From Myxococcota bacterium (GTDB taxonomy: Bacteria > Myxococcota_A > SURF-8): a stretch of 64,000 nt of DNA. How positions within the stretch are numbered: position 1 is the first letter of the stretch; each line of letters opens with the position of its first letter. This document shows, in pieces, positions 1 to 64,000 of the stretch. The DNA lies in assembly GCA_963674735.2 (NCBI GenBank), contig CAXXQS010000002.1, positions 32,001-96,000 on the forward strand, in the 5' to 3' direction. The position numbers were made by a program, and so were the translations under genes. The notes under the pieces were generated by a model that had not been told where the DNA came from, made no database searches, and saw only the letters and a list, made by a program, of their open reading frames with translations.

Positions 1-301
1 GAGCAGGATTGATCATGAGCGCCGTTCAACGGATTGTCGGGTCGGCTATTGTCTTCATCGTTGTCGTCCGGTATCGCCATGCATGATGTGTATCGGATGT
101 TTTTCACTGGCTGATCCCCACGTTCCTTAACTCATCTATTCGTTTATGGTTCAGTAGGGGCAAGGAAGTGCGGATCGTGAAAATCGATGATCGGATCAAA
201 TAAGGGTTCCCCGACTGCGTCCCGTTTCTATTTGTAATTATTACCGAATCGTGTGAGGCTGTCAAGGTCAATGGCGATCGGCCAGAGATTCGACGCGAAT
301 C

Positions 302-330
302 TTGACCGCAACTCCCGCGTCGTCTAAAGT
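302..330 (+). promoter_or_regulatory. Putative sigma70 promoter
   Basis: TTGACC-N17-TAAAGT upstream of GGAG and ATG at 376. Confidence 0.4.
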
Positions 331-375
331 GGCGATTTGATTGAAATCCACGAGGACACTAATCGGAGTCGCTTG

Positions 376-1776
376 ATGAAGGATGTGGTTCGGTTCGCAG
401 GGCATCGCTGGGTATGGATGCTGGTTCTGATGGCGCTTTATCTGTTTCCGGTTACCACTCTGGTATCGGGAGATACGCTGGCGTCCATTTTCGGGGCCGC
501 TTCCATGGCGGATGGCCAGGCGGGGTTTCTCGACAACTATCCGGTACGGACCGATGCCCAGGGAAATCGTTATTCCTGGGCGTTGGAAACGGTGGATGGC
601 CGGATCGTCAGCGGCTTCGGGGTCGGTGTTTCCCTTCTGATTGCACCGTTTTTACTCCTGCACAAAACCTTGATCGGCGTCATCACATTCGAAAGCGCCA
701 TTTTCTGGGCGAAAATGATGGCGGCCCTGTCGGTGGCCTTGGCTTTCTTCCTATGGGTCGATATCGCCCGCCGCCTGACGTCGCGTCGACGGGCCTTGCT
801 TCTGGGGCTGGTCTATGCACTCGGCACCAGCGCCTATGGAATCGCCTCACAGGAGCCCTGGCACCAAAGCGCCAATCAATGCTTGCTGCTGCTTCCCCTG
901 TGGGCGTTTCTGCGGCCCTCGCTCCGTTTGAGTGGTAGAGCGTTTCTTTTTGCCGCCATGGTGCTGGTCTTTTTAGTGAGACCGACCAGCCTGTTGCTGC
1001 TGGCGGCCCTCTTGTTGCCTTGGTGGCGCGTTCGGCGCGGACGGGTTCTTCTTGCCCTGGCAGGACTTACGATCGGTGTTTTCGCGCAGGCTTGGTTGAA
1101 TACCCGCTATTTCGGCGCTCCGTGGGTGTTCGGGCAGAGCATCATGTCGGATCACTCGGTGGCCTTGCGCGGCCTGACATCGCCCTGGGTGTGGAATCCG
1201 TTTCCGGGTTTGCTGGGTTTGCTGACCGATCCGTCGCGCGGGTTGCTCGTCTATTCGCCCTTTTTACTTTTTCTGCTGGCCTGGCTGCGTCCCTCCCGGC
1301 TGGGGTGCGATCCCGATCCGGCACGTCAAGCCTTGCGTCGCCGTGTGTTCCTTTCCAGTGCGGGACTCTTCACGGTCGCCTTGGCGCTTTACGCGTTTCG
1401 CTGGGAGTGGACCGGCGGCTACTGTTGGGGACCGCGTTTTCTGACCGATGCCGCCCCGTTTCTGATGCTGTTGCTGATTCCGGTGGTCGAATCCCTGCGT
1501 CGCCGGTGGACGAAAGCGCTGTTTGTCTTGTTGGTCGTGTCGGCCATCGGGATCCAGGCTTTAGGAGCGGTGAGCGACATTTACGGGCCGGAAAGCTGGA
1601 ACGGAAGCAGCCGTCGGCAAAGCGACCGCGATCCGACGGATCACAGCCCCTGGGACTTGAGCCGCCCACCCCAGATTATCCACCATCTGCGCTTTTTCAA
1701 ATGGGAAGAAGATTTGCACTTCAATGCGATTCCCGACCCGCACACAACTCCGGAAGAGGATGCCCCCACGCCGTGA
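376..1776 (+). CDS. Polytopic membrane protein, GT-C (ArnT/PMT-like) glycosyltransferase
   Basis: Many TM helices; motifs GLLTDPSRGLLVYSP and WTGGYCWGPRFL typical of GT39-like membrane proteins; start moved to ATG376 after GGAG. Confidence 0.65.
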   Translation: MKDVVRFAGHRWVWMLVLMALYLFPVTTLVSGDTLASIFGAASMADGQAGFLDNYPVRTDAQGNRYSWALETVDGRIVSGFGVGVSLLIAPFLLLHKTLIGVITFESAIFWAKMMAALSVALAFFLWVDIARRLTSRRRALLLGLVYALGTSAYGIASQEPWHQSANQCLLLLPLWAFLRPSLRLSGRAFLFAAMVLVFLVRPTSLLLLAALLLPWWRVRRGRVLLALAGLTIGVFAQAWLNTRYFGAPWVFGQSIMSDHSVALRGLTSPWVWNPFPGLLGLLTDPSRGLLVYSPFLLFLLAWLRPSRLGCDPDPARQALRRRVFLSSAGLFTVALALYAFRWEWTGGYCWGPRFLTDAAPFLMLLLIPVVESLRRRWTKALFVLLVVSAIGIQALGAVSDIYGPESWNGSSRRQSDRDPTDHSPWDLSRPPQIIHHLRFFKWEEDLHFNAIPDPHTTPEEDAPTP

Positions 1777-1809
1777 TCCCGCCTTCACTTTTGTCGGTGA
1801 ACGATGCTG

Positions 1810-3216
1810 CTATTTGGCCAACTCGGCACGCTTTTTCAGGTGTTGGATCACCAGCGCCACCAGCATGGGCGGTGCAGCCACGGAAGTGACCACCAGCATA
1901 ACCGGCAGTTTACCCAAAACGGCCAGACAGAAGATCAGGAAGATGAAGAAATCGCGCTTGAGCAGGAATTTCAAGAAGGCCAGCACGCGAACGCCGAGAC
2001 GTTGATCCTGCAGGCTTTGTTGTTGGTTGAACTCAAAATCGATGGCCATGACATCGCCGGAGTCGGTGTACTTGATGATGTAACTGTACATCAGGGGCGT
2101 GATGCAGCTATAGCAGGCCAGCGTGATGAAACCGCAAACGGCCATCCAGGGCTCCCCCGCCACACCGGTATACACGGCATAAGTCAACCCGGCGAAAAAG
2201 CTGAAATTGCTGATGTCGTCGATGACGGTGTCCATCCACTCGCCGTAAGGAGAAAACTGGTACTTCAAACGCGCCAGCTCGCCGTCCACCCCATCGACGA
2301 TCGACGCGAACTGGAACAGCGCCGCCGCCAGCAACATCCACAGGTAACCGCCGTGGCTGACCATCCAGACGGCGATCAGCGCCATGACGAGCGTCGAAGC
2401 CGAGGCCATGTTGGGAGTAACGGCGGTGCTTGCCAAGCGGCGCGAGATGGGGATGGAGATGCGTCGGTTGATGCTGCGCGCCACGAAACCGTCGATGGGC
2501 TTGCGCAAGGCCAGCAGCAGATTGTGCTCGGTTTTGGGACGGTCGGCCTGCGTGCGCACCGTGTTGGACCACAGGTGGTCGACAACCACCCGCTCGGGGG
2601 CGGGTGCGTCTTCGGGCGGCGTCAGCAGGAAATCGAATCCCGCTTCACCGGTGGCCAGCGGTTTCACCACGTCGCATCCCACCACCGCGAGTCCGGTCAG
2701 CCGAAACCAGTCGGCAGCGGCGCTGTCGAGACGAGCGCTGCCGTCTTCGACGTGCAACAGCCGGTCGCCTTGGGCGAGGGGAAGGGTCGTGACGGCCAAG
2801 CGCCGTTCGCCGGGTCCGATCTCTTTGGCCAACAGGCTGAACAGCGCCAGCGGAGCGACCAGGTCGCAGCGGGCAATGAACAACGGGCCGTCGCATTCGC
2901 CGAGCGCCGTTTTCAGGCCTGCGGGAACCCCTCCGCTCTCGGCACGATGAACCCGAATCGTTTGCGACAAACGCGGATCGGCTTTCAACTTGGCTTCGAG
3001 CGCTGCCGGATTGAGCGGACTGTCTGCATCCAGAACCACCTGCGATTGTCGCACGCCCGCATCTTGCAGCTGGCGCAGGGTGCGCACGATGACCGGCACA
3101 CCCAGAATCTCGGTATCGGGCGACAATTCGGCCTTCCCGGCACGTTCAGGGTCGAGAAAACCCAACTCCGGGGCGAGCAGCAAAGCTTCGGTGATGGCCG
3201 GGGCGGTTTCGGTCAT
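1810..3216 (-). CDS. CDP-alcohol phosphatidyltransferase (DIPPS-like) with degenerate N-terminal nucleotidyltransferase-like domain
   Basis: CDP-AP signature DGVDGELAR...GEWMDTVID; DGFVARSINRRIS...VTPN as in DIPP synthases; AGGAG upstream of ATG3216. Confidence 0.8.
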   Translation of the reverse strand: MTETAPAITEALLLAPELGFLDPERAGKAELSPDTEILGVPVIVRTLRQLQDAGVRQSQVVLDADSPLNPAALEAKLKADPRLSQTIRVHRAESGGVPAGLKTALGECDGPLFIARCDLVAPLALFSLLAKEIGPGERRLAVTTLPLAQGDRLLHVEDGSARLDSAAADWFRLTGLAVVGCDVVKPLATGEAGFDFLLTPPEDAPAPERVVVDHLWSNTVRTQADRPKTEHNLLLALRKPIDGFVARSINRRISIPISRRLASTAVTPNMASASTLVMALIAVWMVSHGGYLWMLLAAALFQFASIVDGVDGELARLKYQFSPYGEWMDTVIDDISNFSFFAGLTYAVYTGVAGEPWMAVCGFITLACYSCITPLMYSYIIKYTDSGDVMAIDFEFNQQQSLQDQRLGVRVLAFLKFLLKRDFFIFLIFCLAVLGKLPVMLVVTSVAAPPMLVALVIQHLKKRAELAK

Positions 3217-3241
3217 GGATGAGGCTCCTTGTTTGGCGAGG

Positions 3242-4006
3242 CTATTTGGCGAAATCGATGGCGTCATCGGCCAACAGCTTGCAGGCGAATTCCAGCGTTT
3301 CAGGTGTATCGACGTCCTGCCACAGGTAGGGCCCGATATCGAAGAAACCGAAGCGATCCTGGTGGCCCAGAAGCTGCATTCCGTCGGACAGCGAGCAGTC
3401 GCCACGCTTGTCATAGGCCGCCTGCAGGGCGTCGAACAGCTCCAGGTTGCAATAAAACAGGCCGATGTCGATGGCGTTGTAGCTTTCGAGCATCTTGCCG
3501 ATGCGCACGATCCGCTCGTTTTCGGTCACGACCTTGGTGGCGTCGTCGAGGTCGAACACCTGGTCGATCTTGCGGTCGATGCACAGACGCACACCCATGC
3601 CGTTGTCCCCTGCCGCGAGAAGATCGCGTGCGATGGCAACGTCGTAGACGTGATCCGACATGGAAAGCAGGAAGGGGCCTTTGACCTTGGGACGCGCGGC
3701 CAGCGCCGAGACACCGTTGGCCAGATCGTTCCAGCGCGGATTGAAGATCGTGGTGATGGTGATGCCGTTTGCGCCGTTGAGCTTGTCCACTTCGGCTTCC
3801 ACCCGCTCGCTCAAATAGCCGGTGACGACCACGAAGCGGCGAATCCCCGCCTGGGCCAGCGTGCGAATGACGCGGGTCACCATGGGGGTGCCTTCCAATT
3901 CGATCATCGGCTTCGAGATCGGCTCGTCGCCGGTAGCCAGACCCTGTACCCGACTGCCCCAACCAGCGGCCAGAATGACGGCCGTCTCTGCTTGCGCTAC
4001 GCTCAT
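3242..4006 (-). CDS. Sugar/polyol-phosphate cytidylyltransferase (IPCT/LicC-like NTP transferase)
   Basis: AVILAAGWGSR, KPMIEL, NGVS, SMSDHVY, DATKV, IGKML..YNAIDIGLF, WQDVDT; GGAGG RBS. Confidence 0.85.
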   Translation of the reverse strand: MSVAQAETAVILAAGWGSRVQGLATGDEPISKPMIELEGTPMVTRVIRTLAQAGIRRFVVVTGYLSERVEAEVDKLNGANGITITTIFNPRWNDLANGVSALAARPKVKGPFLLSMSDHVYDVAIARDLLAAGDNGMGVRLCIDRKIDQVFDLDDATKVVTENERIVRIGKMLESYNAIDIGLFYCNLELFDALQAAYDKRGDCSLSDGMQLLGHQDRFGFFDIGPYLWQDVDTPETLEFACKLLADDAIDFAK

Positions 4007-4316
4007 GTCGTATCCCTCCAAAACAAAGGAGAGCGAGGTTGTCCGCTCTCCGTTGCGAGTGGCTTGTTGTATCGCTAAAGGCCTGAATTTGTCAAGTGTT
4101 AGCGGCGTTTGGGCGCCCGATACGGCAACGGCGCAGTCCAGTGAAGCATCCACCGGAGAATTGCCGGACCTCCGAACTCCGGATATTTTAGACAAGCCTG
4201 CGTTTTCGGCCGTTTTTTCGGAACACCGGGATTTACTTGAAACAGAACCGTAATCGCGACATAATTATGTACTCCGGTGTGAGTTCATCCTGTTTCACAA
4301 CAATGGATCGATCGAC

Positions 4317-5903
4317 ATGATGCCTGCATATTTCAGCGTTTTTACCCGCTTTTGTCTGGTCCTAAGCTGCACCTTGCTGTTATCGGCCTGTCTGGGCGGG
4401 GGAACGGAAGAAGCCGAAGACGGCGATGCGCCCGTTTACCGCCCCGAAACGGACGGTGACGATTCGGCATCCGATGGCGATTTGCCTTTGGATGGCGATG
4501 TGCAACCCTGGGAGGACGGCGATGGGGAGAGCGCCCCGGACGGCGATGATCCGGACGGCGACATCCCGGATGGGGATGGGACGGATAGCGACACCTCCGA
4601 TGGCGATACCGACGGTGACGAACCGGATGGCGATGGCGAAGAAGGGCCGGATGGAGATCGCGAAACGGACGACGACGGGAGTTCATTCGGCTTTTGCACG
4701 GCGCTTGAAGATTGTCCGGTTGATGAGATCTGCCAGTTTTCTCTTGCCCGTTGCGAACCGCGCAGCACCTTGATCGATCTGGAAAGCGGATTCTACAGCT
4801 TCCACCCCCTAAGCGGCACGAGCGGGGACAAACTGGTGATCGATGGCCGCCGTTTTTTCTTCAGTATGGTGGGAAACTTCTCCGTCAAGGTTTGGATCGG
4901 TCAGACGCAGCTGGCATTCGTCGATTACATCGGTCGCGACGAAAACCGATTGCTGGTGCGCGTGCCCGACGGTGCGGCCGGAACCATCGGGATCGAATGT
5001 GAAGGGGGCGCCTTTTTCCAGAGCCGCTCGTCTTTTACCCAGTCCGCCACCGGCGTGCTCGCCTGCGATTCCAGCAGCCCGGCGGCCTCCGGTACGGCCG
5101 GTTCCTCACCCACTTCGATGGGACCGTATGCCGCGGGCTATCTCGATACCGTCCAGAATAACGCACGCATCTACTACCCGGCCCAGTGCGGCTCGATCCG
5201 CCGTCCGGGCACACCGGGCGAATACCCGCTGGTGGCCATGCTGCACGGTAACGGGGCGGGGCACATCAATTACGAATACCTGGCGCAGCTTCTGGCGAGC
5301 TGGGGATTCGTGGTGGTTAACCCGGCCAGCATCCACACCAATGAATACGATGAAGCGGTGATTCAACAGCTTTACAACGACATCGCCGCCGTGCACGACC
5401 AGGATCTGTCTGCGCTGCATCCCGCCCTGGCGGGTTTGTCGACCTCCGGCGAGATCGCGTTCATGGGCCATTCGCGCGGCTGCGGACGCATGCAGGAACT
5501 GTTCGGTGATTATCCGGCCATGGCCGGCGACACGGTCGCCTCGGTGTTTCTTGGCCCAGCCAACAACGATACGCTGGTGCCGGGGCTCTTTATGGCCATC
5601 GGAGCAACGGAAGACGGCCAGAGCTTTCCGTTTCACTACAACGGCCAATACGACCGGCAGTCGGCCCCGAAATGGAAAGTGATTCTTCAGGGCGGCAACC
5701 ACAGCCTGTTCGCCGATGCCAAAATCTATTTCAGCTTCGACGGCGTTCCCACCCTGACACGCCACCGCCAGCTGAGCATCGTAGCTTCTTTCGTGATTCC
5801 GCTATTACAGCGGGCCTTCGGGCAAACCGAGCCCTTCGCCGCCTGGCTGGACACCCCGCCCGTCCACCCCGATTACACGGTGACCTCGGATTCGTCGCGC
5901 TAG
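4317..5903 (+). CDS. Lipoprotein with DGD-repeat linker, Ig/IPT-like domain and alpha/beta hydrolase
   Basis: Lipobox LLSAC; acidic DGD repeats; MLHGNG, LASWGFVV, nucleophile elbow GHSRG, GGNHSLF. Confidence 0.75.
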   Translation: MMPAYFSVFTRFCLVLSCTLLLSACLGGGTEEAEDGDAPVYRPETDGDDSASDGDLPLDGDVQPWEDGDGESAPDGDDPDGDIPDGDGTDSDTSDGDTDGDEPDGDGEEGPDGDRETDDDGSSFGFCTALEDCPVDEICQFSLARCEPRSTLIDLESGFYSFHPLSGTSGDKLVIDGRRFFFSMVGNFSVKVWIGQTQLAFVDYIGRDENRLLVRVPDGAAGTIGIECEGGAFFQSRSSFTQSATGVLACDSSSPAASGTAGSSPTSMGPYAAGYLDTVQNNARIYYPAQCGSIRRPGTPGEYPLVAMLHGNGAGHINYEYLAQLLASWGFVVVNPASIHTNEYDEAVIQQLYNDIAAVHDQDLSALHPALAGLSTSGEIAFMGHSRGCGRMQELFGDYPAMAGDTVASVFLGPANNDTLVPGLFMAIGATEDGQSFPFHYNGQYDRQSAPKWKVILQGGNHSLFADAKIYFSFDGVPTLTRHRQLSIVASFVIPLLQRAFGQTEPFAAWLDTPPVHPDYTVTSDSSR

Positions 5904-6186
5904 GACACGGGGATTTCATTTCACAGGGAAATGTCGGGCAAGAAATTGTGACTAGCCACCCTCCACCGGCACACAAACCGATCCCATCGCCCTAATTTCA
6001 AGGTACAAAACGGTCTCGTTCTCGATCACGCGAAAATCGGATTGGGGGCAAGGCCCTCCCGCGTCCATTTGATCGGAATTTATTGCGTAGCCGAAAACTC
6101 TCCTTAATAACTTGTGCGATTGATTCACCGGATATCGATTTCGCCGTTTAGTTACGATCAAACTTGGAGCAATGGAGGTTGGCAGA

Positions 6187-7260
6187 ATGAAGGTAACGAA
6201 ACTATCGACGACCTTTGCGCTTTTTGCGGCCATGCTGTTTCTCGGGGCTTCGGCCATCGCTCAAACCGTAGAAAAATCCAACCAGCCCGTGATTGAAAAA
6301 AAGCAGATATCCAACGGTTACGATGCCAGGCTGAGTCACGTTGACTATCCCTATGAAACGAAAACATTCACATTCGAAGCTCAAGGCCACCAATTGGAAA
6401 TGGTCTACATGGACGTGCAACCTGAAGTGGGACTGACCAAGGGTGAGGCGGTGCTTCTGCTCCATGGAAAAAACTTTTCGGGAGCCTACTGGGCCAATAC
6501 GATTGCTCCGCTGTTGCGCCGGGGGTATCGGGTTGTCGTTCCGGATCAAATCGGTTTCGGCAAATCCAGCAAACCGGAATGCTTTCAGTATACGTTTCAC
6601 GGCTTGGCCACTTACACCTTCAACCTGCTGAATTCACTTGGCATTGAACGCATACATGTTATCGGTCATTCCATGGGGGGAATGCTGGCGACCCGCTTCG
6701 CCTTGATGTTTCCCGGTCATGCGTCCTCGTTGACGTTGGTCAATCCCATCGGGTTGGAAGACTGGAAACTGAAGGTTCCCTATCGCCCGGTGGAATGGTG
6801 GTTTGAACAAGAGCTCGCCAAAACTCCCGAAAAAGTAAGGACTTATATGACCGCCAGTTATTTCGATGGCGTATGGAAACCGCAATATGAGCCATTGGTC
6901 GATCTTCAGGTCGGTTGGATAAAGGGCCCGGATTATCGTCAGATTGCCAAAAGCTCCGCCCTGACTTACGATATGATTTTCACCCAACCCGTGGTTTACG
7001 AATTCGGGCTCGTAAAGGTGCCGACTTTGCTGATTATCGGGACTCGTGACAGAACGGCTTTAGGCAAAGGGCTTGTCTCGGATGAGGTTCGTAAAACTCT
7101 TGGGATTTATGACCAGATTGCACTCAATGCCAACAAGGCGATCCCAAATTCCCAATTGGAATTGCTCGATGGTATCGGACATATCCCGCAATATGAAGCT
7201 TTCGACAAATACATGGCGTTGCTGACGGCTTTTCTTGCGGATACGAAACCCGCGCATTGA
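6187..7260 (+). CDS. Exported alpha/beta hydrolase
   Basis: Signal peptide; [31 protein letters not shown]. Confidence 0.9.
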
Positions 7261-7324
7261 TGGCGACATCCCAAGCTGAAAAGGCCATCCATTTACAGCC
7301 GATCGACATGCTTTAATGAGCCTC

Positions 7325-7402
7325 AGCCAAGTAGGTCGGTTGCAATGTGTCCGACAATTATAATCTCCCTTTGAGTCGGACAGAAAATCTGTCCGACCTA
7401 CA
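7325..7402. repeat. REPIN-like element (two inverted GTAG-type REPs)
   Basis: AGCCAA-GTAGGTCGG..CCGAC-ATTATAATCTCCCTTTG-GTCGGACAGAAAATCTGTCCGACCTAC; closely similar copy at 33230-33308. Confidence 0.75.
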
Positions 7403-7410
7403 GGACTTAT

Positions 7411-7462
7411 CCCATGCCACCCCATTGATACATCGTTCAGGGGTTGCCACGGCCACCCGCCG
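7411..7462. repeat. Rhs-array spacer element, copy A (no Rhs module attached)
   Basis: CCCATGCCACCC..TCAGGGGTTGCCACGGCCACCCGCCG matches 8599-8673 and 9617-9687. Confidence 0.7.
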
Positions 7463-7581
7463 AACCCCGGGAGCGTTTTCTTTCGGTTCCCTTTCTTTGG
7501 GAAAGAAAGGGAACAAAGGCGGTGTCGGCGCAGGCTTCGTGGGTTTCGCAGGTCGGGTCCGGTGGACCCGACCCTTCATGT

Positions 7582-7608
7582 GTCGGACAGAAAATCTGTC
7601 CGACCTAC
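7582..7608. repeat. GTAG-type REP palindrome
   Basis: GTCGGACAGAAAATCTGTCCGACCTAC. Confidence 0.75.
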
Positions 7609-7628
7609 CCCGGCTTTTACAGTTAAAT

Positions 7629-7877
7629 TTAAACCCAGCCACCGGTTGTCACGGCCACCAACCCGAATATAAATGCAATTACACCCAGAGTAATTAGAAT
7701 TATACCAATGATCGATACCACTGTTTTCCCCGCGGCATCTTGACCGCTTGCAAACCAATTATCTTCCCCATATACTTTTTTTACATTATTTAAGTAGTAT
7801 GAATTTATCATCTTCCTACCAAGGATGAAGAATACTCCAAGAAGTATTGAGAATGCTCCGATGACGAGTAAATCCAT
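7629..7877 (-). CDS. Small two-TM protein, putative Rhs immunity protein 3
   Basis: AT-rich, hydrophobic, GAGG RBS, immediately downstream of an Rhs C-terminal ORF. Confidence 0.6.
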   Translation of the reverse strand: MDLLVIGAFSILLGVFFILGRKMINSYYLNNVKKVYGEDNWFASGQDAAGKTVVSIIGIILITLGVIAFIFGLVAVTTGGWV

Positions 7878-7896
7878 TTTGCAACCCTCTTGTTTC

Positions 7897-8601
7897 TCAG
7901 TACATACCGTAACTATGCAGTTTGGGAGGTATAGAAATACCAGGAGGGGTCATCTCCCTTACTGAGATAACGGAGGCACTCTGCCCTCCTATTGGCAATA
8001 TTCCTCCTCCCTCTGCAAATGCTGATACTTTTCCAGCGTTCGTATCGTACCCGATACCCACCTGTCCAACTGCCGGAAGTTCCGATGTGGCATATGACAT
8101 TGCCGCATACCACCCTTCAGAAGCATTCTGTGGAGAAAATGTAACGCTTATCGAGAAGCTAATATTTGTAGAAAAACCCACATATTCATAATATATTCCA
8201 GAATCAAAATCATATTGAATGCCAAAATTTAAAAATCCGAAATTGCAATTCAGATCAGCATATTCCAACCCCTCCGGATCCACGAACCACATCGGATTCG
8301 CCCCGGCGTAGCCGTAGAGCGCCCCATGGTCCTGTAGCAGCGGGTCGAGGCTGGTGTAGATGCCGAGTTCGGGGATGTAGCTGCGGTGCCAGTTGTAGAC
8401 GCCGTAGCCCTCGCCGTCGTCGACCTGCCCGGGATAGCGCAGGGGCATGTCGAGCGTCGCTGCCGACACCGTAGCCGCGCCGTAGGCGTCGTAGGTGGCC
8501 TCCCACAGCACCTCGCCCTGACTGCCGATCACCTGCTCGGGCCGCCCCGTGCGCTCGGCGATGACAAAGCCGCGCGATTCCAGGTCATCCTCCAATCCCA
8601 T
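7897..8601 (-). CDS. Orphan Rhs C-terminal toxin module 3
   Basis: Rhs core end LRYPGQ..YNWHRSY.PELG.Y...DP...NP...DPEG followed by a unique AT-rich C-terminus; start uncertain. Confidence 0.8.
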   Translation of the reverse strand: MGLEDDLESRGFVIAERTGRPEQVIGSQGEVLWEATYDAYGAATVSAATLDMPLRYPGQVDDGEGYGVYNWHRSYIPELGIYTSLDPLLQDHGALYGYAGANPMWFVDPEGLEYADLNCNFGFLNFGIQYDFDSGIYYEYVGFSTNISFSISVTFSPQNASEGWYAAMSYATSELPAVGQVGIGYDTNAGKVSAFAEGGGILPIGGQSASVISVREMTPPGISIPPKLHSYGMY

Positions 8602-8673
8602 GGGCAAGCTGCGCTTGGCCCATGCCACCCCATTCGTCATTCAAAGATCAGGGGTTGTCACGGCCACCCGCCG
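8599..8673. repeat. Rhs-array spacer element, copy B
   Basis: Hairpin CATGGGCAAGC-TGC-GCTTGGCCCATG-CCACCC plus CAGGGGTTGTCACGGCCACCCG. Confidence 0.75.
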
Positions 8674-8682
8674 GGTGCCGAC

Positions 8683-8922
8683 TCAAAACATGTAATATAA
8701 TTGGAGGTATAATTCCATTCCACCAAACAAAGAGAATAGAGATCCTAAAATAATCATGAGCACTTGATTTAGTTTCACGTTGTTATGTTTAGGATACATA
8801 TTTTTAGAGATGTCTAATTGTTTGTCGTACATATGCTTTCCTATTCGCTTATTAAATACAACCATTAACGCCCCTCCAACGTGAAAAGTGAAAGCCATTA
8901 TGAGATTTGAAAAGTCCGACAT
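8683..8922 (-). CDS. Small two-TM protein, putative Rhs immunity protein 2
   Basis: AT-rich hydrophobic ORF with GAGG RBS, 10 nt after the Rhs stop. Confidence 0.6.
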   Translation of the reverse strand: MSDFSNLIMAFTFHVGGALMVVFNKRIGKHMYDKQLDISKNMYPKHNNVKLNQVLMIILGSLFSLFGGMELYLQLYYMF

Positions 8923-8932
8923 AATGCCCTCC

Positions 8933-9619
8933 TCACTTTGGGTATCCAAGTTGATTAGAGCCATAATCCCATCTTTCAGAATAGAATACCGATATTTGAC
9001 CTCCAGTTGGCGTGCTTGAACCGCCCCATTCAGAAAAACTCGTTTCTCCCGAGCTATTTCCAGATAAACCGCGTGAATGTGTCACGCCTCCGTAGGAACC
9101 TTGAACGGCTATATTCGTACCTTCATCAATAGGTGAATCATGGGAAAACGTTACTGATACTCCCGGTGTTCCAAAACCAATTCCTAAGTAAGGAAAGAGT
9201 CCCTTTTCAGGATCAACCATCATTCCAAATGAAATTCCAATACCCCATTTTAAAGGAACAAATGCATTTACATCAAAATAACACAGTCCCTCCGGATCCA
9301 CGAACCACATCGGATTCGCCCCGGCGTAGCCGTAGAGCGCGCCGGGGTTCTGGAAGAGCGGGTCGAGGCTGGTGTAGATGCCGAGTTCGGGGATGTACGT
9401 CCGGTGCCAGTTATAGACGCCGTAGCCCTCGCCGTCATCGACCTGCCCGGGATAGCGCAGGGGCAGGTCGAGCGTCGCAACGGACACCTCGGCCGCGCCG
9501 TAGGCGTCGTACGCGGCCTCCCACAGCACCTTGCCTTGGCCGGTCACGACCTGCTCGGACCGTCCCGTGCGCTCGGCGATCACGAATCCGCGCGATTCCA
9601 GGTCATCCTCCATTCCCAT
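8933..9619 (-). CDS. Orphan Rhs C-terminal toxin module 2
   Basis: Same ~310-bp Rhs core end as modules 1 and 3 up to DPEG, then a Gly/Ser-rich unique tip. Confidence 0.8.
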   Translation of the reverse strand: MGMEDDLESRGFVIAERTGRSEQVVTGQGKVLWEAAYDAYGAAEVSVATLDLPLRYPGQVDDGEGYGVYNWHRTYIPELGIYTSLDPLFQNPGALYGYAGANPMWFVDPEGLCYFDVNAFVPLKWGIGISFGMMVDPEKGLFPYLGIGFGTPGVSVTFSHDSPIDEGTNIAVQGSYGGVTHSRGLSGNSSGETSFSEWGGSSTPTGGQISVFYSERWDYGSNQLGYPK

Positions 9620-9735
9620 GGGCAAGCTACGCTTAGCCCATGCCACCCAGCCCGTTTTCATCGTTCAGGGGTTGTCACAGCCACCCGTCCGCCAATTCAT
9701 GTGTCGGACAGAAAACCTGTCCGACCTACAGGACT
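9617..9735. repeat. Rhs-array spacer element copy C plus GTAG-type REP
   Basis: Spacer at 9617-9687; REP GTCGGACAGAAAACCTGTCCGACCTAC at 9703-9729. Confidence 0.75.
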
Positions 9736-9750
9736 GTTGACTTTTACAGA

Positions 9751-10116
9751 TTAACGCCACAATTGAGCTATTATCAATGCAGAAGGTACATTGTGGTGTG
9801 CTAACATAACTAGGGACAATATCAATGCCGCGTAAACAAGCTTTCGAGAAGACTTCTCAGGAACCTTGCCCCATCGCATTTTCTTTCTTCTGGTGTCCAG
9901 GTTGAAATCGATTTTCCATCGAAAAAGATATACAATGAACGGAAGAAAGGACATCGGAATTCCAAACAACAGAATGAAAACAACCCAAAAATTGCTACTG
10001 TCACCTCCCGCAATGTGTTTATTGATTTCTTCATAGGCTATCTGTACGTACAGAACTAGATTCATTGTAAAGATAATCCAACCGTAAATTCTCTCATTAT
10101 AGTTAAAATTTACCAT
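9751..10116 (-). CDS. Three-TM protein, putative Rhs immunity protein 1
   Basis: AT-rich hydrophobic ORF overlapping the stop of Rhs module 1. Confidence 0.6.
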   Translation of the reverse strand: MVNFNYNERIYGWIIFTMNLVLYVQIAYEEINKHIAGGDSSNFWVVFILLFGIPMSFLPFIVYLFRWKIDFNLDTRRKKMRWGKVPEKSSRKLVYAALILSLVMLAHHNVPSALIIAQLWR

Positions 10117-11051
10117 TGGCAATCATTCTCAAGTTGTTCCAGATCCTTTTTAAATTGCTCCCGATTTTCTTTAATCTTTTCTAATGCATCAAGTATGTCT
10201 TTGTGTGAAATGTCGTCACTTGTTGCTAGGAGCACCATTGGATTGGAAAGTAAGGCGAAAATAATAGAAACCCCAACAACTGTACCCGTAGGTGGAGCAG
10301 TGGCCACTATCCCTGAAACCGCTCCAGTAAGAAATCCCGCAGTAACAGCTAACACCTTTGTTTTAGTAGAAACTTGAATTCCTAACGTTTTAGCTTGCCT
10401 AATACCTTCAAAAGCTGCATATCCCCCCAAGAATCCTCCAACTAACCCACCGGCAGCTTGAGAAAACCACAACCCCTCCGGATCCACGTTCCAAACCGGA
10501 TTCGCCCCGGCGTAGCCGTAGAGCGCACCGGGATTCTGGAAGAGCGGGTCGAGGCTGGTGTAGATGCCGAGTTCGGGGATGTAGGTCCGGTGCCAATTAT
10601 AGACGCCGTAGCCCTCGCCGTCGTCGATCTGCCCGGGATAGCGCAGGGGCATGCCGAGCGCCGCCACCGACACCTCGGCCGCGCCGTAGGCGTCGTAGAT
10701 GGTCTCCCACAGCACATCGCCCTGGCTGGTCACGACTTGCTCGGGCCGCCCCGTGCGTTCGGCGATCACGAAGCCGCGCGTCCAATCGCCGTCCGACGCT
10801 TTTTCGTAAACCATCTCCGACACGAAGGCCTCCCGATAGACGTAGCGCCGCTTCGCGTGGAATCCGCCGTCCGATTCCAGACCGAACTCCTGCGCCAGTT
10901 CGCCCGAGGGGTAGTACTGAAAATAGGTCCTGCGCACGATGCTCCCTCCGCTGCCGTCCGGCGGCTCCTTGCGGTCCAGGCAAATGCGGCGATTGAGTGC
11001 ATCATAGCGCATTTCCAATACTTTGACCAGCGGCGCATAGGCCCGCGCCAT
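10110..11051 (-). CDS. 5'-truncated Rhs protein (module 1) with hydrophobic Gly/Ala-rich toxin tip
   Basis: YDALNRRI, YYPSGELAQE, YPGQ, YNWHRTY, DPEG; tip AAGGLVGGFLGG...AGFLTGAVSG; start uncertain. Confidence 0.75.
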   Translation of the reverse strand: MARAYAPLVKVLEMRYDALNRRICLDRKEPPDGSGGSIVRRTYFQYYPSGELAQEFGLESDGGFHAKRRYVYREAFVSEMVYEKASDGDWTRGFVIAERTGRPEQVVTSQGDVLWETIYDAYGAAEVSVAALGMPLRYPGQIDDGEGYGVYNWHRTYIPELGIYTSLDPLFQNPGALYGYAGANPVWNVDPEGLWFSQAAGGLVGGFLGGYAAFEGIRQAKTLGIQVSTKTKVLAVTAGFLTGAVSGIVATAPPTGTVVGVSIIFALLSNPMVLLATSDDISHKDILDALEKIKENREQFKKDLEQLENDCQW

Positions 11052-11127
11052 TTCGGGCGTGAGAAGGCCGCCCTGGTCGTTCTTGCCCACCCGAGGATCT
11101 TCGCTTTTCTTTCGAAACCAGTATCGG

Positions 11128-12810
11128 CTATTTGAAATCCGGCCGCACCACCCGGTTGCGTCCGGCGTCTTTGGCGGCGTAAAGGGCGGCATCGGCATCC
11201 GTTAACAGGGTGCTGTCGGTGGATGGGTGAGGGAAAGAGCTGACACCGATGCTGACCGTCTGGATCAGATCGAGCTCGGTGATGGGTGTGTTCGCGCAGG
11301 TTTCACAAATCCGCTGAGCCAGCTCGAAGGATTTTGCCAAATTGCAGGCGGGCAAGAGCACGGCGATTTCCTCGCCGCCGTAACGACAGGGTATGTCACT
11401 GGTGCGAATACTGCGGCGGATGATGCTGGCCACCTCTGTGATAACCTGATCGCCGACGGCGTGGCCGTGGGTGTCGTTGACCCGCTTGAAATGATCCAGA
11501 TCGACCATCAGCAATCCGAGGGACTCCCCGCTTTCCTTGGCATGTTGAATCAGGTGGCTGAAACGGGTGTTGAAAAAGCGTCGATTGAGAATGCCGGTCA
11601 GCGAGTCGAAAAACGCCAGTTCTTCCAGAATCCGGTTTTTACGGTGCAGGTCGTTGTACAATTCTTTCAAGCGCAGGTGGTTGTTGAGGCGCGCATGGAA
11701 TTCCGCCTGGGCAAAGGGGATCTGGATGTAATCGTTGGCGCCCTGCTCCAGACATTCGATGATGCTGTCGTGCCTGCGGCTGTCGGTGACGAGCAAAAGC
11801 GGGATGCTGTGGAAGCGCTCCTGGGCGCGGATCTCACGCACCCAATCGACGCCGATTCCGTCTGGCAGATTCAAATCGATGATGATGACATCCGGGTGGC
11901 TGATGGCCAGATGGGTGCGGCACTCCTCGATGCTGGCGTAGACGGTTGTCGATAACGCGATTTTATCCGCCATTTTGCTGATAATGGAGGCCACCATGGG
12001 GTTGTCTTCCAGCAACAACAGGCTGCCGCGAGCAAAGGTGCGATCCAGATTCGAAAATTTGGTGATGGTGCTCTGAAGCTGCGCGACCTCAACCGGCTTG
12101 GGCAGCATGTCGACCGCCCCGGCCAGAAAACCGCGCTGGATGGTGTCGGGGTCGGCGGAGGCGGAGATGATGATGGCGGGAATGCTGCGAGTGCGCGGAT
12201 TGGCGGCCAGTTCGCGGCAGACATCGAAACCGGACTTACCCGGCATCTGCAGATCGACCAGCACCACTTGGGGGTTGATTTTGGAAATCAGATCGAGCCC
12301 CGCCTCTCCATCGCGGGCGGTATGGACTTCGAAGCCCATGCTACGTACTACTTTGCTCATCACGTCGAGCACCACCTTGCTGTCGTCGATGATCACCGCT
12401 CTGGGGAGTTTTGTTTGCGTATAAAGCTTTTGAGCGGCATGCAGATCGAGCTGGCGCAGGATATCATCCTGTTTGAAGGGTTTGACCAGGATGCCGTCGA
12501 TCTTCTCCAGATCCCATTCATTTTGCAGATCCGTCACATCCATCGTAGTGCTGACAATCACCGTGGGCCGGCAATACCGGTCGGTATTCAATTCGGTGAG
12601 CAGGTCGGAAGGCGAGAAGCCGTCCATCACACCCGGAAACACGATGTAATCGGGCGCATAATCGAGCAGCTGCGTGTAATCATCCGAGGATGTACCGAAA
12701 AACCGCAAGGTATAGAGGCTGGATGTCAGATAGCGTGTCCACAACGACCGGATAACGCCCGAAGCTTCGATAACGGCGATTTTCAGCAGGGGGGACGTGT
12801 GTGCCTGCAT
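11128..12810 (-). CDS. Diguanylate cyclase with three receiver domains (PleD-like)
   Basis: REC motifs (IDDS..VDLQMP..LPKP; IDLNLPDG), DSLTGILNRR, DLDHFKRVNDTHGH, I-site RTSD, GGEEI. Confidence 0.92.
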   Translation of the reverse strand: MQAHTSPLLKIAVIEASGVIRSLWTRYLTSSLYTLRFFGTSSDDYTQLLDYAPDYIVFPGVMDGFSPSDLLTELNTDRYCRPTVIVSTTMDVTDLQNEWDLEKIDGILVKPFKQDDILRQLDLHAAQKLYTQTKLPRAVIIDDSKVVLDVMSKVVRSMGFEVHTARDGEAGLDLISKINPQVVLVDLQMPGKSGFDVCRELAANPRTRSIPAIIISASADPDTIQRGFLAGAVDMLPKPVEVAQLQSTITKFSNLDRTFARGSLLLLEDNPMVASIISKMADKIALSTTVYASIEECRTHLAISHPDVIIIDLNLPDGIGVDWVREIRAQERFHSIPLLLVTDSRRHDSIIECLEQGANDYIQIPFAQAEFHARLNNHLRLKELYNDLHRKNRILEELAFFDSLTGILNRRFFNTRFSHLIQHAKESGESLGLLMVDLDHFKRVNDTHGHAVGDQVITEVASIIRRSIRTSDIPCRYGGEEIAVLLPACNLAKSFELAQRICETCANTPITELDLIQTVSIGVSSFPHPSTDSTLLTDADAALYAAKDAGRNRVVRPDFK

Positions 12811-13112
12811 CTATGTTCTCCAACTGGTAAGTCCGGAAGGTCTACGCTTCCTTGATAGGATCGGAAGGTCAGCCCTCAAACTTGATGTATTTTCATCTTT
12901 ATCGCGATTTTCGAGACAATTCCACTGAAAACATGGGACGAATCTGACCTTGCCAGCGCACATAACTTAACATAATTTTATAAAACTAAGGATAATAAAA
13001 ATAAACTAAATAAAACATTGCATAACTACAAATCCCGCGGTATACTCGTTTCGTTCGCTGCCGCGAGAAGGCATGCGAGTTCGGGTTCTTCACTTTGGCA
13101 GACGGGTATCGG

Positions 13113-13322
13113 ATGAAATCGCTCACACGCAGGCGCCGACTGGATTACGAAGGCCAGAGCGGCGTGCCCACCAACGTGGTGGTGCCGGTGCTGTACAAAG
13201 AGATGCTGCGCTATCTGTCCGATAAGACGCGCATCCGCCAGAGCGAGTATCTGCGCGAGGCCATTCGCGACGTGTTGCTGAAGTATCGTAAAGATTTTAT
13301 CGGGTCCAAATATCAATTTTAA
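13113..13322 (+). CDS. Ribbon-helix-helix DNA-binding protein
   Basis: LRYLSDKTRIRQSEYLREAIRDVLLKY pattern; AT-rich upstream region. Confidence 0.75.
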   Translation: MKSLTRRRRLDYEGQSGVPTNVVVPVLYKEMLRYLSDKTRIRQSEYLREAIRDVLLKYRKDFIGSKYQF

Positions 13323-13463
13323 CGGACCCTCTTCAATCCCGTTCCTTATTCCTAGTTCCGTTCCCTGGCCCGGAGGTTTTCCCGCCTTCCGGGCCATCCC
13401 GTTTTATGGGGGTTGCCTCAGCGCTCCCGGCAAACACCGATCCGTTCGCTGGTTCAGTGGCGA

Positions 13464-14240
13464 TTACGGTTCCAACTCCGTTTCACCCGATTCGGTTTCG
13501 AAATCCTCGACAAAATCGGTCTCGGCTGTATCGGGTTCAAGCTCGTAATCCCAATCGCCATCGCCGTCGTAGTAACAACGTGTTCCCGATGGATAGTATT
13601 GGGGCCGACAACGACACTCTTGCTCACCTTCGAAAAGAATACATGCATAGCTTGGACAATCCTGTCCTATACATTCGTCGGGTACACACAAACAAGCATT
13701 ACCATCGCAGCGATAGCTGTCTGGGCAGGGATACAGATCGCGATAATCATGATCTTCACTGCTGCATTGCGCTTCAGGCCAAAGAACAGGCTCACAAAAA
13801 GACTTACTCAGACAATGATCCGACCAATCGCAATGGTCCGGGGACCACTCCGAAATCTCATCTTCCGGCAGGTCGGTATCGAGGTCTCCGTTTTCTGCAA
13901 GATCCGATTCCTCGTCGCGGTCGCCTCCATCGGTTTTATCGATCTCATCTTCCGGCAGGTCGGTATCGAGGTCTCCGTTTTCTGCAAGATCCGATTCCTC
14001 GTCGCGGTCGCCTCCATCGGTTTTATCGATCTCATCTTCCGGCAGGTCGGTATCGAGGTCTCCGTTTTCTACAAGATCCGATTCCTCGTCGCGGTCGCCT
14101 CCATCGGTCTTATCGATCTCATCTTCCGACAGAGTGTCAAGATCTCCGCCGGATTCGTCGGGGTTGTTCGAGTTTGTCGTATTCGAACAAGCGACCAGGA
14201 CGCAAAGCAAAACCCATACAAGCAGCGACAGCCGTTGCAT
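13464..14240 (-). CDS. Acidic-repeat, Cys-rich lipoprotein
   Basis: Lipobox LVAC; 29-aa acidic repeats; Cys-rich domain. Confidence 0.75.
   Translation of the reverse strand: MQRLSLLVWVLLCVLVACSNTTNSNNPDESGGDLDTLSEDEIDKTDGGDRDEESDLVENGDLDTDLPEDEIDKTDGGDRDEESDLAENGDLDTDLPEDEIDKTDGGDRDEESDLAENGDLDTDLPEDEISEWSPDHCDWSDHCLSKSFCEPVLWPEAQCSSEDHDYRDLYPCPDSYRCDGNACLCVPDECIGQDCPSYACILFEGEQECRCRPQYYPSGTRCYYDGDGDWDYELEPDTAETDFVEDFETESGETELEP
13855..14128. repeat. 87-bp intragenic tandem repeat (~3.1 copies)
   Basis: Unit starts at 13855, 13942, 14029 and 14116; encodes EDEIDKTDGGDRDEESDLxENGDLDTDLP. Confidence 0.95.
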
Positions 14241-14390
14241 GAAGCACCTCCGAGTGTTGTCCCGTCCGTGATCCTATTGGTAATAATATGATGCACGACA
14301 CAGGGGGCTTGTGTCAAGCCGAAAGCGGAGAAAGTCTGGTCGCAAATTTCGGAGTCCATCATAGATACGCTCCGGCATGGGGGCCATCTT

Positions 14391-15086
14391 CTAACGGCCT
14401 CCGCCATCGTCGCAATGGCCGCCGGTTGCCTGTCCCAGGCTGTCGAGTTCGGGCATGCATTTTCCCACCGGGCAGGTGTCCACCACCTCGCATAGCTCGA
14501 AACAGCGGGGCTCCGACGTCGCCGAATCGATGCATATTCCGGTTCCATCCGCGCCGCAGAATTCGCCGGGAGGATCGCAGACGGGCAGAAGCGCCGAATC
14601 GTCGGGGATACATAAATCCTGACCCAGGCCGTACAGCGATAACGGCATGCAAGGGACACCGCCCGTGCACAAGGTGGGTTCACAAAAATAGCGGGGCACG
14701 CAGTCGCAGGTGGCGGTTTCCGCCACGCATTGTTCGGTCATGATTTCACTCGAACAATCGGACACAGTCGAGGGACAATCCCATGCCTGCCAGAAACCCG
14801 CCTCACTGCAAGTGCACAGAGTCAGAACATCCAGACACCAGGATGGATCGCTTTGCGCATCGCAAGCGCCCGTACAGACGGGAGTTTCCTCCTCCACCTC
14901 GGGCTCCGTTTCTGCATCGGCGTCGCCATCGGTGGTGTCGCCGTCGGTGGCGTCGCCGTCGGACGTATCGCCTTGATCCTTCCCGGAAAAAATCGGATCC
15001 GCCGTGGACGTACAGGCGATGAACGTTGCGAGGCACGCCAGCAACAGCCGGAGTAAAACTCCTCGCAGGATAAGGCTCATTTTCAT
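14391..15086 (-). CDS. Cys-rich DGD lipoprotein
   Basis: Lipobox FIAC; DGD linker; Cys-rich domain paralogous to 15336-16184. Confidence 0.75.
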   Translation of the reverse strand: MKMSLILRGVLLRLLLACLATFIACTSTADPIFSGKDQGDTSDGDATDGDTTDGDADAETEPEVEEETPVCTGACDAQSDPSWCLDVLTLCTCSEAGFWQAWDCPSTVSDCSSEIMTEQCVAETATCDCVPRYFCEPTLCTGGVPCMPLSLYGLGQDLCIPDDSALLPVCDPPGEFCGADGTGICIDSATSEPRCFELCEVVDTCPVGKCMPELDSLGQATGGHCDDGGGR

Positions 15087-15119
15087 CGTAATCTCTTTCA
15101 ACTTCAACTCGAAACCCAA

Positions 15120-15303
15120 TGCTTCAAGCAGGTCTCCAACCGGCTTGCGTCTCAGACACGCAGCAACAGGGCGAGACCCCTCCCGGCGAATCTTCGATTC
15201 GCTCCCTCCCGTTTGGCAGGGAGGGAATGGTTCGCCGTTTAGCGGCGAACAACGTTGCCCTCTCCACAAGATGGAGAGGGCCCGCCTCAGCGGATGGGTG
15301 AGG
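15120..15303. repeat. Intergenic cluster of hairpins (REP-like)
   Basis: TCCCTCCC..GGGAGGGA, TTCGCCG..CGGCGAA and CCCTCTCC..GGAGAGGG..GGGTGAGG. Confidence 0.5.
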
Positions 15304-15335
15304 TCCATTCCTGTTCCATTTAATACAATATAGCC

Positions 15336-16184
15336 TCACAGTTCCAAACAGCCGCCGTCAAATATTTTCCCGCTGGAACTCTCGTTCAGCGGAATGCAGA
15401 GGGCCTCCGCGCCGCAGGTATTGGGCGTGGGTTCGCAGATTTCCATGCAGATCCGGTCGCCGCTTTGGAAGGCCATACAGATGTGGTTTTCATCTCCGCC
15501 GCAAAATTCATTCGGCGTATCGCAATCCGGGCCTTCGGCATCGAAACAGACACCGAAAGGTTGTCCGGGAGTTCCGTAATCGATGCAGGCGATGGTGTCG
15601 GTGCCTGGATCACAGGTATCGATATCGCAGGCATCCACGCAATAATCGATCATGCAGTAGTCGGAGCCTAGTTCTTCGCACTCCTCATTGCTACAACAAA
15701 AGCTATCACAAACGTTGCTACCGCACAGACAACGCTCATACTCAACGCTATTATCGTAGTCACATACGCCTGCCTCGCCGTATTCGCTTAGACAGGTTTG
15801 GTTGCAATCAACGACGATGTACCGATTCGTATCCTCATCGCACCAGCATAGCTCGGTTTCGGACAAGCAAGTCGGAAGATCTTCGCCGTATACACAAGTC
15901 TCCGGGCAGGCCGGAGTTTCCTCCTCCGCCTCCTTCTCCGCTTCCACGTCCGTTTCGCCAGAGCTATCCAAATCTCCATCGCCGGGCAGATCCGCGTCGC
16001 CCGGCACGTCACCGTCGAGCGTATCTCCATCGGGCGTATCGCCGTCAGAGGCGTCGCCGTCGGACATATCTCCGTCGGAGGCATCGCCATCGGCTTGCGC
16101 GGCATCGTCGGAACTGCAGGCGACAAAAACGGCCAGTAGCAGCAAGGCACAAAGCAACCACGGAATTTGTTTGCAGAGACGCAT
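15336..16184 (-). CDS. Cys-rich DGD lipoprotein
   Basis: Lipobox FVAC; DGD repeats; EETPAC..CWC..CDTPNEFCG..CMEICE shared with neighbour. Confidence 0.8.
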   Translation of the reverse strand: MRLCKQIPWLLCALLLLAVFVACSSDDAAQADGDASDGDMSDGDASDGDTPDGDTLDGDVPGDADLPGDGDLDSSGETDVEAEKEAEEETPACPETCVYGEDLPTCLSETELCWCDEDTNRYIVVDCNQTCLSEYGEAGVCDYDNSVEYERCLCGSNVCDSFCCSNEECEELGSDYCMIDYCVDACDIDTCDPGTDTIACIDYGTPGQPFGVCFDAEGPDCDTPNEFCGGDENHICMAFQSGDRICMEICEPTPNTCGAEALCIPLNESSSGKIFDGGCLEL

Positions 16185-16432
16185 GGCGATTCCTCGTTGG
16201 GGTCCGGCTTTGGTGGCGGGCGTATCCTAGCGGAAACGCTAGCATGCCTGCATGAGGCTGTCAAGCTCTAACCGAATCATAATTGGTGCGTAGCGGTTCG
16301 CGCAACCGGCGCTTGGCGACACGGTCGACCGCCGTGTTTTCCGGCTCATAAACGCCGAGACGGCCGCGCCTGGCGACCGTCTCGGATAAAAAAAATACAA
16401 ACGAGGAAAGCAAGGAAGGATTCGGTGGATGC

Positions 16433-18349
16433 CTAGTCCACTTTCTTGAAATCGGCGTCGATCACGTCGTCTTCGGGCGCGGCGGCGGCTTCCGGTTCGC
16501 CGTTGCCGGGCTGCGGACCCGCTTCCGGGCCACCGGGCTGCTGGTCGGCGGTTTGCTGATAGGCGGCCTGGGAAACCCGATGTGCCACCTGCTCCAACTC
16601 GCCTTTGAGGCGGTTGATTTCGTCCACCGACGCATTGGCTTTGACGGCCTCGCGGATGGCTGCGACCTTCTCTTCGACTTCTTTTTTATCCGCCTCGGGC
16701 ACGGCGTCGCCCATCTCGTTGACCTGCCGTTCCACGGCGTAAGCCAGCTGATCGGCCTGGTTGCGCGCCTCGATCTCCTCGCGGCGTTTCTTGTCTTCGT
16801 CGGCGTGCGCTTCGGCGTCCTTCACCATGCGATCCACGTCTTCCTCATTGAGGTTGGACGACGCCGAGATGGTGATCTTCTGTTCCTTCTGGGTTTCCTT
16901 GTCTTTGGCCGACACGTTCAGGATGCCGTTGGCGTCGATGTCGAAAGTGACTTCGATCTGCGGCATGCCGCGCGGCGCGAGACGAATGCCTTCCAGGTTG
17001 AACTGCCCCAGCAGGCGGTTGTGCGAAGCCATGTCGCGCTCGCCCTGCAGCACGCGGATGGTGACGGCGGTCTGGTTGTCGTCGGCGGTGGAGAAAACCT
17101 CGTTCTTGCGCACCGGAATGGTGGTGTTGCGCTCGATGAGCTTGGTCATCACGCCACCCAGAGTCTCGATACCGAGCGACAACGGGGTAACGTCGAGCAG
17201 CACCACATCTTTCACTTCACCCATCAAAACGCCCGCCTGCACGGCCGCGCCCATGGCGACGACTTCGTCGGGGTTGACGCCCTGGTTGGGCTCCTTGTTG
17301 GTAAGCTGGCGCACCAGATCTTTGACCGCCGGGATGCGGGTGGAACCGCCCACCAGGATCACTTCGTTGATCTGGTCGGGGGTCGTTTTCGCATCGGAGA
17401 GCGCCTGATTGACCGGTCCGCGGCAACGCTCGACCAGATCTCTGGTCAGGTCGTCGAACTGGGCGCGGTTGACGCGCGTTTCCAGGTGCTTGGGGCCGCT
17501 GGCGTCGGCGGTGATGAAGGGCAGCGAGACGGTGGTCTCGGTGGTGCTGGACAGTTCGCACTTGGCTTTTTCGGCCGCTTCGGTCAAGCGTTGCAGGGCC
17601 TGCTTGTCGCTGCGCAGGTCGATACCGTTTTCCTTTTTGAATTCGTCGGCGATGTAGTCCACCAGACGTTTGTCGAAATCGTCGCCGCCCAGGTGCGTGT
17701 CGCCCGAAGTGGACATGACTTCCACCACGTTGTCGCCGATGTCGAGCACGGAGACGTCGAAGGTGCCGCCGCCCAGATCGAACACCAGCACTTTTTCATC
17801 CTTCTGACGATTCAGACCGTAGGCCAGCGCGGCGGCGGTGGGCTCGTTGACGATGCGCAGGACGTTGAGTCCGGCGATTTTACCGGCGTCTTTGGTCGCC
17901 TGACGCTGGGAGTCGTTGAAGTAGGCCGGGACCGTCACCACCACATCGTTGATCTTCTCGCCCAGGTAGGTTTCGGCATCGGTCACCAGCTTGCGCAGCA
18001 CCTGCGCCGAGATTTCCTCGGGGGCCACCTTTTTGCCGTCGATGTCGAAGCGCACTTTGTCGCCGTTATCCTGCACGACCGGATACGGAACTTGCTTGGA
18101 TTCTTCGTCCACTTCGCCCCATTTACGGCCGACGAAACGTTTGGCCGAGAAAACGGTTCTTTCCGGGTTCATGACGGCCTGGCGTTTGGCCAGCGCGCCG
18201 ACCAGGCGTTCGCCGTCCTTGCCGAAACCGACCACCGACGGAGTGGTGCGAGCGCCTTCCGCGTTGGCGATGACGGTGGCCGCATCGCCTTCCATGACCG
18301 CAATGACGGAATTGGTGGTTCCCAAATCGATGCCGACTGCTTTTGCCAT
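16433..18349 (-). CDS. dnaK: Molecular chaperone DnaK (Hsp70)
   Basis: [54 protein letters not shown] tail; AGGAG RBS. Confidence 0.98.
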
Positions 18350-18447
18350 TGTGTGTTCTCCTTGTCTACCGCTGTCGCGTTGTCGAAAACCTATATGTAA
18401 AATCTTCGTAAAGAGCGAATTTCGTTTCGATATCGCCGTTCGGGAGT

Positions 18448-18476
18448 AAAGTAAGGCCGAACCGGCACTTGTCAAG
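18448..18476 (-). promoter_or_regulatory. Putative dnaK promoter
   Basis: CTTGACAAG-N6-TTCGGCCTTACTTT, closely mirrored by the grpE promoter. Confidence 0.5.
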
Positions 18477-18596
18477 GGCCGGAGCGAGAAAAGCGCCGGA
18501 AAGCCTTCGAGGTTTCTGGCGCAGCCGTGGGGCGGGACAAGCCGCTCTGAAATTGGTAAATCATCCAACTATTTCATGGATTTAAACCCTCGACGG

Positions 18597-18625
18597 CTTG
18601 ACAAGCGATCTTTCGGACTTATTCT
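18597..18625 (+). promoter_or_regulatory. Putative grpE promoter
   Basis: CTTGACAAG-N6-TTCGGACTTATTCT. Confidence 0.5.
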
Positions 18626-18698
18626 TAGCTTCGGGATACGGCGCGACCGATGGGCGGCGTCGAACGAAAGTCAATTTTTTCAGAAACCGAGAGAGACG

Positions 18699-19352
18699 AT
18701 GAAGATTCCAATCGAAACAGGCGAACGGAAACCGGCAACGAACCCGGGGGACGAAACCCCGGAATCCGATATGAATACCGAGGGCACGCCACAGGCCGCG
18801 GATGACGCGAGCGTAAAAGCGACCGAAGCTGAGCTCGAATCCGATTCGGAAGTGGACGACGAGCCCGAAAGCGAGAGCGAACCGGAAGCTGAACCCGAGT
18901 CCGAACCGGAGCCGGAGCCGGAGCCCGAAATCGATTGGCAGGATCGCTGCCTGCGAGCGATGGCCGAGCTGGAAAACGTACAGAAAACCGTCCCCAAACG
19001 CATCGACCAAGGGATATTCTGGTTCAAGAAAGATCTTTTCGGGCGTCTGCTGGATCTGGCCGACGGCTTCGAGCGCGCCTTGGCGCAAGGGGGAGATGAG
19101 GATAACAGCTGGCGGCAGGGTGTGGAATCGTTGCAGCGTATCTTGCTGGAAGTCTTCGAAAAATCCGGCTTGACGACCGTTTCCGGAGAAGGCGAGCCCT
19201 TCGATCCGACGCGCCACGAGGTGGTGGCGGCGGTGCCGCAGCCCGAGGTTGAGGACGGCCGGATAATCGCCGTCCAGCGCCGCGGCTGGATGCTGGGCGA
19301 GCAGTTGTTACGTCCCGCCCAGGTGGTCGTAGCCAAAAACGCAAATGAATGA
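18699..19352 (+). CDS. grpE: Nucleotide exchange factor GrpE
   Basis: LRAMAELEN, GEPFDPTRHEVV, RGWMLGEQLLRPAQVVVAK; acidic N-terminus with EP repeats. Confidence 0.92.
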   Translation: MKIPIETGERKPATNPGDETPESDMNTEGTPQAADDASVKATEAELESDSEVDDEPESESEPEAEPESEPEPEPEPEIDWQDRCLRAMAELENVQKTVPKRIDQGIFWFKKDLFGRLLDLADGFERALAQGGDEDNSWRQGVESLQRILLEVFEKSGLTTVSGEGEPFDPTRHEVVAAVPQPEVEDGRIIAVQRRGWMLGEQLLRPAQVVVAKNANE

Positions 19353-19392
19353 GCTGGATTTCTAACGAGCCGGGCCGCTTGACGGCAGGCAG

Positions 19393-20368
19393 GTGAAGAA
19401 CATGCAGTATATCGATTACTACAAAGTGCTGGGCATCGAGCGATCCGCCAGTCAGCAAGAAGTCAACAAGGCTTTTCGCAAGCTGGCGCGCAAATACCAT
19501 CCCGACGTCAATAAAGATGCCGGGGCCGAGGATCGTTTCAAGGAAGTCAACGAGGCCTACGAGGTCTTGAAAGATCCGGAAAAACGCAAGCGTTACGATG
19601 CGTTAGGCGCAAATTGGAAGGCGGGTGACGCCTTTCAGGCTCCGCCGGGCTTCGAGGGCATGCACTTCAACTTCGGGGGCGGACGCGGCGGTGGTTTTCG
19701 CAGCAGCGGCGGCGGCTTTTCCGACTTTTTCTCCTCGATGTTCGCCGGCATGAACGGCGGCGGCGCGGCCGGCATGAACGGCGCTTTCGACATCAACGAT
19801 CTGTTCGGCCATGGGGGCGCGGGTGCATCCGGTCGGCGTCCGGCGCGGGGGCAGAACCTGCGCACCGATTTGACGGTAAGCCTGGAGGACGCCTTCCACG
19901 GGGCGAAAAAAAATATCAGCCTGCAACACAGCGACGGTCGGACGCGTCAATACGACATCGGCATTCCCAAGGGAATTCGCGACGGGCAGTCGATCCGCCT
20001 GGCGGGCGAAGGCGGCAACGGCGCGGGAGCGGCGGGCGATCTGTTGATTACGGTAAAGCTGGCCCCGCATCCGCAGTTCACTCCCAAGGGCGACGATCTG
20101 GAGACGACGGTTCCGCTGGCCCCCTATCAGGCGGCTTTGGGTGGAGCGGTGCGCATTCCCACCTTGGACGGCGAGGTGGAGATGACGCTGCCTCCGGGGG
20201 TGTCGTCGGGTGCGCGGCTGCGGCTCAAGGAACGCGGCTGGCCGACCAAAAGCGGCGGTCATGGCGACCTCTACGCCATCATCAAAATCGTCCCTGCCCA
20301 AAACCCTCACGGACGCCGAGCGCGCGCTCTACGAACAATTGCGCGATCTGGCGGAAGACGACGTGTAG
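19393..20368 (+). CDS. cbpA: Class B J-domain protein CbpA/DnaJ without zinc finger; +1 frameshift near 3' end
   Basis: DYYKVLG, HPD, G/F region, CTD; removing one C at 20292-20294 restores [18 protein letters not shown], stop at 20366-20368. Confidence 0.85.
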
Positions 20369-20435
20369 GCTTCCATCCCAAGCCACACTCCGTCATGTTG
20401 GAGCGTGGCTGCGACGGGCTCGCGGCTTCGTGCAT
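20363..20435. repeat. Dispersed palindromic repeat (GTAGGCTTCCATC / GGAGCGYGGCTGCGAC family)
   Basis: Inverted related copy at 28610-28706; partial copy at 20550-20575. Confidence 0.55.
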
Positions 20436-20633
20436 GTGTGACCAATCGGCCGGGTAGTACTGATTCATGGGTGGCATAGTCTCACTGTCGAAGACGGGGG
20501 CTGTGTGTATTTAAATGAAGATTCGATATCTCTATCCCCATACCTCGTATCGGAGCGCGGCTGCGACAGGCTCCAGACCTTACGGTTTTTACGACTCATC
20601 GCTTTTTATCCCCTTTCCCTGTAAGCCCCAACG

Positions 20634-20663
20634 AAAAAAACGGCCGCCCGCAGGCGACCGTTT
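20634..20663 (-). terminator. Rho-independent terminator of the CoA-transferase gene
   Basis: AAACGGTCGCC-TGCG-GGCGGCCGTTT followed by a T-run on the minus strand. Confidence 0.7.
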
Positions 20664-20692
20664 CAGCTTGAATCGACTCGGCGTAACCGCGA

Positions 20693-22393
20693 TCAGTCGG
20701 GCCAGGACAGCTTGAAGTTCTCGCCGGTGACGATGGACCGCTCCACCACGTCCACCTGGCCGTCTTCCGGCAACAGGATCGTGGCCTTGCTCACCGCGAT
20801 GATGTCTTTCTCGATATCGACACCCGGCATGACCTTGATCAGCAGCAGCCCCTGCTCGGTCAGCTTGAACACACCCACGTTGCTGACATAATAAACCTGC
20901 TTGCCTGCCTTGAGCGCTTCCTTGCCGCTGAAAGTGATCTGGTCCACCTTCTCGATGAATTTGCACTTGCCCGGCTGATCGATGACCAGTTGGCCGTCGC
21001 TGAGCGACATCTTCGCGCCGTCCATCCACTTGCCGGTGAAGATGATGGTTTTTGCGCCTTCCACGATGTTGGGGAAACCGCCCGGTCCCACGTAATCGAG
21101 CATGCGCGGACCGCGTTTGCTGACGTTGACGTTGCCCTCGCTGTCCACCTGCAGATAGCCCAAGACCGCAATGCTGAGCTTTTCGCGATAAAGCTTGAAC
21201 ATCCAGGAGCTCGGCTCGATGCGTTCGGGGTTGATGGCCGCGCCGAAGAAAATACCGGGCGTGGGCAGTCCACCGAAGACACCGGTTTCCGAAGTGAATT
21301 TCAGGTCGGTGTAGAGGCCGCTTTCGTACAACAGGCGGCAGACTTCTTCCGGCAGACCCACACCGATATTGATGATGTCGCCGCGCTTGGCCGCCTGGGT
21401 GAACAACGACGAGGCCAGCCGCGCCAGGGCATTTTCCACCGGACCGCGCAGGGGCGTGATCTTCAGGATGCCGTTGGCGAATTTCAGCATGTCGACGGCG
21501 CGCTGCGTGTCCACGTTGCCGCCCACGGCCAGCATGGGCCAGTATTTGCGCTGCGACACCGAACCGGTCTGCTCGTTGCGCGGGTTGACGACGATCTTGT
21601 CCACATATTTGGCTTCGAGGCTGATCTCGGCCTCGTTTTTGGGAATGATGTCGCACACCGCCGCCATGACCAGCCCGCCGTTGTGGTGCGCCGCTTTGGC
21701 GGTCTGCACGTTTTCGGTAATGGTGCTGGCGTGCTTGAAATACAGGTTGCCCTCGCTGTCGGCATAGGGGCAGGAGAACAGCGCCACCTCGACCTTCGGC
21801 AGGTGGTAGGCCAGTTTGTCGCCGCGTGCCTCCACCAGTTGCATGGTGGATGTCGGGGTGACCGGCGAGCCGGAGCCCACGCGCGGATCGAGGAAGGTAC
21901 CCACACCGGTGGTGCTTTCCAGTTCGTAGACGCCCTCGCCCTGGGATTCCAGCAACAGCGACATTTCGCCCTGGGGCAAAGTGTGAATCTCGAGATGACC
22001 GGCGTCGGCCAGTTTCAGCTGGGCCTTGGAGGTTTCCACGTGCCCGCCGATAAAGCGTGTCATCAAACCGGGGAAGTCCATTTCTTCCATGGTGCCCGGC
22101 GCGCGGCCGCGCGAGCCCTGTGCGCCCACCGAAATCCAGGTCAGGTTGCGCGGATGCTGCTCGGCCTGGAAGCGTTCCTTGATGCCCCAGAAAAAGATCG
22201 AGCAGCGCGCGTTCCCCGCCATGCCGGACGAAACGACGGTGGCGCCGTCTTCGATCAACGCGGCGGCGTCGAGCGCCGAGATGAATTTTTCGGGGTTGGC
22301 GCGCGGCGGGACGTAACTTGTGTCCCGTTTATTCCAGGTGAGACGCCAATGAATGACCTGATAAATGATCCGGGCTTTGTCGGCGATATTCAT
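20693..22393 (-). CDS. Family I CoA transferase (propionate CoA-transferase/YdiF-like, fused alpha-beta)
   Basis: HTLPQG, TGVGTFLDPR, INIGVGLPE, ETGVFGG, QVDSEGNVNVSK, GPGGFPNI, FIEKVDQITFSG. Confidence 0.9.
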   Translation of the reverse strand: MNIADKARIIYQVIHWRLTWNKRDTSYVPPRANPEKFISALDAAALIEDGATVVSSGMAGNARCSIFFWGIKERFQAEQHPRNLTWISVGAQGSRGRAPGTMEEMDFPGLMTRFIGGHVETSKAQLKLADAGHLEIHTLPQGEMSLLLESQGEGVYELESTTGVGTFLDPRVGSGSPVTPTSTMQLVEARGDKLAYHLPKVEVALFSCPYADSEGNLYFKHASTITENVQTAKAAHHNGGLVMAAVCDIIPKNEAEISLEAKYVDKIVVNPRNEQTGSVSQRKYWPMLAVGGNVDTQRAVDMLKFANGILKITPLRGPVENALARLASSLFTQAAKRGDIINIGVGLPEEVCRLLYESGLYTDLKFTSETGVFGGLPTPGIFFGAAINPERIEPSSWMFKLYREKLSIAVLGYLQVDSEGNVNVSKRGPRMLDYVGPGGFPNIVEGAKTIIFTGKWMDGAKMSLSDGQLVIDQPGKCKFIEKVDQITFSGKEALKAGKQVYYVSNVGVFKLTEQGLLLIKVMPGVDIEKDIIAVSKATILLPEDGQVDVVERSIVTGENFKLSWPD

Positions 22394-22671
22394 GAGCCTT
22401 CCTTTCCGCGAGAGCTGTGCGACCCGCTTGGGCGTGAACGCGATTCCAACTCGGAGTGATCCACCGCAATCATGAGAAATTCCACATGGCCATACCGCGC
22501 ATGCGATATTCTTTTATCATCGAATTTTGGAATTGCGTACCTTTTTTTTCGTATTCGCCGCGATAGTGAAAAGCGGGAGACAGGCGTGTGAAAAGATTGA
22601 CGGACAGGGCCAAAAGGTTGTAAATAAATGAGATTCGGTTGAATACTCACTCACCTTCGCCGGGAGATGAC

Positions 22672-23769
22672 ATGCGCAAATCTTACATCGCCGAGCAGAA
22701 GACCAAGCATGGACGGACCATTCTGGCCGTTTTGCCGATTCTGTATCCGAAAGAGATTCTCACCGCCATGAACGTGCTGGCAGTCGAGGTGTGGGGGCCT
22801 CCCGGTCCTCCGCGCGGGGACGATGCGGGCCGCATTCAAACCTACGTGTGCCCGCTAGTGCGCAACGCCATCGCTTTTCTCGCCGCCGAAGGCATCGAAG
22901 CGGTGGACGGCGTGTTGTTTCCGCACACCTGCGATTCCATCCAGGGATTGGCCACGCAGTTGCCGGACCTGGCCACGTGGCCGAGCAAACCCTTGCACTT
23001 CATCCATCCGAAAGGCGAGGAACGCAAGAGCACCCGCAAGTACCTCAAGCTCGAAATGCGCAGCCTGGCCACGGACCTCGAATCCGTCACGGGTGAGGCG
23101 CTGGATCTCGACAAGCTGGTATGGGCCATTCAACTGCATCGCGAAATCGATGCGATGCGCGCCGAACTGACCGCCAAACGGCGGTATTGCCGCCTCAACG
23201 ACCGGGAACTCTACACGCTTTTGCGGCGCGGAGAATTTCTGTGGCCGGAAGATCACCTGAACGAGTTGAAACAGGCGGTGGCGGAGCTCTCCGCCGAACC
23301 GGTGCAAACCGGCGTGCCGGTGATGATCAGCGGGATCGTACCCGAGCCCATGTCGCTGTTCGACAACCTCAACGAGGCCGGGGCCTATGTCGCGGCCGAT
23401 GACTATGCGGCGATCGGGCGGCGGGTCGTGCGCCACTCGCTCGATACCATCGGCGATCCGTTCGAAGCGTTGGCGGATCTCTATTTCAAAACACCCCCCT
23501 GCTCCACGCGCTCCGGATCGATGGCCAAACGCCGCGATTTTCTGGATGCCCTCTACCGCGAGTGCGGAGCCAAGGGGCTGGTGCTGCACAACATCAAATT
23601 CTGCGAACCGGAACTCTTCGATATTCCCCACATCCGCAAGCATTTCAGCGACCGCAACATCCCGGTGCTCTACATGGAGAGCGAGATGGAAACCGAGTTG
23701 GCCGGGCAGGCGGTGACGCGTCTGGAAGCCTTCGTGGAAATGGCGTCGAACCACAGGAGCCACGCATGA
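22672..23769 (+). CDS. 2-hydroxyacyl-CoA dehydratase subunit (HgdB/FldC-like)
   Basis: YVCPLVR, PHTCDSIQ, KFCEPELFD, TRLEAFVE. Confidence 0.88.
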   Translation: MRKSYIAEQKTKHGRTILAVLPILYPKEILTAMNVLAVEVWGPPGPPRGDDAGRIQTYVCPLVRNAIAFLAAEGIEAVDGVLFPHTCDSIQGLATQLPDLATWPSKPLHFIHPKGEERKSTRKYLKLEMRSLATDLESVTGEALDLDKLVWAIQLHREIDAMRAELTAKRRYCRLNDRELYTLLRRGEFLWPEDHLNELKQAVAELSAEPVQTGVPVMISGIVPEPMSLFDNLNEAGAYVAADDYAAIGRRVVRHSLDTIGDPFEALADLYFKTPPCSTRSGSMAKRRDFLDALYRECGAKGLVLHNIKFCEPELFDIPHIRKHFSDRNIPVLYMESEMETELAGQAVTRLEAFVEMASNHRSHA

Positions 23770-25085
23770 TCACGCGACGACTGCAATTCGAATTGGCCGG
23801 GCACGTACTCGGTCCGGCTTTGATGGCCTACGACCGTTGGAACAGCGAGCGACGCGCCAAAAAGCGCAAACCGCGCGACACGCCCTTCGGCCCCGGATTG
23901 GAAAGTGCGAAGAAGCTGAAAGAAATCATGACGATGCACTATTTCCAGGGACGCTACGCCGATGGCGCGGTGCCCGTGGCCTGGGTGACCAGCGGCTTTC
24001 CTTCGGAAGTTTTGCGCATTCTGGGTTACTACGTCATCTACCCGGAAAATCACGCGGCCCTGTGCGGAGCCAAACGTCAGGTGCCCGAGATTTCGGAGGC
24101 CGCCGAGCAGTTCGGTTACGCCCGCGATCTGTGCAGCTACGCGCGTACCGACATCGGCAACGTGCTCAAGAACAATACGCCGGTGGGACGGTTGCCCAAG
24201 CCCGACCTGCTGTGCTGCTGCACCAACATCTGCCAATCGGTGCTTTACTGGTACCGCGCCCTGGCGGAACATATGAACGTGCCGCTGGTTCTGGTGGATA
24301 CGCCGTTTATTTACGGCGACATGAAAGATCACCATGTGGACTACGTGAAGGACCAGCTTGAAGAACTGATCGCGGTGGCCGAGGAGGTCAGCGGCAAGCA
24401 CGTCACCCAGGAAAAGCTGGTGGACGTCATGACGCTGGCGCTCGAAGGCTCCAACCTGTGGGGCCAATGTCTGGAAATCGCGCGCGCCAAACCGTCGCCC
24501 TGGACCGGCTTCGATACCTTTTTCCACATCGCTCCCATCGTCAGCATTCGCGGCACCAAGGAGTGCACGGCCTACTACCGCCTGCTGAAAGACGAATTGG
24601 AAGACCGCGTGGCCAAGGGCATCGGCGGCATCAAGAACGAGCAATACCGCCTGCTGTGGGACAATCTGCCGATCTGGTTCAACGTGCGCGAACTGGCCAC
24701 CCTGTTCGCCGAACGCGGCTTCAACTTCGTTTGCGCCACCTATTCGAACGCCTGGGCCGAGGCGGGCCGCCTGATGGCTCCGCAAAATCCCATCGCGTCG
24801 GCCGCCAAGGCCTATATGATGGTTTACCTCAACCGCGACTTGTCCAACCGCCTCGAAACCATGAAGGCCTTGGCCAAGGAATACGACGTGCAGGGGGCGG
24901 TGCTGCATTCCGATCGTTCCTGCAAGCCCTATTCCGTGGGTCAGATCGACGTCAAGCGCCGCCTGTCCGAAGACATCGGCATCAAGGCGCTGGTGCTGGA
25001 GGCCGACCACAACGACCCGCGTCTGTATTCGGAAGAACAAGGCACCACCCGCCTGCAAGCATTTATGGAGAGTTTCAGTGAGTAG
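23766..25085 (+). CDS. 2-hydroxyacyl-CoA dehydratase subunit (HgdA/FldB-like)
   Basis: YPENH, DLCSYAR, LPKPDLL, NICQ, RSCKPYS, TRLQAFME; ATGA overlap with previous gene. Confidence 0.9.
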   Translation: MITRRLQFELAGHVLGPALMAYDRWNSERRAKKRKPRDTPFGPGLESAKKLKEIMTMHYFQGRYADGAVPVAWVTSGFPSEVLRILGYYVIYPENHAALCGAKRQVPEISEAAEQFGYARDLCSYARTDIGNVLKNNTPVGRLPKPDLLCCCTNICQSVLYWYRALAEHMNVPLVLVDTPFIYGDMKDHHVDYVKDQLEELIAVAEEVSGKHVTQEKLVDVMTLALEGSNLWGQCLEIARAKPSPWTGFDTFFHIAPIVSIRGTKECTAYYRLLKDELEDRVAKGIGGIKNEQYRLLWDNLPIWFNVRELATLFAERGFNFVCATYSNAWAEAGRLMAPQNPIASAAKAYMMVYLNRDLSNRLETMKALAKEYDVQGAVLHSDRSCKPYSVGQIDVKRRLSEDIGIKALVLEADHNDPRLYSEEQGTTRLQAFMESFSE

Positions 25086-25842
25086 TCCACACGCCATCGG
25101 CGTCGATATCGGAAGCACCACCTGGAAAGCGGTCGTCATCGATGCCGCCGGAAACATGTTGACCCATCGTATCGAGGCGACCGATCCGCTGATCGATGCA
25201 CAAACCGTCCGCGTTCTCGATGAATTGCGCGCCGATTGCGGAGCGCCCGCCGATATCCCGGTGGCTGCCACCGGCTACGGGCGCAAGCGCGTCAAAGCCA
25301 CGCGCGTGCTCACCGAAATCACCTGCCACGCCAAGGGGGCTTTTCACCACCTGAAACGGGCCGGGGTGTTGATCGACATCGGCGGGCAGGACACCAAGGT
25401 CATCCACATCGGGGCGGCCGGTGAAGTGATGGACTTTCACATGAACGACAAATGCGCGGCCGGGACCGGCCGTTTCCTGGAAGTCATCCTGGCGCGGCTC
25501 AAGGTACCGCTGGACGAGATCGGTCCCCGAGTGGCGCAGGCCACGCGTGCCGTACCGGTGTCGAGCACCTGTACCGTCTTCGCCGAGAGCGAGGTGGTGT
25601 CGCTGGTCGCCCAGGGCGAGGATGTAAACAACATCGTCAAGGGCATCCTGCAATCGCTGGCTTCGCGTGTTACGGCCCTGGCCGGTGCGCTGCCCAAAGA
25701 TCTCGAATTGATGATGAGCGGCGGTGTGGCACTCAACCCGGCCATGGTGGCGGCGTTGTCGGAAGGCGCACGGCGTCCGCTGACGGTCTTGCCCGAGCCG
25801 CAGTTGGTGGGGGCGTTGGGCGCGGCTCTGTCCGTACGCTGA
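25078..25842 (+). CDS. Acyl-CoA dehydratase activase (HgdC-like ASKHA ATPase with [4Fe-4S])
   Basis: GVDIGSTT, ATGYGR, EITCHAKG, DIGGQDTK, MNDKCAAGTGRFL, STCTVFAESE. Confidence 0.93.
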   Translation: MSSPHAIGVDIGSTTWKAVVIDAAGNMLTHRIEATDPLIDAQTVRVLDELRADCGAPADIPVAATGYGRKRVKATRVLTEITCHAKGAFHHLKRAGVLIDIGGQDTKVIHIGAAGEVMDFHMNDKCAAGTGRFLEVILARLKVPLDEIGPRVAQATRAVPVSSTCTVFAESEVVSLVAQGEDVNNIVKGILQSLASRVTALAGALPKDLELMMSGGVALNPAMVAALSEGARRPLTVLPEPQLVGALGAALSVR

Positions 25843-25908
25843 ACGGCGGGCGTCGTCGTCGGATCTTGTTTTATGAGTCGAGACCGAATTGAAACGGGGA
25901 GAAAAATC

Positions 25909-26256
25909 ATGAAAGCCGCGCTGTTTGCCTTCAATGGCGAGCCGATGTGTTTCGTTCACGTTCTACTCAACGCCTTCGATATGAAGGAAAAGGGTTGGGA
26001 GGTCGTCATCGTGATCGAAGGCTCCGCCACCAAGCTGGTCAAGGATTTCCACGACGATCCGTCGCTGCCCTTTGCCAAGCTGTATGCGAAGGCCGTCGCC
26101 GAGGGGCTGGTGTCCTGCGTGTGTCAGGCCTGCGCCGCCAAGATGGGCTCGAAGGCCAGCGCCGAAGAGCAGGGACTTGAACTCTGCGGCGAATTGAAAG
26201 GCCACCCCAGCATGGCGCGCTTCGAAGAAGACGGCTACCGCGTGTATACCTTCTAG
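25909..26256 (+). CDS. DsrE-like protein
   Basis: FAFNGEPMCFVHVLLNA, IEGSATK, VCQACA, GHPSM. Confidence 0.8.
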   Translation: MKAALFAFNGEPMCFVHVLLNAFDMKEKGWEVVIVIEGSATKLVKDFHDDPSLPFAKLYAKAVAEGLVSCVCQACAAKMGSKASAEEQGLELCGELKGHPSMARFEEDGYRVYTF

Positions 26257-26380
26257 GGAACGGGTTCGGTAAAGGGGGAATGGGCGAGAGGATACTCATC
26301 GTTTGGGTGGTTAGACCGTTATTTTGGCAATCAGGTAATTCATGAAACTCGAGGGGACCACCAATATGCATTGGGTGTCT

Positions 26381-28387
26381 TCATTCCTGAATATAATCAA
26401 AGTTCAACCATTCACGCTTCATGTCTTTGAGTCGTTTAAACCTTTCAGGATCGTTTTTCAGTAATTCTTTTACCTTTGTTGGCCGGAATTTATTTAGCCA
26501 TTTCATTTTATTGCTTTTGTAATTTTCTTGGTTGCGAGTCAAGGGAACCGAAAAGCGGTGACCATTTAGTATATATAAATCAGAAAGACGTTGAGCATTT
26601 TGTGTAGCCACGACCCTCTCGTTTAGGTCGAAAATTATAGTCCAATAAGTATAATCTTCCGTTGGGTTGTCAGTCAATATCCAATGCTTGACTCTCTCGG
26701 AGGGTAGATTCTGGATATATGAGGGGATACGTTCATTGCTGGTTGGAGGAACGTAATATGCGTATTCAAAACTAGGAGGTTGTTCGCAGGTATATTTCGA
26801 AAAATGCATGTCGTAGTGAAAAATGACGAAGCGGTTTTCCGAAATTTTTGTTTGGTATAGGTTTGCGGCTCTGAAACTAGCACAGCCAATGGTTGCACGA
26901 TGTAATGATGCTTGGCCCAACTGTGCACCATCGAGATGAGTAACAGGTAAATCGCCGCATGGAACAATCCCACAACCTTCAGGAAGGTATTCAATCTGAG
27001 ATTCGCCATTTTCATTGAAAAGCAGGCTTTCATCCACCCCAAGGCAGGCGGCATCAAGTTTTGCCTCCCACAAATTTGCGCCTTCCAGATGTGCACTTTG
27101 AAGTTGTGCTCCTTCCATGTGGGCACCCCAAAGATCGGCTCCCATCAGTTCGGCGCGTTTCAGTTGGGCATCGATTAAATTGGCGTTGGATAAGTTGGCT
27201 TCTTCAAGGATTGCTCCACTAAGATCGGCCGATTGAAGAAAAGCGCCGCGCAAATCAGCTCTCATCAGATTGATGTTTGGAAGCTTTGCACCTGCGACTC
27301 CCTTCTGGGATTTGGAATCTGCTGGAAGAGAGAGGCAACTATGCGCCAAATCAGCCGGGGGAATAGTCCAATGAATGACTCTGAAGAAGTCCCATTGAAA
27401 AATAACCATGATTGCCGCGATGAAAAACAATACGGGGGAGATTTTACGCCAGACTGCAAGACTACACAAAACAAATGGAGGATTTGTTCGATTTATTTGG
27501 TGTCTAATCTCGATACGTATTCCTATGTAGATCATGATAATTGCCAGGAAAACCAACGCGATGAGGCCGATTGCTTGCGAAGCAATTATGTCATGGTGAT
27601 ACAACCAACCATCCATCGTTGATCGCAGAAACAACAAGTCATACCAATATTTGAAAACCAGGAATGGGGCGGCCCACCAAGACACAAACCCAAATACAAG
27701 AATAAGAAATATTTGGTATGTGCCACGCTGCCTTACCACAAAAACACCGATCCAGGGATATGGTTTATCTTTATCAATTCCGGGTAGTCTCCGAGAGTAT
27801 TTATCAAGCAACATCGTCAGGTAACCGAGGTAAATTTGCAGATAAAGAGAAAAGAAAATAATCAATAGCGGCATGATGAAGAAGCAAGCTGTGATATCGA
27901 CTTCTATCTTTAAGAATGGCAGTTCAACTAATTGTTTGTTGATGGAGTAAAAAGCCGAATCTTGGATCCCGTAAAGTGTAGCCAAACCATATGCGAGAAT
28001 AAAAACATGAATGAAGTATAGATTCCGAGTATGTTTGACCGTTTGGGCGATTGTGTCCGAGATGTGCTTTTCAATGGCTTTCTTCGAAATCGTATTAAAG
28101 ATGGAATTTTCATCACTTTTCTCTGCATTTTGGGGCTTTTTAATGGATATCCAATTATTGAAAGTCCATCGTCGTATCTCTATAAAGAAGAGATAAAAAG
28201 AAATCGTTAGAGAGGTCACAGCTAAAATGCGGATAGAACATAAGTAATAATAATCTGAAGTAGGTTTAAATAATAAGAATTCATCTCTTTCTCCCAAAAA
28301 CCACAAAACGACGGAAATTATAAATGTACCAATAGCCAATGGTAGCCAAGTGAGATTGGCTATGTATTTTTTATTATTCATTGCCAC
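26381..28387 (-). CDS. Multi-TM protein with pentapeptide repeats
   Basis: Several TM helices then ADLRG-AFLQS-ADLSG-AILEE-ANLSN repeats; visibly AT-rich. Confidence 0.8.
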   Translation of the reverse strand: MAMNNKKYIANLTWLPLAIGTFIISVVLWFLGERDEFLLFKPTSDYYYLCSIRILAVTSLTISFYLFFIEIRRWTFNNWISIKKPQNAEKSDENSIFNTISKKAIEKHISDTIAQTVKHTRNLYFIHVFILAYGLATLYGIQDSAFYSINKQLVELPFLKIEVDITACFFIMPLLIIFFSLYLQIYLGYLTMLLDKYSRRLPGIDKDKPYPWIGVFVVRQRGTYQIFLILVFGFVSWWAAPFLVFKYWYDLLFLRSTMDGWLYHHDIIASQAIGLIALVFLAIIMIYIGIRIEIRHQINRTNPPFVLCSLAVWRKISPVLFFIAAIMVIFQWDFFRVIHWTIPPADLAHSCLSLPADSKSQKGVAGAKLPNINLMRADLRGAFLQSADLSGAILEEANLSNANLIDAQLKRAELMGADLWGAHMEGAQLQSAHLEGANLWEAKLDAACLGVDESLLFNENGESQIEYLPEGCGIVPCGDLPVTHLDGAQLGQASLHRATIGCASFRAANLYQTKISENRFVIFHYDMHFSKYTCEQPPSFEYAYYVPPTSNERIPSYIQNLPSERVKHWILTDNPTEDYTYWTIIFDLNERVVATQNAQRLSDLYILNGHRFSVPLTRNQENYKSNKMKWLNKFRPTKVKELLKNDPERFKRLKDMKREWLNFDYIQE

Positions 28388-28609
28388 GCACTCCCACTGC
28401 TATTGAAGAAGAATGACAAGGTGTTGACGGCCAGTGTTGTGTTGATTATCAGTAATAGATATCATTAGGTATGCCATATGTACAGCAAAAATCAAGATTA
28501 ATTTTCATCGAAGCGGCGATGGTTTTCCGCGCTTCTCGCCAGTATGGAATTTACGCGGGAATCTCCCCCACCACCGCTCTTATTACGCTAGGTTTGACGG
28601 ATGGGTGAT

Positions 28610-28706
28610 GTTTCGAAGCCGCGCTCCTTGAGTCGCAGCCGCGCTCCGACACGACAAAAGGGGTAAGGTCTCCAATACGGAATCCGGGATGATGGAAGCC
28701 TACGCG
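28610..28706. repeat. Dispersed palindromic repeat, inverted relative of 20363-20435
   Basis: CGAAGCCGCG..GTCGCAGCCGCGCTCCGACA..GATGGAAGCCTAC. Confidence 0.55.
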
Positions 28707-28859
28707 CCGTTTTCCGCCAGATCCCGCAGTTTCCCTGCTGAAGCGAGTCTCCGACAGGCTCCCCATGTAGGAAGCAGGCTGGAAACCCTGCCATCCGTTG
28801 AAAATTTCGTTCCATTTTTTATGTTTTCGAGTTTTCTCGGCCGCTTTCGTCGTTTCCAT

Positions 28860-28890
28860 AAAAAAAAAACAAGCCGGAAAAACCGGCTTG
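28860..28890 (-). terminator. Rho-independent terminator after the tRNA
   Basis: CAAGCCGG-TTTTT-CCGGCTTG followed by a long T-run on the minus strand. Confidence 0.85.
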
Positions 28891-28900
28891 CTTAAGGACT

Positions 28901-28977
28901 TGGTAGCGGGGGCTGGATTCGAACCAGCGACCTTCGGATCATGAGTCCGACGAGCTACCGAACTGCTCCACCCCGCA
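28901..28977 (-). tRNA. tRNA-Met (CAT), initiator-like
   Basis: 77-nt cloverleaf with encoded CCA, 1x72 mismatch, A11:U24 pair and CAT anticodon; TTGACA upstream. Confidence 0.95.
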
Positions 28978-29039
28978 GCGAGGTGTATATATGAACGAAG
29001 TTCAGCTAATTGTCAAGAGATTATTCCATCGAGGCCGAT

Positions 29040-29321
29040 TTACCGGTATCCGCGATTGAATCCGCCCCGATCGTCGTTGCGACTTTGGGCGAAATTGACC
29101 CGCAAGGCGCGTCCTTCATGCTCTTTGCTGTCCATTTCCAGCGCCTTTTCCGCATCCTCGTCCTGGGCGAAGGTGACGAAACCGAAACCGCGGGAGCGTC
29201 CCGTTTCGCGATCCATGATCACTTTGGCTTCAGTAACGTCGCCGTACACGGCAAACAGGTTTTCGAGTCCTTCGTTGTTGACGGACCAGGGCAAATTACC
29301 GACATAAAGTTTATTGGGCAT
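29040..29321 (-). CDS. RRM RNA-binding protein
   Basis: RNP2 LYVGNL, RNP1 RGFGFVTF, Gly-rich tail; AGGAG RBS. Confidence 0.95.
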   Translation of the reverse strand: MPNKLYVGNLPWSVNNEGLENLFAVYGDVTEAKVIMDRETGRSRGFGFVTFAQDEDAEKALEMDSKEHEGRALRVNFAQSRNDDRGGFNRGYR

Positions 29322-29622
29322 CTGACTCCTCATTCTCGGAAGGCAAACAGTGAAAAGACCGGCCGGGCTGATTCCCGGTTACGAACCCGAGAAACACCCA
29401 AGATCATTCCAGCCGCGTAAGGGGGACGTAAAACTTGGAGGGCTTCCCACGTTCGGTGGATCGGCCTTCGGTGACGCCTTCTTCGCCACCTCTATTATTC
29501 CTACCGAAAAAAGACGTACTCGGCAAGAAAAAATGCATGTGTTACGAGTCGAGCGAAACAGCCCTTTTATCTAAAGAGGATTGTGCTATTTACCTATGGC
29601 GGGTATGCCGCCCCGCAGGGTG

Positions 29623-31428
29623 CTATTTGACATACATGTTTTCGATCAAGTCCTGATAGTTTTTCCCGATGGCTTTTCGTTTCATCTTCATGGTGGGGGT
29701 CAACTCGCCGTTTTCCTGCGAAAAACTGTGGTCGATCAGCCGGAATACCTTGATCTGCTCCACCCGCGCGAATTGCTGGTTGTGATGCGAGATCCGTTCT
29801 TTGTACAAGGCCAGCACTTCGGGCTGCGCGACCAGTGTGGCCGGGGTACCGTCCGGCAGGCCTTTTTCCGCGGCCCAGGACTTGAGGGCGTCGAAATCCG
29901 GAACGATCAGAGCCGAGATGAAAGGCCGCCGGTCGCCGATGACAACGATGTTCTCGATGAAACGGTCGCTCATCAGGGCGTTTTCGATATTCTGGGGGGA
30001 GATGTTCTTGCCCCCGGCGGTGATGATCAGATCTTTTTTCCGATCGGTGATTTTCAAAAAGCCGTCCACCAGTTCCCCGATGTCTCCGGTTTTGAACCAG
30101 CCGTCTTCCGTGAAAGTTTCTTTCGTGGCGTCGGGCTTGTTGTAATAGCCTTGCATCACCTGCGGACCCTTGATGAGGATTTCGCCGTCCGCGGCGATTT
30201 TAACCTGCGTGTCGCCGAGCGGCTTACCCACCGTTCCGAAGCGGAAGTGATCGAAGTCGTTGGCGGTAACGGCCGGAGAGGTTTCCGTGAGTCCGTAGGC
30301 TTCGTGGATGGTCATGCCCAGGGCGTTGAAAAACTCGTTGATCTCCCCGGCCAGCGGTCCGCCGCCGGAAATGAGCAGACGGATGGCGTCGGCGCCGAGA
30401 TTTTCGCGGATCTTCTTGAAGACCAGGCGTTCGGCCAGGGCGTGCTGGACGCGCAGGGCGGCGGACGAGTGGCGTTTGTGGATCCGGTCGTTCATGCGGC
30501 GTTTGCCCACATCGAGCGCCCAGTTGAAGAGCTGTTGCTTGCGCGGCGAGGCCGACGCGAGCTTTTCCATGATGCCCCCGTGGATTTTTTCGAACAGGCG
30601 CGGAACCGAAACCACGAAATGCGGGTGGATTTCCTTCATGTTGTCCACCACCGTCAGGGGGCTTTCGGCGAAGTAGAGCGAACCACCAAGGTAGGAAACC
30701 ATGTACCAGCTGGCGGTGCGTTCGAGCACGTGACTCATGGGCAGGAAACTGAGTCCGCACTGCCCTTTCTCGAACATATCTTCGTGCGACAGATAGGCCT
30801 GCTGGATGTTGACCAGAAAATTGAAGTGACTGAGAATCACGCCTTTGGGCGGTCCGGTGGTGCCGGAGGTGTAGATCAGAGTGGCCATCTGGTCGCGGTC
30901 GATGCCGTTGAGGCGGCGGTCGAGCGCCTTCGGTTCGGGATGGCGGCGGCCCAGTTCGATCACCTGATCGAAGTGCAGCACCTGTTCGTCTTCGATACCC
31001 GGAATGGCATCCATGGTGATGATGTGCGTGAGCGTCGGAACCTTGTGGCGCACGTCCAAAACGCGCTTCAGGTGTTCGCGTTCGGCGACGATGACCATGG
31101 ACGAGCCCGAGTCGTTGAGGATGTACTCCGCTTCCACGGACGAATTGGTCGGATAGATCGGGATATCGGCGGCTCCGCAGGACAAGATCGCCAGGTCGGA
31201 TACGCCCCATTCCCAGCGGTTGGGGGAGAATATGGCCACGTGGTCGTTGGCTTTGACGCCCAAAGACATCAATCCCAGTGCGAAGAAACGGACCTTTTCG
31301 TCCATCTCCTTCCAACTGATGGTTTTCCACGCGCCACCCGTTTTCCAGCCGAGAAACGGCCGGTTTGCGAACTCCCGGACATTGGCGAAAAAGATTTCGG
31401 GTAGGTGTCGTTCCTTCACGTCGATCAT
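29623..31428 (-). CDS. Long-chain fatty acid-CoA ligase (AMP-binding)
   Basis: YTSGTTGPPKG, AYGLTETS, GWFKTGDIG, ITDRKKDLIITAGGKNISP, LTPTMK. Confidence 0.93.
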   Translation of the reverse strand: MIDVKERHLPEIFFANVREFANRPFLGWKTGGAWKTISWKEMDEKVRFFALGLMSLGVKANDHVAIFSPNRWEWGVSDLAILSCGAADIPIYPTNSSVEAEYILNDSGSSMVIVAEREHLKRVLDVRHKVPTLTHIITMDAIPGIEDEQVLHFDQVIELGRRHPEPKALDRRLNGIDRDQMATLIYTSGTTGPPKGVILSHFNFLVNIQQAYLSHEDMFEKGQCGLSFLPMSHVLERTASWYMVSYLGGSLYFAESPLTVVDNMKEIHPHFVVSVPRLFEKIHGGIMEKLASASPRKQQLFNWALDVGKRRMNDRIHKRHSSAALRVQHALAERLVFKKIRENLGADAIRLLISGGGPLAGEINEFFNALGMTIHEAYGLTETSPAVTANDFDHFRFGTVGKPLGDTQVKIAADGEILIKGPQVMQGYYNKPDATKETFTEDGWFKTGDIGELVDGFLKITDRKKDLIITAGGKNISPQNIENALMSDRFIENIVVIGDRRPFISALIVPDFDALKSWAAEKGLPDGTPATLVAQPEVLALYKERISHHNQQFARVEQIKVFRLIDHSFSQENGELTPTMKMKRKAIGKNYQDLIENMYVK

Positions 31429-31673
31429 GCGTGTCTCCCGTCCACTCGTAATGGCAAATGAGGTGGAAAGCCGGTACAAGGGCTTATCATTCTTGACTGA
31501 TGATGAGACTTTAGCGCGGAAGTGATCGGGGCACAAGATTTTTTACTCTCGCGCCAAAAAAAGGCGGGGCGGGCGTTTTGCCCAAACCGGGTGTTCCGAG
31601 CAAAGCCTGTCCATCCAGGGCGTTTCAATTCTAAGCTTTTCACCGTTTTCCACCCACGATACTTCGGTTTACG

Positions 31674-31749
31674 GGGTGCCATGGGCCAAGCCTTTGGCTT
31701 GCCCATGCTGTTTTCACGGGCAAACCTGACGGTTTAGCCCGTGCCACCC
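31674..31749. repeat. Double-hairpin REP-like element related to the Rhs-array spacer
   Basis: GGGTGCCATGGGCCAAGC..GCTTGCCCATG..CACGGGCAAACC..GGTTTAGCCCGTGCCACCC. Confidence 0.65.
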
Positions 31750-31976
31750 ATCATCAATCAAAGATTGTTCGAGACTAAATCAGAATTGAAACGCCCTACT
31801 GTCCATCATGAAAAAGGTGATCAGAGAGAAAACTTATGCTACGATTCAAACAATCGAGCCGGATGGCTCCCCTATAACCTGGATGCACACGCGTCAAACG
31901 ATCGTTATAACGAGTGCATCGCTCCGACTACAGTTGCCGAATAGAACCGTGTCGATTGAAATTACTGGGAAAACAC

Positions 31977-32492
31977 ATGCAGCCTCAAATCCCGAAACAA
32001 ATTCGTTGGATCCTTATTATCGGGGCGATCGTGACACTGGCCATGCTGGGAAGCTGCTCGTCCGAATCGGACGCGGACGAAATCGCGAGAGTGTTGGCCG
32101 ACCGACTCACGGATAATCTGCGCTTCGAAAACGGCGAACAGGTAGCCGGTGGCCCCCCCGCCTTTCACGAAGGTGAAGACTGGCCGCAGGTTGAATTCGT
32201 CAACCCGCCTAATCTCACGGTTACGCTGGGCGATAGCTTCTTCGTGGATGTCAAGGCCGCCTACGATTTCCCCGAAGAGATCGATGGGGCCATGGTTTGG
32301 GTACAGGGGGCAACGTCACACATCGATATTCGAGATTCGGTGGATGATGAAAGCCTGATCATGCGCTTGCAAGCCGAGCTTTTGCTTGATAAGGAACTAT
32401 CCGGTCAAACCTTCGATCTGTACGTTTCCCTTTACAAAGGGCAAGAAACGGGACTTCACGAAACCTGGCGAATAACCATTCCCGATGAATAA
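31977..32492 (+). CDS. Hypothetical lipoprotein
   Basis: Hydrophobic leader with LGSC lipobox; plausible beta-rich domain. Confidence 0.65.
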   Translation: MQPQIPKQIRWILIIGAIVTLAMLGSCSSESDADEIARVLADRLTDNLRFENGEQVAGGPPAFHEGEDWPQVEFVNPPNLTVTLGDSFFVDVKAAYDFPEEIDGAMVWVQGATSHIDIRDSVDDESLIMRLQAELLLDKELSGQTFDLYVSLYKGQETGLHETWRITIPDE

Positions 32493-32500
32493 GGCTTCCA

Positions 32501-32733
32501 CGCAGGTTCGAGCAGGTCTCTGACCTGCTCGCATAAGGAGAAAGGCGCAAAGCCTGGAGCCCGTCGGAGACGCGCTCCAACCCGGATGTGCATCCTCCGT
32601 CGGAGCAGGGCTCCCGTCCTGCTCTGTTGGTTGTCTTCAAACAAGGCTCTTGCCTTGTTTCCTGCGGGGTCGGTCCGGGTGAAAAGATCAAGACAAACTT
32701 GCGGAGCATGACAGAGCCATGCTCCTGCTTAAA
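32501..32733. repeat. ~232-bp multi-hairpin direct repeat, copy 1
   Basis: Near-identical to 33321-33552; six internal hairpins. Confidence 0.92.
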
Positions 32734-32745
32734 GGAGGAATATAC

Positions 32746-33216
32746 ATGACTTTCATTGGCTTTGTGGGAATGCTAATTTTTTACAACCTAGTATTCATGC
32801 TAATTTACATGATATTACAATTTCCAGTAACGTATGTCCTTCTTCCATTGGCAATAAGGATCGGAGAAGATGGATCTGCCAAGCCTAGATCAAAGATATT
32901 ATTAAAACTAATTTCCATTTTTAACTTCTTTTACAATACACATATTTTTGGAACATGGGCTGCCTTTCTATGCAGTTTTGTAATAGTGATTACTCGCAGC
33001 GACTCTGTTAGTTTTGATTTACTATATTATGTTATAGGATTTTTCTCTTGCGTTGGTGCACCTGGCTATATGGCATCTAAAGGAGAAAAAGAAGGTAATA
33101 GCTACAGCGAAGTTTGGTGCATTCTTTTCAGTGGCATTTCTTTTATTGTTTTTTCTATATTTCCCCAATATATTTGGATATTTGGGTGGATTTTAAACTA
33201 TACTATTTACAAATAG
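32746..33216 (+). CDS. AT-rich four-TM hypothetical protein
   Basis: AAAGGAGG RBS, hydrophobic, much lower GC than flanks. Confidence 0.75.
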   Translation: MTFIGFVGMLIFYNLVFMLIYMILQFPVTYVLLPLAIRIGEDGSAKPRSKILLKLISIFNFFYNTHIFGTWAAFLCSFVIVITRSDSVSFDLLYYVIGFFSCVGAPGYMASKGEKEGNSYSEVWCILFSGISFIVFSIFPQYIWIFGWILNYTIYK

Positions 33217-33229
33217 ATGACGTGCCCTA

Positions 33230-33308
33230 AGCCAAGTAGGTCGGACAAATTCTTTGTCCGACATTATAATCTCCCTTTGTGTCGGACAGAAAATCTGTCC
33301 GACCTACA
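33230..33308. repeat. REPIN-like element (two inverted GTAG-type REPs)
   Basis: Closely similar to 7325-7402. Confidence 0.8.
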
Positions 33309-33320
33309 ATCCTCGTCAAT

Positions 33321-33552
33321 CGCAGGTTCGAGCAGGTCTCTGACCTGCTCGCATAAGGAGAAAGGCGCAAAGTCTGGAGCCCGTCGGAGACGCGCTCCAA
33401 CCCGGATGTGCATCCTCCGTCGGAGCAGGGCTCCCGTCCTGCTCTGTTGGTTGTCTTCAAACAAGGCTCTTGCCTTGTTTCTTGCAGGGCCGGTCCGGGT
33501 GAAAATTCAAGACAAACTTGCGGAGCATGACAGAGCCATGCTCCTGCTTAAA
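33321..33552. repeat. ~232-bp multi-hairpin direct repeat, copy 2
   Basis: Near-identical to 32501-32733; bracketed by ~31-bp direct repeats at 33290-33320 and 33550-33580. Confidence 0.92.
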
Positions 33553-33611
33553 ATCTGTCCAACCTACAATACTCGTCAATCATGACCCGGCCCCCCGTCG
33601 GCCTGCCTCAT

Positions 33612-34115
33612 CTACCCGCGTAGAAGTTTGCGGCAGCGGGTGCGTTCCTTGACCAGCAGGTGTTCGAGTTCCTGAATGCGGCTGCGCAAGCTGCGGTTTT
33701 CCTCGTGTAGATCGACCAGGTGTTTCATCAGGCGCAGTTGCAAGGCCTGGGAATCGGCACTCTCGTCCGGCGCGTCGGCGGGCGATTCGGCCAGCAGGGA
33801 CAGCTCGTCCAGAACATCCCCATCCAAAGACGCAGCGCTGGCCTCGCTTTCGTCGAAATCCGATGGTGCAGCGGCGGCAGGCAGGGCGGCCGAGGCTGCG
33901 CGCTTCAACTCCATGGACCCTTCGCCCGTCATCAGCCAGGTGGGATCGATGGCGAATTCCTCGATGATTTTGGTGAGCAGATCGGCGGGCGGGGTGCGTC
34001 CGGCCTTGTAATTCATGTAAGAACGGTAAGGAATGCCCAATTGTTCAGAGAACGCATTCCCTTTTAGGCCGAAATATTCCCGAATGATCTCAAGACGTTC
34101 TGAAAAAGTGCTCAT
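33612..34115 (-). CDS. XRE/CI-like HTH transcriptional regulator with coiled-coil tail
   Basis: ERLEIIREYFGL..FSEQLGI..Y..GRTPP..IDPTWLMTGEGSM. Confidence 0.85.
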   Translation of the reverse strand: MSTFSERLEIIREYFGLKGNAFSEQLGIPYRSYMNYKAGRTPPADLLTKIIEEFAIDPTWLMTGEGSMELKRAASAALPAAAAPSDFDESEASAASLDGDVLDELSLLAESPADAPDESADSQALQLRLMKHLVDLHEENRSLRSRIQELEHLLVKERTRCRKLLRG

Positions 34116-34468
34116 CTATTCTCTTTTTTGCTTGACGACAATGCCTATTCGTGCAACTCTGGGGCTGTGGTTGATTGAAATATTGCATGATTAGGGTGAT
34201 TGCCATGATGTTTAACCGCAAGAACGAGCCAATTCCGCGCCACTTTTCGCCGGTGAAGAGTCCCAATCAGGTTGTATTCAGGCCTGCACATGCGTTCGAC
34301 TCGATTAAAGTGCTCATTCGTTCAATAAAACCGCTTCACATTGTTCCATACCTTCCGCATTTGGTCAACCCAAAGTTTCCGTTTGTGTCGTTTCACGATT
34401 CGATTGTGGCCCATCCGGGGTCAAGCCCGATTTGCATCGGCGGCCCCAACACCCGAAAGGAGGATGCC

Positions 34469-37003
34469 ATGCGTGCATCGAAAACCCTGCCCCGAAGAAG
34501 CAACGTGAGTCTGGCGACCACCGTGGCGTTGTTCGCGGTCCTGTTTATGATGGTGGTGTCCCTGACGATCCTCATCGGCATGCAGGCGGAAGCGGCCGAA
34601 TGGGGCGAAGTCGCCGTCAGTGGCGCGGCGCTGCTCATTCCCAAAAGCGGCGATCCCGCTCCGCGCGGCACGCAGGACGAGCGCAGCCTGTCGCCCTATT
34701 TCGTGGTGTTGGGCGACGACGTGGAAACCGACGCCCTGCCGCTCAAGCACACGGCCGCCGACGTGGTCATCAGCGGCGTCATCGCCGAGGTGACCGTCAC
34801 GCAGCTTTACGCCAACGACGGCGAGCAGACCCTGGAGGCGATTTACGTCTTTCCCGGTTCCACCCGCGCCGCCGTGCAGGCCATGCGCATGACCATCGGC
34901 GAGCGCCGCATCCAGGCGGACATCAAAAAACGCGCCCAGGCACGCCGTGAGTACGAACAGGCGCGGGCGGACGGCAAGACGGCCGCGCTGCTCGAACAGC
35001 AACGCCCCAACGTCTTTCAGATGAACGTGGCCAATATCCTGCCCGGCGATGAAATCAAGGTGGAGATGGTCTACACCGAGTTGCTGGTGCCGGAAGAGGG
35101 TATCTACGAATTCGTGTACCCGACCGTGGTCGGACCGCGCTACCACAACCAAAGCGCCGCCGACTCGGCCGAGAACGATCGCTGGATCGCCAGTCCCTAC
35201 CTGCCGGAAGGCGAGAAGACGCCCACCACCTTTGCGTTGAACGTCGATCTGCGCGCCGGGATGCCCTTGGCGCGACTGGCCTCGCCCAGCCACGACATCG
35301 AAGCGCGTTTCCACGATTCGAACTCGGCCAGTCTCAGCTTGCCGGAGACGGCGGGAGGCGGCAACAAGGATTTCGTGCTGCGTTACATGCTGGCCGGGGA
35401 TGCGATTCAGAGCGGGCTTTTACTCTATCCCGGCGAAAAGGAACATTTCTTCCTGATGATGATGGAGCCGCCCGAGCGGGTGGAGGCACGGGCCATCGTG
35501 CCGCGCGAGTATATCTTCATCATCGACATCAGCGGCTCGATGCACGGTTTCCCGCTCGATACCACCAAGGCGCTGATGCGCGATCTCTTCGGCTCGCTCA
35601 GCTCCCATGATTATTTCAACGTCATGCTGTTTGCCGGAAGCAACAGCGTCATGTCGCCGCATTCGCTCCCGGCCACGCCCGCCAACATCAACAAGGCCAT
35701 CGCCACCGTGGAGAACCAGCGGGGCGGAGGCGGAACCGAGCTGATCCCGGCGCTGAAACGCGCCCTGGCGCTACCGCAGAAGGAGGGCAGTTCGCGCACG
35801 GTGGTGATCGCCACCGATGGCTATGTCAGTGTGGAAAAGGACGCCTTCGAGTTGATCGCCAACAGCCTGGGCAACGCCAATCTGTTCGCCTTCGGCATCG
35901 GGTCGAGCGTCAACCGTTTCCTGATCGAGGGCATAGCGCGCGCCGGTCTGGGCGAACCCTTCGTGGTGCTCAAGCCTGAAGAAGCCAAGCGGCAGGCGGC
36001 GCGTTTCCGCGAGTACATCGCCTCGCCGGTGCTCACCGATATCCGGGTCGCATTCGACGGGGTGGAGGCCTACGACGTCGAGCCGGTGGCCTTGCCGGAT
36101 CTCTTCGCGCGTCGTCCGCTGGTGCTGTTCGGCAAATACAAGGGTGAGGCCGCCGGAACGATCCGCGTCACGGGCAGCACGGCCGACGGGCGTTTCGAAG
36201 CGGAGATGGAGTTGGAACAGGCCGATGCGTCGGTTGACAACCGTGCTTTGCGGCAATTGTGGGCGCGTAAACGCATCGAGCGCCTGGCCGACATGAACAA
36301 GCTGCAGCCCGACGACAAGCGGGTGGAGCAGGTTACCGAACTCGGCTTGGCCTATTCGCTGCTCACCGACTACACCTCTTTCGTGGCGGTCGATTCGGAA
36401 GTGCGCGGCGACGGGACGTTCCAGAGCGTCAAGCAGCCGTTACCCTTGCCGGAAGGCGTATCCAATCATGCCGTCGGCGCGGCGCTGGGACGTGCGAGCG
36501 CGGCTCCGGCGCTGAAAATGCGTGGCCGTAGCGGCGGTGCGGGATATGGCGGCGGTGGTTTGGGGACTGCAGGAGTTGCGCTGGAAGAAGCCGAAAAGAG
36601 CTGCGACGAGCTTTCCCAAACCGGGATGCCGGATAAGAAAGCGGAAGATCGTCGAGCCGTGAGCGAAAGCCGACCCAAGGCGCGTTTGTCGGTGGCGGCT
36701 ATCGAAGGACCGCTTTCGAAAGCGGCGGCGCTGAAGGTTTTGAAAAAGCAGCAGGCCACGCTCATGCGCTTCTATCGGAAAGAGCTGGCCAAGCTGCCGA
36801 ACCTCAAAGGCGACCTTAAGCTGCGTATCACCCTCGACGCCAAGGGCCGGGTGACGGCGGTCGCGCTGCTGAAGGCCGAGCAAAGCTGGCCCGAACTGGA
36901 GCGTTTCGCGATTCAATGGCTGAAGGCCATGCGCTTCCCGGCCGTGAACGCGAAAAGCGCCGCCGTTTCGGTTTTGACCTGCCGGGTGACGCTGAGTCCG
37001 TAA
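34469..37003 (+). CDS. VIT-vWA domain protein with C-terminal AgmX/TonB-C-like domain
   Basis: VIT motif LEAIYVFP..NVFQMNVANI; MIDAS DISGS; ATDG; TSFVAVD; YRKELAKLPNLKG tail; GGAGG RBS. Confidence 0.85.
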   Translation: MRASKTLPRRSNVSLATTVALFAVLFMMVVSLTILIGMQAEAAEWGEVAVSGAALLIPKSGDPAPRGTQDERSLSPYFVVLGDDVETDALPLKHTAADVVISGVIAEVTVTQLYANDGEQTLEAIYVFPGSTRAAVQAMRMTIGERRIQADIKKRAQARREYEQARADGKTAALLEQQRPNVFQMNVANILPGDEIKVEMVYTELLVPEEGIYEFVYPTVVGPRYHNQSAADSAENDRWIASPYLPEGEKTPTTFALNVDLRAGMPLARLASPSHDIEARFHDSNSASLSLPETAGGGNKDFVLRYMLAGDAIQSGLLLYPGEKEHFFLMMMEPPERVEARAIVPREYIFIIDISGSMHGFPLDTTKALMRDLFGSLSSHDYFNVMLFAGSNSVMSPHSLPATPANINKAIATVENQRGGGGTELIPALKRALALPQKEGSSRTVVIATDGYVSVEKDAFELIANSLGNANLFAFGIGSSVNRFLIEGIARAGLGEPFVVLKPEEAKRQAARFREYIASPVLTDIRVAFDGVEAYDVEPVALPDLFARRPLVLFGKYKGEAAGTIRVTGSTADGRFEAEMELEQADASVDNRALRQLWARKRIERLADMNKLQPDDKRVEQVTELGLAYSLLTDYTSFVAVDSEVRGDGTFQSVKQPLPLPEGVSNHAVGAALGRASAAPALKMRGRSGGAGYGGGGLGTAGVALEEAEKSCDELSQTGMPDKKAEDRRAVSESRPKARLSVAAIEGPLSKAAALKVLKKQQATLMRFYRKELAKLPNLKGDLKLRITLDAKGRVTAVALLKAEQSWPELERFAIQWLKAMRFPAVNAKSAAVSVLTCRVTLSP

Positions 37004-37087
37004 CCGAGTCGAGGCGCAAACGCGCTTAGCTGACAACTGTGTGATAGGCGGTCCGCCTGGGGGCGGGCCGCCGGAAAGGAGGACGCT

Positions 37088-38536
37088 ATGTCGGACGTCC
37101 AGCGGGAGCTTTATGCCAAATTCGAGGAAAAGAAACAAGCCGCCCGGCGCAAACCATTGCTCTACGACCTGAGCCCGATTCCCCGACAGCCTGTAAAACC
37201 GGACGCCGCGCGCCGCGTTCTGGAAGTCCGCGAAGTTCTGTGGGGCGATACCCTGCTTGATGTGCGCCACTCGCGCCGAACGACGCCCGTCACCTTGGGC
37301 GAAGGGGGCGATTGCACCTTTCGGTTGAGCCACGACGATCTGCCCGGCGACGGCTTTCCGCTCGTCACCCCCGACGGGCCGGGGACGGCCTGGCTGGCCT
37401 TTACGCCGTCCATGCAGGGAGTGGTTTTCGATAACGGGGCCGCCACCGACTTGACTCGTTTCATCGACACCGGCGAAGCGCAGGAATGGCGCGGCTTTTT
37501 CCGTCTGCGCTTGGATGCGTCGCGCGCGGCGCTGCTGCGTTTCGGCGGGTTGCAGTATTACATTCATTTCGTTTCGCCCGAAGCGATCCGGCGCGCGCCG
37601 TTCTGGCAGCGTATCGACGGCGTGATGAGTACTTTGATGGCCTTGTTTATTCTGGGCTATCTGCTGACTGCCACCTATCTGAAAATGCTGCCCGCCCCGG
37701 AAGTGGCGGATATCCTCGACGCCCCGCAGCGCTTTGCGCGGCTGGTCATTACCCCGCGCAGTCTGCCCGAGCCTCCGCCGCCCGAGACGCAACGCTTCGC
37801 CCCGACGCCCGCACCCCGCGCGGCGGGAGAAGAGGGACGCATCGGCGAAGACGACGCCTTGCTCGACAAGGCCGACGGCTCCGCCCGGCGACGGCTGGAG
37901 GACGAAAAGGTCGCCAACCACGCGGGCATCCTCGGTGCGTTGGATATGGGCCTGGAAGCCATGGATCGCCTGTTCGGCGGCGGCGGGCTGGGGGCCGGAC
38001 TCGATAAGGTGCTGGGCGAACTGGGACCGCTGTCGGGTCTCGACCAGCGCGGCGCGGGCGGTTTGGGCAGCCGAGGAGCGGGACAGTACGGCGGCGGCGA
38101 CGCGCTCGGCATCGGTGGCATCGGCACACGTGGACGTGGCGGCAAGCGGCACTCGACCTACGGCATCGAGGCGGCGAAGGATGGCGAGAAGCGGTCCGAT
38201 ATGGTGGTTTTGAAAACCGGCAAGCCCAGCTATGAAGGTTCGCTGGATAAGTCGATCATCGAGCGGGTGATGAAACGCTACTTCAATCAGTACCGCTACT
38301 GCTACCAACGCGAACTGAATAAAAACCCGACTCTTTACGGCAAGGTCACGGTCCGTTTCATCATTGCGCCGGACGGGGCGGTGTCGAGCGCCCGCGCGGC
38401 GGTGGACACGGTGGGCAACAGCCGCGTGAATGCCTGTGTGTTGCGTACCGCCAAACGCATGCTCTTTCCCCATCCCAAAAACGGGGGCCGCGTGGTGGTG
38501 ACCTATCCCTTCATCTTCCGTCCGACCGGTGGTTGA
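37088..38536 (+). CDS. AgmX/PglI(GltG)-like TonB-family protein
   Basis: LEV..LWGDTLLDVRH N-terminus, TM, PQRFA, Gly-rich linker, YRYCYQRELNKNPTLYGKV..VTYPFIF. Confidence 0.8.
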   Translation: MSDVQRELYAKFEEKKQAARRKPLLYDLSPIPRQPVKPDAARRVLEVREVLWGDTLLDVRHSRRTTPVTLGEGGDCTFRLSHDDLPGDGFPLVTPDGPGTAWLAFTPSMQGVVFDNGAATDLTRFIDTGEAQEWRGFFRLRLDASRAALLRFGGLQYYIHFVSPEAIRRAPFWQRIDGVMSTLMALFILGYLLTATYLKMLPAPEVADILDAPQRFARLVITPRSLPEPPPPETQRFAPTPAPRAAGEEGRIGEDDALLDKADGSARRRLEDEKVANHAGILGALDMGLEAMDRLFGGGGLGAGLDKVLGELGPLSGLDQRGAGGLGSRGAGQYGGGDALGIGGIGTRGRGGKRHSTYGIEAAKDGEKRSDMVVLKTGKPSYEGSLDKSIIERVMKRYFNQYRYCYQRELNKNPTLYGKVTVRFIIAPDGAVSSARAAVDTVGNSRVNACVLRTAKRMLFPHPKNGGRVVVTYPFIFRPTGG

Positions 38537-38541
38537 TAGTG

Positions 38542-38581
38542 AAACGGGGTGCGGCCGGATCGCGGTCGCACCCCGGTTTTA
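38542..38581 (+). terminator. Rho-independent terminator
   Basis: CGGGGTGCG..CGCACCCCG stem followed by GTTTT. Confidence 0.6.
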
Positions 38582-38656
38582 TCGTGAAAGACGAGAAAGA
38601 AAAAATCACATCGGAGGGTCTCTCCCGACAGTTGTCCCATCGGAAAGAAGCGGGAT

Positions 38657-38905
38657 TCAGCGGCGGCGCATCCGCCAGGCCATCAGCAGGCCGCTGCACG
38701 CCATGAACAGAAATCCCGCAGCCAAGAGCATCCCCACGTAAGGCGCGATGATTTCCCAATTGTGCAGGCCGAGCAGAAATTCCTTGGTGTCTTTTTCATA
38801 ACAGCCGGTTTTGCGAAACAGCAGGAAAAAGCCGGTCACGCCGGTGAGAATGAAAAAGGGAGAGAAAAGCAAACCGATACGCCGATGCCAAAGCCGAATC
38901 AACAT
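38657..38905 (-). CDS. Small PepSY-associated TM-helix-like protein
   Basis: WHRRIGL..ILTGVTG, LH.W, SGLLM; AGGAGG RBS. Confidence 0.7.
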   Translation of the reverse strand: MLIRLWHRRIGLLFSPFFILTGVTGFFLLFRKTGCYEKDTKEFLLGLHNWEIIAPYVGMLLAAGFLFMACSGLLMAWRMRRR

Positions 38906-38969
38906 GCCGCATTCCTCCTGGTACGAAATGGATCGAGACCCTAAGTTTAACACGAAACGCGTTCGCCAG

Positions 38970-40385
38970 CTAAAAACCGACGCGTCCCGATTGCAGCGGG
39001 ATTTTCGCAGGCGCGCGGCGCATGGCTGACTCGCTGTCCGCCTCGCCGTCTTCATCTCCGTCGATATCGCCGTCCGTATCGCCATTGCCGTGATCGCAGA
39101 TATAGGTGATGATCATGGTGTGGCAACCCGCATCCTGCCACCAGGAACCGTTGTCGTAAAGCACGCGGTCCACTTCGTAGCCGATTACGCTCACCTCATC
39201 CCATATTTCCAGGCTGCGCACCCAGAATTCCACCTGCTCCGAATAGGGAATGGCGTGTACGTTGATGAACGTGCCCTCGTCGATGTAGCAATTGCGCCAC
39301 CAGGCATAGTGGCCGTCCTGACCGACCGAACAAGCGGGATCGGCGTAATCGCCGCTGGTCACCAGGATGTCCGACATCATCGGCGGTTCGCTGTAGAACC
39401 ACTGGGATCGCACCACGCCGCGGTGGGTGCTGAGCGCCTCCGATTCCAGGGTGATGCGATAGCCGTCCCCCTGCAAGACCGGTTGCGGCATCTCGGGAAT
39501 TCCGTTTTCGCACAGGGGTCGCTCGCGCGTGGCCCGCCCGAACAAGGGCAGGTTTTGCTCGTCGCCGGTGGCCGTTTTCAGCCAGACGGACCCGCGTTCC
39601 TCGCCCTCCGCGGTGGGGTGATAAGCCACGCTGAATTCGAGGAATTGGCTGAAGGCCAGTTGGACGGGCGGGGCGGCGGACAGGTATTCAAGCGCAAAAG
39701 TCGCGGGTGTGTCGTCGCTCAAACCGAGCGAATCGACCATCACCGGCTGCTCGCCGAAATGATAACATGTGACGGGCAGATTGGACGTGTAGCCTTGGAT
39801 GGCGGCGGGAAAGCTCAGGTCGTCCGGGTTGCAGCGCAGCGGCTGCTCGCACGGACCCAAAGCCACAAGCGGAACCGCGATTGTCGGACAATTCCGCATG
39901 CCGCCGAGACGCAGATACAAACGACCGAAGCTGTGACAGCCGCAACCGCTGCCGGTGTCCGGATCCGGCGTGAACTGCAAGGTGGCGGCGATTTGCGCTC
40001 CCGCCTCCAATACCTGGCCGTCCAGATTTTCGAGCAATGAAAAGGTGCCGCAACGGTTATCTTCGGTTTCGACGAAAGCCTGGTCGATAAGGGCATCCGC
40101 CGTGCCGGGGTTGAGCAACTGCAATTGCAGGCTCCGGTCGCCATCCCGTGGATCGGTCGGGCTGAAATCGACTTTCTGCGGTTCCGCCTGCAGATCGATG
40201 GCGCAGACGTCGTCGGATTGGCAGACGCCGTCCACTTCATCGTAGCCGTCGTCGCACACGCACACGCCGCTTTCATCCGCGTGGCGGTTGGCCCCGCAGC
40301 CCGCATCGGGAACACCGCCGCAGGCCGACAGAAACGAAAAGGCGCTAAGCCATAGCAGCAGGGAGTTGGAAAAAGGCGAAATCAT
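38970..40385 (-). CDS. Lipoprotein with EGF-like and ASH/choice-of-anchor-D-like Ig domains
   Basis: Lipobox LSAC; CVCDDGY; VDF..NPGTAD..I; F.VAYHPTAEGEERG; DGD tail. Confidence 0.7.
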   Translation of the reverse strand: MISPFSNSLLLWLSAFSFLSACGGVPDAGCGANRHADESGVCVCDDGYDEVDGVCQSDDVCAIDLQAEPQKVDFSPTDPRDGDRSLQLQLLNPGTADALIDQAFVETEDNRCGTFSLLENLDGQVLEAGAQIAATLQFTPDPDTGSGCGCHSFGRLYLRLGGMRNCPTIAVPLVALGPCEQPLRCNPDDLSFPAAIQGYTSNLPVTCYHFGEQPVMVDSLGLSDDTPATFALEYLSAAPPVQLAFSQFLEFSVAYHPTAEGEERGSVWLKTATGDEQNLPLFGRATRERPLCENGIPEMPQPVLQGDGYRITLESEALSTHRGVVRSQWFYSEPPMMSDILVTSGDYADPACSVGQDGHYAWWRNCYIDEGTFINVHAIPYSEQVEFWVRSLEIWDEVSVIGYEVDRVLYDNGSWWQDAGCHTMIITYICDHGNGDTDGDIDGDEDGEADSESAMRRAPAKIPLQSGRVGF

Positions 40386-40453
40386 GACGACCTTGACTTC
40401 AAATGTTCAAGAATTATATATAACTCTAATGAAACAAAATGCAAGGTAAAGCT

Positions 40454-41512
40454 TCAGCGCAGATCCTCGACCACCGTGACCGGCTGGCCGTCCACCAGGC
40501 TGCGCTGCCCCATAACCACCAGGCGGTCGCCGGGCGCCAACCCCTCGGTAATGACGACCCGCGAGCCTTCCACCACGCCCAAGGCGACCTCGCGCCGCCG
40601 GGCCAAACCGTCGCGTTCGATGAAGACGCAGCGCATGCCTGTTTCCTCGATCACCACCTCTTGCGGAACGACGATCACGCCGTGGTGGGTTTTGACCACC
40701 AGACGCAGGACGGCCGCCATGCCCACCAGAATGCGGCGGTCGGCGTTTTTCACTTTCACCCGCAATTTAAAGGTGCGCGTCACCGGCTCGGAGGCGGGCA
40801 ACACCACTTCCACCTCGCCGGGAAAGGTTTCGCCCAGCGCCGGAATCAGCACCGATACCGGATCGCCTTTGCGAACGCGGTCCACCTGGCTTTCGGCCAA
40901 CTCGGCTTCGACGATGATGCGGCGGTAATCCACCACCTGGACGATCGGCGTTCCCGGTCCCAGATACTCGCCTTCTTCAACGAACTTCCGCGCGACCACT
41001 CCGCCGTTGGCGGCGCGCACCACGCTTTTGTTGAGATTGGCGCGGGCGATTTTAAGTTGGGATTCGGCTTGAATCACCTGCGCCTCGACTTCATCGATCT
41101 GCTGCTGGCTGATCAATTCTTCGCTGCGCAGGGTTTGCAGGCGAGCGAAGGTTTTTTGGGCGAGATTGAAAGCGGCTTGCGCCTGTTCAGACTGGGCTTT
41201 CAACATCTCGTAGTCGATGCGCGCCAGCACCTGACCGGCCTTCACCTCGTCGCCGAGATCGACGGCCAGCCGCTCCAGTTTGCCCGCCAGCTCGGCGCTG
41301 TAACGGATATCCATATCCGCCAACGTCCCTCCGCTGAGCGTGATCGTTTCGTCGAAATCGATGGCGGCGAGGGTTTGCACCTTCACGTTGATGGACTTCT
41401 TTTCCGCATCCGCGGCCGGTGCGGGCGGACTTTCCGAGTGGGCCGGATTGTCGCAGCCGCCCCCAACGTGTAAAAACAAGATAAACAGACTGATGAGTAC
41501 TATCCTGCGCAT
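40454..41512 (-). CDS. RND efflux periplasmic adaptor (membrane fusion protein)
   Basis: Lipoyl-like GDEVKAGQVLARID, alpha-hairpin, TRTF, GLAPGDRLVVMGQ..L.DG. Confidence 0.92.
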   Translation of the reverse strand: MRRIVLISLFILFLHVGGGCDNPAHSESPPAPAADAEKKSINVKVQTLAAIDFDETITLSGGTLADMDIRYSAELAGKLERLAVDLGDEVKAGQVLARIDYEMLKAQSEQAQAAFNLAQKTFARLQTLRSEELISQQQIDEVEAQVIQAESQLKIARANLNKSVVRAANGGVVARKFVEEGEYLGPGTPIVQVVDYRRIIVEAELAESQVDRVRKGDPVSVLIPALGETFPGEVEVVLPASEPVTRTFKLRVKVKNADRRILVGMAAVLRLVVKTHHGVIVVPQEVVIEETGMRCVFIERDGLARRREVALGVVEGSRVVITEGLAPGDRLVVMGQRSLVDGQPVTVVEDLR

Positions 41513-42520
41513 GGTGTAACTCCCGCCGTCGCGTTGCGGCTCTTGAAACCGGCTGTCTTTTCGATGGGGCAGACAACCGGTCTGTCGAACGATCGCCGTC
41601 CTTGTCCGGACCCTTTTTTGAAGCGTGAAGCATCCCCCGCACTCGACCGGATGTCAAGTAAGAAATCGGTTGGCAGGCAGAAGACGAAAGACCGCACCAT
41701 GCATCTATTTAACCATATTATGATTACATTGTAGTCACGGCGACTCGGTCTCGGTTGGTCCTTCGAATTTCCTCCATCCGGCCGGAATCGGTGCCTGTTT
41801 TCCGGCCAGCACGCTCGCTCTGACATCCGTATCCTGTTGATATTACGAGGTTATCCACCTGTTTTGATGGCCGTTTGCCGCCCTATTTCGACTCCAGCCA
41901 GCCGAAATCGAAAAAGTGTTGTCATATCAATGAGATAAGGGTGCAACTCTTAAATATCTTCTATATAATATATTAAATATAATTAAATTGGACACTCTGA
42001 AGACGCGTATCTCCCTTCGTTAGAACGAAAAATCGCGCTCAGGCGGTCAGCGGACGGAAGGTCTAACGTGTTGGTATTGAAAAACTATTTTTATTTTTAC
42101 GTTTATCGAACCCGCAGCGGGACGCAATGCGCCGCAGGCCGTCTGACACACTTTCCCTCTCGCCGGTGTGACGTATTACGGCAATCCTTGTTATCCGATA
42201 GGAATTGTACTTTACCCCCCGGCGCGCGGCCGAAAAACCCAATGATTTCGCGAAAACGAAAAAAGGGCTCCTGAAAACGGCGCAACGGACGCATCGAGGT
42301 CATTTCAGGTATTCCGGCAAAAATCGACCTGCTCAGCCGTTTTCGTCGTTTTGGCGTTTTTCGTCCGTCGCGGCAACAGGACGAAACGGCGCAGCCAGCG
42401 CCCCAGTCGGTTCGGTGCGTTCGCGCCGGGCATTTGGCTGCACGTGTTTGTGAACATTGCTCTTCCCCCGCAAACTTGCTAGAGTGATGCAATCGGTACC
42501 GAAACGGAGAGCACGCCCCC

Positions 42521-43546
42521 ATGGCCGAGACGCCTTATATCGCCTGCCCGATTTGCAAGGGCCACACCCGATGTCGCGGGGAGCGCTACGTGAATCGACA
42601 GCCCCACGCGGCTTGTTTCACGCCCGACGATCACGTGGATATCCCCTTCCAGCTTCGCCACCTGCGGCGGCTGGCGGCGCTGGCCGGAGTGGAAACAGCT
42701 TTCGGCGACGCTTACTGGAGCCTGCTTACGGAACCGCTCGACTGGGCCCAGGGCCGTTCGTCGCGCCCCATCGAATACTCCATGAGTTTCACTCCCGACC
42801 GCGTGTCCGCCTTCCGTTTCTCGCTCGCGTATTTCGACCATCAGCCGCTTCTATTGCGCCAGGATGCCCGGCACCTGCTGGAACTGATCGCCAACGCCGC
42901 GCCCGAGCTGGCCGCCGTGGCCGAGCGCACGCTCGACGGCATCCATTCGCGGGTCGTTAAGCAGCTTCTTTACGGCGTCGATTGGCGGGCCGACGGGGGC
43001 GGCCGCCACAAATTCTACCTGCGCTTGTCCGACCGTTACCCGCAGCAGAAAGAATCCATGCTGCGTCAATTGCATCCTCTATTAGCCGATATCCCATTCA
43101 CGCGCGAACCCTTTTCGCGTACGCGTCTGGTAGGCTTCGATCTTCATGGGGACGCTCGTCCGCCCGATATCAAGCTGTATTGCCAGTACGAGACGGTGAA
43201 TATCGACGCGGCGCTGGACTTGACGAAACGACATCCGTTCATCGCCTACCTGAAACCGATGCGCCCGCTTTTGCGCGAGCTGCTGACCATCTTTCGTCTG
43301 CGCCCGGATACGCCGCCCGACCCGACCGATCCGGACGAGGTCGATTTGCACATGCTGTTCAACCGGCTTGAAACGCGCGACATCCTGCGTTTTGTGAAAC
43401 AAGCGCAACTGGCGTTTCCCCTGCGGTCGTTTATCGACCTCACCCACGACAGCGTGATCGTGCCGACCTCCGTCACCTTTCCGCGCGCGCCGCTTGCGAA
43501 AATGAATCTGTACTACCTCGCCGTGGAGCCGCGCCGTGCCGGTTGA
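42521..43546 (+). CDS. Putative cyanobactin-type (PatF/LynF/TruF/PagF-like) ABBA prenyltransferase with N-terminal Cx2Cx5CxG motif
   Basis: Collinear motifs IEYS, FRF, GVDWR, KFYLRL.D.YP, LVGFDL, IKLY, MNLYY resemble recalled PagF motifs LEAS, SRF, GIDLR, KMHIRIKDYP, LIGFDF, IEIY, IRLYY. Confidence 0.6.
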   Translation: MAETPYIACPICKGHTRCRGERYVNRQPHAACFTPDDHVDIPFQLRHLRRLAALAGVETAFGDAYWSLLTEPLDWAQGRSSRPIEYSMSFTPDRVSAFRFSLAYFDHQPLLLRQDARHLLELIANAAPELAAVAERTLDGIHSRVVKQLLYGVDWRADGGGRHKFYLRLSDRYPQQKESMLRQLHPLLADIPFTREPFSRTRLVGFDLHGDARPPDIKLYCQYETVNIDAALDLTKRHPFIAYLKPMRPLLRELLTIFRLRPDTPPDPTDPDEVDLHMLFNRLETRDILRFVKQAQLAFPLRSFIDLTHDSVIVPTSVTFPRAPLAKMNLYYLAVEPRRAG

Positions 43547-44984
43547 CGATCTGAAAAACGGCGTCGCCCGCCGCATCGTTCTGGTCAATCCGCCGGTGGT
43601 CGCCGTCGATCGCGTGCAGCTCGATTACTATGCCGACGCCCAGCCCTACGGCCTCTTTCAACTGGCCGACTGGCTGGAAAGCCTAGGGCACGAAACCGCC
43701 CTGGTCGATCTGATGGCCTACGGCAAACACAGCCGGGGCTGGGACGATCTGCTTTCCACCGGTGAATTGACGCCTATCGCTCCTCTTGAAAGCGGCGTCG
43801 CCGGATTGAAGCTCGACGCTTGGCGCTACGGCTACGGCCTCAAACGCCTGGCCGCCTTTTTCGATGCCTATCCCGGCGAACCGGACGAAGTGTGGGTCAG
43901 CTGCTCGATGCTATTTAACGCATATTTAGCTCATGAGGCGTCATCCTATATCAAACGTCGTTACCCGAAAACGCGCCTTCGCATGGGCGGCGGCTATGCG
44001 TCGCTTTCCCCGGAACACGCGCAACAGAACGGAGCCGACGAAGTGTCGACCGGGCGTCTGCTCGACGCCGATCGCCGCCAACCCGGTACGCAGCATCTGC
44101 AACGCGACCAGCATTTCACCTTGTTTCGCTTGACTTGCGGCTGCCCGAACCACTGCGCCTTCTGCATCAACGGACGTCAGCCGCTGCACCGCTTTTCCAT
44201 CGACGATGTGTTGAACTATATCGAACGCGCGCATCGCGAAACCGGGATTCGACACTTCAACAACTGGGATCCCAACGTGCTGCGCTTCAAGCCGCACCTC
44301 AAGCGTTTTTTGCAACGCATGGCCGAACGCGATCTGGATGTGTCGCTGCGCTTCGATATGGGCTTCGAACCCGATCTGATCGACGACGAGTTGATTACCC
44401 TCTTAAAACAGGGGGGCGTCGAAGCCTTCACCATCCCGCTCGAATCCACCGATCCGCTGTTCGCCGAGTTTTTCGAGAAACCCTACACCATCGTGTCGTC
44501 GATTCGGGCGCTCGAAAAATTGAAGACGGCGGGGGTCGATCTTTCGGCTTCGCACGGCAGTTCCATTATCGGCTACCCGGAAGAAAAGCTGCGCGACCTC
44601 TTCACCCTGTATCACGTGGCGCGCCATTACCGCCTGATCTCCACGCCCTTTCCCATCGTCGTGTTGCCCCACTCCCCGGTATTCGAACGCTACCGCCGCA
44701 TCATGGAACCGCGCCCTTTCCGACGCTACAACGGACACCTCTTCCCGTTGATCGACGATAAACAGCGCCTGGGGCTCTACCGCCGCCTGATTTTATTGCT
44801 TACCGCCTCCAGCCTGGACGTTTCCGACCGGCTGATCGAGCGCTTTCCCGATGCGGTGCAGGCCGATTACGCCGCCGGAAAAACACGCGCCGAAGGCTTG
44901 ATCGAGCAGGCCTTGTCGCGTCCCCAAGCGGACAGCCTGGACTTGCTGGATGCCATTTACCGGGATCTGGATGGGGGGAGATAA
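43536..44984 (+). CDS. B12-binding-domain radical SAM protein
   Basis: N-terminal LVNPP..PYGL..LA..L..GH and MGGGYASL; GCPNHCAFC (CxxxCxxC); PLES, IIGYP; overlaps upstream gene. Confidence 0.82.
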   Translation: MPVDDLKNGVARRIVLVNPPVVAVDRVQLDYYADAQPYGLFQLADWLESLGHETALVDLMAYGKHSRGWDDLLSTGELTPIAPLESGVAGLKLDAWRYGYGLKRLAAFFDAYPGEPDEVWVSCSMLFNAYLAHEASSYIKRRYPKTRLRMGGGYASLSPEHAQQNGADEVSTGRLLDADRRQPGTQHLQRDQHFTLFRLTCGCPNHCAFCINGRQPLHRFSIDDVLNYIERAHRETGIRHFNNWDPNVLRFKPHLKRFLQRMAERDLDVSLRFDMGFEPDLIDDELITLLKQGGVEAFTIPLESTDPLFAEFFEKPYTIVSSIRALEKLKTAGVDLSASHGSSIIGYPEEKLRDLFTLYHVARHYRLISTPFPIVVLPHSPVFERYRRIMEPRPFRRYNGHLFPLIDDKQRLGLYRRLILLLTASSLDVSDRLIERFPDAVQADYAAGKTRAEGLIEQALSRPQADSLDLLDAIYRDLDGGR

Positions 44985-45072
44985 GCGGAGAGATGGCTCA
45001 GTTACTCCGGTGTTGGCGCGCGGCTCTCCAGGGCTAGCCCTTGACCCCTCTTGCCCTTTGCTCTTTTTGTTC

Positions 45073-45134
45073 CGCCATTCCCGCGAAGGCGGGAATCCAG
45101 GGCATGGATCCCCGGGTCAAGCCCGAAGATGACG
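45073..45134. repeat. CGTC-type REP-like element
   Basis: CGCCATTCCCGCGAAGGCGGGAATCCAG..TGGATCCCCGGGTCAAGCCCGAAGATGACG. Confidence 0.7.
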
Positions 45135-45195
45135 GAGGTGGCCGCAGTGGAACGCAGGGAGCGGCCCTTCGAGTCGAAAACCGCTTTTCGGCGCA

Positions 45196-45669
45196 CTATC
45201 CTTGCCTGCTTGCCAGACGTTTCTCTAATTTGACGCGCCACTCGTCGGGGATATCGGCTTTGCGGCCCCGCTCGTAATCGTAGCTGACCACCAGTGCGTC
45301 GCCGACAGCCGCGACTTTCCCTTGTTTTTCACTCACCACGATGTTTTCCATCAGAAAACGGTCCCGTTCCAGGCTGATTACGCGGGTTCCCACCCAGGCG
45401 GTATCGGGATAGGTCAGCGGAAATTTGAAGCGGCAGGACGTCCCGGCCAGGATCGGCCCGATTTTCCCGAGGCTTCCATCGCGCGTGATGGCAAGAGACT
45501 CGAAAAATGCGATGCGGGCGCTTTCGGTGTAGCGAAAATAGAGAACATTGTTGACGTGCCGGAAGGCATCCATGTCGCCCCACGCAATCGGAACCGGTAA
45601 AACGGTATCGTAATCCTGCAAGACTTCTTTCACGGAATCCGGCATCGTCGCTTGAAGCATGTCGTTCAC
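45196..45669 (-). CDS. Acyl-CoA thioesterase (4HBT/YbgC hot-dog fold)
   Basis: WGDMDAFRHVNNVLYFRYTESAR; FKFPLTYPD. Confidence 0.92.
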   Translation of the reverse strand: MNDMLQATMPDSVKEVLQDYDTVLPVPIAWGDMDAFRHVNNVLYFRYTESARIAFFESLAITRDGSLGKIGPILAGTSCRFKFPLTYPDTAWVGTRVISLERDRFLMENIVVSEKQGKVAAVGDALVVSYDYERGRKADIPDEWRVKLEKRLASRQG

Positions 45670-47240
45670 TTTCTCTCCTCATCCTCCGAGGGTGCGGATT
45701 GCTCGTTATTTAGGCAATAATCATCCAACTCGGCCTTGTTGAAAGGCATCGAGCCGCAGGGTCGGTAGTGCGCCGCCAACCCTGCACGGACACGCGCCAC
45801 GAGTCCCGGCCGATACTGCTGAACGCGCACCGTCTCCAGAATGCGCACGCGCGTATGATTGCCGCAGGCGGCCAGCAGCTCTTCCGGTGAAGCCGAAAGC
45901 CCAACCGCGGCCACCGCGAAATGTCCTTCGGGATCGTAATAGCGCAGCAGCACCTGGGCGTGCTCGTAGAAAATCAGCGGACGATCGCCGGGCTGCGCCG
46001 TATCGGACAGGTATTTCACCGCCGCCCGCATATCCACTTTGGCGTAGCGATCTTGACTATAATGGTTGACCAACGACCAGCCGAGAACAAGCATCATTCC
46101 CAGCGCCACCCCAAACGCGACCCGACGCGGAAGCCGAACGAACGCCCCCGCCGCCAGCAACCAGAAAAACGGCAGGCCCACCAGCGCATAGCGCAGATTG
46201 AAGGGCACACTGGGAAGCAGCAGCGCGGCCAGATAGGTCAGACCCAGCGGCACAACCGCCAACAACACGGCCAAACGTAGGACGGGTTGTTTACGTTCAC
46301 GCCACGCCCAGACCGCCATGATCGCCAGCAACACAGCCAGCAGCAGTCCCGCCGCCACAAGCGCCGGACCATCCGTCTCGAAAAGACGCAGGATCGCTCC
46401 GTTGCCCAAAGAGGCCCGCAACTGACGGATTTCGGTCACGGGCGGACCGAGGGACGTCCCGACGGCGAAACTGTAAAGCGCGAAGGCGAGATCGGAGAGC
46501 CCGGTGGGCCGAACGCTGCCGATACCCATCTCGGTTTTGTTCAGAAACGCCAGCACCCGTGGCATGAAACCGACCCCGACAAACAGAAACGAAAGCGTGA
46601 AGGGAAGCCAGCGATCGAAGCGACGTCGTCCTTCCAATAAAAGGAACAGCCCGAAAGCCGCGAATAAAAACACGGAATTGAGGTAGGTCCACAAAGCGGC
46701 GCCGGCCAACACCGCCATCAAAGCCCAGTCGCGCCGACGGTTCGATTGGACCGCCACCCAGAAAGCATGGGCACTCGCCACCCCGAGCAACACCCAGAGC
46801 GCATACATGCGGGCTTCCTGGGAATACCAGATATGCAGCGGCGAAACCGCCAACAGCAACGCGGCGGCGCGAGCGGTCGGACGATCGAAGAGGCGCAAGG
46901 CAAAGAAAAACAGCATTCCCACACACAACGCGCCGAAAAGCGCCGACGGAAAACGCAAGGCCCATTCGGAGGTTCCCGCCAAACCGCAAAAGCCGTAGAG
47001 CAGCACGTGATAGAAGGGACCGATGTGGCCTTCCACCGCCCGCACGACCGCCCCCACGGAATCGGCTGAAATCTGATTGTAGATCGCGGCTTCATCCAAC
47101 CACAGGCTCTGACGGTCCAAGCCGACCAAACGGATGACCAAAGCGAACGCGCTCCAAACGCCGAACTCGATCCAGTCGGACCGTCCGTTACGTCGATTCG
47201 GGCTTTCTCCGAGCGCCAATATTTCGTCGTTTTTTTTCAC
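45666..47240 (-). CDS. Glycosyltransferase family 39 (ArnT/PMT-like) membrane protein
   Basis: SLWLDE, SEWALRFPSA, SPLHIWYSQEARMYAL; many TM helices. Confidence 0.85.
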   Translation of the reverse strand: MKKNDEILALGESPNRRNGRSDWIEFGVWSAFALVIRLVGLDRQSLWLDEAAIYNQISADSVGAVVRAVEGHIGPFYHVLLYGFCGLAGTSEWALRFPSALFGALCVGMLFFFALRLFDRPTARAAALLLAVSPLHIWYSQEARMYALWVLLGVASAHAFWVAVQSNRRRDWALMAVLAGAALWTYLNSVFLFAAFGLFLLLEGRRRFDRWLPFTLSFLFVGVGFMPRVLAFLNKTEMGIGSVRPTGLSDLAFALYSFAVGTSLGPPVTEIRQLRASLGNGAILRLFETDGPALVAAGLLLAVLLAIMAVWAWRERKQPVLRLAVLLAVVPLGLTYLAALLLPSVPFNLRYALVGLPFFWLLAAGAFVRLPRRVAFGVALGMMLVLGWSLVNHYSQDRYAKVDMRAAVKYLSDTAQPGDRPLIFYEHAQVLLRYYDPEGHFAVAAVGLSASPEELLAACGNHTRVRILETVRVQQYRPGLVARVRAGLAAHYRPCGSMPFNKAELDDYCLNNEQSAPSEDEERK

Positions 47241-47459
47241 GTTTTTTACATTTCCATGTCAAAAAGTGCACGCAATTCGGGAAACAGCCCGTATTTTACT
47301 AAGAAAGTGGCTTCAGTGTATCCATTCCATCCATTTCCGGCCAGTCAAAAATCATGTAAAAAAGGCTTGTCAAGTTGATTTAAGCATGTTACCGTAATTT
47401 CGGCGGTTACAGAAAGTTTAGAAGTCGAGCTTTCTCCGGTAGCAAACAGGGAGTCCGTT

Positions 47460-48020
47460 GTGGCGCAATCAACAGCATCGAACAAAAAAGTCTTTACGAC
47501 GGGAGCCATCGCGCGCCTGTTCGGAATCAACATCAACACCGTCATCAAGTGGTTCGATGAAGGTAAGCTCGAAGGATTCCGGCTTCCCATCAGCAACGAC
47601 CGACGCATCCCGCTCGGCAGCCTGCGCAAATTCATGACAACGCATCAAATTCCGATGGACCTGCTCGACGATTCCACTCAGGCCCGCCGCATGTATACCC
47701 GTATCCCGATTTCCAGCCAAATCACGTTCACCGCCCAAAACGGCCACACTTACGGGCCGTACGAAGGTCATTTAAGCGATCTATCGCAAGGCGGCGCCCG
47801 TATTCTGGCGGGAGGGATCGAAGCTTTTTCCATTCCGTCGCAACAGTTCGGAATGATGATCACCGTCAAAGACGGTCCCCTGGCGGATAGTTCTTTCTCC
47901 GGCCAGGTCGTACATCTGCAACCGATGGAAGATGAACTTGCCATCGGTATGAAATTCGCCGATATCGATGCTCCCAACCAAGGCAGACTGCTGTCTTACC
48001 TCAACTCTCAGTTAAGCTGA
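47460..48020 (+). CDS. Excisionase/MerR-like HTH fused to a PilZ domain
   Basis: FTTGAIARLFG..TVIKWFDEGKL..RRIP; PilZ RxxxR (RRMYTR) and DxSxxG (DLSQGG). Confidence 0.8.
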   Translation: MAQSTASNKKVFTTGAIARLFGININTVIKWFDEGKLEGFRLPISNDRRIPLGSLRKFMTTHQIPMDLLDDSTQARRMYTRIPISSQITFTAQNGHTYGPYEGHLSDLSQGGARILAGGIEAFSIPSQQFGMMITVKDGPLADSSFSGQVVHLQPMEDELAIGMKFADIDAPNQGRLLSYLNSQLS

Positions 48021-48192
48021 ACCGCCCGCGCGCCCTCTCACACACTGTTTTTTATCGATAAGCTCCTTGCTGTAAGGGACTTTGGAATACTACGCCCACC
48101 AAACCGATCCATAGACATGTGAGAACAACGTGTCATGTTTGGGTGGGGTCAGGTTCCGGTCAAAAAAAAGTAGCTGACAAGCTAGGTTTTTC

Positions 48193-48220
48193 TTGACAAA
48201 TTTAGGAACGTATATAGAAT
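48193..48220 (+). promoter_or_regulatory. Putative sigma70 promoter
   Basis: TTGACA-N16-TAGAAT upstream of GGGAG RBS and ATG48265. Confidence 0.6.
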
Positions 48221-48264
48221 AACCACTAGATGGAAAATATAGAACCATTAGAAGGGAGTCGGAC

Positions 48265-50523
48265 ATGACACGACGAGTGATGGGATTGGCGATATTGGCG
48301 GCGGTGGCTTTCGCCCTACCGGCCTATGCCAACGTCATGAACGAAACCGCACAGGTCTGTTTTACCGATACGGACCAGGATGGGTTCAGCGAGACCCTGA
48401 CGATGGATCCTCAGCAGCATCAGATCCTCAATGCCTATCCGGACGATCCGCTCAACGATTTCAACGGATTCGACCAGGGCTGCCAGCTTCCCAAAAGCTA
48501 TGCGGAGTATCCGACTCTGAGCCTCACGGGCGAAGTTCTCTATTCGACCGATCCGCAAGTCGATCCGTGCATGAACGGCGAGCTGGAGCTTGAAAAAGAG
48601 GAGTACGAGGACGGCTACAAGCTGTTCCTGCTCGACTCGGCCACCTGCCAATACCGCATGGCGATGGAAATGGATGTTATCATTTGTATGGCGCAGTTGC
48701 AGAACTGGTGCCCTGTTTCCAAATTCGCCTTCGAGTTCACCAACGCGGAAATCGACAACTTCATCGGTTCGCCCCTGCTCGACTACTATGCCGCACAGCC
48801 GGAAACGCCCTGGAGCTGGGCTTCCGTCACCATGACGTCGACTGAAACCGCCGACTTCGGCGCTTCGATTCAAATCGGTGAGGAATTCTGCGCCGATGCC
48901 GAAATCGCCCAGTTCCCCGGCGAAGAGTGCGACGGCTGCGACGATTGCGGGATCGAGTCCAATGGCCGCATGATGACGCAGTTGGCCAAACGCCATTACC
49001 TGCGCGGTCAGGCGGCGGTATGCTCCGATCCTTCCGGTGAAGGCGTCCTGTGCGACCGTCCCATGATGCTGGCCTCGACCGACATGGCGAGCAGCAAGCT
49101 GAACCTGGCGACACTGCTTCCCGATTACGAAGCCCTCGGCCTGCAGGCGGTCCCGACCTCCCCCAGCGATCTGATCGACATCACCAACGCCAACGACGTT
49201 ATCGCGATGGATCACTTCAAGGACGGCGTGGTCAGCGGCGCAATCCTGTTGGTCGAATCGGAAGACAAAGTTTACGAACATACCAAAATCATCTGCGACC
49301 GCTTCGCCGGTCAGGTGCTCGAACTGGTCACCGATGTACGCGTCAACGACTGGACCTTCCCGATCGCCGTTTTGGCCGATCTCAACGAAGACAAACGGTC
49401 CTTCGCCGTGAGCTTCGCGGTTGCCGACAACACCGTCTTCGCCCGTTGGCTGGTTCAGGACTACCCCGAGCTTCAAGGCCGCACCGTTTATAACATCCAG
49501 CTCTGGTCCTGCTCGCTGGCGGAAACCGTTCGCCTGCTCAAGGCCGAACTGGCCCGCCTGGACGCCGTCTTCGGTTCCGTCGCCAACGGCGACGCGCCCT
49601 TCTCCAGCCGGACCCCCGAAGCCTACTTCATGGCCGCCGAAAAACGCGGGACCGACACCCTGTATATGCTCGCCGGACGTGACCGCAACGACCTGAAAGT
49701 CGAAGTGAGCTACTATCCGGAAACCGGCGACGGCAATCCGCATTTCACCACCTTGGACGTCCCGGCCGAAACCGGTCGCATCCAAGACAGCCTGCCGCCG
49801 TTCTTCGACGCCATGGCCGACCTGGTGAAGCCCGATGGAACCGTGGTCGACACCGTCTACATCGCCGACGGCGCCTTCGCCGCCTTCGACGACACCGAGT
49901 TCGGCGGTTCCTCGCTTCTGTCCTCGACCGTCAACCAGGGCTGCCAACGCGACAGCGACACGCGCCCCGGCGACTTCGTCATCACCGGCTGCGCCCAATC
50001 GCAGGGCATGGTCGACAAGTACGGCGTCATCGTCCGCGTAATGGAAGGTCCGGCCGCCCCGTACGACTTCAGCGACTACCAGGCGATCAGCTTCAGCTAT
50101 CGTTCCGACACCGAACTGGTGTTGTGCATGGAATCCAAAAGGCTCTACGGCCAGTCGCAGTCCTGCATCAACCTGCCGCCAACCGATGGCTTGAAGAAGA
50201 CCTGGATTCCCCTGGATCAGTTCCGCATCTACGGCACGGCCGACGATCCGGCGGTTCTCGACGACATCGTGGCCTTCAGTTGGAACATCTGGAACATGGA
50301 CACGATCATGGGCGGACCTCTCGCCTCCGACTTTGCGGTTGAAGGCGTCACCATGCGGGCGTCCTCGACTCCGGCGGTGGATTACAATTTCGTGAGTGAA
50401 CTGGCCAAGCCCGAAACCTTCGTGGGCTGCCAGAATAGCGATACCCCTTCTGCTTTGGCCGGTTTGCTGCTGCTGGTTCTGTTGGCGGCGCTGCGCTTTT
50501 GCAGAAAGGAGTCGGTGCGCTAA
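48265..50523 (+). CDS. Secreted surface protein with possible carbohydrate-binding domain and MYXO-CTERM-like anchor
   Basis: Signal peptide (AYA); C-terminal GCQ..TM..RFCRK; galactose-binding-like DFSDYQAISFSY. Confidence 0.7.
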   Translation: MTRRVMGLAILAAVAFALPAYANVMNETAQVCFTDTDQDGFSETLTMDPQQHQILNAYPDDPLNDFNGFDQGCQLPKSYAEYPTLSLTGEVLYSTDPQVDPCMNGELELEKEEYEDGYKLFLLDSATCQYRMAMEMDVIICMAQLQNWCPVSKFAFEFTNAEIDNFIGSPLLDYYAAQPETPWSWASVTMTSTETADFGASIQIGEEFCADAEIAQFPGEECDGCDDCGIESNGRMMTQLAKRHYLRGQAAVCSDPSGEGVLCDRPMMLASTDMASSKLNLATLLPDYEALGLQAVPTSPSDLIDITNANDVIAMDHFKDGVVSGAILLVESEDKVYEHTKIICDRFAGQVLELVTDVRVNDWTFPIAVLADLNEDKRSFAVSFAVADNTVFARWLVQDYPELQGRTVYNIQLWSCSLAETVRLLKAELARLDAVFGSVANGDAPFSSRTPEAYFMAAEKRGTDTLYMLAGRDRNDLKVEVSYYPETGDGNPHFTTLDVPAETGRIQDSLPPFFDAMADLVKPDGTVVDTVYIADGAFAAFDDTEFGGSSLLSSTVNQGCQRDSDTRPGDFVITGCAQSQGMVDKYGVIVRVMEGPAAPYDFSDYQAISFSYRSDTELVLCMESKRLYGQSQSCINLPPTDGLKKTWIPLDQFRIYGTADDPAVLDDIVAFSWNIWNMDTIMGGPLASDFAVEGVTMRASSTPAVDYNFVSELAKPETFVGCQNSDTPSALAGLLLLVLLAALRFCRKESVR

Positions 50524-50672
50524 GCGCTAAGCCGCTCCACCGGCTTTGTACTGACAACTTTAATTTCAGGGCAAGGGAAAACTCCTTGCCCTCTCTTTAT
50601 TGGACTGGGTCGTACGCCAAAACAGCCGTTAGGGGGCAACAATGCGGTGGGGAACCCGCAAGGGGGTACGTT

Positions 50673-53600
50673 ATGCCGTTTGGAAAAATTTTGGAAAACA
50701 GTATGGTTATGGAATACAATCAGAACGCGCGAGTTGAAGAATTCTGGTCCACACCACCTGGAGTAAATGGAATGAATGGACGGGTGTACATTGCCGTCGA
50801 TAAAAAACAACATGCCGATCTTTATCAAGATCTGTCTGCGTCCGTTAAAAACCAGCAGAAAAAATGGGAAAACGCATCGATCAAACCCACGCTCTACCCC
50901 TCCAATACCGATCTGTTCACGGCATTGAAGGAAGGCCTTCACCATCCACAACCGGTTCCCGTTTGCGTGCTGGACGACGATCCGGCCATGGCGGCCGAAA
51001 TCAAGCACTTCGATCCGCATGTGCAGATCATTCTGCTTAGCGACGCCCCGGACGATCGCCCGTCACTCGACAGCGACGGGATTTACAACGTTCGTTCAAC
51101 CCACGACTTCGGCGAGCTGCTTCCGCTCGTCCACTCGCTGATCGCCAACTGGAACCTCACAAAGGGAAATGCCGCCAGCGCCATCAGCACGCGAGAAAAG
51201 ACCGGCCGCTTTCAACGCTTGGTGGAACAAATGGGAGAAGGTTTGTGCGTCATCGACCGGCAAGCCCACATCTCCTTCATCAACGCATCCGGAGCGGCCA
51301 TGCTCGGGCTATCCAAGGAGGCCCTCCATAAGCGTAGTTTCATCGATTTCATCGATTCAGCCAGCGAGCTGGACCGTGAAGAAGCCCGTTTGGCCATCCA
51401 AAGCGCCGTTCAAAACGGTCAGGATTTTTCAAGCGACGGCTTTCTCCTGCGGCGGGAAGGCACTTCCGATCCCTTCACGGCCAAGATTACACTCAGCCCC
51501 CTGCAATCGCCCTGGGACGACGACCATTGCGTCATGGTTTTCCAGGATATCACCGCCAGCAAACGGATGGACCACATCGTCCGCACATCCCGTGAAAAGC
51601 TGTTCACCATCCTCGACAGCCTGGATGCCGCGGTATACGTGGCCGACATGGAAACACACGAAATCCTGTTCGCCAACAAGCTGCTCTGGGATGCGCGCGG
51701 CAACGTCATCGGCAAACCTTGTTACGAAGTCATTTCCTCCGGTCGCACCGGTCCCTGTCCCAGCTGTAACAACCACAAATTGGTGGACGAAAACGGCAAT
51801 CCGGCCGGAATCCTCGAATGGGAGCATCAAAACTCCGAAACCGGCAAGTGGTACGCCATCCGCGATCAGGCCATTCCCTGGTACGACGGCCGCAACGTGC
51901 GACTCGAAATTTCGGTCGACATCACCCGGATGAAGCAGGTTGAAAAGCAGCTGTCCGTCACCAAGATTCTGGCCGAAAAGGAGCGGGACAAGCTGCGCTC
52001 CATGATCGAAGGCATGGAAGAAGGCATCATCGTCGCCAACGAGGTCGATGTCATCACCGAAGTGAACAGCTGGCTGTTGAAAACCTGGTCGACGCAACGC
52101 GAAGACCTGATCGGCAAGCGCCTGTGGGATCTGGATGTCGAACACATCACCGCGCGCCTCAAGCCGGTTCTGGCTCAGTTCAAATCGGGCATCATCCGCA
52201 AAGCCTTATCCATCAACACGGAAATGGCCGGTTTGCAGATTTCCCTGCGGGTCCAACCCATTTTCCGACGGGACAAATTCGCGGGGATGATCCTGAACTT
52301 CCTGAACGTCACCGATCTGGTCATGGCGCGCCATGCGGCCGAAAAGGCGAATCTCGCCAAGAGCGAATTCCTGGCCAACATCAGCCACGAAATCCGCACC
52401 CCGATCAACGGGGTTCTCGGCATGTCCTCGCTCGTGCTGGGCACGGAGCTGAGCAGCGAGCAGCGGGAATATGCCAGTACGATTTACAGCAGCGCCGACC
52501 ACCTCCTCGAATTGGTAAACGGCATTCTCGATTTCTCGAAAATCGAGGCCGGGGATTTCGAAGTCGAGGATATCGATTTCAACCTGAAACCCACCCTGCA
52601 CGAAGCGGTCAACATGCTGGCCGCCAAGGCCGAAGAAAAAGGCCTCGAGATGATCCTGCATGTCGCGCCCGACGTTCCGGACGCGCTGATCGGAGATCCT
52701 TACCGCCTGCGCCAGGTGATCTTGAATCTGCTGAGCAACGCCATCAAGTTCTCCGACCGCGGCGAAGTGATTACCGAAGTGGCCGTCAAGCAATTCACGG
52801 ATCACGAAGTCGAATTGCTGGTTTCCGTCACCGATCCGGGCATCGGCATCGCCCCCGAAAAGCAACTCGATATTTTCAACGCGTTTTACCAGGCCGACAG
52901 TTCCATCACGCGTCAATACGGCGGAACCGGTTTGGGCCTGACGATCTCCGCCCGCATCGTCGAATTGATGGGCGGCTATATCTGGGTTGAAAGCGAAATC
53001 GGCAAAGGCAGCACCTTCTTTTTCAAAATCAAACTCGGCGTCCAGCAAAAGCCGAATGAAGAAAACGCCTTTATCGGAAAGGCCATCTCGCCGGGTTTGC
53101 GTACCCTCGTCGTCGACGACATCTCGACCAACCGGCGCATTCTGGAAGAGATGCTGTCCCAGTGGGATGTCAAAACCACCACCTTGAGCAGTGCGGCGGA
53201 AGCACTCGGCGAACTGACGCGCGCGGAAGCCGAAGGAGAGCCCTACCGGCTGGTCATCATCGACGCTCAGATGCCGAAGATGGATGGATTCGCCCTGGCC
53301 GAGCGCATCAAACAAAATCCCGCTCTGGTCCAAAGCACCGTCATGATGCTTTCCTCGGGCGACACCGTCGGTGCCAGTTCACGCTGCAAGAAACTCGGGC
53401 TCTCGTCCTACCTGATCAAGCCGGTCAAACAGGAAGACCTGCTGAAAAGCATCCTGCTGGCTCTCGGTCAGAAAGAAAAGGAATCGCAACAGCAAGACGA
53501 GCCGCCCGCCGCCTCGGCAACCAAGCCGCCGGTGCGCATGCGGATCCTGCTGGCGGAAGACAACATCATCAACCAGAAAATCGTCGCAACCGCCTTGAAA

Positions 53601-54290
53601 AAGCGCGGCCACGACGTGGTGACCGTGATGAACGGGCAGGAAGCGCTCGAAATCTGGAGCAAACAACCTTTCGACATCATCCTGATGGATGTCCAGATGC
53701 CGATTATCGACGGATTTTCCGCCACGCGCAAAATCCGGAAGGCCGAAAAAGAAACCGGGGGCCGTATCCCCATCATTGCCCTGACGGCCCATGCCCTCAA
53801 GGGCGACCGGGAGCGCTGCATCGAAGTCGGTATGGATGATTACATCACCAAGCCGATCGACCCGAATGCCCTCGTCGAATTATTGGAAAACTTCGAGCCG
53901 GCCCCGCCGCCTGAAGACCCGAGCGACGAACAAAGCCCGTTCGACAGTGAACGGCTGTTGCACCGCATCGAAGGCGATTGGTCGATTGCCGCCGAATTGG
54001 TAAAGCTTTATTTGGAGGATACGGAAAATCAGTTGCAGGAACTCGGTAAAGCCATCACCGCCGCTCAGCTCGACCGTGTGCAGCAGATTTCACATCTACT
54101 GAAGGGTTCCTCGCTGAGCATCGGGGCCGAGCAATTTGCCACAGACGTGCAAAAAATCTGGCAAGCCGCCGTTAACGGCAAAATGGACGTCGTCACACGT
54201 CTTTCGGAATCGGCGACAACCGATTTCAAAGGCCTTCGCAGCACAATGGAAGAATTCATCGTCATGGTGAAAAATCGCGTTTTTAATTGA
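50673..54290 (+). CDS. Hybrid sensor histidine kinase (PAS x3, HisKA, HATPase, REC x2, Hpt)
   Basis: H-box [13 protein letters not shown]-box [16 protein letters not shown], two REC domains, Hpt HLLKGSS; start may be 50772. Confidence 0.93.
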
Positions 54291-54345
54291 TGGCGCACGC
54301 AGGATCACGTTGCCAGGAAAAGATCCTGGCTATAGGGAGCGATAG

Positions 54346-54696
54346 ATGAACATCGAGAAAAGCAAACAAGAACCCATCACCATCATCCGGCTTCAAGAAG
54401 CCCGTATCGATGCGGGAAACGCGCCGGATCTGAAATCATTTTTGCTCAACATCATCGAAGAAGAACGCCCGTTACTGGGTCTGGACTTATCGGCCGTCCG
54501 CTTTATCGACAGTTCGGGCTTGGGTGCGCTGGTTACGGTTCTCAAACAGATCGGTCAAAATGGAGCCATGGGTTTGTGGGGACTCAACCGCGAAGTACGC
54601 GCGCTTTTCGAACTGACGCAGCTCTATAAAGTATTTGATATTTTCGAAACGGAACGGGATGCCCTGCTCAAATTGCAACAGCATGTCCCTGCGTAA
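54346..54696 (+). CDS. STAS-domain anti-sigma factor antagonist
   Basis: LDLSAVRFIDSSGLGALV, LFELTQL. Confidence 0.92.
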   Translation: MNIEKSKQEPITIIRLQEARIDAGNAPDLKSFLLNIIEEERPLLGLDLSAVRFIDSSGLGALVTVLKQIGQNGAMGLWGLNREVRALFELTQLYKVFDIFETERDALLKLQQHVPA

Positions 54697-55096
54697 GTCC
54701 ATCGAGCTTGCGCCGCAAGTGGAAAAGGTACGGGAAATCAGCGAAGCCATGGTCGCCGATGTGGCGGCCGTCTCCGACGACCCGAACCTGTTGTTCCGCA
54801 TCAATATCGGGCTTACCGAAGCCTTGACCAACAGCATTGTGCACGGCTGCAAAACCCCGTCGGAATCGGTCTCGCTGATTTACCAAATCAACAAAGACGA
54901 CCACATCTTCCACATCCACGATCCGGGCACCGGCCCCACCGAAGGTCAACTCACCGATCCGAAAGTGGACGACGATCTGTTAAGCGATCACCACCGGGGG
55001 CAGGTGATCATTCATTGGGCGGCGGATGAGGTGAGTTATTCCGCGTCGGAAAACGGATTCGATCTGATCTTGTTGTTCAGATCCCGAGACGAGTAA
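54683..55096 (+). CDS. RsbW-like anti-sigma factor/Ser kinase
   Basis: EALTNSIVHG, D.G.G, HRG..II..D.V.Y; overlaps STAS gene. Confidence 0.85.
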   Translation: MSLRKSIELAPQVEKVREISEAMVADVAAVSDDPNLLFRINIGLTEALTNSIVHGCKTPSESVSLIYQINKDDHIFHIHDPGTGPTEGQLTDPKVDDDLLSDHHRGQVIIHWAADEVSYSASENGFDLILLFRSRDE

Positions 55097-55102
55097 TCCA
55101 GG

Positions 55103-56572
55103 CTAGAGACCGACGAATCGCTTGGTTCGACGTTTGCCCCATAGCGGCTTGACCAACTGCCCCACGACAATCTTCGCATCCATCAACAGGCTTCGCTTTT
55201 TGGCGTAAACCGTTTCGAGAATACGCTTTTCCAGTTCATCGTCACCGAGATTTCCCACTTCGATCCACCCCGGAGACAAGCGATAGCGTTCCAACATCCA
55301 TTCCTCGCAGGCCTGGAGGCTTTCTTCGGCCGTTAACGGCGAGGGACCGACCAGCCGCATATCGCCTTTCAGGACATTGATCAAAGCCGGCCAGCGAGCC
55401 AAAAGGGAACCTTCGCGCCGCAGATGAAGCATCTGAAAACGCGGCAGATACGTGAGATCGTCGGGAGTTTCGACCACGCCTTTCCCAAGGACCTCTTTCC
55501 CGATCACCGACGACTCGTTGTTCTTACGCTGTATCAGAGAGGCCGCAACACCCAGCGGCGCCATTCCGACCAACAATCCCATTGCCATTCCGCGCTGGAT
55601 CAGCGACTCCATCCAATCGCTCAAGACCGAGCGGCTCATGCTGCCGAGCAAGAACGAATCGGTAATCAGGACACGCGTACCGAAATCGAAGGTGAACAAC
55701 ATATTCTCGGCGACAAAAGCACGCGACACGCGGGTCATCTCGCCGATATAGGAGTGGGAAGCCACGACGCTGTTGGTGATTTTGGCACGACGCGCTACAA
55801 CCGTATCGTCGCCGATCACCGCGTTGGGTCCCACCTCCGCTTCCGCGATCACCTGTGTATGGTGACCGATCAACACCGGTGGCACCAACCGCGCCTTGGG
55901 GTGAACATCCGCCAAGCGCCCCACAAACACGCCCGGCCGCTCTTCCACGTAGGTGCTGTGAGCCGCCAGATCGGGTTGGCGCAGCAGCCGCAAATTGAGG
56001 TCCAGCAGGCCCGTCAACCCCTCGCCCGCCATCGCCGGATCATCGACCTCGATGATGCCGGTCGATGAAGACGATTCGGCGTCCATCGCCAAGGTTTCGA
56101 ACAGCGGCCCCTGCGCGCCATCCAGCAGGCGATCGGAAGCCGGACTTAGAATCACGGCCACGATCCGGCCGTTTTGTCGCTCGCGAATCAGACTGATGGG
56201 ACGCTGCGCCCGGGCATGCCGATCGGCCAGCTTGGCGTAATTCAGCTTCGCCATCACCAGACCGGCAACGACAACCAGGGTTTCATCGAATAAAAATCGA
56301 TGTTTGAGCAGGCTCTCGCATTCATCGCCGGAACGCGCACCGATCAACACGGCCAGATTGACGCCGAAGCGCACGCCGTCATGGAAATAGGTATTGACGT
56401 CGTTGAGTCCATCGCTCACGATCAACGCCACATCGCGCAGATTGTGCTGATAGGCCTGCTCGATCTGGTGCTGAGCGATCGGCTTGTTTTGAACCGGCAA
56501 CAGCGCCGGAAAAACCGATTTGGCCAGAGACCCGAAAGGGTCGCTACGGGTATGTAGAAGAACCAATTTCAT
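55103..56572 (-). CDS. NDP-sugar pyrophosphorylase-like + LbH + bacterial sugar transferase fusion
   Basis: ALLPVQNKPI, YFHDGVRFGV, hexapeptide repeats, WPALINVLKGDMRLVGP. Confidence 0.8.
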   Translation of the reverse strand: MKLVLLHTRSDPFGSLAKSVFPALLPVQNKPIAQHQIEQAYQHNLRDVALIVSDGLNDVNTYFHDGVRFGVNLAVLIGARSGDECESLLKHRFLFDETLVVVAGLVMAKLNYAKLADRHARAQRPISLIRERQNGRIVAVILSPASDRLLDGAQGPLFETLAMDAESSSSTGIIEVDDPAMAGEGLTGLLDLNLRLLRQPDLAAHSTYVEERPGVFVGRLADVHPKARLVPPVLIGHHTQVIAEAEVGPNAVIGDDTVVARRAKITNSVVASHSYIGEMTRVSRAFVAENMLFTFDFGTRVLITDSFLLGSMSRSVLSDWMESLIQRGMAMGLLVGMAPLGVAASLIQRKNNESSVIGKEVLGKGVVETPDDLTYLPRFQMLHLRREGSLLARWPALINVLKGDMRLVGPSPLTAEESLQACEEWMLERYRLSPGWIEVGNLGDDELEKRILETVYAKKRSLLMDAKIVVGQLVKPLWGKRRTKRFVGL

Positions 56573-56607
56573 GATTTACTCACCAGCCGGGACGTTCCTG
56601 GGGGAGA

Positions 56608-58665
56608 TCAAAATGCGCCTCGGCCGCCCATTACAGCCGGAATCGTTCTTAAAATCAATCGGATGTCGCCCCAGAAACTCTGGTTGCGCATGTACTCCCG
56701 ATCCAGCAGCACCTGCCGATCGAAACCGAGCAGGCTACGGCCGCTGACCTGCCACAAACAGGTCAACCCCGGCATGATCTCCAGACGATCCCGATCCGAT
56801 ACGGCGTACTCGCGAACCTCATCCTGAGTCGGGGGTCGAGGCCCGACCAGCGACATATCGCCGAGAAAAACATTGAACAGCTGGGGAAGTTCATCGATGG
56901 ACAAACGCCGGATCAGGCGGCCGACCTTCGTAATCCGGGGGTCGCGCGCCATCTTGAAGATCACCCCTGCATCCGATTCATTCAGATCCAGCATTTCTTT
57001 CTTCAGCGCATCCGCGTTCACCACCATGGACCTGAATTTATACATCTTGAAGACGCGGCCATGACGCCCCACCCGATTCTGCCCGAAGAAAACCGGGCCT
57101 TCCGCATCCTCGATCTTGATGGCCAGAGCCGTTGCCAGAAACAGCGGCGATAAAAGCGCCAGTCCGCTCGTGGCCCCGATGATATCCAGCAGACGCTTCG
57201 CTTTCAGGCTGCCTTCGGTTGCGGCAAACCAGAGGAAGCGCGTTACCTGATAACGCAATTCGGCACGGTACCGCTGGCTGGGCACATCGATATCGCTGAA
57301 CCGCTTGATCAATTGCGTGCGCGCCTGCGACACATACCAGCGCCAGACGCCCCACAAGAACTGCGGATTGCCTACCAGGTAGCGTCTGAACATGCGGCGC
57401 GGTTCCTGGCCGAAACGCCACAGCCACTCGAATCCCAGTTCGCGCACCCAGATCGGCGCACGCGGGATGCGTCCCGAGTAGAAATCGAACAGCCCGCCAA
57501 CCCCCATCGCCACGCCGACGTTCAGACGAGGCAGGTTTCGCTCGATCCATTTTTCCTGCGTCGGTACGCCACGCGCGACCAACAGCAGATCCGGCCGCAT
57601 GTGATTGATTGCGGAGATGATCTGCTCTTCCTCTTCGGTGCCCTCTTCGAAGAAACCGTGCCAGGCTCCGAGAATCTTGAGATCCGGGAAGAGCGCCAAC
57701 ACGCGTTTTTTCGCCACTTCCGAGACACCGGGCGCCGCACCCAGCAAAAACAGACTCTTGCCCGCTTGCTGAGCCCGATCGCAGAGGATGGGAAACAGGT
57801 CGGTGCCGTTGACGTTCTCGCGAACCTCGGCTCCGATCATCGAACCGGCCAGTCGCACGCCCACGCCGTCCGGAAACACCGCATCGGCCCGCTTGAGAAT
57901 CGACTGGTAATCGGCGTCTTTCGCCGCCACGTTGAAACAATGCGGATTGACAAACGTGATATGCTTGCGCCTCTTTTCCGATAGCGCGAGAATGTGCTCG
58001 ACGGCCTGCCGCAGGGTCAGATTCGACACTTCCACATCACGCAGGACGAAGGAATTGACATTCACCGGCGTCGAGCCGCCCATGATCAAAGTCGGAATGG
58101 TGCGGGCCAGAATCGCCAGATCCTTTTTCACCGATCGTTCGGCCAGATAGGCGCGCTCCGGCGTGCGGCGACCATCGAAGGCGATGTTCATGCGTTTGCG
58201 GATGCGATACGGATCCGAAAGTCCCGGACGCACCGCCAGGCGAATGCGGTCGTGCTCTTCGAGCTTCGCAGTTTCTTCCGGCGAGAGGGCCTCCGGTCCG
58301 ACAAACGCCATCTCGCCTTTGATGATGTTCAACAGAACCGGAACATCGTAGGCATGGGTTCGCTTCAGCAGTTCCATCAGCCAGCCGAGACGCTTGATGC
58401 GCGCCGGTTTTTTAAAACGCAGCCGGGTAAAGAGACGTGCGTCACGGCCCACCAGCTGCTCGCGCTCGAATATCTGCGGCTCGCCGTTGGCGATCAAGGC
58501 CGCAGCGACAACGGCGGAAATCGCCATCCCGCTCGGGGCTCCCGTCGCGGCAAGCGCCAGATCCAGAAGCCGACGCCGGGCGTCGATACGTCGTTTGAAC
58601 GCGTTGAGCGTCCCGGACCCGGAGGTTTCCGGTGCGCGTTTCGCTTCGTTGGACTTACGTTTCAT
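56608..58665 (-). CDS. Sugar transferase / WecB-TagA-CpsF / sugar transferase triple fusion
   Basis: N-terminal KGEMAFVGP..RPGL; central FVNPHC, PDGVG, NGTDL, PTQEKW, GVGGLFDF, RAP; C-terminal YKFRSM, DELPQLFNV, PGLTCLWQVSGRS. Confidence 0.9.
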   Translation of the reverse strand: MKRKSNEAKRAPETSGSGTLNAFKRRIDARRRLLDLALAATGAPSGMAISAVVAAALIANGEPQIFEREQLVGRDARLFTRLRFKKPARIKRLGWLMELLKRTHAYDVPVLLNIIKGEMAFVGPEALSPEETAKLEEHDRIRLAVRPGLSDPYRIRKRMNIAFDGRRTPERAYLAERSVKKDLAILARTIPTLIMGGSTPVNVNSFVLRDVEVSNLTLRQAVEHILALSEKRRKHITFVNPHCFNVAAKDADYQSILKRADAVFPDGVGVRLAGSMIGAEVRENVNGTDLFPILCDRAQQAGKSLFLLGAAPGVSEVAKKRVLALFPDLKILGAWHGFFEEGTEEEEQIISAINHMRPDLLLVARGVPTQEKWIERNLPRLNVGVAMGVGGLFDFYSGRIPRAPIWVRELGFEWLWRFGQEPRRMFRRYLVGNPQFLWGVWRWYVSQARTQLIKRFSDIDVPSQRYRAELRYQVTRFLWFAATEGSLKAKRLLDIIGATSGLALLSPLFLATALAIKIEDAEGPVFFGQNRVGRHGRVFKMYKFRSMVVNADALKKEMLDLNESDAGVIFKMARDPRITKVGRLIRRLSIDELPQLFNVFLGDMSLVGPRPPTQDEVREYAVSDRDRLEIMPGLTCLWQVSGRSLLGFDRQVLLDREYMRNQSFWGDIRLILRTIPAVMGGRGAF

Positions 58666-58667
58666 CG

Positions 58668-59615
58668 CTAGAACACACTCTCCGGTACGTAAACGATGTC
58701 GTTGGGCTCCAGTACGAAATCGACGCCTTTGCCTTCCAGAATATCATCCATATCGACTTCGAAAACTTCCGGTTTGGTTACGGCATTGCGCACGATCCGC
58801 ACCCGACTCGTGCGGGCGGCCGGCAAGAACCCACCGCTGACCGCAATCGCCTTGGTCAGGGTCATCGGGCGCAGCAACGGAACCACCGAGGGAGACCGCA
58901 CGGCCCCCAGAATCAGAATCTCGCGGCTTGTCGAAACGGGAATGTAAAGAATATCCCTGGGGCGAACGCGAATGTTGTAGCGCATGTCGCCGGAGACGAT
59001 CAACGACGGAAAATCAATGGGCAGCACTTCGCCGTTTCGCGACAGATACGAACGCTGTAAATCGGCTCCCGGCAATTCAAGCTCATTGACCGTAACCGTG
59101 CGCAGACCGCCCGCCATGGCAATGGCCTTCAGAATGCGGATCTCACCGGTAATCTGATGAATGCCCGGCTTCTTGACACCATCGCCCAAAATAACGAAAT
59201 CATTGCTCGAAAACTCGTTGATGATGATATCCGTCTTGGCACCCTTCAGGTAGGTATTGAGACGAACATCCAGTTCTTCGATGATTTCCGCCACGCGCCG
59301 ATTTTTCGCGATCACCTCGCCTACCAGCGGGAAAGTGAAATTGCCGTTCGGCTCGATCGTGACGGTACGGGTCAGGCTCTCTTCTCCATACACGTAAATC
59401 GTGATGGTGTCGCCCGGCCCGAGACGGTAGGAACTCGTTTCTTCCTCTTCCATCGCCATCATCTCCTCGAAGGTGATGCTCGATTTCGGAGGCGCGAACC
59501 CCAGCGCGGGATCCATGGTATCCGCCGGATTGGGAAGCCGTTTGGTCCCGCCGCAGGCCCACAGGCTTGCGATTAAAACCACCGACACGACAAGAAACAG
59601 GATTCGTTGGCTCAT
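58668..59615 (-). CDS. Polysaccharide export lipoprotein (Wza/OPX with SLBB domains)
   Basis: Lipobox LWAC; YRLGPGDTITI, FPLVGEV, GAV..P, L.PNDIVYVP. Confidence 0.92.
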   Translation of the reverse strand: MSQRILFLVVSVVLIASLWACGGTKRLPNPADTMDPALGFAPPKSSITFEEMMAMEEEETSSYRLGPGDTITIYVYGEESLTRTVTIEPNGNFTFPLVGEVIAKNRRVAEIIEELDVRLNTYLKGAKTDIIINEFSSNDFVILGDGVKKPGIHQITGEIRILKAIAMAGGLRTVTVNELELPGADLQRSYLSRNGEVLPIDFPSLIVSGDMRYNIRVRPRDILYIPVSTSREILILGAVRSPSVVPLLRPMTLTKAIAVSGGFLPAARTSRVRIVRNAVTKPEVFEVDMDDILEGKGVDFVLEPNDIVYVPESVF

Positions 59616-61639
59616 GATATTAGCTTCTTCAAAATAAGGTTTTCCACGGCGTCACGGCCCAGCGCAACCTTGCGGTAGGCACTCGTCGTGAGTCTTTCCT
59701 GATGGCGAGCCATAAACGGCTCGGCATCCGTGATAAAGGCTCCGAGGATGGGAGTTCCAAGCCCTCCCAACTGACGCAGCACTCTTTCGACATGATCTTT
59801 CTTCGTCACACCCGCCCGCACGACCAGAACGATCGCATCCAGTTGCGGGACCAGTTCCATCACCTGCACGTAATCGAAGGCCGGGGGCGCATCGATCAGA
59901 ATCAGGTCGTAGCGATCCTTCAACTGGCGGAAAATCTTGGCCAATCGTTCGCTACCCAGAAAATCGAGATCGCCCGGCCGCTTGAAGCGCGCCTGGAAGC
60001 GATCGGGAAGTCCCTCTTCGGTTTTATCGATCGGACCCTCGAAGGCTTCTTCCCCCGCCAAACGACGCTCGGTAATCTGGTCTTCGGGAAGCTCGGGGAA
60101 AAGATCGGCTCCGATATACAACACCCGCTTACCGCGAGCAGCCATGACATTGGCCAGATTTTCGGTGACGGTCGTCAACCCGTTCCCGTCGGTGGTGGAA
60201 AAGAAACCGACCACCTTTTTCCCGGCCAGCTTGTTTTCGACCAACAAACTCGAAACCGTCGGCTTGTAAAGATCCGGCTCCAACAGGGGAATATCATCCC
60301 GCGCATCGGCATCATGCAGATGCTGCCCGAGAACCGGCAAACCGAAGATGCCGAAAACTTCCTTGGCCGACATCAAAACCGAGTTGAAGAACTCCAGCAG
60401 TAAAATCAGAACGATAAAAAACGCGGTGCCGCCGACCGGAATCGCCACGGCCGCAAGTTTGGCCAGCGAGCTTTCGGGTCGCGTGGGGGGACTGGCCCGC
60501 TCGATAATGCGGAATTCACCATGCGTGTCCCGCGCCGTCGCCGCCGCTTCTTCACGCCGCGACATCAAATCTCTCAGCGCCTGTTTGGAGAAGAGGTACC
60601 GCTGCTGAATCGCCGAAAACGCCTTCTCGTTGTCGGTGAAATTCTTCAGGCGCTCCTCCAGCTCTTTCTTCTGGCCGGTCAACGAATTGATGCGCCCGTA
60701 GATGGTGGCGCGCCTGACCTCGGACCGGCCCCGCTCGTCGCTGGCGACGGTCTTCAGCATGGCCTGCAGTTCTTCATTTTTCTTCTGAATACGCGGATTT
60801 TCTTCCGTGTAACGGCTCCGCAACTGATCGAGCTCTTTCCGCAGCGATTCGATCCGCTTGAGCCCCGCGCTATCGAGCCCGGCCGCACCGCCGAAAGATT
60901 TTTGACCCAGATTGTTGATTTGCCGATTGACGGCACCCAGTTCGATCTTGGCTTCTTCGATCTGGGCCTTGATTTCCGCCACCTTTTCAAGGGACAACTC
61001 GGTTTCCACATCCATCAGGACAATGCCGTGTTCTTTGCGAAACTCCGTCACCTCATCCGAGGCCGCCGCAAATTTTTCTTCGGCATCCTTAACCAGGTAG
61101 TCCAGTTTATCCAAGGCCTTCTGGGCTTCCGCACGGCGCAACTCCAACAGGTATTTCACGAACACGTCAGCCGCCAGATTCGCCACATCCATCGCTTCCT
61201 TCGGATCGGACCCGATACCGGAAATCGCGATCAGATTGGAATTCATGGCGCGCTTGAGCGTAATACGTCCGGCCAGACTTTCGAGCTCGATGTCTTCGCC
61301 GAGTTGCTCTCGGACGGATTCGAGGTTGGAGGGCAACTTGATCGTGTCGACCAAGGTATCGATATTCATGCGTGGCAGTTCGAAATGGCTGCCTTCGCCG
61401 ATCACCACCCCTTTTGGGGGCTCGATGCGCAAGACAACCGAGGTGGCCACGTACGACTGACCGCGAAGAAACAGGCCCGTTCCGACCCCTAAAGCGGCAA
61501 GCAACATAAATAAAAGCAGAAGAATGCGCCAGCGCCGTACGACGGCCAGCACATAGCGACGCCAATCCAACCGTTTGAAAAGGTCGTCCTCTTCCGAATT
61601 CCCACCATTACGCGTATCAGGCAGATACGATTCCGCCAT
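59612..61639 (-). CDS. Polysaccharide co-polymerase (Wzc/GumC-like) with degenerate kinase domain
   Basis: Two TM helices, long coiled coil, NLA..A..GKRVL, YDLILIDAPP; Walker A reads GNGLTT. Confidence 0.85.
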   Translation of the reverse strand: MAESYLPDTRNGGNSEEDDLFKRLDWRRYVLAVVRRWRILLLLFMLLAALGVGTGLFLRGQSYVATSVVLRIEPPKGVVIGEGSHFELPRMNIDTLVDTIKLPSNLESVREQLGEDIELESLAGRITLKRAMNSNLIAISGIGSDPKEAMDVANLAADVFVKYLLELRRAEAQKALDKLDYLVKDAEEKFAAASDEVTEFRKEHGIVLMDVETELSLEKVAEIKAQIEEAKIELGAVNRQINNLGQKSFGGAAGLDSAGLKRIESLRKELDQLRSRYTEENPRIQKKNEELQAMLKTVASDERGRSEVRRATIYGRINSLTGQKKELEERLKNFTDNEKAFSAIQQRYLFSKQALRDLMSRREEAAATARDTHGEFRIIERASPPTRPESSLAKLAAVAIPVGGTAFFIVLILLLEFFNSVLMSAKEVFGIFGLPVLGQHLHDADARDDIPLLEPDLYKPTVSSLLVENKLAGKKVVGFFSTTDGNGLTTVTENLANVMAARGKRVLYIGADLFPELPEDQITERRLAGEEAFEGPIDKTEEGLPDRFQARFKRPGDLDFLGSERLAKIFRQLKDRYDLILIDAPPAFDYVQVMELVPQLDAIVLVVRAGVTKKDHVERVLRQLGGLGTPILGAFITDAEPFMARHQERLTTSAYRKVALGRDAVENLILKKLIS

Positions 61640-62792
61640 GCTTCCTCACTTCGCCAGTCAAAGCCGATCGAGCCACTTTTTCCGCCGCCGCTTCCCATGA
61701 AAACAGCGCCGCCCGCCTTTTTCCTTCGGCGACCGATGCGTCCCTGAATGCTTGGTCGAATAGCCCCGTTTTCAAGGCGGTTAACATACTGTTAGTGTCG
61801 TCCGGGTCGAATAATATTCCCGCTTTACCCACGATCTCCGGCAGCGATGAACGGTTCGCGGCCACCACCGGCAAGCCGCAACTCATCGCTTCGATAGCCG
61901 GAATGCCAAACCCTTCGAAACGCGATGGAAATACAAATAAATCCGCCGAGTTATAGAAATATTGTAGCAGATTTTCATCGACAAAACCAGTAAAATGGAC
62001 GCGGTCGCTGATTTTTAGCCGCTCCACTTCTGCATAAATCGCCTCACAGCCGCTCCACTCTCCGCCGCAAAAAACCAGTCGCTGAGCCAGTTCGGGGCTT
62101 TCGGCGAGCAGCGCCGCATACGCACGTAAAAGACCGACGTGGTTCTTGCCGGGATGCTCCAGCCGCGCCACGTAAAGAATGAACGGATCGCCAAACGGAA
62201 GGGAGCCTTTCAGTCGACGACGCGCCTGTTGCTTGTCCATCGGGAAAAAGCCGTCCGCCTCGACACCGTTCCAGACAACCGTCACCCGCGCCGGATCGAC
62301 CCCGGTGGTGAGGACCATATCGGCAGCCGTCGCCTGGCTGACGGCGATCAGTTGCGGGGTTCGCCGCCACAAAAGCGGCAGCACGCGCGTGACGTAAGCC
62401 GTCCGGAAGCGGTCGTATTTATTCGGCATATGGAAAGGCGCCAGGTCGTGCACCGTAGCCATGACACGCCCCGCCCCGCGTGGCGGCAAAAGGGTCATGC
62501 GGCGGTTTCCCGCCGGTAAAAACAGGCGGTCCAAACGGTGCCGTAGAGCCAGCAGAGGAAGCACGGACAGATGCCAGACCAGGTTGGTCGGAACAGACGC
62601 CCAGCGAGAATGAATCGGTACGAACTCGCCTCCGGGCCCAAGATCCAGCAGTTTGCGCTCTTCTTCGAACCCGAAGACAATCAGGTGCAAATCCGTACGA
62701 CGCGACAGATAGAACACCATTTTACGAATATAAACGCCGATGCCCGATTGGCCTCGTTCAAGCGGCATCGCCGACATGCCGACACGCATCAT
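61617..62792 (-). CDS. Glycosyltransferase family 4
   Basis: TVHDL, KNH..L, FPSRFEGFGIPAIEAMSCG, FSWE. Confidence 0.92.
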   Translation of the reverse strand: MMRVGMSAMPLERGQSGIGVYIRKMVFYLSRRTDLHLIVFGFEEERKLLDLGPGGEFVPIHSRWASVPTNLVWHLSVLPLLALRHRLDRLFLPAGNRRMTLLPPRGAGRVMATVHDLAPFHMPNKYDRFRTAYVTRVLPLLWRRTPQLIAVSQATAADMVLTTGVDPARVTVVWNGVEADGFFPMDKQQARRRLKGSLPFGDPFILYVARLEHPGKNHVGLLRAYAALLAESPELAQRLVFCGGEWSGCEAIYAEVERLKISDRVHFTGFVDENLLQYFYNSADLFVFPSRFEGFGIPAIEAMSCGLPVVAANRSSLPEIVGKAGILFDPDDTNSMLTALKTGLFDQAFRDASVAEGKRRAALFSWEAAAEKVARSALTGEVRKHGGIVSA

Positions 62793-63997
62793 GATGGGCC
62801 TCCTTTGGGTTCGCCGCCGGATGAACGGCCCGCCATCCGGTTGAACAGGCGAATGAAGGCGCTTGCGTAATCCTCAAAACGGTAGTGTTTTTCCAAGAGT
62901 CTCCGCCCGTTGCGGCCCAGATCATGGGCCAGGCGAGGGTCTGCCAACAAGCGGTCGAGTTGCTCGGCCAAGGCGGACACCGAAGCAGGCGGAACACCCA
63001 GGCCATTCACGCCGTGCCACAACCAGTCGCGTATGCCGCCGACCGAAAAACCGACCACCGGTCGAGCCGCCGCCATGGCTTCCAGGCCCACCATGCCGAA
63101 AGGCTCGGGCCAGCGCGACGGCACCGCCACCACGGCGGCCTGTCGATAAAGGTCCAATACTTCCCCATGGGAAAGCTTCCCGAGGAACACCACCCGCTCT
63201 TCCAGCTTGAGCGTGGCGCAGAGCTTTTCAAGTTCCGGGCGCAAATTGCCCTCCCCGGCGATCAGAAGCCGCCAGGGACGCGCCAGACGGCTCAACGCTC
63301 GGATCAGAAGATCGGGGCCTTTGCCGCGTATCAACTGACCGACGAACAGCACGGTGGTCGTTTCAGCCAAGGTCGAGGGAGAAGTCACGGCCAAGTCGCC
63401 GGGTAAAGGCGGCAAAATGTGAATCGATGCAGGCGGCAGCCCATTGGCGACCAGTTCATCCCGCATGAAACGACTGGCGACCACCAGCGCATCCGCATTC
63501 AGATGGTCGTCCACATCCCGCTTTCTCTCCGCCAGACTCAAAAGCCGCACCCGTCCCGCGGCATCCTTGCCCAGCAGACACCCATGCATCACGCAGGCGG
63601 CACCGAACGGCCGCGTGCAAATCCGATGGGAGAGCGGGTAGTATTTATGGCGGCGCGGACACACCAGGTCGTGGTCGTGCACGACGCGGATAACCGGAGC
63701 GAAACGCTTCCAGTCGACGATACGCAGACCGCCGAAGGGGCGTTGAATCACGATGACGTCCGGGCGCGGCAGATCGGCGGCAAGCCGTTCAAGATCCTGC
63801 AGGCCCCCCAGTTGAACCCGATAGTCGAACGCACGGCCGAACTCGGGATCGACTTCTTCGCCTGAGGCGGTCAAGACGATCTGGCGCAGCCCCCCCTCGG
63901 CCAGCCCACGCGCCAACGCCACGGTATTGCGCTCGATCCCGCCGACCAGACGCGCATGCTCGCTGACATGCCAGACGGTGAAAGGCAAAGCCGTCAT
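62789..63997 (-). CDS. Glycosyltransferase family 4
   Basis: GGIER, HDHDLVCP, FVGQL..KG, PSRWPEPFGMVGLEAM. Confidence 0.92.
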   Translation of the reverse strand: MTALPFTVWHVSEHARLVGGIERNTVALARGLAEGGLRQIVLTASGEEVDPEFGRAFDYRVQLGGLQDLERLAADLPRPDVIVIQRPFGGLRIVDWKRFAPVIRVVHDHDLVCPRRHKYYPLSHRICTRPFGAACVMHGCLLGKDAAGRVRLLSLAERKRDVDDHLNADALVVASRFMRDELVANGLPPASIHILPPLPGDLAVTSPSTLAETTTVLFVGQLIRGKGPDLLIRALSRLARPWRLLIAGEGNLRPELEKLCATLKLEERVVFLGKLSHGEVLDLYRQAAVVAVPSRWPEPFGMVGLEAMAAARPVVGFSVGGIRDWLWHGVNGLGVPPASVSALAEQLDRLLADPRLAHDLGRNGRRLLEKHYRFEDYASAFIRLFNRMAGRSSGGEPKGGPS

Positions 63998-64000
63998 CGA

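Follow-up and report, generated by a model that had tools for sequence, protein, structure and literature searches.

Two overlapping genes in a Myxococcota genome place a relative of aromatic/peptide prenyltransferases directly before a radical SAM protein, and the question raised by this locus is what such a pair does and whether the two proteins belong together. The pair is probably a self-contained bicistronic operon encoding a two-component enzyme for prenyl transfer and radical modification, found only in Myxococcota so far. All positions given below refer to the window, i.e., the whole stretch of 64,000 nucleotides that was analysed.

Organisation of the gene pair

Gene 1 (42521..43546, forward strand, ATG start, 341 aa) encodes a homologue of the PT-barrel (ABBA) prenyltransferases, and gene 2 (43536..44984, forward strand, GTG start, 482 aa) encodes a radical SAM protein with an N-terminal Rossmann/B12-domain-like region. 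The two genes overlap by 11 nt (43536..43546), with the TGA of gene 1 at 43544-43546 and the GTG of gene 2 at 43536, which suggests translational coupling. The GTG start is preceded by a GGAG at a distance of 6 nt, and the GC3 of both genes (0.75 for gene 1 and 0.73 for gene 2) resembles that of the adjoining genes. According to ORF coordinates, the genes of the sister loci overlap by 4-14 nt or abut.

Upstream, a spacer of about 1 kb (41513..42520) with low GC (0.49-0.54) separates gene 1 from a divergent HlyD-type gene on the reverse strand (40454-41512). No convincing gene was found in this spacer, where ORFs have a GC3 of 0.55-0.59 vs 0.68-0.78 in real genes, so that the initial annotation was correct in describing two overlapping genes behind a 1-kb non-coding region. 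In an Rfam scan of 41000-45400, the spacer had no match and the HlyD gene contained a single sRNA match below threshold; promoter-like and terminator-like sites were no more numerous than expected from shuffled sequence. Repeats in the spacer were limited to an AT palindrome and a single weak direct repeat of 17 nt, and these are trivial. Downstream, gene 2 and a convergent thioesterase gene on the reverse strand (45196-45669) are separated by 211 nt, within which a perfect 8-bp hairpin with the loop GAAG (45077..45096) was read from the sequence. The operon may end at this hairpin, which the terminator scan missed for lack of a following T-run.

Fold, family and conserved residues of gene 1

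In PMC3227686, the PT-barrel is defined by ten antiparallel β-strands in five ααββ repeats with the helices around them. The alignment-based model of gene 1 shows this ten-strand barrel ringed by helices and is similar in fold to solved LynF/TruF/PatF members, while single-sequence AF2 gave an unusable model (pLDDT 32.7). The structure comparison proposed in the initial annotation therefore returned a PT-barrel, with KgpF, PagF and LimF among the best Foldseek matches; these, like the best profile match, 9vtd, are peptide prenyltransferases. When the gene 1 family profile was compared with the PDB, 18 of the 21 matches listed were PT-barrel enzymes (best E 1.6e-6), and the single sequence gave no PT-barrel match.

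Curated models recovered little of this family. TIGR04445, the LynF/TruF/PatF model with a cut-off of 140 bits, had no match at E<=10 to the gene 1 protein or in the whole genome, and one match (E 0.0048) among 26 gene 1 relatives. The DMATS models PF11991 and TIGR03429 did not match the gene 1 protein either, the sole PF11991 match in the genome was an unrelated 20.5-bit stretch elsewhere, and weak matches of the DMATS models were observed in 6/26 relatives (best 0.003 and 5.4e-5). A word-indexed homologue search returned only the self-match for the gene 1 protein and at least 4 proteins for alignment A1, and 31 representatives of the clade were detectable among 1.84 billion proteins. Gene 1 is thus predicted to be a member of a new, rare PT-barrel prenyltransferase clade that is missed by Pfam and NCBIfam.

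Seven collinear motifs had been proposed in gene 1, and all of them are present in this order: IEYS (84-87), FRF (98-100), GVDWR (152-156), KFYLRLSDRYP (164-174), LVGFDL (203-208), IKLY (217-220), and MNLYY (328-332). They coincide with columns invariant in 26 family members (E85, S87, R99, G152, R162, K164, Y166, D207, K218, Y220, R259, Y331, and Y332), and the residues stay invariant over an identity range of 19-35% in the family. In the profile alignment, the motifs pair with segments of 9vtd, a solved LynF/TruF/PatF-family enzyme (E 1.6e-6), namely LESS, ARFG, GVDAR, KLKIALTINDYP, LHL-GFDL, IELY, and KMNLYYL. The homology to PatF/LynF/PagF that had been claimed is therefore carried by the motifs, by 9vtd and by the fold, but not by a TIGR04445 match or a cyanobactin cluster.

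The profile alignment with IptA (7w8u) pairs LEfS with VEYS, RlKlYl with GVKVYL, and vKLYf with VKVYC, in columns that are invariant in the gene 1 family. The strand-1 Glu, the strand-2 Arg and the Lys-x-Tyr pairs of the DMATS/CymD type were also found in gene 1 by profile alignment, and these residues presumably line the diphosphate site, with roles taken from the FgaPT2 literature. For Glu102 in FtmPT1 and Lys174 in FgaPT2, such roles are supported in PMC7973389. The gene 1 protein is of the soluble type without the conserved (N/D)DxxD of membrane and trans-prenyltransferases, as the only string of this kind, DDHVD (36-40), precedes the barrel and is unconserved in alignment A1. Prenyl transfer by gene 1 is suggested by its invariant residues, a PT-barrel fold being no proof of transfer by itself.

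A clade-specific cysteine module and a possible scaffold role

Before the barrel, gene 1 encodes an N-terminal module, C9-x2-C12-x5-C18-x13-C32 (42545..42616, forward strand), which may bind a metal (Zn or an Fe-S cluster). The pattern CX2CX5CX10-13C is present in 20/34 family proteins examined and in 13/16 loci, the proteins without it being mostly shorter sequences, and the linker of the fusions P0025 and P0046 retains it. Of the 50 listed entries for solved prenyltransferases, 47 align only from model residue 31 onward, and three alignments (6os6, 4yzj, and 4yla/4yl7) reach back to model residues 12-31. Model confidence at the module is low. The Cys4 module appears to be a putative metal site specific to the clade, and it may have a role in the partnership with gene 2.

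Alternatively, the PT barrel, with its metal-binding Cys module, could be a non-transferase subunit that binds the substrate or acts as a scaffold, with the radical SAM protein doing all the chemistry. The pairing and occasional fusion of gene 1 with a radical SAM gene, the retention of the clade-specific module in the fusion linker, and the precedent of PatF, a catalytically inactive PT-barrel protein of cyanobactin clusters, are consistent with this. However, the invariant residues correspond in the alignment to the catalytic Glu and to the Arg/Lys/Tyr that bind diphosphate in active enzymes. A mere scaffold would not be expected to conserve these residues, and a role of this kind is considered unlikely.

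The radical SAM protein encoded by gene 2

Gene 2 matched Pfam Radical_SAM with 2.6e-13 and 50.9 bits vs the cut-off of 29.5, and its CX3CX2C cluster motif, C203-PNH-C207-AF-C210, is encoded at 44142..44165 on the forward strand. Across 17 homologues, the three cysteines of this motif are nearly invariant and the other cysteines are unconserved. The N-terminal B12-binding match (PF02310) reached 22.2 bits, under the cut-off of 32.1, and the orthologues gave 29.6-32.5 bits with no stretch passing by itself. The radical SAM part of the earlier assignment as a B12-radical SAM enzyme was therefore confirmed together with the CX3CX2C motif, but the B12 domain stayed under its cut-off.

No NCBIfam model came near its own cut-off with gene 2, and the 24 relatives at E<=1e-10 are named only 'radical SAM protein' or 'hypothetical'. 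The single sequence had no match in the PDB, whereas the profile matched AprD4 (4.8e-7), TsrM (2.2e-4), RimO (2.8e-4), 9ccb (1.7e-3), and MiaB (7.5e-3). The nearest ESM Atlas clusters are labelled 'B12-binding domain-containing radical SAM' (0.97-0.98), which serves as a lead only. Cobalamin is bound by TsrM and QCMT but not by AprD4 (PMC12931638), and the cofactor of gene 2 therefore cannot be read from similarity. Because of this and of the B12 score under the cut-off, cobalamin binding by gene 2 is doubtful. A defence role found no support, as PADLOC gave one 13-bit match (E 0.008) for gene 2 and none for the barrel proteins or the fusion.

Conservation of the pairing

The pairing of gene 1 with gene 2 is conserved, and the pair is confined to Myxococcota so far. 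The barrel gene abuts upstream in 13/17 radical SAM-centred Myxococcota loci and is fused in one, although the locus sets from the gene 1 profile and the gene 2 alignment partly overlap and come from related genomes, so that the counts are not independent. In addition, two more fused barrel-radical SAM proteins were found beyond that of the 17 loci, and a second, diverged gene 1/gene 2 pair is present in the same genome. In these loci, homologues keep the radical SAM neighbour that the initial annotation had proposed to look for. Radical SAM loci without a PT gene (L036 and L043) and PT homologues without a gene 2-type radical SAM gene (L003/L019, L011/L021, and L014/L022) were also observed. 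Gene 1 and gene 2 co-vary, as would be expected for any two vertically inherited genes, and a complex prediction of gene 2 (alignment A2) with gene 1 (A1), run without its controls, scored 0.00 and speaks neither for nor against a complex.

Full-text literature searches returned no description of a radical SAM enzyme that acts together with a PT-barrel protein or is fused to one. This lack of known precedent is all that speaks for chance neighbours with unrelated functions, which would have to reproduce the same order and overlap in 13/17 loci, a paralogous pair in the genome and fused proteins; coincidence is therefore regarded as extremely improbable.

Genomic neighbourhood and the nature of the substrate

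A Pfam scan of the 52 window ORFs gave no Peptidase_S8 and no PatA/PatG-like family, and no PatE-like precursor was found in the window. These results, together with the Myxococcota host, agree with the initial annotation that the pair lies outside a cyanobactin cluster and that neither PatA/PatG nor an obvious precursor is present in the window. A genome-wide PatG_C search was empty, with a control equally silent. A short precursor ORF conserved beside the homologues, which had also been suggested as a check, was not found: the small-ORF search over 13 loci gave nothing beyond alternate-frame matches, syntenic pairs from the same genus and a few weak matches, and it missed a zinc-ribbon gene of sister loci. 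Located 12-19 nt ahead of the PT gene in L027, L029 and L030, this gene codes for a double Zn_ribbon_TFIIB protein of 137 aa whose aromatic C-terminal tail is conserved. Extra radical SAM genes surround the pair in other clades; among their best NCBIfam similarities, which are far sub-threshold, are 'RiPP maturation radical SAM C-methyltransferase', ApyD and SPASM maturases.

The zinc-ribbon protein with its aromatic tail, the RiPP-maturase similarities of these extra genes, and the peptide prenyltransferases among the best profile and Foldseek matches (9vtd, KgpF, PagF, and LimF) are consistent with a RiPP- or protein-modifying pair. The barrel would prenylate a Trp/Tyr/His/Arg/Ser/Thr side chain of a ribosomal peptide or protein whose gene lies elsewhere in the genome, and the radical SAM protein would C-methylate or cross-link the same peptide. 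Such a pair would be a special case of the two-component prenyl-transfer and radical-modification enzyme, and this reading is tentative. Among the conserved neighbours of the pair, no gene for isoprenoid-diphosphate supply, acceptor biosynthesis, a protease or a transporter and no precursor ORF was found, and the substrate is therefore a guess.

PilZ genes were observed near the pair in several loci, two of which are syntenic genomes of the same genus. PilZ genes are numerous in Myxococcota, and for both reasons a PilZ link was set aside.

A PMT_2 glycosyltransferase gene and the thioesterase gene lie downstream of gene 2 in the window, and gene 2 and neighbours elsewhere weakly resemble TIGR04072 ('lipid biosynthesis B12-binding/radical SAM'), HpnJ/HpnR, and Tes. 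In an isoprenoid or lipid pathway, the radical SAM protein would methylate or otherwise modify a membrane lipid or an isoprenoid chain, and the isoprenoid would be transferred or accepted by the barrel. However, all such model scores are far below the curated cut-offs, and the downstream genes are convergent and conserved in no other locus. None of the window neighbours of the pair was conserved in the loci compared, and with the PMT_2 protein as anchor an orthologue was found in 0/5 genomes of the same taxonomic family. Known PT-barrel enzymes use aromatic acceptors (PMC3227686), and a lipid pathway is judged quite unlikely.

Proposed function of the pair

For the two-component enzyme, the fold, the homology, the conserved residues, the pairing, the fusion and the lack of further conserved neighbours were observed, and prenyl transfer, the order of steps, the radical SAM chemistry and the substrate are inferred as follows. 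The gene 1 barrel would bind an allylic prenyl diphosphate via R99, R162, K164, Y166, K218, Y220, R259, Y331 and Y332 and alkylate an electron-rich acceptor near the invariant E85, e.g., an indole, phenol, imidazole or guanidine group of a free metabolite or of a peptide encoded elsewhere. Gene 2 would carry out radical C-H functionalisation of the same substrate or of the newly attached prenyl group. This step would most likely be C-methylation if cobalamin is bound, and otherwise 5'-deoxyadenosyl-radical chemistry, e.g., cyclisation or dehydration. The initial annotation had proposed an undescribed module of prenylation and radical modification, which agrees with the fold, the conserved pairing and the literature search, while the two reactions themselves are predictions.

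It is possible, rather than probable, that the two proteins form a two-component or single-chain assembly, in which the PT barrel with its CX2CX5CX13C module docks the B12-like radical SAM protein and ionic and radical steps take place together. The radical step would then methylate or cyclise the fresh prenyl group, or else activate the acceptor by radical chemistry. If true, this would represent a new class of prenylated metabolite or post-translational modification, confined to Myxococcota so far.

In biocatalysis, PT-barrel enzymes are valued for prenylating peptides and aromatic compounds at a late stage, and new PT-barrel clades have repeatedly given new acceptor or donor specificities. 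The present pair is tied together by operon overlap, a paralogous pair and gene fusion, and its Cys module aligns to almost no listed solved prenyltransferase. If both proteins act on one substrate, carbocation and radical chemistry would be combined in a two-gene unit that is small, portable and readily expressed and screened, pointing to a new prenylated product in uncultured myxobacteria.

Comparison with known systems

Compared with the indole prenyltransferases of the DMATS/CymD type (PriB 5jxm, 5-DMATS 6zrz, IptA 7w8u, and CymD 6os5), the identity of gene 1 is only 13-16%, the curated models miss gene 1, and its clade adds the Cys4 module and the radical SAM partner or fusion. To our knowledge, neither an N-terminal Cys4 module nor a radical SAM partner or fusion is a known feature of DMATS enzymes. 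The cyanobactin peptide prenyltransferases (PatF 4bg2, PagF 5tty, KgpF 8ye0, LimF 7vmw, DciF 9lwv, and 9vtd) differ on two strands, where the Lys-x-Tyr of the gene 1 family corresponds to K-I-A and E-L-Y in the cyanobactin sequence aligned with it. Gene 1 also differs from the cyanobactin family in its Myxococcota host, Cys4 module and radical SAM partner, and it occurs without PatA/PatG/PatE in the window.

Gene 2 has the same domain order as AprD4 (6fd2), TsrM (6wte), QCMT (9ccb), RimO, and MiaB, with a profile similarity that spans the radical SAM core. Methylthiotransferases carry auxiliary-cluster cysteines, and unlike RimO and MiaB, gene 2 has no conserved cysteines of this kind. A related logic is that of teleocidin TleC/TleD, in which indole prenylation is followed by C-methylation of the prenyl chain. 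TleD is an ordinary SAM methyltransferase and not a radical SAM enzyme, and the TleC/TleD genes sit in an NRPS/P450 cluster, whereas the pair described here consists of two genes alone.

The two-gene locus and its surroundings

The locus consists of gene 1 (P0001; 42521-43546, plus strand, 341 aa) and gene 2 (P0002; 43536-44984, plus strand, GTG start, 482 aa), as given by the ORF listing and translation. The two genes overlap by 11 nt, with GGAG located 6 nt upstream of the GTG of gene 2, and the GC3 of gene 1 (0.75) and gene 2 (0.73) is within the range of the surrounding genes (0.68-0.78). The 1-kb non-coding region reported upstream in the initial annotation corresponds to a spacer of 1008 nt (41513-42520), where GC drops to 0.49-0.54 and ORF GC3 is 0.55-0.59; nothing notable was found in it by Rfam, promoter, terminator or repeat scans. 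The operon is bordered by a divergent gene encoding an HlyD-type membrane-fusion protein (40454-41512, minus strand) and a convergent gene encoding a 4HBT_2 thioesterase (45196-45669, minus strand), the latter followed by a PMT_2 glycosyltransferase gene (both by Pfam). A perfect 8-bp inverted repeat forming a hairpin with a GAAG loop (45077-45096), with no T-run after it, is present in the gap between gene 2 and the thioesterase gene.

Two long ORFs of the window (38970-40385, minus strand, 471 aa, GC3 0.75; 48265-50523, plus strand, 752 aa, GC3 0.78) had no Pfam match at E<=0.01, and the first, which comes after the HlyD-type gene, may encode its outer-membrane or pump partner. A polysaccharide gene cluster (55103-63997, minus strand) encodes sugar transferases (Bac_transf, WecG), Poly_export/SLBB, a chain-length-regulator-like AAA_31 protein and two GT4 glycosyltransferases. 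None of the 52 scanned window ORFs matched Peptidase_S8 or a PatG-like family, in agreement with the reported lack of PatA/PatG, and PADLOC returned nothing meaningful.

Relatives and fold of gene 1

Searched as a single sequence with a limit as loose as E<=10, P0001 matched no Pfam or NCBIfam model and no PDB sequence, and a word-indexed protein search returned only itself. An exhaustive phmmer search against 1.84 billion cluster representatives gave 31 sequences at E<=1e-3, 11 at E<=1e-10 and 5 at E<=1e-30, P0001 itself included. In an alignment of 26 family members (A1; fragments P0007, P0008, P0010 and P0032 and the fused P0025 omitted), 13 columns were invariant (E85, S87, R99, G152, R162, K164, Y166, D207, K218, Y220, R259, Y331 and Y332), falling within the seven motifs (IEYS, FRF, GVDWR, KFYLRL.D.YP, LVGFDL, IKLY and MNLYY) that the initial annotation matched to the PatF/LynF/PagF family. 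The A1 profile matched the PDB sequences 9vtd (LynF/TruF/PatF family, E 1.6e-6), 8ye0 (KgpF, E 4.9e-4), 7w8u (IptA, a 6-DMATS, E 5.3e-4) and 7vmw (LimF, E 4.9e-3), with further cyanobactin-type and DMATS-type enzymes ranking lower; PT-barrel enzymes made up 18 of the 21 matches listed. The motif match in the initial annotation was sound, since the motifs align to the corresponding strands of PT-barrel enzymes in these alignments.

The AlphaFold2 model of gene 1 had a pLDDT of 32.7 without an alignment, and with A1 it reached a pLDDT of 88.9 and a pTM of 0.88, showing ten strands in helix-helix-strand-strand repeats, which is the PT-barrel layout as PMC3227686 defines it. A Foldseek search of this model against the PDB gave 128 matches at E<=1e-3, and all matches listed were PT-barrel prenyltransferases, led by KgpF (2.2e-11) and followed by PagF, LimF, 5-DMATS and PatF. 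The paired values for bacterial DMATS-type enzymes (PriB and 5-DMATS, 21.6 and 292-298; IptA and CymD, 21.1-21.4 and 290-295) and for cyanobactin-type enzymes (PatF, 20.3 and 268; KgpF, PagF and LimF, 19.8-20.1 and 261-265) are close to tied by the comparison's own rule.

In the whole genome, TIGR04445 (LynF/TruF/PatF) had no match at E<=10, and the sole match of PF11991 was an unrelated 20.5-bit stretch elsewhere. This stretch, a weak Trp_DMAT-model match below cut-off, was located inside a 4086-aa open frame (L047, G000:C2:519214-519531, minus strand). Among the 26 A1 members, DMATS models were weakly matched by six (best 0.003 and 5.4e-5) and TIGR04445 by one (0.0048). Because the curated family models do not claim P0001, gene 1 is a member of the PT-barrel superfamily outside both described families; of the earlier designation "cyanobactin-type", the PT-barrel homology held and the label was not established.

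At 19-35% identity, the residues that stay invariant correspond to the catalytic Glu of active enzymes and to their diphosphate-binding strands (Arg and Lys-x-Tyr). Since these positions match, gene 1 is predicted to be an active prenyltransferase, and its diphosphate binding may be DMATS-like, judging from the five basic residues that are conserved and partly from FgaPT2 literature. A non-catalytic barrel is a less likely rival explanation, and the retention of these positions speaks against it.

A cysteine motif, CX2CX5CX10-13C (C9, C12, C18 and C32 of P0001), precedes the barrel in 20 of the 34 family proteins examined and at 13 of 16 loci; proteins without it are mostly shorter sequences, together with the forms at L039, L041 and L042. 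Of the 50 solved prenyltransferase entries listed, 47 have an alignment that begins no earlier than model residue 31, while those of 6os6, 4yzj and 4yla/4yl7 extend back to residues 12-31, and residues 37-339 are the part spanned by at least one fifth of the structure-alignment rows. Model confidence is low across the motif region, and the spacing differs from that of the classical two-knuckle zinc ribbon. The motif appears to be a clade-specific addition and a candidate Zn or Fe-S site.

Gene 2 encodes a radical SAM enzyme

P0002 matched Radical_SAM in Pfam (2.6e-13), and C203, C207 and C210 were the only conserved cysteines in an alignment of 17 homologues (A2), so the radical SAM part of the earlier "B12-radical SAM" assignment stands. 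Seventeen NCBIfam models matched weakly, all far under their cut-offs (BchE, PhpK, MiaB/RimO, ladderane-lipid B12 radical SAM and others), and the 24 relatives at E<=1e-10 carried only generic names. The single sequence had no match in the PDB; the A2 profile matched AprD4 (4.8e-7), TM_1862, TsrM (2.2e-4), RimO, 9ccb and MiaB. According to a 2026 review (PMC12931638), 9CCB is QCMT, and Rossmann-like domains also occur in AprD4 and ArsL homologues, which do not bind cobalamin. The B12 label was not established: cobalamin dependence is left putative because the B12-binding match (22.2 bits) is below the 32.1 cut-off, AprD4, the best profile match, does not bind cobalamin, and the ESM Atlas neighbours named B12-binding radical SAM proteins are a lead only.

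Conservation of the pairing

The barrel and radical SAM pairing is conserved. A second, strongly diverged pair was found in the same genome (L002/L045, G000:C2:731514-735530), in which a 377-aa barrel (P0029, 22% identical; L002 1504-2637, minus strand) overlaps a 487-aa radical SAM gene (33% identical; L002 90-1553, minus strand) in the same order. The genes around this pair, for an APH-family kinase, an iron-dependent repressor and an M23 peptidase, have no counterpart in the window.

Of the 401 genomes searched in the phylum, 15 had an A1 match, own genome counted; they belong to 12 of the 254 genera. At the 16 distinct A1 loci, a strong gene 2 homologue was directly downstream in nine, a diverged 833-aa radical SAM protein was on the opposite strand in L005, and no radical SAM was found within 1.5 kb in six, three of which also had none of gene 2 type in their 8-kb flanks. 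Among 185,579 species genomes, 17 A2 loci were found, 16 of them MAGs labelled Myxococcota, Myxococcales, Myxococcia, Anaeromyxobacter or Deltaproteobacteria and one labelled Pseudomonadota. By hmmsearch with A1, the barrel gene was directly upstream on the same strand at 13 of the 17, fused behind the radical SAM in one frame at L039, and absent at three, including L040, which begins at a contig end, and L043, where the genome's barrel gene is 3.4 Mb away; the A1- and A2-centred sets have loci in common and come from related genomes, which means that their counts cannot be taken as independent. Further radical SAM-barrel fusions are P0025 (810 aa) and P0046 (800 aa); the three fused forms resemble one another from end to end (47% and 33% identity) and probably go back to one fusion event.

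Pairwise identities of barrel and radical SAM proteins co-vary (r = 0.81, 16 pairs, reached by 0 of 2000 permutations), which alone is also expected from shared descent; the window pair falls into one group with L027-L030, the second pair into another with L031-L034. Chance adjacency, a very unlikely rival explanation, is contradicted by the abutting genes at 13 A2 loci, the second pair and the fusions.

Neighbouring genes in other loci

The window neighbours had no counterpart in eight 17-kb loci, and when 172 ORFs neighbouring the pair in 23 loci were clustered, no common family emerged beyond lineage-specific synteny; Pfam contexts were diverse, with chaperones, regulators and MopE-repeat proteins among the neighbours. 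A lipid or isoprenoid pathway is an unlikely rival assignment, as the lipid-model similarities of P0002 are far below cut-off and the convergent genes downstream of it are not conserved in other loci. In L028 (138-10189), the pair is located between RecC-like (Exonuc_V_gamma) and UvrD/RecB-like helicase genes, as if inside a recBCD-type operon, which argues that the two-gene unit moves as a cassette.

In three sister loci (L030 2520-2933, plus strand; L027 41-397; L029 about 3560-3975), the barrel gene is preceded at a distance of 12-19 nt by a gene for a 137-aa protein with a double Zn_ribbon_TFIIB (Pfam 1.5e-15), giving a three-gene operon. The product of this gene, whose conserved tail ends in GYQ(V/I)LGFR(R/K), is possibly a partner or substrate of the pair, and would then fit the rival view that the substrate is a RiPP or protein. 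The gene is absent upstream of the pair in the window and L028, the own genome has a homologue only elsewhere (36% identical), and the conserved short precursor ORF considered earlier was not found among 1530 small ORFs compared all-against-all, a non-exhaustive screen that missed the zinc-ribbon gene.

Small radical SAM genes (about 325-395 aa) were observed downstream in L029, L030, L034, L035, L037 and L040, and large multi-radical SAM proteins in L036, L038, L041 and L042; the window has neither of these nor the Zn-ribbon gene of its sister loci. In other clades (L026/L038, L036, L041, L042, L039 and L040), the pair lies amid clusters of further radical SAM genes. These encode double radical SAM proteins of ~1000 aa, in which the N-half is SPASM-like and the C-half has a B12 domain, and radical SAM proteins of about 465-540 aa with a B12 domain; every one scores far below NCBIfam cut-offs. 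A remoter barrel homologue without the Cys module (L021 7929-8906, plus strand; G229:C1 about 4.72-4.74 Mb; profile E 1.9e-58) adjoins a PhyH-type dioxygenase and a radical SAM protein (485 aa) that differs in type from gene 2. A third neighbour (307 aa) matches nothing in Pfam but has strand-like motifs rich in Y/F, and is perhaps another barrel. PilZ-domain genes occur a few kb from the pair (window 47460-48020, plus strand; L024 10425-11777 and L025 5229-6548, syntenic loci of one genus) and close to the paralogous pair (L045 76-1074), probably by chance rather than through a link to c-di-GMP signalling.

Proposed function and comparison with known systems

The barrel and the radical SAM protein are the minimal conserved unit. 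The genes overlap, have co-diverged, are occasionally fused and occur in unrelated genomic settings, a pattern characteristic of a two-component enzyme that is sufficient in itself and would take its substrate from elsewhere in the cell. If cobalamin is bound, the radical SAM step would most likely be C-methylation; without cobalamin, it would be another 5'-deoxyadenosyl-radical reaction. The observation in the initial annotation is confirmed, and its interpretation as a prenylation plus radical-modification module is partly supported.

In the literature covered (prenyltransferase with radical SAM, cobalamin or myxobacteria, and newer peptide prenyltransferases), which comprised papers available without subscription, mostly at the level of abstracts, no report was found of a radical SAM enzyme that pairs with a PT-barrel protein or is fused to one. 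Compared with the known enzymes, gene 1 represents a new form of PT-barrel protein, set apart by its added module and its obligate partner, both of them new, and its role is putative.
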